A stretch of 40,607 nt of DNA, from positions 1 to 40,607 of the forward strand of contig JAPPPF010000221.1 in the NCBI GenBank assembly GCA_028817665.1, in the 5' to 3' direction. Each line of letters begins with the position of its first letter. Position 1 is the stretch's first letter. Position numbers and translations under genes: made by a program. This document shows positions 1 through 40,607 of the stretch, piece after piece. The notes beneath the pieces were generated by a model. The model had not been told where the DNA came from and made no database searches. It worked only from the letters and a program-made list of their open reading frames with translations. Source of the stretch: Magnetovibrio sp. (GTDB lineage: Bacteria > Pseudomonadota > Alphaproteobacteria > Rhodospirillales > Casp-alpha2).

Positions 1-1364
1 TCCTGAACCGGGTGATCGCCAAGGCCTGGCAGGGCTCGGCCCCGGCGCAGATGAACGTGCCGCGCGACATGTGGACTCAGGTGATCGACATCGAGCTGCC
101 GCAGATCATCAACATCAAGCACCCGCGTGGTGACCTGGACACCATCAAGGAAGCCGCGAAGCTGCTGTCGGAAGCCAAGTTCCCGGTCATCGTCAACGGC
201 GTCGGCACGATTCTGGCCGGCGGCGTCGATGCCTCGCGTCAGTTGGCCGAACGCCTCGACGCGCCGGTCTGCTGCAACTACCAGCACAACGACGCCTTCC
301 CGGGTTCGCACCCGCTGTCCGCCGGCCCGCTCGGTTACAATGGCTCCAAGGCCGCCATGGAACTGTGCAACAAGGCCGACGTGGTGTTGGCGCTGGGCAA
401 CCGGCTCAACCCCTACTCGTCCATGCCCGGCTACCAGTACGACTACTGGCCCAAGGACGCGAAGATCATCCAGGTCGACATCAACTCGCACCGCCTGGGC
501 CTGGTGAAGCCGATCACCGTCGGCATCCACGGCGACGCCAAGCTGGTCGCCGAACAGCTCCTCGAGCATCTCTCCGACACGGCCGGCGATGAAGGCCGTC
601 AGGAGCGCAAGGACCTGATCTCCACGACCAAGTCGAAGTGGCAGCAGGAACTGACCTCCATGGACCACGAGCTCGACGACGACGGCATCACCTGGAACCA
701 GCGGGCCCGCGACCGCCAGCCGGACCACATGGCCCCGCGTCAGGCCTGGAAGGCGATCATGGCGGCGATGCCGAAGAACGCCATCGTCTCCACCGACATC
801 GGCAACGCCTGCGCCATCGGCAACGCCTACCCGACCTTCGAGGAGCCGCGCACCTACCTGGCGCCCGGTATGTTCGGCCCCTGCGGCTACAGCCTGCCGG
901 CGATCCTCGGCGCCAAGATCGGCCGTCCGGACCTGCCCTGCGTCGGTTTCGCCGGCGACGGTGCCTTCGGCATCTCCATGAACGAGTTGACGGCCTGCGG
1001 CCGCAACGACTGGAAGGCGATCACCATGGTCGTGTTCCGGAACTACCAGTGGGGTGCGGAGAAGCGCAACACGACGCTCTGGTTCGAGGACAACTTCGTC
1101 GGTACCGAGCTCAACGTCGGCGTCGACTACGCGAAGGTCGCCGAGGGATGCGGACTGAAGGGCATCCAGGTGCGGACGCCGGACGAGCTCACCGCGGCCC
1201 TCGAGACGGCCATCAAGGAGCAGATGGACGACAACGTCACCACCCTGATCGAGGTCGTCCTCAATCAGGAACTGGGTGAGCCGTTCCGCCGCGACGCCAT
1301 GAAGCCGCCCGTCGAGGTGGCCGGCATCGACATCAACGATATGCGCCCGCAGAACCCGGCGTAA
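1..1364 (+). CDS. xsc: sulfoacetaldehyde acetyltransferase (ThDP-dependent), 5-prime truncated by the window edge (frame begins at nt 3; about 453 C-terminal codons present)
   Basis: ORF is open to the window edge. PRDMWTQVIDIELP, LSEAKFPVIVNG, DAPVCCNYQHNDAFPGSHPLSAGPLGYNGSKAAMEL and the ThDP motif GDGAFGISMNE match my memory of Xsc rather than acetolactate synthase. A short-type pta follows, as in known xsc-pta clusters. Confidence 0.85.
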   Translation, partial: LNRVIAKAWQGSAPAQMNVPRDMWTQVIDIELPQIINIKHPRGDLDTIKEAAKLLSEAKFPVIVNGVGTILAGGVDASRQLAERLDAPVCCNYQHNDAFPGSHPLSAGPLGYNGSKAAMELCNKADVVLALGNRLNPYSSMPGYQYDYWPKDAKIIQVDINSHRLGLVKPITVGIHGDAKLVAEQLLEHLSDTAGDEGRQERKDLISTTKSKWQQELTSMDHELDDDGITWNQRARDRQPDHMAPRQAWKAIMAAMPKNAIVSTDIGNACAIGNAYPTFEEPRTYLAPGMFGPCGYSLPAILGAKIGRPDLPCVGFAGDGAFGISMNELTACGRNDWKAITMVVFRNYQWGAEKRNTTLWFEDNFVGTELNVGVDYAKVAEGCGLKGIQVRTPDELTAALETAIKEQMDDNVTTLIEVVLNQELGEPFRRDAMKPPVEVAGIDINDMRPQNPA

Positions 1365-1399
1365 GCCCGCGCATATCCGATGTAACTGACGTGGATTGA

Positions 1400-1434
1400 G
1401 GGTCGGGCGGCCAATCGGCTTCCCGGCCCTTTTT
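1400..1434 (+). terminator. candidate intrinsic terminator/attenuator between xsc and pta
   Basis: GGGTCGGG (1400-1407) pairs with CCCGGCCC (1422-1429), 8 bp with one G-T wobble and a 14-nt loop, then TTTTT (1430-1434). It lies 36 nt after the xsc stop. Confidence 0.4.
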
Positions 1435-1496
1435 CCAACCACCGAGAATGCTCCGCCGCCGCCCGCCGGCGCCGGACCGCCCGAGAGGACAGACCC

Positions 1497-2423
1497 ATGC
1501 TCAGCACCCAGCCCTTCGAGGTTCCGCCGTATCTCCTGGAACGCGGCAAGAAGAACCCGCCGGTCCGCATGGCCGTCGCCGGGGCCGACCACGCGGTCGC
1601 CCTGGAAAGCACGCGCCAGGCCACCGAAGCCGGATTGATCGAGCCGGTCCTGGTCGGCGGCGCCGACGCCATCCGCGCCGCCGCCGAGGAAATCGGTTGG
1701 GACATCTCGGGCGTCCGCGTCGTCGACGCCGCCGGCGAGGAACAGGCCCCGGCCGCGGCGGTCAAGCTGGCCCACGACGGCGAGGTGACCGCCCTGATGA
1801 AGGGCCAAGTCCATACCGACATGCTGATGAAGGCAGTGATCAACAAGGAAACGGGCCTGCGCGTCGGCCGCCGGCTGTCGCACGTCTTCCACATGACCGT
1901 CCCCGGCGACGACCGGGTCCTGATGATCACCGACGGCGCCGTCAACGTGGCGCCGGACGAGGAAACCCTGATGCACATCGTCCGCAACGCCGTCGACCTG
2001 GCGCACGCGCTCGGCAATCCGGAGCCCAAGGTGGCGATGCTGTCGGGCACCGAATCGGTGATCGCCTCGATGCCGTCGAGCGGCGTCGCCGCCCAGGTCG
2101 TCGCCCGGGCCAAGGCCGGCGAGGTCACCGGCGCCCACGTCGAGGGCCCCTTCGCCTTCGACAACGCGATCTCGCCGGACGCCGCCAAGCTCAAGGGCAT
2201 CGACAACCCCGTCGCCGGCGCCGCCGACATCCTTGTGATGCCCAACATCGAGACTGGCAACGCCCTGTTCAAGATGATGGTCTACTTCATGAGCGGCCTC
2301 GCCGCCGGCATCGTGCTCGGCGCCAAGGTGCCGATCGTGCTGACGTCGCGCGCCGACCCGCCGGAAGCGCGCTTCGCGGCCACCGCCATCGCCGCCATCG
2401 TCGCCGCCGAGGCCGCCGGCTGA
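1497..2423 (+). CDS. pta: phosphate acetyltransferase, short (about 308 aa) phosphate acetyl/butyryl transferase type
   Basis: 308-aa ORF with ALMKGQVHTD, ITDGAVNVAP, GPFAFDNAIS and NIETGNALFK signatures. Positioned directly after xsc. Confidence 0.85.
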   Translation: MLSTQPFEVPPYLLERGKKNPPVRMAVAGADHAVALESTRQATEAGLIEPVLVGGADAIRAAAEEIGWDISGVRVVDAAGEEQAPAAAVKLAHDGEVTALMKGQVHTDMLMKAVINKETGLRVGRRLSHVFHMTVPGDDRVLMITDGAVNVAPDEETLMHIVRNAVDLAHALGNPEPKVAMLSGTESVIASMPSSGVAAQVVARAKAGEVTGAHVEGPFAFDNAISPDAAKLKGIDNPVAGAADILVMPNIETGNALFKMMVYFMSGLAAGIVLGAKVPIVLTSRADPPEARFAATAIAAIVAAEAAG

Positions 2424-3781
2424 CGCACCCAGGCCGCGCCAATCCCCCGTAAGACCAGCCGCCGGGCGTCGTGAACCAATCCCGCGCGCCCGTTGCCGGT
2501 CGGCGGCGACGACATCAGCGGCGCGCTGTCGACGACGCCGCCCGGATGCAGGGCCGGGAACCGGCTTTGCGCCCAGCGCAGCGTCTGCACCGCCGGGCTG
2601 TTGAGCAGCAGCTTGGCCAGCCGGTAGGTCGTTTCGAAGGTGATGAACGTCTTCTTGATCGGGCCGATGGCGCGTTGCACGAGCAGCTGCAGCCGCCACG
2701 CCGCGGTCGGGTCGAAATCCGCCTTTTCCGGAAACACGAACAGGCCGACTTCCTTGAAGTAGGGCGCGCCGTCGGCCAAGACCTCGCCCAGACGCTTGTG
2801 GTCGCGGTCCCGGAACCGGTAGCTGGTCTCGCCCTGGATGATCTGGATGCGCTCGAACAGGCCGCCGCGGACGTAGCCCGACCCCTTGAACGAGTAGCGG
2901 CCGTTGGCGAAGATCGCGACGGCGCTTTGGCCCGGCTTAAGCCGGTCCGCCAAAAGCTTGTACTCGGCCTTGCCGAGTACGCTCTCGCCGATCGCCGGCA
3001 CGTTGACCGGCGCCATGTAGAGATCGATGAACGGCGCGTTGGCCGCGCCTTCCTCTGGCCGGGCGATGGCCTCGGCGTTGCCGGCCTTCTCGAAGGCGGC
3101 GTTAATCTCGCCTATGGTCAACCGGCGTTTCTTGACCGCGCCTTCGGCGAGCAGGGTCTCCCAATCCATGACCGCGGTCCGCGCGAGATCGATGGTCCGC
3201 GTTTCCCGGGACCCCACGGGCCGGTCCGGCTTCAGGCCACCCAGCCCGAGGTGCCGGGCCACCTTGACCGCGGCGCGGAAGATGCTGTCCTCGATCACCA
3301 GGACGGTGACGGTGGCGCCGCTGATCATGTCGACGCTGCGCGCGTCGTCCTTTCGGTTGGCGATGTCCCCGACCTTGAGGCCGATGTAGCGGCTCATGAA
3401 TTCGAGGATCCGGCGTTCCGGAATGCCGATCAGGACGATCGGTTCGGAGTGCTTGACCAGTTTCAGCCCGGCGATCGCGCCGTCGCCGTCAAGGGCGACC
3501 AGGACATGGATCGGCTTGCCGGAATACCCGGTGGCGTCGTTGAGGTCGGTGTTCAGGAAGATCTGGCCGACCCGGCGCTCGCCGGCGAACACCCCGGCCA
3601 CCGGCAAATCGCCCTCGACCGGCCCGTAGCGGTCGGCGCCCGCGATCATTTCGCCGGCCGGAACCTTCGCCAGGAACCTCTCCAGGCCGGCCGCCGCCTG
3701 CGCCCCGGCGATCCAGAGGAAGACCGATACCACGGCAGCCAACGTGGACCAGATGGACCGCTTTATCTTCAGCATCGGCAT
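2282..3781 (-). CDS. NosR/NirI-family N-terminal periplasmic FMN-binding domain protein, apparently truncated (no TM/ferredoxin half)
   Basis: Start MPMLKIKRSIWSTLAAVVSVFLWIAG (signal anchor), then GYSGKPIHVLVALDGDGAIAGLKLVKHSEPI and DMISGATVTVLVI (FMN-binding type). Family-like sequence stops near nt 2600. The last ~106 codons are low-complexity and run 142 nt into the 3-prime end of pta. Confidence 0.55.
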   Translation of the reverse strand: MPMLKIKRSIWSTLAAVVSVFLWIAGAQAAAGLERFLAKVPAGEMIAGADRYGPVEGDLPVAGVFAGERRVGQIFLNTDLNDATGYSGKPIHVLVALDGDGAIAGLKLVKHSEPIVLIGIPERRILEFMSRYIGLKVGDIANRKDDARSVDMISGATVTVLVIEDSIFRAAVKVARHLGLGGLKPDRPVGSRETRTIDLARTAVMDWETLLAEGAVKKRRLTIGEINAAFEKAGNAEAIARPEEGAANAPFIDLYMAPVNVPAIGESVLGKAEYKLLADRLKPGQSAVAIFANGRYSFKGSGYVRGGLFERIQIIQGETSYRFRDRDHKRLGEVLADGAPYFKEVGLFVFPEKADFDPTAAWRLQLLVQRAIGPIKKTFITFETTYRLAKLLLNSPAVQTLRWAQSRFPALHPGGVVDSAPLMSSPPTGNGRAGLVHDARRLVLRGIGAAWVRQPAASAATMAAMAVAAKRASGGSARDVSTIGTLAPSTMPAARPLMK

Positions 3782-3970
3782 AGTGATGAAAACCTGTGTC
3801 CGTTGGCGATCAGGATGCAGGCGCAGGCCCGGTTCCATCGCGAACGGCGGCATCTTATCGGCATCGGCCGGCGCCAAACTTGACCTCGGTTAGCTGTCGG
3901 CGGCGCGTCGTGCCGACTGGGCGTGATTGATTGATTTTTTAAGTCGGACGCCTGGAGAAGTGGTGCCCGT

Positions 3971-4939
3971 TCAGCCGTGCACAATCATCCGTTCGGCGGC
4001 GAACGGCGCCATCGCCCGGACCGGCCCCTCGATCAGTTCCCGCGTCACGGCGCGGGCCTCGGCGGCGGCCCGCGCCGACATGGCGCCGCCGCGGCGCGCC
4101 GTCATGTGCAGGGTGCGCGACGGGTGGCCGCTGTAGATCGGCGCGACGGCGATGTTGCGGACCAGGTCGCGTCCGTGCACGAGGCACAGCGGCGTCGTCA
4201 CCGCCCACCCCAATCCGGCGGCGACCATCGGCAGCACCGCGTCGGTGCCGTCGAATTCCAGCGACCGCGGCGCCTCGGCGCCGCGTTCCTTCAGGATGTT
4301 CTCGACCTGGACGCCGATGTGCGAGCGGATCGAGTAGCGCACCAGGGGCAATGTGCGGGCCAGGTCGGCGAGCCGGGGCTCGGGGGTCCGCGCCGCCACC
4401 CCGGCGGGCAGCGCGATGACGAAGGGTTCGGTGACGATGGGGTCGCGGCGTGCGCCGCGCGGCGCGCGCGATTCCGACGCGATCATCAGGTCGAGCCGGT
4501 TTTCCGACAGATCGGCCATCAGGTTGGGGGTGATACCCGACCACACGGTGATCCGCTCGGCGTGGCGCCGGAGCCGCCGGATCAGCGCCGGCCCGGCGGT
4601 GGCGGCGAAGGAATCGACCAGTCCGATGCGCAGCGACGGCGTCTCCTCGGCGGCGGCGGCGCGCACCCCCTCGGCCAGCCGCTCGCCGAGGCTCAGGTAT
4701 TCGCCGCTGCCGTCGGCAAGCGCCTCGCCGGCGGCGGTCAACGCCAACGGCCGGTTCGCGCGGTCGAACAGCGCCGTGCCCAGCTCGTTCTCCAGCCGCG
4801 CGATGGACTGCGACACGGCGGACTGGGTCAATCCCAGCCGCCGGGCAGCGCGGGTCATCGAGCCGGTCTCCGCGACGGCCAGGAAATGGTTCAACGCGGT
4901 GGGATCGACGACGGGAAACAGGGCCTTGCTGGGTTCCAT
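3971..4939 (-). CDS. LysR-family transcriptional regulator
   Basis: N-terminal wHTH LNHFLAVAETGSMTRAARRLGLTQSAVSQSIARLENELG, about 320 aa, divergent from the next gene. Confidence 0.9.
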   Translation of the reverse strand: MEPSKALFPVVDPTALNHFLAVAETGSMTRAARRLGLTQSAVSQSIARLENELGTALFDRANRPLALTAAGEALADGSGEYLSLGERLAEGVRAAAAEETPSLRIGLVDSFAATAGPALIRRLRRHAERITVWSGITPNLMADLSENRLDLMIASESRAPRGARRDPIVTEPFVIALPAGVAARTPEPRLADLARTLPLVRYSIRSHIGVQVENILKERGAEAPRSLEFDGTDAVLPMVAAGLGWAVTTPLCLVHGRDLVRNIAVAPIYSGHPSRTLHMTARRGGAMSARAAAEARAVTRELIEGPVRAMAPFAAERMIVHG

Positions 4940-5000
4940 AATTAATAATCAATAATAATGATCATAATTAATTTTTCTTATTTTATGATTTGCCTGGCGA
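4938..5000. promoter_or_regulatory. AT-rich divergent control region (LysR gene / prpD-like gene) with repeated dyads
   Basis: Nearly pure A+T stretch in a GC-rich context. ATAATTAAT occurs twice (4938-4946 and 4964-4972, 26 bp apart), each containing the palindrome ATTAAT. The perfect palindrome ATGATCAT lies at 4958-4965. Confidence 0.45.
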
Positions 5001-5039
5001 GTCCGTCAATAATCACGCCGTCAACTGGAGGCGGCGTCC

Positions 5040-6404
5040 GTGTCCGAACAACTTGCCTGCCAAACCTTGGGCCGCTGGGTCGCCGGGTTCAACCTCGACG
5101 ACGCGCCGGCCACCGTGCAAGACCTGGCCAACGCGTGCTGGGTCGATGTCGTCGGCTGCATGCTCGGCGGCGCCGCGGCGGCGCCGGTGCAGCCGGTGCA
5201 GGCGCTGGCCCGTTCGCAACACGGCGACGGCCCCTGCCGGATCGCCGGCACCGACATCACCACGACCGCGACGGGCGCCGCCCTGGCCAACGGCACCGCC
5301 GCCCATGCCCTCGACTTCGACGACACCAGCTACGCCGGCGTCGCGCATGGCTCGGCCACCGTGGCGGCGGCCGTGCTCGCCATGGCCGAACACGCCGGCA
5401 CGGACGGCGCGACCGCGTTCACCGCCTTCATCGCCGGCCTGGAGGCCGAATACGCCTATGGCAAGGCGGCGTCCAACTCGATCTTCATGGACGGCTGGTG
5501 GGCGACGGCGATCTTCGGCGGTCTCGGCGCCGCGGCCGGTGCCGCCCGGGTGCTCGGCCTCGACGCCGACGCCACCGCCCGCGCCATGGCCCACGCCCTC
5601 TGCCGTGCCGGCGGCCTCCGCGCGGCGCTTGGCACCGACGCCAAGTTCATCGGCAACGGCCAGACCGCCAGCCTCGGCGTCACCTCGGCCCTGCTCGCCG
5701 AGGCCGGCGCGACGGCGCCCCTGGACGCGCTCGAGGGCGTCAACGGCATGGCCCAGCTGATCAAGCGCGGACCGCTCGCCCTCAAGCACCTCGACGACCT
5801 CGGGCGGGTGTTCTCGATCCAGGATCCGGGCGTCTTCCTCAAGCCCTATCCCTGCTGCTCGGCCGCGCACGCCGCCGCCGAGGCCACCGCCGAGCTGATG
5901 GCCGAGAACGAACTCGACGCCGACGACGTCGCGGCCGTCGACATCGACGTGCCGAAGATCGTCGACGACAGCCTCGTCTACGCCGACCCCCGGCGGGTGC
6001 CGGAGGGTCAGTTCAGCCTGCCCTTCATCCTCGCCTGCGTCCTCGTCGACGGCGACTTCGGGGTCGAGCACCTGGGCCAGCGGGCGCTCGACGATCGGCG
6101 CTTCCGCGCCGTCATGCCGCGGGTCCGCATGCACCTGGACGACGCGCTCACCGAACGGGCGGAATCCGGCGCGGCCGGCCCCGAATGCGCCCGCGTCCGG
6201 TTGACCCACCGCGACGGCCGGACCCTCGAGCGCTTCAACTCCGTCGCCGCCGGCGCGCCTGAGAAACCCATGACGGCGGACGCCGTCGACGCCAAGTTCA
6301 TGCGTCTGGCGACCCACGGCGGCCACGGCATCCGCGCCGCCGAGTGGCTGGGCCGGCAGCGTGCGCTTCCCTCGATCCCCGATATCCGGAGCCTTTGGAT
6401 ATGA
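5040..6404 (+). CDS. MmgE/PrpD-family protein (2-methylcitrate dehydratase-like fold; function not assignable)
   Basis: 454-aa ORF with a GTG start 8 nt after GGAGG. ANGTAAHALDFDDT and KPYPCCSAAHAA are typical of the family. Confidence 0.85.
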   Translation: MSEQLACQTLGRWVAGFNLDDAPATVQDLANACWVDVVGCMLGGAAAAPVQPVQALARSQHGDGPCRIAGTDITTTATGAALANGTAAHALDFDDTSYAGVAHGSATVAAAVLAMAEHAGTDGATAFTAFIAGLEAEYAYGKAASNSIFMDGWWATAIFGGLGAAAGAARVLGLDADATARAMAHALCRAGGLRAALGTDAKFIGNGQTASLGVTSALLAEAGATAPLDALEGVNGMAQLIKRGPLALKHLDDLGRVFSIQDPGVFLKPYPCCSAAHAAAEATAELMAENELDADDVAAVDIDVPKIVDDSLVYADPRRVPEGQFSLPFILACVLVDGDFGVEHLGQRALDDRRFRAVMPRVRMHLDDALTERAESGAAGPECARVRLTHRDGRTLERFNSVAAGAPEKPMTADAVDAKFMRLATHGGHGIRAAEWLGRQRALPSIPDIRSLWI

Positions 6405-6511
6405 CTCCCATCGAACTCACGGCCGCGGGCCGCGTCGAACGCGATTCCATCGGTGGGTGGGCCCTGGCCGAGTCGACTCGCGACAAGACCGCGTCGTAGA
6501 TTGGCACCGTC

Positions 6512-7768
6512 ATGACCAAGTATTCCATCTTCTCGCTGGCCCGCAACGCCCTCACCGAGCACAGGAACTGGACCGAGGCCTGGCGCAGCCCGGACCCGAA
6601 GCCGGCCTACGACGTCATCATCATCGGCGCCGGCGGCCACGGCCTCGGCACCGCCTATTACCTGGCCAGGAACCACGGCATCACCAACGTCGCGGTGCTC
6701 GAGAAGGGCTACCTCGGCGGCGGCAACACCGGACGCAACACCACCATCGTCCGCGCCAACTACCTGCTGGAGGGCAACGAGCACTTCTACGAGCACTCGC
6801 TGAAGCTCTGGGAGGGCATGAGCCAGGACCTCAACTTCAACGTCATGTTCTCGCAGCGCGGCGTCATCAACCTGGCCCATTCGGACCCCCAGGTCGACGC
6901 CTTCCAGCGGCGCGGCAACGCGATGATCCTGAACGGCTCCGACGCGGTATTCCTGAACCGCGCCGAGGTCCAGGCCCGCGCCCCGCTGCTCGACTGCTCC
7001 GACGGCGCGCGCTACCCGATCAAGGGCGGGCTTCTGCAGCCGCGCGCCGGCACCGCGCGCCACGACGCCGTCGCCTGGGGTTACGCCAGGGCCGCCGACG
7101 CCGCTGGCGTCGACATCATCCAGAACTGCGAGGTCACCGGCATCGACATCGAGGGCGGCCGGGTTACCAGCGTGCAGACCACGCGCGGCGCCATCAAGGC
7201 CGGCAAGGTCGGCACCGCCGTCGCCGGGCACACGGGCCACGTCGCCGCCATGGCCGGGCTCAGGCTGCCGATCGAGAGCCATGTCCTGCAGGCGATGGTC
7301 TCCGAACCGGTGAAGCCGTGCCTCGACACGGTGATCACCTCGGGCGCCGTGCACTGCTACATCTCGCAGTCCGACAAGGGCGAGCTGGTCATGGGCGGCG
7401 ATCTCGACTTCTACAATTCCTACGCCCAGCGCGGCAACTTCCCGAGCATCGAAGACGTCGTCGCCTCGGTGATCAGCATGTTCCCGGCCTTCGGGCGGCT
7501 GCGCCTGATGCGCACCTGGGGCGGCGTCATGGACATGTCCATGGACGGCAGCCCGATCATCTCGAAGACCCCCATCGACGGCTTCTACGTCAACGGCGGC
7601 TGGTGTTACGGCGGCTTCAAGGCGACGCCGGGCTCGGCCTGGGTCTACGCCCACACCATCGCCGAGGACCGCCCGCATGCCTTGAACGAATGCTTCCACC
7701 TGAGCCGGTTCGCGCGCGGCTACACCATCGACGAGCACGGTTCCGGCCCGACGCCGGGCGCGCACTAG
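6512..7768 (+). CDS. soxB: heterotetrameric sarcosine oxidase-type beta subunit
   Basis: N-terminus YSIFSLARNALTEHRNWTEAWRSPDPKPAYDVIIIGAGGHGLGTAYYLA with GNTGRNTTIVRANY. 418 aa, followed by delta, alpha and gamma genes. Confidence 0.88.
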   Translation: MTKYSIFSLARNALTEHRNWTEAWRSPDPKPAYDVIIIGAGGHGLGTAYYLARNHGITNVAVLEKGYLGGGNTGRNTTIVRANYLLEGNEHFYEHSLKLWEGMSQDLNFNVMFSQRGVINLAHSDPQVDAFQRRGNAMILNGSDAVFLNRAEVQARAPLLDCSDGARYPIKGGLLQPRAGTARHDAVAWGYARAADAAGVDIIQNCEVTGIDIEGGRVTSVQTTRGAIKAGKVGTAVAGHTGHVAAMAGLRLPIESHVLQAMVSEPVKPCLDTVITSGAVHCYISQSDKGELVMGGDLDFYNSYAQRGNFPSIEDVVASVISMFPAFGRLRLMRTWGGVMDMSMDGSPIISKTPIDGFYVNGGWCYGGFKATPGSAWVYAHTIAEDRPHALNECFHLSRFARGYTIDEHGSGPTPGAH

Positions 7769-7780
7769 GGGGAGGCCGGC

Positions 7781-8059
7781 ATGCTCGAGATCAAATGCCC
7801 CTGGTGCGGCGCGCGGACCCAAACGGAATTCACCTACGCCGGCGACGCCACCCTCGACCGCCCCGACGCCGAGACCGGCTCCGAAGAGGATTGGTACGAA
7901 TATGTTTATCTCCGCGACAACCCGCGGGGCGCCCACGACGAGTTGTGGCAGCATTCGGCCGGCTGCCGGCGCTACGTGAAGGTCCGGCGCGACGTCACCA
8001 CGCACGAAATCATCGCCACCGGCGCGCCCGGCGCCAAGCTGGACGGAGGCGGGTCGTGA
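7781..8059 (+). CDS. soxD: sarcosine oxidase-type delta subunit
   Basis: 92 aa, MLEIKCPWCGARTQTEFTYAGDA..RP, Cys-containing zinc-ribbon-like small subunit between beta and alpha. Confidence 0.85.
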   Translation: MLEIKCPWCGARTQTEFTYAGDATLDRPDAETGSEEDWYEYVYLRDNPRGAHDELWQHSAGCRRYVKVRRDVTTHEIIATGAPGAKLDGGGS

Positions 8060-11055
8060 GCGCGCAGCCCTATCGCAACGCCGAGGGCGGCCGCGTCGAC
8101 CGCCGCCGGCCCGTCGGCTTCACCTTCGACGGCAAGCGCTACCAGGGCTACGCCGGCGACACCCTGGCCGCCGCGCTCCTGGCGAACGGCGTCCGGCTGG
8201 TCGGGCGCAGCTTCAAGTACCACCGGCCGCGCGGCATCGTCGGCGCCGGCAACGAGGAGTCGAACGCCCTGGTGCAGCTCGGCACGGGCGCCCGCACCGA
8301 GCCGAACCTCCCGGCCACCCGCGTCGAGCTCTACGAGGGCCTCGAGGCGACGAGCCAGAACCGCTGGCCCAGCCTGAATTTCGACGTCGGCGCCATCAAC
8401 GCCCTGATGCACCGGCTGTTCCCGGCGGGCTTCTACTACAAGACCTTCATGTGGCCGGCCAAGCTCTGGCCGCTTTACGAACACGCCATCCGCCACATCG
8501 CCGGCATGGGCCGCACGGCGACGGCGCCGGACCCGGACACCTACGCGCACCGCTTCCATCACTGCGACGTGCTGGTCTGCGGCGGCGGCCCCGCCGGGTT
8601 GGCCGCGGCACTGGCGGCGGCGCGCGCCGGCGCGCGCGTGGTGATCGCCGACGAGAACGCCGAGTGGGGCGGCATGCTCAGGAGCCGCACCGACGCCATC
8701 GACGGCCGCCCGGCCCTGGAATGGGTCGCCGACGCCGTCGCCGAACTCGCGCGGCTCCCCGAGGTCACCGTGCTGCCCCGGACCACCGTCGCCGGCTACT
8801 ACGACCACAACATGTTGGTCCTCGACGAACGCGTCGCCGACCACAAGCCGGCGCCCGCGAACCACGAGCCCCGCCACCGGCTGTGGCAGGTCCGCGCCCG
8901 CGAGGTGGTGCTGGCCACCGGCGCGCTGGAACGTCCCTTCGTGTTCGCCGACAACGACCGGCCCGGCGTCATGCTGACCTCGGCGGCCCAGCACTACGCC
9001 AACGCCCACGGCGTGCGCGCCGGCGGGAACGCCGTCGTCTTCGCCAACAATTCGTCGGCCTATCCGGCGGCCCGCGACCTGGCCGCCGCCGGTATCGGCA
9101 TCCAGGCCATCGTCGACGTCCGCGCCGAGGTGCCCGACGCCGACCGGGCCATGGCCCGCGGGATCGGCGCCGGGGTTCTGGCCGGCCACGCGGTGGTCGC
9201 GGCGCATGGCGCCAGGCAGGTGACATCGGTGACCGTCATGGCCCTCGACGCCGACGCCACCGGGGCCGTCGGCGAGCCCCGCGAGATCCTCTGCGACCTG
9301 GTCTGCCAGTCGGCGGGCTGGACGCCGAGCGTGCACCTGTTCTCGCAGTCGCGCGGCAAGCTCCGCTACGACGACGGCCTCACCGCCTTCGTCCCCGACC
9401 GCTCGTTCCAGCGCGAACGCTCGGCCGGCGCGGCCAAGGGCACCTTCGATCTCAAGGGCTGCCTGGCGGAAGGGTTCGCCGCCGGCGCGGCGGCGGCCAC
9501 CGCCGCCGGGTTCCCGGCTGCCGCGCCCGCGACGCCCGACTGCAGCGACGACACGGAGGTCCGGCCGCGCGCCATCTGGGCCGTGCCGCTGCCCGTGTTC
9601 CTGCACGGCAAGCGCTTCGTCGATCACCAGAACGACGTCACCGCCGAGGACGTCGGCCTCGCCTACCGCGAGGGCTACCGCTCGGTCGAGCACCTGAAGC
9701 GCTACACGACGCTCGGCATGGGCACCGACCAGGGGCGGACCTCCAACGTCAACGGCCTGGCGGTGATGGCCGGGCTGCGCTCCGACGCCATCCCGACCGT
9801 CGGCACCACCACCTTCCGCCAGCCGTTCACGCCGATCCCCATGGGCGCGGTGGCCGGCGCCCACGCCCACGCGGACGTCGCGCCGACCCGCGTCTCGGCA
9901 CTCTACGACTGGCACAAGGCGCACGGCGCGCCGTTCTCCACCGCCGGCTATTGGCTGCGCCCGCAGGGCTACCCCCGGGACGGCGAGACGCTCGCCCAGG
10001 CGACCCAGCGCGAGGCCCGGCACGTGCGCACGCATGTCGGCGTCGTCGATGTGTCGACGCTCGGCAAGATCGACCTGCAGGGGCGTGACGCGGCCGAGTT
10101 CCTGAACCGCCTCTACATCAACGGTTTCGCCAAGCTGGCCGTCGGCAAGTGCCGCTACGGGGTGATGCTGAGGGACGACGGCATGGTCTATGACGACGGC
10201 ACGGTGACCCGGATCGCCGAGCACCGCTACCTCGTCACCACCACCACGGTGCACGCCGGCGGCGTCATGAGCCACATGGAATACCTGGCCCAGGTCGAAT
10301 GGCCGGAGCTCGACGTGCGCATGATCTCGGTCACCGACGATTGGGCCGGCATCGCGATCGCCGGCCCCCGGGCCCGCGACGTGCTGGCCCGCCTCGCCGC
10401 CGCCGACATCGGCGACGCGGCGCTGCCGTTCATGGGTTACCTGGAGACCGACGTCGCCGGGGCGCCGGCGCGGCTGTTCCGGATCAGCTTCTCCGGCGAG
10501 CTCGCCTACGAGATCAACATGGCGCCGGCCCACATGCCGCACGTCTGGGAAGCGCTGCTCGCCGCCGGCGCCGACGACGGCATCATCGCCTACGGCACCG
10601 AGGCCATGAACGTCATGCGGATCGAGAAGGGCCACGTCGTCACCGGTGAGCTCAACGGCCGCACCACCGCCGGCGATCTCGGCTTCGGGCCGATGATGTC
10701 GAAGATCAAGCACTTCGTCGGCCAGCCATTGGCCGGCCGCGAGGGATTGGCCGAGGCGGGGCGCAAGCAGCTCGTCGGCCTGATGCCGACGGACGGCCGC
10801 ACGCCGATCCCCCGGGGCGCGCAGATCGTCGCCGACCCCGCCGCCCGGCCGCCCGTCGCCATGCTCGGCGAGGTCACCTCGCAATGCGTGAGCCCGAACC
10901 TCGGCCATCCCATCGGGCTGGGCCTTCTGGTGGACGGCCGCGCCCGCCACGGCGAGACCCTGAGCGCCCATTCGCCGCTGACCGGCGAGACGGTCGCGGT
11001 CACCGTCACCGATCCCGTGTTCATCGATCCCGAGGGAGAGCGGCTCCGTGGCTGA
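8056..11055 (+). CDS. soxA: sarcosine oxidase-type alpha subunit (with C-terminal GcvT-like folate-binding domain)
   Basis: GTG at 8056 overlaps the soxD stop (GTGA). FTFDGKRYQGYAGDTLAAALLANGVRLVGRSFKYHRPRG, dinucleotide fold DVLVCGGGPAGLAAAL, and C-terminal YGTEAMNVMRIEKGH. Only the last 1000 codons of the 1564-codon open frame are taken as the gene. Confidence 0.88.
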   Translation: MSAQPYRNAEGGRVDRRRPVGFTFDGKRYQGYAGDTLAAALLANGVRLVGRSFKYHRPRGIVGAGNEESNALVQLGTGARTEPNLPATRVELYEGLEATSQNRWPSLNFDVGAINALMHRLFPAGFYYKTFMWPAKLWPLYEHAIRHIAGMGRTATAPDPDTYAHRFHHCDVLVCGGGPAGLAAALAAARAGARVVIADENAEWGGMLRSRTDAIDGRPALEWVADAVAELARLPEVTVLPRTTVAGYYDHNMLVLDERVADHKPAPANHEPRHRLWQVRAREVVLATGALERPFVFADNDRPGVMLTSAAQHYANAHGVRAGGNAVVFANNSSAYPAARDLAAAGIGIQAIVDVRAEVPDADRAMARGIGAGVLAGHAVVAAHGARQVTSVTVMALDADATGAVGEPREILCDLVCQSAGWTPSVHLFSQSRGKLRYDDGLTAFVPDRSFQRERSAGAAKGTFDLKGCLAEGFAAGAAAATAAGFPAAAPATPDCSDDTEVRPRAIWAVPLPVFLHGKRFVDHQNDVTAEDVGLAYREGYRSVEHLKRYTTLGMGTDQGRTSNVNGLAVMAGLRSDAIPTVGTTTFRQPFTPIPMGAVAGAHAHADVAPTRVSALYDWHKAHGAPFSTAGYWLRPQGYPRDGETLAQATQREARHVRTHVGVVDVSTLGKIDLQGRDAAEFLNRLYINGFAKLAVGKCRYGVMLRDDGMVYDDGTVTRIAEHRYLVTTTTVHAGGVMSHMEYLAQVEWPELDVRMISVTDDWAGIAIAGPRARDVLARLAAADIGDAALPFMGYLETDVAGAPARLFRISFSGELAYEINMAPAHMPHVWEALLAAGADDGIIAYGTEAMNVMRIEKGHVVTGELNGRTTAGDLGFGPMMSKIKHFVGQPLAGREGLAEAGRKQLVGLMPTDGRTPIPRGAQIVADPAARPPVAMLGEVTSQCVSPNLGHPIGLGLLVDGRARHGETLSAHSPLTGETVAVTVTDPVFIDPEGERLRG

Positions 11056-11635
11056 CATCATCCCCGACCGCTCGGCGCTCGACGGCGTCTACCGCGAAGG
11101 CACCTACGGCGCCGAGCGCGCCGGCGGCCCCGCCGTGACCCTCGCCGAGCGCACCGGCCGGACGCTGATCCACCTTTCCGGCGACGTCGACGGCGCCGGG
11201 TTCCCGACGGCGGCGCGCCACGCCTTCGACCTGCCGCTGCCCCTGAACGCCGGCGAGACCCGCGACGGCGGCGCCACCCGGCTGATCTGGCTCGGCCCCG
11301 ACGCCTGGCTCGCCGCCTGCGAGGACGCGCCGGATCTTAGCGGGCTCGAAGGGCTCGCCGCCGTCAACGACGTCGCGCCGGGGCGCCGCGTCGTCCGGGT
11401 CTCGGGCCCCGACAGCCGCGCCCTGCTGGCCAATGGCTGCCCGCTCGATCTCCACCCGTCCGCGTTCCCCGCCGGCCACGCCGCGCAGACCCTGGTCGGG
11501 CACGTCACCGCGCTGGTCGACTGCGTCGCCGACGACACCTTCGAGGTCTACGTCACCCGCTCCTACGCCCGCTACTTCTGGGACTGGCTCACCGGCCAGG
11601 CGGCCGAGTTCGGCTACCGGGTGGCGGCGGCTTAA
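11048..11635 (+). CDS. soxG: sarcosine oxidase-type gamma subunit
   Basis: 195 aa, GTG start overlapping the soxA end by 8 nt. Size and position are as in soxBDAG operons. Confidence 0.75.
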   Translation: MADIIPDRSALDGVYREGTYGAERAGGPAVTLAERTGRTLIHLSGDVDGAGFPTAARHAFDLPLPLNAGETRDGGATRLIWLGPDAWLAACEDAPDLSGLEGLAAVNDVAPGRRVVRVSGPDSRALLANGCPLDLHPSAFPAGHAAQTLVGHVTALVDCVADDTFEVYVTRSYARYFWDWLTGQAAEFGYRVAAA

Positions 11636-11729
11636 CTTCCGTCAAAGCGGCGCCCGCGCGCCGGTCTAGGCGGCGACGGTCCCATAACATCCATCCCCAT
11701 CGCGCTTGAGACTGAAATCGGCCAGGTCG

Positions 11730-13469
11730 TTATTCCGCCGCCGCGTCGTCCAACAAGGTCTCACCCGGCTTCACCCGGGTGAACCGGACCGGTTCGCGGG
11801 CGGCGGTGATGGTGTCGCCCGTGAGCGTCACCTTGGTGAACCACGAGGTCTCGATGTCGCGGGCCTCGGGGAAATCTTCCCTGAAGTGCGCGCCCCGGGA
11901 ATCCTCGCGGGCTTCCGCCGCGGCGACGATGGCGCGGCTGACCAGGATGAGGTTCTTCAGGTTCATCCAGTCGTGCCAGGTGAGGTTGTAGGCCAGCACC
12001 TTGGCGTCGACGCCGGTCTCCATGAGCTCGGCTTCGAGACCGCCGAGGCCCGCCTCGGCGCGCTTCAGGCTCTCCGCGTCGCGGATGATGCCGCCGTCCT
12101 CCCACATGAGGTCGTGGAGGCGCGTGCGGATGCCTTCGAGGCCGCCCGGCCGCTTCGCGAACGGGTGCCGGCAGCCGTGGATGGCGGCGTCGATCACCTC
12201 GAGATTGGGGTCGCGGAGCGCGCCCGATCGGGGCGTCCATTCCGCCATGCTGTCGCCGGCCAGGCCGCCGAACACGGTCGAGTTGGCGACGCCGTTGCCG
12301 CCCAGGCGGTTGGCGCCGTGCACGCCCCCGGTGTCCTCGCCGGCGGCGAAGAGGCCCTCCATGGCCGTCGTGCAATCGACGTTGAACTCGACGCCGCCCA
12401 TCATGTAGTGCGCCGTGGGCACCACCTCGACGTCGCCGGAAACGAGATCGAAGCCGCAATCGGCGCAACGCTCGACCATGCCCTTGAACAGGCGCCGCAC
12501 CTCGGGCGCGTCCAGGTGCTTCATGGTGATGTAGAGGCCGCCGTTGGGGCCGGTGTTGCCGGCCCGCATCTCGGTGAACATGGCGCGGCTGACGATGTCG
12601 CGGGTGGCGCGCTCCTCGCGCTCGTCGTAGCGGGCCATGAAGCGCTGCTTGTCGCCGCCCAAGAGGTGCCCGCCGAAGCCGCGCAGGCCCTCCTCGATGA
12701 TGGTCCCGGTGATCCGCGTGTCGGGCCCGGCGATCAGGCCGGTGGGATGGAACTGCACCATCTCCATGTCGCGGAGCGCGAGGCCTGAGCGGAGCAGCAT
12801 GGCGAGCCCGTCGCAGCTCTTGTCCCCCGAGGGCGTGTGGTACTTGTACATGGTCGGGCCGCCGCCGGTGCCGACCAGGACGGCACGCGCCTTGACGAAC
12901 AGGAACTCGCCCGTCCGCATGTCGATCATCAGGACGCCGGAGATGGCGGCGCCGTCGGGCGTCGGCACCAGTTCGACGGCGCGGTGGTCCTCCAGGCGCT
13001 TCACGCCCCGGGCCCAGACCTGCTCGGCCAGCCGGTTGATGATCTCGATGCCGGTGAGGTCGCCCTTGTGCACGGTGCGGTCGAAGGTCTGCCCGGCGAA
13101 GGCCTTCTGGTGGATGGTGCCGTCCGGGTTGCGGTCGAAGTAGCACCCCAATTCGTTCTCCAGCTCACGGATGCGGATCTGCGACTGGGTCACCAGGGTC
13201 CAGGCCAGTTCCTGGTTGTTAAGCCACTTGCCGCCCTCGATGGTGTCCATGAAGTGGCGCTCGGCGGAATCGCCCTCGGCCAGCGCCACGTTGTAGCCGC
13301 CCTGGACCATCCGCGTGCAGCCGGTCTTGCCGAGCAAGCCCTTGACGCAGACCGTGACGTCCAGGTCGGGTTCGCCCTGCAGGGTGTGCAGCGCCGCGAA
13401 CAGCCCGGCGCCGCCCGAGCCCAGGATCAGGACGTCGGTCTCCAGCGTCGGGATGTCGCGGGGGCTCAT
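11730..13469 (-). CDS. succinate dehydrogenase/fumarate reductase-type flavoprotein (SdhA/FrdA/NadB superfamily), atypical
   Basis: 579 aa from ATG 13469 (ATGA overlap with the upstream stop). DVLILGSGGAG, QFHPTG, AHYMMGG, HGANRLGGNG and EDSRGAHFREDFPE are all present. Cys replaces the covalent-FAD His. Confidence 0.85.
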   Translation of the reverse strand: MSPRDIPTLETDVLILGSGGAGLFAALHTLQGEPDLDVTVCVKGLLGKTGCTRMVQGGYNVALAEGDSAERHFMDTIEGGKWLNNQELAWTLVTQSQIRIRELENELGCYFDRNPDGTIHQKAFAGQTFDRTVHKGDLTGIEIINRLAEQVWARGVKRLEDHRAVELVPTPDGAAISGVLMIDMRTGEFLFVKARAVLVGTGGGPTMYKYHTPSGDKSCDGLAMLLRSGLALRDMEMVQFHPTGLIAGPDTRITGTIIEEGLRGFGGHLLGGDKQRFMARYDEREERATRDIVSRAMFTEMRAGNTGPNGGLYITMKHLDAPEVRRLFKGMVERCADCGFDLVSGDVEVVPTAHYMMGGVEFNVDCTTAMEGLFAAGEDTGGVHGANRLGGNGVANSTVFGGLAGDSMAEWTPRSGALRDPNLEVIDAAIHGCRHPFAKRPGGLEGIRTRLHDLMWEDGGIIRDAESLKRAEAGLGGLEAELMETGVDAKVLAYNLTWHDWMNLKNLILVSRAIVAAAEAREDSRGAHFREDFPEARDIETSWFTKVTLTGDTITAAREPVRFTRVKPGETLLDDAAAE

Positions 13470-14077
13470 CCGCCGATGCCCATCTTGGCGAACACCTCGG
13501 CGCGGCGCGCCTGGCCGGTTTCCTTGACCTTGTCGTAGAGGCTGCCCCCATGGCTGTCCATGGCCACCCGAAGCGGCCCGAAGTCCTTGATATAGAACTG
13601 CCACAGGCTTTCCGGATTTAGATCGTCAAGGTAGACGTCGGTGATCTGCTCGATCCAGGTGGTCTCCAGCGCCGCGGTGCCGCCGATGATGGCGAGGTAG
13701 ACGCCGCCCAAGTCCCGGAAGGCGGCGCGCGAGTCCTCGCCCAGCCCGCCCTTGCCGATGATCATCCGGACCCCCTCGCGCTCCATCAGGGGCCGGGTGA
13801 AGCGTTCCATGCGCATGGACGTCGTGGTGCCGATGCAGATGCTCTCGTAACCGGCCGGGCAGCTGTTGGAGACCGGCACCTTCTTGGCGTTGGGCGCCGT
13901 GTGGATGACGGCGTGGCCGGCGAGATCCAGGCGGGTCTCGCGGGCGTGGTCGAACATGTGGATCTGGGTCGCGTCGCGGATGCCGAAGAGCCAGTCCTGC
14001 AGCGTCACCGTGTCGCCGGCCTTCAGTTTACGGACGTCGTCTTCCGTGCACGGCATGGTGATTTCGTGATGCGCCAT
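13466..14077 (-). CDS. Fe-S type (class I) fumarate/tartrate hydro-lyase, beta subunit-like
   Basis: 203 aa from ATG 14077, preceded by GGGAGGA. IIGKGGLG and LAIIGGTAAL motifs. Follows the alpha-type gene. Confidence 0.8.
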   Translation of the reverse strand: MAHHEITMPCTEDDVRKLKAGDTVTLQDWLFGIRDATQIHMFDHARETRLDLAGHAVIHTAPNAKKVPVSNSCPAGYESICIGTTTSMRMERFTRPLMEREGVRMIIGKGGLGEDSRAAFRDLGGVYLAIIGGTAALETTWIEQITDVYLDDLNPESLWQFYIKDFGPLRVAMDSHGGSLYDKVKETGQARRAEVFAKMGIGG

Positions 14078-14091
14078 GATGTGTCCTCCCC

Positions 14092-14967
14092 TCAGAACCC
14101 GAAGTCGACGCCGGCCGGCGTGAAGGTGGCCCGGGCGCGCCTGGCCGAATGGCACATGATGTTGACCGCGACCGGGTTCATGGTGATGTGGGTCGCCGCC
14201 GTTTCCACGTGCACGGCGAAGGCGGTGGAATCGCCGCCGAGCCCCTGCGGGCCGATGCCGAGACTGTTGACGGCGTCCGAAAGCTCGACCTCCAGCGCCG
14301 CGCCCTCCGGGTCCTCGCAGACCGAGCCCAAGGGCCGGCCGGCGGCGGTTTTCGCCAGCTTGGTGCAGAGGTCAGACGTGCCGCCGACGCCGACGCCGAC
14401 GATGGTCGGCGGGCAGACCCGGCCGCCGGCCTCGATGACCTTGTCGACGACGAAGGCCTTGATCCCGTTCACGCCCTCGGCCGGGATGCACATCTTCAGG
14501 AACGAGCCGTTCTCCGAGCCCGATCCCTTCGGCACCATCTCGATGACGACCTCGTTCTCGGCGTCGGAGAAGTCGATGCCGATCACCGGCACGCGGCGGC
14601 CGCACGACGTGTGCTCGTTCTCGCGCGTGATCGGGTGCACGACCGACGACCGGAGCGGATGCTCATGGGTCGCCCGGGTGCAGCCCCGGCGGATCGCCTC
14701 CTTCATGGCGTGGCCGTCCATCTCGACGCCGCGGCCGATGGTGACGTTGTAGATGGGGATGCCGGTGTCCTGGCACAGCAAGTTGTTGGTCTCCTCGGCG
14801 ACCTCGATGTTCTTGATCATGGTCGCCAGGATGGACTTGCCCGTGGGGTCGGTCTCCGACGCGTCCAAGCGCTTGAAGCCCTCCTTGATGTCGTCGGGCA
14901 GGACCTTCAGGGCCTGAATGTAGAGCTGCTTGGCCGCCTCCTCGACGGCTTCGAGATCGAGTTTCAT
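14092..14967 (-). CDS. Fe-S type (class I) fumarate/tartrate hydro-lyase, alpha subunit-like
   Basis: 291 aa from ATG 14967 (GGAG upstream; an in-frame GTG at 14976 is possible). LCQDTGIPI, KGSGSEN and RVCPPTIVGVGVGGTSD are cluster-ligand and family motifs. Confidence 0.8.
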   Translation of the reverse strand: MKLDLEAVEEAAKQLYIQALKVLPDDIKEGFKRLDASETDPTGKSILATMIKNIEVAEETNNLLCQDTGIPIYNVTIGRGVEMDGHAMKEAIRRGCTRATHEHPLRSSVVHPITRENEHTSCGRRVPVIGIDFSDAENEVVIEMVPKGSGSENGSFLKMCIPAEGVNGIKAFVVDKVIEAGGRVCPPTIVGVGVGGTSDLCTKLAKTAAGRPLGSVCEDPEGAALEVELSDAVNSLGIGPQGLGGDSTAFAVHVETAATHITMNPVAVNIMCHSARRARATFTPAGVDFGF

Positions 14968-14979
14968 CCTATCCACTCC

Positions 14980-15702
14980 TCAAATCACCAGGGTCAGGCC
15001 CGAGACGGCGAGCATCGCCAGGACCAACTTCCGGAACAATTGTTCGTTCAAGCGCCGATAGAGCGCGATGCCGACCACCGTGCCGACCAGGATCGCCGGC
15101 GCCCCCCACAGGAACCGTTCGCCGGTCTCCCAGGTGACCAGCCCGGCCCAGGCCATGGCCGCCAGCGACAGCACGTGCATGGCCAGGATGTAGGGCTGGG
15201 CGACACCGCGCGCCTGCTCCTTGGGCCAGCCGCGGAGCCCGCACCAGACGGCGGGCACGGCGCCGGACATGCCGGCGAGCCCGCCCAAGACCCCGCCGAT
15301 GCCGCCGGCGACCGCGTCCAAGGACTTGCCGCCGGCCTTGACCACCGGCGGGCGGGCGATCAGCAGCAAGCCGCCGCCGTAGAGGAAAAGGAGCGCGCCG
15401 ACGGCGAGGCGGAACGGCTCGGCCTCGATCTGCGCCAGCAGCCAGGTGCCCAAGGGCACGCCGAGCGCGCCCAATCCCAGGAACGGCGCCAGATACGTGA
15501 AATCGAGTTCCCGGTAGAGCCGGGCCAGGGCGATGACGTGGATAGTCAGCCCGGTCATCACGATCAGCGGCGCCGCCACGGTCGGCTCGAACACGTGCAG
15601 CCAGACGGCCGCCGCCACCAGCGCGTCGCCGAAGCCCGCGGCGCCGACCACGAAGGCCGCCAGGAAGGCGCCGAGCACCAGGATGTAGATCTCAGGCGGC
15701 AT
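14980..15702 (-). CDS. TauE/SafE-family anion (sulfite/sulfonate-type) exporter permease
   Basis: 240 aa, very hydrophobic, with two Gly-rich half repeats (VVGAAGFGDAL and GGIGGVLGGLAGMSGA). Its start overlaps the preceding anchor gene by 11 nt. Confidence 0.75.
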   Translation of the reverse strand: MPPEIYILVLGAFLAAFVVGAAGFGDALVAAAVWLHVFEPTVAAPLIVMTGLTIHVIALARLYRELDFTYLAPFLGLGALGVPLGTWLLAQIEAEPFRLAVGALLFLYGGGLLLIARPPVVKAGGKSLDAVAGGIGGVLGGLAGMSGAVPAVWCGLRGWPKEQARGVAQPYILAMHVLSLAAMAWAGLVTWETGERFLWGAPAILVGTVVGIALYRRLNEQLFRKLVLAMLAVSGLTLVI

Positions 15703-16033
15703 TGAGCAGATACACCAGTCCGATCACCAGACTGATGCCTCCCGTCAGCGCGACGATGGTCTTCTGGCCGTCCCGCCAGGGCAGGAATTCCAATGCCAGG
15801 AGCCGCAGCCCTCCGGTCAGGTGCGCGGCCAGGAGCAGGATCAACACGGTCTCGGCCAATTTCACCATCGGCATCTCGGCCCAGGCCAGGAAGCCGTCGA
15901 AGGCGGACGCCTTCTTGATCGCCAGGTAGAGCACCTGGAAATGCACCGGCAGGAACAGCGCCAGCAGCACGCCCGAGACCCGGTGCAGCACGAAGGCCCA
16001 ATAGTTGGGGTGGTCGCGGTGGCCGGCTTTCAT
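15692..16033 (-). CDS. SDH/FRD-type small hydrophobic membrane anchor (3 TM)
   Basis: 113 aa from ATG 16033 (TGATG junction). YWAFVLHRVSGVLLALFLPVHF resembles the SdhC HRxSG region. Three hydrophobic spans. Confidence 0.65.
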   Translation of the reverse strand: MKAGHRDHPNYWAFVLHRVSGVLLALFLPVHFQVLYLAIKKASAFDGFLAWAEMPMVKLAETVLILLLAAHLTGGLRLLALEFLPWRDGQKTIVALTGGISLVIGLVYLLNAA

Positions 16034-16392
16034 CACGCGCCTCCCAGCATGTAGAAGCGCCACGCGACCTTGAGGCCCAGGTAGGCGAGCAGCACGGCGG
16101 CCAGGAAACACAGCAGATCGACGCGCGTCTTGGGAAGCTTGGTCATCTCGTTCAGGATGGCGCGGAGCCCTATGGGCGCGTGCACGGTGACGGCGATCAC
16201 GAAGACCGAGTAGAAGGCGAACCAAGCCTCGGAACCGGCGACCCGGCCGATGATTTCGGCCGCCGAGAGCCCGCCCCGGACGGCGTAGACGATGGTGCCG
16301 AGGTGCACCGCGATGCAGACCGCCAGGACCATAGCGCTGACGCGCTGGGCCAACCACAGCCGGGCTTCCGTCTGAATGTTGGGCGCGCTCAT
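16033..16392 (-). CDS. SDH/FRD-type small hydrophobic membrane anchor (3 TM)
   Basis: 119 aa, ATGA overlap with the SdhB-like stop. Three hydrophobic spans with His residues (VHLGT, VHAPIG). Confidence 0.65.
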   Translation of the reverse strand: MSAPNIQTEARLWLAQRVSAMVLAVCIAVHLGTIVYAVRGGLSAAEIIGRVAGSEAWFAFYSVFVIAVTVHAPIGLRAILNEMTKLPKTRVDLLCFLAAVLLAYLGLKVAWRFYMLGGA

Positions 16393-17114
16393 TCCAGCTC
16401 TCCCTTGAGCGCCGCCAAGGCGGTGGCGCGCTTCAGTCCGGCGATGGATTGGGTCGGGTTGAGGTGCTTGACGCAGCGCTCAACGCAGCCCTGTTGCGAG
16501 TGGCAGGCGTGGCAGCCGGCGTCGCCGGCGACGGCCTTGAGACGCTGCTTGTCGGCGATGTCGCGGACGTCGTTGACCAGCGTCCAGGCGCGGTTCAACG
16601 CCGCCGGACCCAGGTAGTCCTGGTTCCAGGCGACGACGTCGCAACTGGCGTAGCAGACGCCGCAGCCGATGCATTCGATGCCGGCGCTGGCCCGGCGGCG
16701 CTTCGGACTGTCGGGCGAGACCTGGGCGAAATCGTCATCGCGGGTCTGGGCGCCCTGGAAGCGGCCCTCGGCGCGGGCCCACTTGTCGAAGAAGTCGGTC
16801 ATGTCCACCGACAGGTCCTTGATTACCTGAAGGTTGCGGAGCGGCGCCACCTCAAGGCGGCCGTCGCCGGCGACCTTCGAGACGTGGGTGCGGCAGGTCC
16901 AGCGCGGCTTGCCGTTCACGGTCATGGCGCAGGACCCGCAAACGCCGACCCGGCAGGCGAAGCGGTAGCTCAGCGTCGGGTCTATGTGACGCTGGATGTA
17001 GGTGACCACGTCGAGGACCGTCTGGCTCTCCTGGCGCGGCACCTCGAACTCCTGATAACGGCCGACGTCGCCGTCGCCGCGCCAGACCGATACGGTCAGT
17101 GTATCCCCGCTCAC
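16389..17114 (-). CDS. succinate dehydrogenase/fumarate reductase-type iron-sulfur subunit
   Basis: GTG 17114 forms a GTGA overlap with the upstream stop. CRVGVCGSCAM (2Fe-2S), CIGCGVCYASCD (4Fe-4S) and CHACHSQQGCVERCVKHLNP (third cluster, with one extra Cys). Confidence 0.85.
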   Translation of the reverse strand: MSGDTLTVSVWRGDGDVGRYQEFEVPRQESQTVLDVVTYIQRHIDPTLSYRFACRVGVCGSCAMTVNGKPRWTCRTHVSKVAGDGRLEVAPLRNLQVIKDLSVDMTDFFDKWARAEGRFQGAQTRDDDFAQVSPDSPKRRRASAGIECIGCGVCYASCDVVAWNQDYLGPAALNRAWTLVNDVRDIADKQRLKAVAGDAGCHACHSQQGCVERCVKHLNPTQSIAGLKRATALAALKGELE

Positions 17115-24609: not shown

Positions 24610-25362
24610 ATGTTCGGCATCGCGCCGGAAATCCTCACCGTCGTCTCCATCGGCGTCGGCATCGGCGGCTTCGTCAAGGGGGTCACCGGCATCGGGCTGC
24701 CGATCGTCGCCATCGCGGTGATGGTGAACTTCATGGACCCGGTGACCACCTTCGCGACCCTGATCGCGCCGATCCTGGTGACCAATTTCTGGCAGGCCGC
24801 CACCGCCCACGACTGGCGCGCGCCCTTCAAGCGCTTCTGGCCGATGATCATCTGCTTCATCGCGTGCCTGTTCGTCGGCGCCGAGCTGTTGGTGGTCCTC
24901 GACGGCAGCGTACTGCTGACCGTGCTCGGGGTCTGCGTCGCCGTGTTCGCCGCCTCCAACCTGATCCGGCCGCGCCAGCACCCGCTGTCGCCCGCGGTCG
25001 AGCGCGTCGCCGGACCCATCGCCGGCGCGCTCGGCGGCGTCCTCGGCGGCCTGACGGCGATCTGGGGCCCGCCGATGATGATGCTGTTCGTGCTGCTGAA
25101 GCTTGAGAAGGACACCTGGGTGCAGACCGTCGGGCTGATCTGGTTCCTGGGCTCGGTGCCGCTGGCCATCGCGTATTGGAACAACGGCGTGCTCAACGCC
25201 GACACCATCCCGCTGTCGCTGCTGTCTTGCGTACCGGGTATGATCGGCATCTGGATCGGCGAGGTCGTGCGCAAGCGCATCGACCAGGATACCTTCCGCA
25301 AGGTGATGCTCATCGCGCTGTTCCTGATCGGCCTCAACCTGATCCGCCGCGCGATCTTCTGA
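24610..25362 (+). CDS. TauE/SafE-family anion exporter permease (second copy)
   Basis: 250 aa, hydrophobic. GIGGFVKGVTGIGLP and AGALGGVLGGLTAIWGPP are Gly-rich half repeats. Confidence 0.75.
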   Translation: MFGIAPEILTVVSIGVGIGGFVKGVTGIGLPIVAIAVMVNFMDPVTTFATLIAPILVTNFWQAATAHDWRAPFKRFWPMIICFIACLFVGAELLVVLDGSVLLTVLGVCVAVFAASNLIRPRQHPLSPAVERVAGPIAGALGGVLGGLTAIWGPPMMMLFVLLKLEKDTWVQTVGLIWFLGSVPLAIAYWNNGVLNADTIPLSLLSCVPGMIGIWIGEVVRKRIDQDTFRKVMLIALFLIGLNLIRRAIF

Positions 25363-25389
25363 GGCTTGGGCGAGAGGAGGCCGGCCGGC

Positions 25390-26721
25390 ATGGATGGCCA
25401 CAGGGGTGAATTCGCATCGCGGCTCGGCTTCATCCTGGCCGCCGCCGGTTCGGCCATCGGGCTCGGCAACATCTGGAAATTCCCCTACGTGGCCGGCGCC
25501 AACGGCGGCGGCGCCTTCCTGCTGCTCTACCTGGGGATGGTCTTCACCATCGGGCTTTCGGTGATGCTCGCCGAGCTCGCCATCGGCCGCGCTGCCAGGC
25601 TCAACCCGGTCGGCGCCTTCGCCAAGCTGAAGGGCGGCGCCTGGGTGGGGGTCGGCTACATGGGCGTGATCGCCGGCTTCGTCATCCTGTCCTTCTATTC
25701 GGTGGTCGGCGGCTGGACCCTGGCCTACACGCTCTACAGCCTCGGTCCGCTCATGGAGATCACCGAACCCGAGCGCCTCGGCGCCTTCTTCACCGGCTTC
25801 ATCGCCAACCCGGTGAGCCCGCTGTTCTACCACGGCATGTTCATGGCGATGACCATGTTCGTGGTCGTCGGCGGCGTCGAGAAGGGGATCGAGCGCGCCG
25901 GCCGGCTGCTGATGCCGCTGTTGTTGGGGTTGCTGGTGCTGCTAACGGCGCGCGCCGTGACGCTGCCCGGCGCCGGGGCCGGCCTGGCGTTCTTCCTGAC
26001 CCCGGATTTCTCGAAGATCGACGGCGCCACCGTGACCGCGGCGCTGGGTCAGGCGTTCTTCTCCCTGTCGCTCGGCATGGGCGCGCTGCTCACATACGGC
26101 TCCTACCTGTCGCGGCGGGAGAACCTGGCGTCGTCCGCGCTCTGGGTGACGTCCCTCGACACGGTCATCGCCGTCAGCGCCGGCTTCCTGATCCTGCCGG
26201 CCGTCTTCGCCTTCGGCTTTGACCCGGCCGTCGGGCCGGGGCTGACCTTCATTACGCTGCCCGCCGTGTTCGCCCAGATGCCCCTGGGCGCGCTGTTCGC
26301 GCCGCTGTTCTTCGGCCTCCTGACCATCGCCGCGCTGACTTCGGCGGTGTCGCTGCTGGAGACCGTTGTCGCCTACCTCGTCGACCAGCTGGGCTTCGCC
26401 CGGCGTCGCGCCACCGTGCTCTTCGGCGTCGCCATCTTCGCGCTCGGCGTGCCCTCGGCACTGTCCTTCGGGCCGCTCCGCGGCGTCACCATCGCCGGGC
26501 GGAGCTTCTTCGACGCCATGGACTACCTGGCGTCCAACCTGATGCTGCCCCTGGGCGGCATCGCCATTGCCGTGTTCGCCGGCTGGGTCGTCCGCGAACG
26601 CCTGCTCGACGAGATCACCGCGTCGGGCGCGCATCGCGTCGCGGGCCTCGCCGTGTGGATATGGATCTGCCGTCTCGCGGCGCCCTTGGCCATCGCCTGG
26701 ATCCTGATCACCGGCCTCTAG
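25390..26721 (+). CDS. sodium-dependent transporter, SNF (neurotransmitter:sodium symporter) family
   Basis: ATG 25390 lies 9 nt after GAGAGGAGG. FASRLGFILAAAGSAIGLGNIWKFPYVAGANGGGAFLL is the hallmark SNF N-terminus. Confidence 0.88.
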   Translation: MDGHRGEFASRLGFILAAAGSAIGLGNIWKFPYVAGANGGGAFLLLYLGMVFTIGLSVMLAELAIGRAARLNPVGAFAKLKGGAWVGVGYMGVIAGFVILSFYSVVGGWTLAYTLYSLGPLMEITEPERLGAFFTGFIANPVSPLFYHGMFMAMTMFVVVGGVEKGIERAGRLLMPLLLGLLVLLTARAVTLPGAGAGLAFFLTPDFSKIDGATVTAALGQAFFSLSLGMGALLTYGSYLSRRENLASSALWVTSLDTVIAVSAGFLILPAVFAFGFDPAVGPGLTFITLPAVFAQMPLGALFAPLFFGLLTIAALTSAVSLLETVVAYLVDQLGFARRRATVLFGVAIFALGVPSALSFGPLRGVTIAGRSFFDAMDYLASNLMLPLGGIAIAVFAGWVVRERLLDEITASGAHRVAGLAVWIWICRLAAPLAIAWILITGL

Positions 26722-26743
26722 GGTTTGCTACGCCGGACCGCGC

Positions 26744-27970
26744 CTATTCGGCGGCGGTCTCCGCGGCGGCCAATGGCGCCCTGAGCGCGAACGCCAGGGG
26801 GAGGATCGTCAGCACGCCCGCCGCCAGGACGGCGAGCGCAGTGGTCAGGCCGGCGAAATCGCCGAGCAGGCCGTAGAGGACAGGCGCGACGGCGCTGGCG
26901 CCGATGGAGAGCGTGTAGAAGAGCCCGAAGGCGCGGGCCTGGCGGGCCGGGTCAACGAAATCCCCGACCGTCCCGTAGAGCACCGACGACGTCCCGTTCA
27001 GGGCCACGCCGAGCACCGGCAGGACGACGAGCGCGGGCACCAGCGGCAGGACAATCACCGCGGCGATCAGGCCGGCCGTGGCGAGCTCGGTCAACACCAC
27101 GGTGCGCAGGATCCCGACCCGGTCGGCGACGAAGCCGCACACCAGCTTGCCGGCGGCGCCGCCCGCCAGGATCAGGGTCAGGGCGAAGCCGACGGATTCC
27201 GTGGCCGCGCCCTTCTCGATCAACAAGAACGGCGCGAAGGTGAGGAAGCCGATCCGCGCGCTCGTGTCGATACAGGCGATGGCGCTGAGGATCGAGAACC
27301 CGCGCCGGTCGCGCACGCCCCAGCCGAGACCGGAATCCTGGGGTCGCGCCTCCGCCGTTGCCGGGGCGGACGGCGGCGGCGCGCCCGCGCCGAGGCGGCG
27401 CAGCGCGAAATAGATGGCGGCGCCGGCGACGGCGCCGACGACGCCGTAGACGACGACCCCCGTCTGCCACCCCGCCCAGCCGGCGATGGTGGCGATCCCG
27501 ATGGGCGTCGCGACCTTGCCGAGATCGCCGGAGAAATTGTAGATGCCGAGCGCTCCCCGGCGCCCCCCGGCCGCATAGGCCTTCGACACCAGGGCCGACG
27601 CCAACGGATGCTGGGTACTGCACCCGATGCCGGCGAGACAGAGGAACGCCGCCAGCATGAGGAAGTCGTCGGCGACGGCCAGGGCGACGAACCCGAGTCC
27701 GGCGAGGCCGGTGCCGAGCGCCAGCACGGCGCGTTCGCCCAACCGCTCGGCGACGAACCCCGCCGGCACCTGACCGGCGGCGAGGGTCGAGGACATGCAG
27801 GTCTTGAGGATGCCGACCTGGGCGTGCGACAGGCCGAAACCGCTCGCCCACAACGGCAGCAGGACGAACACCGCGTCGGACAGGCCATCGTGAACGAAAT
27901 GCGCGAAACCGCCGGCGGACAAGATCTTCCGCCGCTCGCGTGCCGTGGTCACTGTCGGTTGCTCGGCCAT
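26744..27970 (-). CDS. MFS transporter
   Basis: 408 aa from ATG 27970. Twelve hydrophobic spans with a central loop (APPPSAPATAEARPQD). No substrate assignable. Confidence 0.8.
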   Translation of the reverse strand: MAEQPTVTTARERRKILSAGGFAHFVHDGLSDAVFVLLPLWASGFGLSHAQVGILKTCMSSTLAAGQVPAGFVAERLGERAVLALGTGLAGLGFVALAVADDFLMLAAFLCLAGIGCSTQHPLASALVSKAYAAGGRRGALGIYNFSGDLGKVATPIGIATIAGWAGWQTGVVVYGVVGAVAGAAIYFALRRLGAGAPPPSAPATAEARPQDSGLGWGVRDRRGFSILSAIACIDTSARIGFLTFAPFLLIEKGAATESVGFALTLILAGGAAGKLVCGFVADRVGILRTVVLTELATAGLIAAVIVLPLVPALVVLPVLGVALNGTSSVLYGTVGDFVDPARQARAFGLFYTLSIGASAVAPVLYGLLGDFAGLTTALAVLAAGVLTILPLAFALRAPLAAAETAAE

Positions 27971-28258
27971 CGTCGGCAGAAGATAAGGTTTTCTGTATTG
28001 TTGGTCTAATCGATTAAATTCTTTTTTGATCGATTTTACCCATGCACGAGACTTGGCCGCGCGTTCCACGCCATCGCCGCGCCGTCCGGCTGATGCTCGG
28101 CGGCGCAGATCTCCTCAGCTTTCCATCAGATTCCGCTTATACTGTGAGCCCTCGGGGACAGGGCGGGCGTCGATTGGCGGGCCCGCCGGTCGCCGGTTAT
28201 ACTGCCGGACCGAACGGTTCCGGTGGAACCCAGGAATGGCGTAAAGCGACGAGGAACC

Positions 28259-29002
28259 ATGCGGAAATCGATGATCGCCCTGGCACTCGCCGGCGCCGCC
28301 ATCGGCGCCAGCGCCAGCGCGCCGGCCATGGAGCCGCCGCTCGAATTGATCTACGCGGACCGCGCGCCCTATTACGTGACCAAGGCCGACGGCTCCGTCG
28401 GCGGCCTCGTCGCGGGACCGGTGAGCGAGGCCCTGAAGCGCGCGAAGATTCCCGTCCGCTGGCTGGTGCGGCCGGGCAAGCGCCAGATCGAGACCATTCG
28501 GAAAGGCGGCACCCGGACCTGCTCGCCGGGCTGGTTCAAGAAGCCGGAGCGCGAGGCGTTCGCCAAGTTCAGCGACCCCATCTACCAGGACCGGCCGCAG
28601 ATCCTGGTCGTCCGGGCCGCCGACCAGGCGAAGTTCGCGCACCCCGGCCTGGCCGCGCTGTTCGGCGACGCGGCGTTCAAGTTCGGCGCAAAGCTGGGGT
28701 ATTCCTACGGCGCCTACGTCGACGGGCTGATCGCCGAAACGTCGCCGCAGATCCTGCGCACGCCGCAGGATTCCAAGGGAATGATCCGGATGCTGTTGGG
28801 CCGCCGGTTCGACTACCTGATGGCGGCGCCGGAGGAATTCAGCAGCCTCGCCGAGGGCCTCGGCGACAAGCGCGGCGCGATCGCCGAGGTCCAGATGAAG
28901 GACATCCCGCCCGGCAACACCCGCCACCTGATGTGTTCCAAGTCCGTCGAGGACAGCGTTCTCGAGCGCTTCAACCGGGCCCTCGCGGTGGTCATCGAAT
29001 AG
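28259..29002 (+). CDS. periplasmic substrate-binding protein, family-3 (amino-acid ABC type) fold, orphan
   Basis: ATG 28259 after GAGGAA. Signal peptide MRKSMIALALAGAAIGASASAPA, about 225-aa mature protein. No permease or ATPase gene is adjacent. Confidence 0.55.
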   Translation: MRKSMIALALAGAAIGASASAPAMEPPLELIYADRAPYYVTKADGSVGGLVAGPVSEALKRAKIPVRWLVRPGKRQIETIRKGGTRTCSPGWFKKPEREAFAKFSDPIYQDRPQILVVRAADQAKFAHPGLAALFGDAAFKFGAKLGYSYGAYVDGLIAETSPQILRTPQDSKGMIRMLLGRRFDYLMAAPEEFSSLAEGLGDKRGAIAEVQMKDIPPGNTRHLMCSKSVEDSVLERFNRALAVVIE

Positions 29003-29009
29003 ACCGGAC

Positions 29010-29996
29010 CTAGATCGCCAACACCACCTTACCCTTCGTCTGACGCGCCTCGATGAGCTCGTGGGCGGTCCGCGCCTCGGAAAGGGCCAGGGTGCGGTCG
29101 ATGGTGACCCGCAATTCGCCGGCGGCGTACCACTGGAACAGATCGTAGGCCCGGGCCTGCCGTTCCTCGGCGCTGGCGATGTAGTCGGCGAGGTGCGGCC
29201 GGGTGAAGAACACGGACCCGGCCTCGGCCAATTCGAGGGGATCCAGCTGCCCGATGGGACCCGACGCGTTGCCGTTGTTGGAGACGACGCCGCGCCGTTT
29301 GACGGCCTTCAGGCTGCCCCGGATGGTGTCCTTGCCGACGGAATCATAGACCACGTCGACGCCCTCGCCGCCGGTGAGTTCGAGCACCGCCTCGGCGAAG
29401 TCCGTTTCGCGGTAGAGGATCGCATGCTCGGCGCCGAGGGACCTCGCGATCTCCGCCTTTTCCGGGCTGCCGACGGTGGTGAAAACCGTGGCGCCGATCC
29501 GCGTCGCCAACTGGATCAGCAACTGCCCGAGGCCGCCGGCGCCGGCGTGGATCAGGCAACTTTCGCCGGCCTGCAGCGGGAACAGGGAATGCGACAGGTA
29601 GTGCGCGGTCGAGCCCTGCAGCTGCAATGCCGCCGCCACGTCGAGCGTCACGCCGTCCAGCACGTGCACCAGCTTCCAGGCCGGCACCACCGCGTATTCG
29701 GCGTAGCTGCCGAGCTCGATGCAATAGGCGACCGGGTCGCCCAGCTCGAAATCGTCGACGCCGTCGCCGACGGCCTCGACGAACCCGGCGCCCTCCATCC
29801 CGAGGGTCAGGGGCGGCGACTGGGCGTAGGTGTCGGAACGCTTGTAGATGCCCTCGCGCATGTAGACGTCGATGAAATTGATGCCGGCGAAGGCGATACG
29901 CACCAGGACCTCGCCGGGCCCCGGATCGGGCACCGGCACTTCGTCGACCCGGAGGTTTCCGGCGCCGCCGTATTCGTGGACGCGAACCGCCTTCAT
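29010..29996 (-). CDS. NADPH:quinone reductase-like zinc-independent MDR oxidoreductase
   Basis: MKAVRVHEYGG...GEVLVRIAFAGINFIDVYMREG, AGAGGLGQLLIQLA and TKGKVVLAI are typical quinone-oxidoreductase-type MDR signatures. Confidence 0.85.
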   Translation of the reverse strand: MKAVRVHEYGGAGNLRVDEVPVPDPGPGEVLVRIAFAGINFIDVYMREGIYKRSDTYAQSPPLTLGMEGAGFVEAVGDGVDDFELGDPVAYCIELGSYAEYAVVPAWKLVHVLDGVTLDVAAALQLQGSTAHYLSHSLFPLQAGESCLIHAGAGGLGQLLIQLATRIGATVFTTVGSPEKAEIARSLGAEHAILYRETDFAEAVLELTGGEGVDVVYDSVGKDTIRGSLKAVKRRGVVSNNGNASGPIGQLDPLELAEAGSVFFTRPHLADYIASAEERQARAYDLFQWYAAGELRVTIDRTLALSEARTAHELIEARQTKGKVVLAI

Positions 29997-30040
29997 ACCG
30001 GCTCTCCCCAGCCGCTGGACAAGGCCGGTACTATTGGCCG

Positions 30041-30931
30041 TCAGCTCGCCTGCTTCAAGGCCCCGAAGGCTTCTTTCAGCGCGTCGCCGACGTGCGACGG
30101 CGTCGCCAGGACGTTGACGCCGGCGGCCTCCAGCGCCTTCTTCTTCGACGCGTAGGTGCCCTTGTCGCCCATGACGATGGCGCCGGCGTGGCCCATCTTC
30201 TTACCCGGCGGCGCGGCGCCGCCGGCGATGAACGAAACCACCGGCTTATCCATGGTCGCCGCGTACTCGGCCGCGTCCTCCTCCATGGAGCCGCCGATCT
30301 CGCCGACCATGACCACCGCTTCGGTGCCCTCGAAGGCGTCCAGCGCCTCCAAGGCGTCGCGGGTCGTGGTGCCGAGGATCGGGTCGCCGCCGATGCCGAG
30401 GAACGCCGTTTGGCCGAAGCCGGCGGAGACGATGTTCTGGCACATCAGCGTCGCCAGACTGCCGGACCGTGAGATCACGCCGACGCTGCCCTTCTTGAAG
30501 ATCCGTTCGTTGAAGGCCGGCATGAAGCCGAGGAAGCATTCGCCGACGGTGGCGGTGCCGGCCGTGTTTGGGCCGATGATGGCGGTGCCCGCCTCGCGGG
30601 CCGCGGCCATGAAGTACATGACGTCCTGCACCGGGATGTGTTCGGTCAGGCAGACGATGGTCTTGGCGCCGGCCTCGATGGCGTCCAAGGCCGCAGCCTT
30701 GACGCCCAAAGGCGGGATGAACATCACCGTGGCGTCGAAGCCGCCGGCTTCCATGGCCTCCTTGGCCGAGCCGAAGACCGGCACGCTGCAATGCTCGGTG
30801 CCCGCCTTCTTCGGGTTGACCCCGCCGACGACGTTGGTGCCGTATTCCTGCATGCGCTCGGTCCAGAAGGTGCCCTGCTTGCCGGTGATGCCCTGTACCA
30901 GGACGCGGTGTTCTCTTCTGACGATCCTCAT
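30041..30931 (-). CDS. succinyl-CoA synthetase alpha-type subunit (ADP-forming acid-CoA ligase, CoA-binding/phosphohistidine subunit)
   Basis: VLVQGITGKQGTFWTE, GPNTAG and MGHAGAIV (phosphohistidine loop). ATG 30931 lies 6-7 nt after GGGAGG and overlaps the beta-type stop (TGATG). Confidence 0.85.
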   Translation of the reverse strand: MRIVRREHRVLVQGITGKQGTFWTERMQEYGTNVVGGVNPKKAGTEHCSVPVFGSAKEAMEAGGFDATVMFIPPLGVKAAALDAIEAGAKTIVCLTEHIPVQDVMYFMAAAREAGTAIIGPNTAGTATVGECFLGFMPAFNERIFKKGSVGVISRSGSLATLMCQNIVSAGFGQTAFLGIGGDPILGTTTRDALEALDAFEGTEAVVMVGEIGGSMEEDAAEYAATMDKPVVSFIAGGAAPPGKKMGHAGAIVMGDKGTYASKKKALEAAGVNVLATPSHVGDALKEAFGALKQAS

Positions 30932-32064
30932 CACGCACCTCCCTTGGCGGCGTCGACGGCGGCCTTGCAGGCGGCGTCCATGTTGGGCAGCGGGTCCAGC
31001 CCCATGCGTTCCTTCAGCATCTCGATGGCGACCTGGTCGCCGGTGCCGGCGATCGAGAAGAACACCGGAATATCCGGTTTAAGCTCGTCCCAGGCGTTGA
31101 GGATGCCGTCCATCATCACGTCGCAGCGCGCGAAGGCGCCGCAGAAATTGACCACCAGGCTCTTCACGCCGGGCTTGTCGAGGACCATCTTCAGCCCGTC
31201 GGTGGCCTTGGTGTAGGCCTCGCCGCCGATCTCGCAGAAGTTCGCCGGGTCGCCGCCGTGATGGCGGACCACGTCCATGGTGGTCATGGTCAGCCCGGCG
31301 CCGTTGGCCAGGACGGCGACGTCGCCGTCGAGCTCGATGTACTTGATGCCGAGATCCTCGCCGCGCTGTTCGAGGCCGGTGAGCTTGTCCGGCGTGCCGT
31401 TGGGCGCGATCTCCTGCTGGCGCTTGATGCCCGAATCATCCAAGGAGAACTTGCAATCCAGCGCGATCACCTGCCCCTCGCCGGTCAGCACCAGCGGATT
31501 GATCTCCAGGAGCTCGGCGTCGTTCGCCGTGTAGGCGGCGTAGAGCTTGACCAGGGTCTCGGCGACGCCCTCCTCGGCGCCGTCGAGGGCCAGGCCGTCG
31601 ACCAGTGCGCGGGCGGCGGCGAGGTCGAAGCCCTCGCGGATATCGACCGCCGCCTTCCTGAGCTTCTCCGGGGTCTCGACGGCGATCTCCTCGATGTCCA
31701 TGCCGCCCTCGGTCGAGAACATGACCATCGGGCCCTTGGAGATCGGGTCGTTGAGCACGGCGGCGTAGAACTCGCGGGCGATGTCCGAGCACTGCTCGAC
31801 CAGCACCTTCTCGACGACGTGGGTGGCGATGGTCATGCCGAGAATGGTCTCGGCGTGCGCGCGCGCCTCGTCGGGCGTCTTCGCCAGTTGGATGCCGCCG
31901 GCCTTGCCGCGCTTGCCGGTCGGCACCTGCGCCTTGACGACGACCAGGCCGAGCGTCTCGGCCGCCTTCATGGCGGCGTCCGAATCGCGGGCCAGGATGC
32001 TCTCCGGCACCGCGATCCCGGCGGCGGCCAGGATCGGCTTCGCCGCGTATTCCTCGAAGTTCAT
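30931..32064 (-). CDS. succinyl-CoA synthetase beta-type subunit (ATP-grasp)
   Basis: MNFEEYAAKPILAAAGIAVP, VVKAQVPTGKRGKAGGI, LLEINPL and ANGAGLTMTTMD. Confidence 0.85.
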   Translation of the reverse strand: MNFEEYAAKPILAAAGIAVPESILARDSDAAMKAAETLGLVVVKAQVPTGKRGKAGGIQLAKTPDEARAHAETILGMTIATHVVEKVLVEQCSDIAREFYAAVLNDPISKGPMVMFSTEGGMDIEEIAVETPEKLRKAAVDIREGFDLAAARALVDGLALDGAEEGVAETLVKLYAAYTANDAELLEINPLVLTGEGQVIALDCKFSLDDSGIKRQQEIAPNGTPDKLTGLEQRGEDLGIKYIELDGDVAVLANGAGLTMTTMDVVRHHGGDPANFCEIGGEAYTKATDGLKMVLDKPGVKSLVVNFCGAFARCDVMMDGILNAWDELKPDIPVFFSIAGTGDQVAIEMLKERMGLDPLPNMDAACKAAVDAAKGGA

Positions 32065-32068
32065 GCGT

Positions 32069-33505
32069 CTATTTCCCGTGCTTTTCCCAATAGGCGCCGA
32101 ACAGCTCCTCCTCGGACGGCTTGTCCTCTGGGATGGTGGTCACCAGGTGGGTGATGTTGAGGAAGTTCTTGAGGTTCAGGTTCTCGGTGATCGAGTTGCC
32201 GGCCCAGGTGCCGCAGCCCATGGAGAGCGTGAACGGCAAGCCGTTGTCAAAGCTGCCACCGTTGCCGAAGGTATGCGCTTGGTTGACCAGGACGCGGACG
32301 ACCCGGAGGTCTTCGGCCAATTCCTGGGTATGGGCGGCGTCCTTGGTGTGGATGCCCACGGAATGGCCCATGCCGACGAAATCGAGCACGTTCTGGACGT
32401 GCGCCTTCGCCGCCGCGAAATCCTTGGCCCGGTAGACGGTCAGCGCCAGGGACAGCTTCTCATCGGAGAACGGATGGTCCTTGCCCGCCGCGTTCTCGTC
32501 CTCGACCAGGAAGAACTTGGCCGACTTGGCCTCTTCCGGCAGCCCGCAGGTCTCGGCGAAGACGTCGGCGTCCTTGGCGATGACGTGGCGGTTCAGGTGC
32601 CCGTCGACCCAAAGCGTGTCCTGGATCTTCTGCTTGTCCTCGGCCGTGCAGAGATAGCCGCCGGCGTCCTTCAACGCGGCGATGGCGTCGTCGTAGACGT
32701 CGTCGAGAATGGTCAGCGAGTTTTCCGACGAGCACGAGGTCGCGTTGTCGAAGCACTTCGACATCATGATCTTGTTGGCGGCGTCCGCCAGGTCGGCGGT
32801 TGAATCGATGATCACCGGGACGTTGCCGGCGCCGACACCGATGGCCGGGGTTCCCGACGAATAGGCGCGCCGCACGTTGTTCTGCGAGCCGGTGACGACG
32901 ACCAGGTCGGCCTGGTTCATCAACTCCTGGGTCAGCGCCTTGGAGACGGGCGCGGGCAGCACCTGGACAAGGTCCTCGGGCGCGCCGATCTTCTTCAGCT
33001 CGGCGCGCATATACTCGACCGTCCGGGTGGTCGTGGTCAGCCCGGCCGGGCTCGGCGCGACGATCACCGCGTTGCGGCCCTTGACCGCCAGCATCGCCTT
33101 GTTGACGGGCGTCGCGGCCGGGTTGGTCGAGGGCGCCACGGCGGCGACCACGCCGACCGGCTTGGCGTACTTGACCAGGCCCTTCTCCGGCAGTTCCTCG
33201 ATGATCCCGACCGATTTCTGCCGCATCAGGTCGCGCAGGCAGCCGAAGGTCTTGCGGGTGTTCTTGGTGATCTTGCTGTCGACGTTGCCGAGGCCCGTGT
33301 CCTGGACCGCGATCTCGGCCAGTTCCTTGGCCCGCGCCGGCTCGTAGATGGACCAGGCCAGCGCCGTCACGGCTTCGTCGACGGCGGCCTGGTTGGCGAA
33401 CTCGAAGGTCGCCATGGCCGCCCTCGCCCGCTCCATCAGGCCGTCGATCACGGCGGTGGTGTCAACTTCGTTCTGGGGTGCCTGAGCGGCGGCAGTCTGG
33501 TTCAC
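32069..33505 (-). CDS. CoA-acylating aldehyde dehydrogenase (EutE/PduP/SauS-like)
   Basis: GTG 33505 lies 6 nt after AAGGAGG. 478 aa, no NAD-ALDH EE..G motif layout, catalytic Cys context FDNATSCSSEN, VVTGSQNNV. Size and motifs fit acylating enzymes. Confidence 0.8.
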   Translation of the reverse strand: MNQTAAAQAPQNEVDTTAVIDGLMERARAAMATFEFANQAAVDEAVTALAWSIYEPARAKELAEIAVQDTGLGNVDSKITKNTRKTFGCLRDLMRQKSVGIIEELPEKGLVKYAKPVGVVAAVAPSTNPAATPVNKAMLAVKGRNAVIVAPSPAGLTTTTRTVEYMRAELKKIGAPEDLVQVLPAPVSKALTQELMNQADLVVVTGSQNNVRRAYSSGTPAIGVGAGNVPVIIDSTADLADAANKIMMSKCFDNATSCSSENSLTILDDVYDDAIAALKDAGGYLCTAEDKQKIQDTLWVDGHLNRHVIAKDADVFAETCGLPEEAKSAKFFLVEDENAAGKDHPFSDEKLSLALTVYRAKDFAAAKAHVQNVLDFVGMGHSVGIHTKDAAHTQELAEDLRVVRVLVNQAHTFGNGGSFDNGLPFTLSMGCGTWAGNSITENLNLKNFLNITHLVTTIPEDKPSEEELFGAYWEKHGK

Positions 33506-33560
33506 GTCAACCTCCTTTGGGTTTTCAACATCGTAACCTGATCACAAGGAAAATGGGAAC

Positions 33561-33591
33561 GGCCAGGGGCGCAGGTTAACCGCCCCTGGCC
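33561..33591 (-). terminator. strong intercistronic hairpin between tctA and the aldehyde dehydrogenase gene (partial terminator or mRNA stabiliser)
   Basis: GGCCAGGGGCG (33561-33571) and CGCCCCTGGCC (33581-33591) form a perfect 11-bp stem with a 9-nt loop. On the minus-strand RNA it is followed by GUUCCCAUUUUCC. Confidence 0.45.
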
Positions 33592-33598
33592 GAGGGAC

Positions 33599-35107
33599 TC
33601 AATCGGAAACCGCGGTCACGGGTTCGGGTTGGGGTTTCGGGACGAACGACCGCCAGGCCCCCATGGCGATGGTGGCGACACCGCCGAGAATGAGCGCCAA
33701 ACCGATGGGACGGTCGAGGAAACCGCTGAAGTCGTACTGCAGCATCTGCATGGCCTGGGCGAAGGTCTGCTCGCCGACCTTGCCGAGGATCAGGCCGAGC
33801 ACGATCCCGGCCACCGAGTAGCCCGAGCGCCTGAGGAAGAAGGCGATCAGGCCCGCGGTGAACATGACGATCACGTCGACCACCAGGCCGCGGACCGCGT
33901 AGGCGCCGACCGTCGCCATCATCAGGATGGCCGGCGCCAGGAAGTGGAACGGGATTCTCAGCATGTGGACGACCGTCTTGGTCTGCAGCCAGCCAAGGAA
34001 GAAGATGCAGATGTTGGCGAAGAACATGGCCGCGAAGACGACCCAGATGAGATCGCCGGAGTTGACGAAGACCAGCGGTCCGGGCTCCATCTCGTGCATC
34101 TGGAAGACGCCGACCATCATTGCCGTCAGCGCGCCGCCGGGAAGGCCCAGCGCCAGCAACGGGATCATCGCCGCGCCGGTGGCCGCGTTGTTGGCCGTCT
34201 CGGACGAGACCACGCCCTCCAGTTCGCCCTTGCCGAACTTGGTTTTGTCCTTCGACCAACGGACCGCCTCGTTGTAGCCCATGAAGGCCGCCAGCGTCGC
34301 GCCGATGCCCGGCAGGATGCCGCAGAAGAAGCCGATCACCACGGAGCGCGCGACGGCCAGCTTCAGCTTCCAGAATTCGGCGAAGGTCGGGAAGTCGAGG
34401 TTCACCTTGGGCGCCTCGGTGGTGCCCTTGGCGCGCTTCTCCATCTGGATGAAGACCTCGGAGACGGCGAAGAAGCCGAGGATCGTCGGGATGAAGTGGA
34501 TGCCCGCCAGGAGATAGGCGACGCCGAAGTCGAAGCGCTCAAGCCCGCCCACGGGGTCGATGCCGACCATGGCGATCATCAGGCCCAGGAGCACCGACAG
34601 CCAGCCCTTCCAGAGGTCACCGGAGCCGACCGAGGCGGCGACGGCGAGGCCGAAGAAGACCAGCGCGAAGATTTCCGGCGGCCCGAACGCCGAGATCGCC
34701 CAGTTGGCGATGGGCGCCGTGGCGAACATCATCAGCAGCGCCGAGCAGGTGCCGCCGAAGGCCGAGCACAGGACCGCCGCGCCGACCGCCTTGCCGGCCA
34801 TGCCCTTCTGGGTCATCGGGTAGCCGTCGAAGCACGTCGGCGCGTTTTCCGGCGCGCCGGGAATGTTGAACAGGATCGCCGTGATGGCGCCGCCGAACAC
34901 GCCCGAGCAGTAGAGCACCGAGAACAGCATGATGCCGTCGGTGGCCGAGAGGTTTCCCGTGAACGGCAGCAGGATGGCGGCGAGCGTGAGCATGCTGACG
35001 CCGGGAATGGCGCCGAAGACCATGCCGCCCAACAGGCCGCCGGTGAAGATCAGGATCGATACGGGGTTGCTGAAAAGCGTCAACGTACCGGCAATGAAAT
35101 GTTCCAT
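33599..35107 (-). CDS. tctA: tripartite tricarboxylate transporter (TTT) large permease
   Basis: 502 aa, polytopic. GGLLGGMVFGAIPGVS and LALGLPGGALTAMM. Follows tctC and tctB. Confidence 0.88.
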   Translation of the reverse strand: MEHFIAGTLTLFSNPVSILIFTGGLLGGMVFGAIPGVSMLTLAAILLPFTGNLSATDGIMLFSVLYCSGVFGGAITAILFNIPGAPENAPTCFDGYPMTQKGMAGKAVGAAVLCSAFGGTCSALLMMFATAPIANWAISAFGPPEIFALVFFGLAVAASVGSGDLWKGWLSVLLGLMIAMVGIDPVGGLERFDFGVAYLLAGIHFIPTILGFFAVSEVFIQMEKRAKGTTEAPKVNLDFPTFAEFWKLKLAVARSVVIGFFCGILPGIGATLAAFMGYNEAVRWSKDKTKFGKGELEGVVSSETANNAATGAAMIPLLALGLPGGALTAMMVGVFQMHEMEPGPLVFVNSGDLIWVVFAAMFFANICIFFLGWLQTKTVVHMLRIPFHFLAPAILMMATVGAYAVRGLVVDVIVMFTAGLIAFFLRRSGYSVAGIVLGLILGKVGEQTFAQAMQMLQYDFSGFLDRPIGLALILGGVATIAMGAWRSFVPKPQPEPVTAVSD

Positions 35108-35137
35108 AACTATGTCCTCCTCAAGGGGCGCGGCCGA

Positions 35138-35674
35138 TCAACGGATCAGGACCAGCAGCCAGTTGGAGAAATCGTAGAAGGGGTGCATGGTTCCCGCCGG
35201 CAGCCCCACGTAGAGGATCTTCGCGAACAGGATCAGCAGGAATGCGTAGATACCGACCGTCACCGCGGCGATGCGCTTCCAATTCCGTTCGCCGCCGATG
35301 TAGACGAAGGCGGCGATGAACACCGGCGTCACCGTGTAGAAGCCGATCGGCTCCAGCAGGAACGCGTAGACGATGGGCAGGCCGATGATCAGCGTCGCCC
35401 GCAGCCGGTATCCGGCGTCCGGCGCGTCGTCACCGTCGGCGCCGGCCGCCGCCTCTTCCCCGCCACCGGCCTCGCCGCCGCGCCGCCATTCGATGGCGAG
35501 TTGCGCGATCGCGCAGAACGCGATGGCGAAGATCATGGCGCGCGGCCAGCCGGCGGCGCCGAACTCGTAGATCTCCAGTTCTTCGTCGAAATTGAATGTC
35601 AGTATGTAGGCGCCAATGGCGAAGATCAGCCAGAACGCCGTCTCCATCAATTGCCGTGTGGTTACCTTGTTCAT
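35138..35674 (-). CDS. tctB: TTT small membrane subunit
   Basis: 178 aa with four hydrophobic spans. Located between tctC and tctA. Confidence 0.75.
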   Translation of the reverse strand: MNKVTTRQLMETAFWLIFAIGAYILTFNFDEELEIYEFGAAGWPRAMIFAIAFCAIAQLAIEWRRGGEAGGGEEAAAGADGDDAPDAGYRLRATLIIGLPIVYAFLLEPIGFYTVTPVFIAAFVYIGGERNWKRIAAVTVGIYAFLLILFAKILYVGLPAGTMHPFYDFSNWLLVLIR

Positions 35675-35692
35675 GTCAACCTCCCGAAAGAA

Positions 35693-35725
35693 GGGGCGCC
35701 GCCGCGATGGTCGGGGCGGCGCCCC
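35693..35725 (-). terminator. strong hairpin after tctC (attenuator or stabiliser upstream of the tctB RBS)
   Basis: GGGGCGCCGCC (35693-35703) and GGCGGCGCCCC (35715-35725) form a perfect 11-bp stem with an 11-nt loop. The minus-strand RNA continues UUCUUUCGGGAGGUUGAC-AUG (tctB). Confidence 0.45.
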
Positions 35726-35770
35726 GGTTCCTTCATGTGCCCCCGGATACTCGACGGGGAGAGCGAACGA

Positions 35771-36799
35771 TCACTTCACCAGGCCCATGGATTTGTAGGC
35801 CTTGCGGTAGATCGCGGCGGTGTCGTTGATTAGCTTCACCGAGCCTTCCGTGTCGCGGAAGCTGTCGATGGCGTCCATGAACTTCTTCTTGTTGAAGCTC
35901 TGGAAGCTCGGCTGATGCCAGGCCTTCTGGAAGGCCCACTTCAGCCACTTGACCCGGTCCGCGGGCGCGTCCTTGTGGACGTAGAAGCCCCGGAAGCGGA
36001 GCAGCGGCTCGAAGGTCAGGCCGACGTCGTTCATCGCCGGCACGTCCTTGAAGGCCGCCGGACGGGTCTTGTAGATGGTCAGGATCGGCTTGAAGTCGCC
36101 GCTGTCGAGGAAGCCGCGGACGTCGCCGGGCTGCTCGAACAGCGCGTCGACCTGGCCACCCTTCAAGGCCGCGTAGCGGGGGCCGCCCTTGTCGAAGCTG
36201 ATCTGCTGCATCTTCATGCCGAAGTGATCGGTGATGAACTTGAGATTCACCCGCTCCATGGAACCCGCCTTTGAGACGTTGGCGATGGTCGAGCGGCCTT
36301 TCTTCGATTTCACGTACTTGACGTAGGAATCCCAGTCCGTGAAACGGGTCTCGTTGCCGCGGATGTAGATCTGCGAGAACGTGATCTGCGCCGTCACCAG
36401 CGGCACGAAGACTTCCGCCGGATTGGGGTTCTTGGCCTTCAACGCGTGCGCGCTGGTGGCGTCGTCGATGTGCTCCATGACCGAATAGCCGTCGGCCGGC
36501 GCGGCCATGTAGGACTTCATCCCGACGGTGCCGCTGCCGCCCGGCTTGTATTCCAGGTTGAGCGCGGCGCCGGTGACCTCGGTCACCGCCTCGGCCATCG
36601 CCCGGGACAATTGCCCGGAGCCGCCGCCCGGCCCATAGGGGACGAGCATGGTCATGGGACGTTCCGGAAAGCCGTTCGGCTTTTCCATCTTGTCCGGCAG
36701 ATTTCCGGGCGACGCGGGCGCCGCCGCGAAGGCGCCGGCGACCAGGCACAGCACGAATTTCGCGGCGAACCGCTTGCTGCCCGAAAATGAATGTGTCAT
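35771..36799 (-). CDS. tctC: TTT periplasmic substrate-binding protein (Bug/TctC family)
   Basis: ATG 36799 after GGGAGA. Signal peptide RFAAKFVLCLVAGAFAAAPASP, then VPYGPGGGSGQLSRA. 342 aa. The longer 539-codon open frame upstream is Arg/Gly-rich shadow sequence. Confidence 0.85.
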   Translation of the reverse strand: MTHSFSGSKRFAAKFVLCLVAGAFAAAPASPGNLPDKMEKPNGFPERPMTMLVPYGPGGGSGQLSRAMAEAVTEVTGAALNLEYKPGGSGTVGMKSYMAAPADGYSVMEHIDDATSAHALKAKNPNPAEVFVPLVTAQITFSQIYIRGNETRFTDWDSYVKYVKSKKGRSTIANVSKAGSMERVNLKFITDHFGMKMQQISFDKGGPRYAALKGGQVDALFEQPGDVRGFLDSGDFKPILTIYKTRPAAFKDVPAMNDVGLTFEPLLRFRGFYVHKDAPADRVKWLKWAFQKAWHQPSFQSFNKKKFMDAIDSFRDTEGSVKLINDTAAIYRKAYKSMGLVK

Positions 36800-36836
36800 G
36801 TGTAATTCTCCCAACAGAGTGTTTCGAGTTGTCACC

Positions 36837-36857
36837 GGATAGCCGCCATGGCTATCC
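36837..36857. promoter_or_regulatory. perfect dyad upstream of tctC (candidate IclR operator)
   Basis: GGATAGCC-GCCAT-GGCTATCC has 8-bp perfect arms and lies 38-60 nt upstream of the tctC ATG. Confidence 0.35.
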
Positions 36858-36882
36858 CTTAATTCGCGGCACCTTTGGGAAC

Positions 36883-36912
36883 GCCTCCCGGCCCGTGCCG
36901 GGGCCGGGAGGC
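36883..36912 (-). terminator. hairpin directly after the iclR-type gene stop
   Basis: GCCTCCCGGCC (36883-36893) and GGCCGGGAGGC (36902-36912) form an 11-bp stem with an 8-nt loop, 12 nt after the TAA at 36925-36927. No clear U tract. Confidence 0.35.
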
Positions 36913-36924
36913 ACCTTGGCCCCG

Positions 36925-37755
36925 TTAGTCCGCGGGCATCGAACCGGCTTCCGCCGACTCGAATTCCTTGTCTCCATCCTTCTCCTGAAGCTCGATGATG
37001 TGCTTCTGCATGGCCGCCGCGACGGCCCGCATGGTGGGCAGGTGTTCCTCCGCCTTCTTCACCGACATGCGCGCGTCGGGCGCGTGCACGGCGAGGCCGG
37101 CGACGACCTTGCCGTCGCCGTCGTAGATCGGCACCGCCAGCGCGATCAAGCCGGTCAGGTTCTCCGAATCGTTGGTCGCGTAGCCGCGCCGCCGAATCGT
37201 CTTCAGCTCTTCCTCGAGCACGTCGGGGTCGGTGATCGTGTTCTCGGTCAGCGCCGGCAGCGGCGCCGCGGTGATCAGGCGCTTGCGGGTGCGGCTCGGC
37301 AGGTGCGCCAACAGCAGCTTGCCGATCGCCGTGGCGTGCACCGAGACCCGGCTGCCGGGCCGGAACTGCAACCGCAGCGGCCAATCGCATTCGACGCGGT
37401 CGATATAGACGACCCCGTCGCGATCCAGGATGCCGATGTTGCAGGTCTCGCCGATGGTAGCGACCAGGTCCTTGAGGACGGTGCGCATGGGCGCCAACCG
37501 GTAGGCGGCGTGCAGCGCGTTGAGGCTGAGCGTCACCATGCGCGCACCGACGGAGAAATGATCGCGGGCGAAGTCGCGGCGGATCAGGTCGAGGTCTTCC
37601 AGTTGCCGGACGATGCGATGGACGGTTTGCCGGGGCAGGTCGAGGGTCGCCGAAATATCCGCGAGGCCCATGGGCCGGTCGGATTCGAACAAGGCGTCGA
37701 GGACGAGGACCGCCTTGTGAAGTGCCGAACCGCTTTCCTTCGCCGTGTCAGTCAT
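36925..37755 (-). CDS. IclR-family transcriptional regulator
   Basis: LHKAVLVLDALFESDRPMGLADISATLDLPRQTVHRIVRQLEDLDLI wHTH, plus an IclR effector-domain-sized C-terminus (TITDPDVLEEELKTIRRRGYA). Confidence 0.88.
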   Translation of the reverse strand: MTDTAKESGSALHKAVLVLDALFESDRPMGLADISATLDLPRQTVHRIVRQLEDLDLIRRDFARDHFSVGARMVTLSLNALHAAYRLAPMRTVLKDLVATIGETCNIGILDRDGVVYIDRVECDWPLRLQFRPGSRVSVHATAIGKLLLAHLPSRTRKRLITAAPLPALTENTITDPDVLEEELKTIRRRGYATNDSENLTGLIALAVPIYDGDGKVVAGLAVHAPDARMSVKKAEEHLPTMRAVAAAMQKHIIELQEKDGDKEFESAEAGSMPAD

Positions 37756-37847
37756 GCATCTTTCCTGAACCCGTTGACGCCGCGCTTAAGAAACTGAATG
37801 CGCACCTCAGCCTAGCGGCAACCTGACAAAAATCAAATTAATTCGAA

Positions 37848-37880
37848 TAAATTGTCCCATTTTATTAAATTATGACAATT
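37848..37880. promoter_or_regulatory. 8-bp perfect inverted repeat in an AT-rich island upstream of iclR-type gene / protease gene
   Basis: AAATTGTC (37848-37855) and GACAATTT (37873-37880) are separated by 17 nt, inside a strongly AT-rich stretch at about 37826-37890. Confidence 0.3.
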
Positions 37881-37999
37881 TTTTCTTAGAATCATCGCCT
37901 CGGCGACATGCCATATCGGTTCGGCGACACCGCCACGGCGGCGGCCGGCGCCGCGTTTCCGCGCCTGACGGCGCGCCTCAGCCGGGCTATCGTGGGGCC

Positions 38000-39133
38000 A
38001 TGATGATCGTTCGGGTTTTCATCGTCGGGTTGTGGGCGCTGGCATCGACGCCAGCGCTGGGTCAGGCCGCCTGCGACGGTCCGGCTCCGGTCTGCGCCAT
38101 CAAGGACCGGGTCTACGCCATCGCGTCCTCCGACCCGGCGGCCAGCGCCGTGCTGATCGAACCGGGCCTCCTGGTCACCAACCGCCACGCCGTCGCCAAC
38201 AATCCGCGCGCCCAGGTGTTCCGGCCGGACGGTTCGGAACTGCTCGCCGACGTGGTGCCGACGGCCTACGCCGGCGACCTCGTGTTGCTCAGCGCCCCGG
38301 GCCTCACCGGCTCCGGCGCGTGGAAACCGGCGCCGGAGCCGCGGCCCGACACCGATCTCTTCACCGTCGCCAACGACGTCGGGCGCGGCCGCATCCGCGT
38401 CTATCCGCCGGGCCGGCTGCTGAGTCCGCCGGCCGCCGGCAAGCCGCTGGCGCGGTTGCACCACACAGCCAGGAGCCAGCCCGGCAATTCCGGCGGCGCC
38501 TTGGTCGACGCGGAGGGCCGGCTGGTGGCCATCGTCACGTCCGGCGGCAGCGGCCGCTTCGAGGCCATCCCGGCGACCGAGATCGCGCGTCTCCGGGCGC
38601 TTTCGGGTCCAGATCACGCCGAGGCGAACCGCCGCATCGGACTCGCCTACCGACAATGCACGGAAGCCATCGACCAGGCCGCCGCCAGCCGCCAGGCCAT
38701 GCGCGCGCCGCACATCGCCTTCATCGCCGAGCGCTGCCGGACGTCCAACAACCGCCAACTCCTCGACCTCGCCGGCCAGACGCTCGGCCGGCGCGGCCAC
38801 CACGCCGACGCCATCGCCATGTTCGAAGCGGCGCTCGACCAGGATCCGGGCGCCCTCAACGCGCGGCTCGGCCTCGTCGTTACCCTGCACCTGGCCCAGC
38901 GCTACCAGGACGAACTGGCGCACCTCCGCCGCCTCATCGCCGTCCTGCCCCGCGACCTCCAGGTGCTCCGCTTCGCCATCCAGGCCGGCACCTGGGCCGG
39001 CGACAAAGCGCTGGCCCGGGAGGGGTTGACGCTGATGAAAACCCACCACCCGAAACTCGCGCCCTTGGCCGAGCGCTTCATGAACGCCCCGCCGCCGACC
39101 ACGCCGCGCCGGTCGTCGGCGCCGGCTCAGTAA
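38000..39133 (+). CDS. secreted trypsin-like (S1/PF13365-type) serine protease with a C-terminal TPR-like helical domain
   Basis: Signal peptide MMIVRVFIVGLWALASTPALGQA. Triad contexts LVTNRHAV, AGDLVLLS and QPGNSGGALVD. The C-terminal ~170 aa are helical-repeat-like (ADAIAMFEAALDQDPG..). Confidence 0.75.
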   Translation: MMIVRVFIVGLWALASTPALGQAACDGPAPVCAIKDRVYAIASSDPAASAVLIEPGLLVTNRHAVANNPRAQVFRPDGSELLADVVPTAYAGDLVLLSAPGLTGSGAWKPAPEPRPDTDLFTVANDVGRGRIRVYPPGRLLSPPAAGKPLARLHHTARSQPGNSGGALVDAEGRLVAIVTSGGSGRFEAIPATEIARLRALSGPDHAEANRRIGLAYRQCTEAIDQAAASRQAMRAPHIAFIAERCRTSNNRQLLDLAGQTLGRRGHHADAIAMFEAALDQDPGALNARLGLVVTLHLAQRYQDELAHLRRLIAVLPRDLQVLRFAIQAGTWAGDKALAREGLTLMKTHHPKLAPLAERFMNAPPPTTPRRSSAPAQ

Positions 39134-39140
39134 GCCTTTC

Positions 39141-39169
39141 CCCCGTCACGCCCGGTAATGACGACGGGG
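39141..39169. terminator. hairpin between the convergent protease genes (weak bidirectional terminator candidate)
   Basis: CCCCGTC (39141-39147) and GACGGGG (39163-39169) form a 7-bp stem with a 15-nt loop (alternative inner pairing CGTCA/TGACG). No U tract on either strand. Confidence 0.25.
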
Positions 39170-39177
39170 CGCGTGGC

Positions 39178-40485
39178 TTATTGCGGCGGCAGGAAGTCGT
39201 CCGTCGGGTCGGGGATCCAGCCGTGCTTCAAGGGCAGGTTCGGCTGGCGGGGCGAGGCCTTGGCGCGCGATAGGATGGCGCGCTTCAACTCCGGTGCCCG
39301 CCAGGCTGGGTGCTTGGCGAGGAAGCGCGCGGCGAGCGCTGCGACGCGGGGCACGGCGAAGCTCGACCCCGAGGCCTGCCCTTCGACGCCGCGGTGATCG
39401 AGGACCGCGACCTGCTCGCCCGGGACCATGACGTCGACGTGTTCGCGGCCCCAATTGGACCCCCGCGCCAGCCGGCCGAAGGCGTCCGCCGAGGTGACCA
39501 CCAAGATGTTCTCGAGGCCGAGGGCGGCGGGATAGACCGGGCGGGTGTCAATGTCGCGGCCGTTGTTGCCGGCGGAGACGATGAACAGCATGTGCGGGCG
39601 CGCCCGGGCGGCGGCCTCGAAGGCCTGCCAGTCGGCGCGCCGGTTCGAGCCCATGGCCATGTTGACGATGACGACGCCGCTGGCGTCGGCGTGTTCGACC
39701 AGCTCAGCCATCTTCGTCATCTCCGGCCTCGGGAACCGGTAGGGGATGATCCGCGCCGCCGGCGCCTCTCGGAGGATGATGCTGGTGACCGCGGTGCCGT
39801 GGTGCAGCGGGAAGAACGGCGAGCGGCCCGTATCGACGTCGAAGGGCCGCGCGTCCCCGTCCCAGAAGTCATAGCCGACGAGCCCGCCGTCGGCGCCCCG
39901 GGCGAGCCGCCGGGCGACGGCATCGAGGGTGTAGTTGACGCCGGTATCGACGACGGCGACGGCGACGCCGCCGGGATCGGTGCCGGCCGGGATCGCGGGG
40001 TTCAGTGCCTCTTCACTGAGCGTCTCGGCGAGATCGGGCGCCAGCACGGCCAACCGCTCGGGCTTGCCGTCGGCGCCGTAGACCAGGCGCCGGCCCTCGC
40101 GGACCCGGCAGTCACCGCCGGCGGTGGCGGCCAACTCGGGCCGCGTCCGCTCGCCACCCGCGTGGGCGTGCCATTCGGCGGTGACGCGGCGCAGCCGGCC
40201 CAAGGGAAACATGCTGGTGATCCTGAGCTCGGAACCGTCTTCCAGCAAAAGCACGTAGCGGGCCCGCCCGGGCTGGCCGCGAAACGGCGTGACCCGCTGT
40301 TCGAGGACGCGCGCGCCGGCGAATCGCCGGGTCAATTCCGCCTGTCCGCCGGCGGGCACGGCGCAAGCGGCCGCGAGGCCGGCGCGCACCACCGCCGCGC
40401 CGTCCGGTTCCGCGGCGCCCGCCGGCGTCACGAGAAATGCCGCGAAGATCGCGGCAATCCGGGCGTTCGAGACATCTCCAGCCAT
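39178..40485 (-). CDS. subtilisin-like S8 serine peptidase with an unassigned N-terminal region of ~160-180 aa, secreted
   Basis: ATG 40485 gives MAGDVSNARIAAIFAAFLVTPAGAA (signal peptide). Triad contexts VAVVDTGVN, HGTAVTSII and SGSSFAVPRVAAL. Confidence 0.8.
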   Translation of the reverse strand: MAGDVSNARIAAIFAAFLVTPAGAAEPDGAAVVRAGLAAACAVPAGGQAELTRRFAGARVLEQRVTPFRGQPGRARYVLLLEDGSELRITSMFPLGRLRRVTAEWHAHAGGERTRPELAATAGGDCRVREGRRLVYGADGKPERLAVLAPDLAETLSEEALNPAIPAGTDPGGVAVAVVDTGVNYTLDAVARRLARGADGGLVGYDFWDGDARPFDVDTGRSPFFPLHHGTAVTSIILREAPAARIIPYRFPRPEMTKMAELVEHADASGVVIVNMAMGSNRRADWQAFEAAARARPHMLFIVSAGNNGRDIDTRPVYPAALGLENILVVTSADAFGRLARGSNWGREHVDVMVPGEQVAVLDHRGVEGQASGSSFAVPRVAALAARFLAKHPAWRAPELKRAILSRAKASPRQPNLPLKHGWIPDPTDDFLPPQ

Positions 40486-40607
40486 CGCCGCATCATAGCC
40501 GCAGCGCCCTCCCGCACCCAAGCGAAGACGGTGAACCGCTTGGAGAAATTCAGTTTTCGAGGCAGATTCTAACCATGCCCATGATCGTGCATTTCGATCT
40601 GCAGGTC

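Follow-up and report, generated by a model that had tools for sequence, protein, structure and literature searches.

A probable sauSCD-type sulfoacetate operon with a TTT transporter in a Magnetovibrio metagenome-assembled genome

Which acid is imported and activated by an operon that combines a TTT transporter, an acylating aldehyde dehydrogenase (ALDH) and a pair of genes resembling sucC and sucD? The question is raised by a stretch of 40,607 nucleotides, hereafter the window, from a Magnetovibrio sp. known only as a metagenome-assembled genome that is 86% complete. One candidate is sulfoacetate, which commonly arises when taurine or sulfoquinovose, the head group of the plant sulfolipid, is broken down. 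An earlier note on this DNA had proposed that a SucCD-type ligase and a TTT importer take the place of SauT and SauU and feed Xsc. This reading is supported by the SauS model, the paralogy of the ligase and the gene neighbourhoods described below, and the cluster is very probably a sauSCD-type sulfoacetate catabolic operon. The same variant, which had been offered as a new inference, is already published (PMC10413351; PMC12625764), and the operon is one more example of a described cluster type.

Eight genes lie on the minus strand in the order IclR, TctC, TctB, TctA, acylating ALDH, SucC-like, SucD-like and MDR. All of them were located as the earlier note had placed them, together with the two motifs that it had pointed out, NATSCSSEN (32720-32746) and MGHAGAIV (30173-30196), and the 44-nt spacing between sauD and the MDR gene was obtained again on re-measurement. 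The intergenic gaps from tctC through MDR are 96, 30, 93, 4, -4 and 44 nt, an arrangement that fits a single transcription unit. A perfect 12-bp hairpin (33560-33592, minus strand) is present in the tctA-sauS spacer. A terminator scan, which found fewer sites in the actual than in the shuffled sequence, was uninformative.

The ALDH (32069-33505, minus strand) is classified as SauS, the acylating sulfoacetaldehyde dehydrogenase, by the curated NCBI equivalog model NF047625, which it matches over its full length (model positions 2-464 of 464) with 795.2 bits against a cut-off of 600. The predicted SauS begins with a GTG codon preceded by AAAGGAGG, has its catalytic cysteine in the NATSCSSEN context, and is the sole copy above the NF047625 cut-off in the genome; the cut-off was reached in none of 14 control genomes. 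The same protein scores 372 bits with the AdhE-type model, 306 with the EutE-type acetaldehyde dehydrogenase model and 187 with the EutE/PduP subfamily model. The earlier note had named a grouping of the ALDH with non-sulfonate enzymes as one of two outcomes that would refute its reading, and on these model scores the outcome favours the reading. Among solved ALDH structures the closest match is to an acylating succinate-semialdehyde dehydrogenase (8cei, 296 bits), which would suit a pathway for another acid, in which 3-sulfopropanoate, malonate or succinate is converted to 3-sulfopropanal, malonate semialdehyde or succinate semialdehyde. Against this stands the model comparison, as 795 bits for SauS face at most 51 bits for the succinate-semialdehyde dehydrogenase models.

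The two genes that follow encode a putative ADP-forming acid-CoA ligase. Model and Pfam scores, the tree and the motifs identify the SauC-like beta subunit (30931-32064, minus strand), 4 nt from sauS, as a diverged SucC paralogue; the SauD-like alpha subunit (30041-30934, minus strand), which carries the phosphohistidine loop MGHAGAIV, overlaps sauC by 4 nt. The other refuting outcome, that this pair is the only sucCD in the genome, did not hold either: a separate housekeeping sucCD lies on another contig (C64), where SucC and SucD reach 593 and 477 bits with the equivalog models, whereas the cluster SucC-like protein obtains 356 bits, under the 370 cut-off of the curated SucC equivalog, and is therefore not assigned as the housekeeping enzyme. 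The two beta subunits are 37% identical. The two pairs agree in fold and domain order and in having the phosphohistidine loop and GEIGG, and the cluster pair retains the two-subunit SucCD architecture with its Pfam domains, but in it the loops GGGA[T], FGGI[M/T/V]RC and GPNCPG are replaced. In the tree, the SucC-like protein of the window groups with the homologues that adjoin SauS at 14 named loci; this clade is well supported (SH-aLRT 99) and separate from canonical SucC. It carries its own active-site substitutions: the catalytic His loop and GEIGG are unchanged, GGGA[T] and FGGI[M/T/V]RC are altered, the motifs GG[ED]AY and CGAFAR[CT] are specific to SauC, and GPNTAG replaces GPNCPG in SauD. 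GAFAR was also considered as a sulfoacetate-specific signature and was rejected. Within the wider SucC clade that shares this motif, certain members adjoin 2-oxoacid:ferredoxin oxidoreductases and have no ALDH, and the motif is therefore by itself insufficient to define sulfoacetate use. The 86% complete genome yielded no SauT orthologue, the best match being 32-35% identical.

The ligase also bears on the choice of acid. The characterised SauCD of Bilophila wadsworthia (E5Y8P8/E5Y8P7) is sulfoacetate-specific, with 20% turnover on 3-sulfopropanoate and 7% on malonate (PMC10413351), side activities that leave some room for a different substrate. For succinate, the housekeeping sucCD already serves, and the cluster both co-occurs with and adjoins Xsc, a sulfoacetaldehyde enzyme, while the transporter in relatives adjoins the sulfite exporter TauE. 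Taken with the ALDH scores, these observations make another acid very unlikely as the main substrate, and sulfoacetate is the one we infer.

The transporter genes encode a TctC/SauZ-like TTT periplasmic substrate-binding protein of 342 aa (35771-36799; PF03401), a TctB/SauY-like small membrane subunit (35138-35674; PF07331) and a TctA/SauX-like large membrane subunit (33599-35107; PF01970, 436 bits), all on the minus strand. TctC has an N-terminal signal-like segment and a ribosome-binding site, GGGAGA. The mechanical ORF list offered a different frame for this gene (35733-36749), which was rejected as an Arg-rich, wrong overlapping frame that matches no Pfam family. With tctC, tctB and tctA together inside the sau cluster, the gene set corresponds to SauXYZ. 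Eighty loci with TctC homologues of 63-74% identity were fetched as a neighbourhood sample. SauS adjoins the TctC homologue in 44 of the 80 and TauE in 32; SauCD is found in 16 loci and a SauT-like ligase in about 22, and none of the 80 has Xsc or Pta within 10 kb of TctC. The linkage of TTT genes to sauSCD is frequent and yet not universal, since the sauSCD genes of G118, the closest of the complete relatives, have no adjoining TTT system. The proposed orthology to characterised enzymes rests on the curated model for SauS, and on gene neighbourhood for SauCD and TctC.

The downstream step is encoded elsewhere in the window. The earlier note had pointed to xsc and pta in the same stretch, and both are there, on the plus strand: Xsc, the sulfoacetaldehyde acetyltransferase (3-1364; NF005713, 702 bits against 620), is a single copy in the genome with its 5' end cut by the contig end, and it is followed by a Pta-type phosphate acyltransferase (1497-2423; PF01515) with 347 bits for NF006045 (cut-off 282) and 324 bits for NF008852, under the cut-off of 413. 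As about 27 kb and unrelated modules separate them from the sau operon, xsc and pta are a shared downstream step outside it. A sample of 151 genomes from the same order as the source was used to examine co-occurrence. SauS exceeds the cut-off in 34 of these genomes and the SucC-like gene is present in 31. Of the 30 other carriers, 27 have it directly beside sauS. Xsc occurs in 27 of the 31 carriers, compared with 15 of the 120 genomes that are not carriers. In five sampled genomes xsc is beside sauSCD or less than 4 kb away. The order sauS-sauC-sauD-xsc forms one string at loci L110-L113, and xsc-pta-TTT-sauS-sauC-sauD does so at L114. This adjacency emerged only in the sauS-centred regions of the order genomes, not at the TctC-homologue loci. 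Together, the neighbourhoods of relatives tie these genes to Xsc and to the export of sulfite, and the usual ligase in this order is SauCD, not the AMP-forming SauT.

The same neighbourhoods bear on the direction of the pathway. Both reactions are reversible in principle, and the reverse direction has been proposed for sulfo-transketolase clusters; as Liu et al. report, homologous enzyme pairs of sulfoglycolytic clusters had been hypothesised to run this way (PMC10413351). SauS would then oxidise sulfoacetaldehyde, for example from taurine, to sulfoacetyl-CoA, SauCD would make ATP, and sulfoacetate would be released. In the present operon, however, the transporter is a binding-protein-dependent TTT importer with no exporter, the Xsc of the genome is available to consume sulfoacetaldehyde, and relatives have sauSCD directly adjoining xsc-pta, so that we regard release of sulfoacetate as highly improbable. 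The most likely function of the operon is to import sulfoacetate, to activate it via the SucCD-like enzyme and then, by reduction, to supply Xsc with sulfoacetaldehyde. In such a catabolic route, the TctCBA system (equivalent to SauZYX) would take up sulfoacetate, and SauCD would make sulfoacetyl-CoA, converting ATP to ADP and phosphate via the conserved phosphohistidine. SauS would then reduce sulfoacetyl-CoA to sulfoacetaldehyde with NAD(P)H, and the single Xsc, 27 kb away, would convert this to acetyl phosphate and sulfite. Pta would yield acetyl-CoA, and the sulfite would be exported by TauE-type exporters or oxidised.

The last gene of the operon (29010-29996, minus strand), 44 nt 3' of sauD, is an accessory gene for a quinone-oxidoreductase-type MDR protein. 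Its best solved relative is the 2-haloacrylate reductase 1wly (251 bits). Homologues lie directly 3' of sauD at L051 and L053 and 3' of SauT at L064 and L074; a 2-haloacrylate-reductase-like gene is thus recurrent in sau clusters. It is conceivable, though we give the idea little credence, that the proteobacterial SauCD clade and the Bilophila enzyme arose from SucCD in separate recruitments, that the acid range of the clade is wider or different (e.g. 3-sulfopropanoate), and that the MDR protein performs an undescribed extra step, such as the reduction of an unsaturated sulfonate, which would connect the operon with the succinate-dehydrogenase-like sulfonate module nearby.

Regarding control, the first gene (36925-37755, minus strand; PF09339 and PF01614) encodes an IclR-family transcriptional regulator, a candidate SauR, with homologues of 46-54% identity in eight related sau loci. 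An AT-rich inverted repeat, ATTGTC..N18..GACAAT (37845-37885, minus strand), overlaps the sole promoter-like site 5' of iclR (TTGTCA-16-GACAAT), and a related motif, GGGAC(A/G)ATTTGTC, occurs 5' of IclR genes at loci L025 and L067. The repeat may serve as IclR operator and promoter, and it is probable that the IclR protein acts as a repressor of the operon at this site, which overlaps its own promoter. Between iclR and tctC there are a perfect 12-bp GC-rich hairpin without a T tract (36883-36912, minus strand) and a palindrome, GGATAGCC-N5-GGCTATCC (36837-36857, minus strand), about 40 nt 5' of the tctC start; the latter, found in the window only, is a possible second operator.

The sauXYZ-sauS-sauCD sulfoacetate cluster of B. 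wadsworthia was characterised in 2023 by Liu et al.; its SauZ binds sulfoacetate with a Kd of 0.13 uM and its SauS is NADPH-dependent (PMC10413351). The present operon resembles it in its gene set, with the TTT importer, the acylating sulfoacetaldehyde dehydrogenase and the SucCD-type ADP-forming ligase. It differs in having an IclR regulator and the trailing MDR gene, and in its partner enzymes: in Bilophila TauF reduces sulfoacetaldehyde to isethionate and the glycyl-radical enzyme IseG carries out the cleavage, whereas here the partner is Xsc-Pta. With the sauRSTU system of Cupriavidus necator H16 (Weinitschke et al. 2010, as described in PMC10413351) the predicted chemistry is common, from sulfoacetate through sulfoacetyl-CoA and sulfoacetaldehyde to Xsc and Pta, and SauS belongs to the same curated family, but the AMP-forming SauT and the MFS transporter SauU of that organism are replaced here by SauCD and TTT. 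Alpha- and gammaproteobacterial clusters have been described as mostly having SauT (PMC10413351). In 2025, sauSCD-TTT clusters were reported from genome bins of marine sponge symbionts and of seawater (PMC12625764); these marine Proteobacteria bins are alike in gene set and predicted role, and both cases are bioinformatic only. Beyond that report, the present case adds the order-wide counts, the adjacency of xsc in relatives and the clade-specific motifs.

The gain is incremental. Succinate-CoA ligase is still a widespread label for such genes, and their annotation is refined here; the motifs specific to the clade and the candidate operator are further additions. The counts also strengthen the view that activation by the cheaper ADP-forming route, which was first demonstrated in an anaerobe of the gut, is usual in this order of marine Alphaproteobacteria and is coupled there to Xsc.

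The source genome was assembled from a metagenome (3.2 Mb, 312 contigs, 86% complete), and the window is the whole of one contig (C233). The interval 29010-37755 contains eight genes on the minus strand, encoding an IclR regulator, the TctC, TctB and TctA proteins of a tripartite tricarboxylate transporter (TTT), an aldehyde dehydrogenase (SauS, 32069-33505), SucC-like (SauC, 30931-32064) and SucD-like (SauD, 30041-30934) proteins and a quinone-oxidoreductase-type MDR protein. All eight had been listed in the earlier note, as had the motifs NATSCSSEN and MGHAGAIV, which we located at 32720-32746 and 30173-30196. The tctC gene was assigned to 35771-36799 on the minus strand, where the frame matches the TctC Pfam family, encodes a signal-like N-terminus and has GGGAGA as its ribosome-binding site; the ORF at 35733-36749 is an Arg-rich spurious frame and was rejected. 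From tctC to the MDR gene, the intergenic gaps are 96, 30, 93, 4, -4 and 44 nt. The same note had placed xsc and pta in the window, and they are present at 3-2423, the 5' end of xsc being cut by the contig end. A short match to the Xsc N-terminus (model positions 3-78) at the end of another contig of the assembly (C115, 2-241) may be the missing 5' portion. NCBIfam models also matched SdhA/FrdA-like, SdhB-like and fumarase-like genes within 11730-22868 and 23058-26721. A distance of 28-30 kb between xsc and sauS, like that in the window, was also found in three genomes of its family, and the island layout thus appears to be conserved.

SauS scores 795 bits on the NCBI curated equivalog model for acylating sulfoacetaldehyde dehydrogenase (cut-off 600), compared with 372 bits on the AdhE-type model, 306 on the EutE-type acetaldehyde dehydrogenase model and 187 on the EutE/PduP subfamily model. 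It is the only copy in the genome above the cut-off, which none of the control genomes passed. With 356 bits, the SucC-like protein of the cluster falls below the cut-off (370) of the SucC equivalog model. The separate housekeeping sucCD whose presence was to be checked was found on contig C64, a normal pair (593 and 477 bits) only 37% identical to that of the cluster, which answers the first ground for refutation given in the earlier note. Neither a SauT (AMP-forming ligase) orthologue, with the best match 32-35% identical, nor an acetate kinase was found in the genome, both absences being provisional because the genome is incomplete (86%). The best reading of these gene identities and associations, from which we infer substrate, direction and regulation, is an operon for sulfoacetate uptake, CoA activation, reduction and Xsc cleavage. 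The TTT system would import sulfoacetate, SauCD would form sulfoacetyl-CoA in an ATP-dependent reaction via the phosphohistidine, and SauS would reduce it to sulfoacetaldehyde, to be cleaved by the single Xsc of the genome, with Pta acting next.

Species genomes were scanned with an alignment of TctC homologues, giving 80 loci (TctC identity 63-74%) in bins of marine Alpha- and Gammaproteobacteria. SauS is found within 10 kb of TctC in 44 of these loci; SauC and/or SauD adjoin SauS in 16, an AMP-forming ligase adjoins it in about 22, and a TauE/SafE sulfite exporter adjoins TctC in 32. Therefore, one transporter family serves SauT and SauCD clusters alike and is linked to sulfonate metabolism. 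At one locus (L015) a SauT-like ligase and TauE adjoin the TTT genes, and SauS was not detected within 10 kb. Among 151 genomes of the window's own order, SauS is above the cut-off in 34 and the SucC-like gene is present in 31; the 30 other carriers comprise 27 with sauS directly beside the latter and three in which the two are on different contigs. Xsc is present in 27/31 carriers versus 15/120 non-carriers, figures that are counts and not statistical tests, as related genomes are not independent. In the fetched regions centred on sauS, sauS-sauC-sauD-xsc form one string in four genomes, and a fifth has xsc-pta-TTT-sauS-sauC-sauD. The reverse, ATP-yielding direction has been proposed for sulfoglycolytic clusters; the importer carried by this operon and the position of Xsc beside sauSCD in relatives both argue against it here. 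In the closest complete relative (G118), sauS-sauC-sauD have no TTT transporter next to them and are bordered by the metal-transport genes NicO, DUF1007, ZnuABC and Fur.

A search with the SucC-like protein against 1.8 billion 50%-identity representatives returned a main clade around the window protein, followed by a few relatives (44-51% identity) and then by canonical SucC (about 35-41%). Maximum-likelihood analysis placed the window protein with the SauS-adjacent homologues of 14 named loci in a well-supported clade (SH-aLRT 99), which is nested in a larger supported clade, with canonical SucC apart. The phosphohistidine loop and GEIGG are retained in this clade; the beta subunit has GG[E/D]AY in place of GGGA[T] and CGAFAR[C/T] in place of FGGI[M/T/V]RC, and the alpha subunit has GPNTAG in place of GPNCPG. 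From succinyl-CoA synthetase structures, the two substituted beta-subunit loops presumably line the acid-binding site, which we treat only as a lead. Around the nearest outgroups the gene context varies: an aldehyde dehydrogenase accompanies two of them, in one case together with an Xsc-like TPP enzyme, and two others are beside 2-oxoacid:ferredoxin oxidoreductases without an aldehyde dehydrogenase. The GAFAR motif was therefore rejected as a sulfoacetate-specific mark. On two metagenome contigs (L102 and L104), SucC-like relatives of 41-44% identity with GAFART are directly 3' of 2-oxoacid:ferredoxin oxidoreductase subunits without an aldehyde dehydrogenase, one of them with a TTT system, which suggests that this branch has another acyl-CoA role, possibly one that yields ATP.

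Regarding regulation, iclR is preceded by the sole promoter-like site, TTGTCA-16-GACAAT, whose two hexamers form the arms of an inverted repeat (37845-37885). As a GGGAC(A/G)ATTTGTC-like motif also precedes the IclR genes of two sau loci from different orders (L025 and L067), the repeat is suggested to be a candidate repressor site covering the promoter. With the window included, a conserved inverted repeat of this type overlies promoter-like hexamers upstream of sau-cluster IclR genes in three orders. The iclR-tctC spacer contains a further palindrome and a GC-rich hairpin, and the tctA-sauS spacer another such hairpin. The best solved relative of the trailing MDR protein (29010-29996, minus strand) is 2-haloacrylate reductase (1wly, 251 bits). 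Sau clusters of either ligase type repeatedly carry a homologue (53-61% identity), directly 3' of sauD in two loci (L051, L053), after SauT in two (L064, L074) and also in L041, L042 and L060; none was found in the eight order-level regions fetched. The protein may represent an undescribed accessory step.

In Bilophila wadsworthia, Liu et al. showed SauS to be a sulfoacetaldehyde dehydrogenase that depends on NADPH, and sulfoacetate to be bound by SauZ, the binding protein of the TTT system, with a Kd of 0.13 uM; they also reported SauT in most alpha- and gammaproteobacterial clusters (PMC10413351). In a 2025 sponge-symbiont study, one marine symbiont bin carried a sauSCD-TTT cluster, as did 3/99 other bins (PMC12625764). 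The variant proposed in the earlier note, a SucCD-type ligase with a TTT importer, is therefore already published, the window being a further member. The likeness to the characterised Bilophila and Cupriavidus enzymes is drawn through the curated model for SauS and through neighbourhood for SauCD and TctC. What is added is that the SauCD form is the rule in the window's order, where it is coupled to Xsc, together with the clade-specific ligase substitutions, the candidate operator and an MDR protein that recurs in sau clusters.
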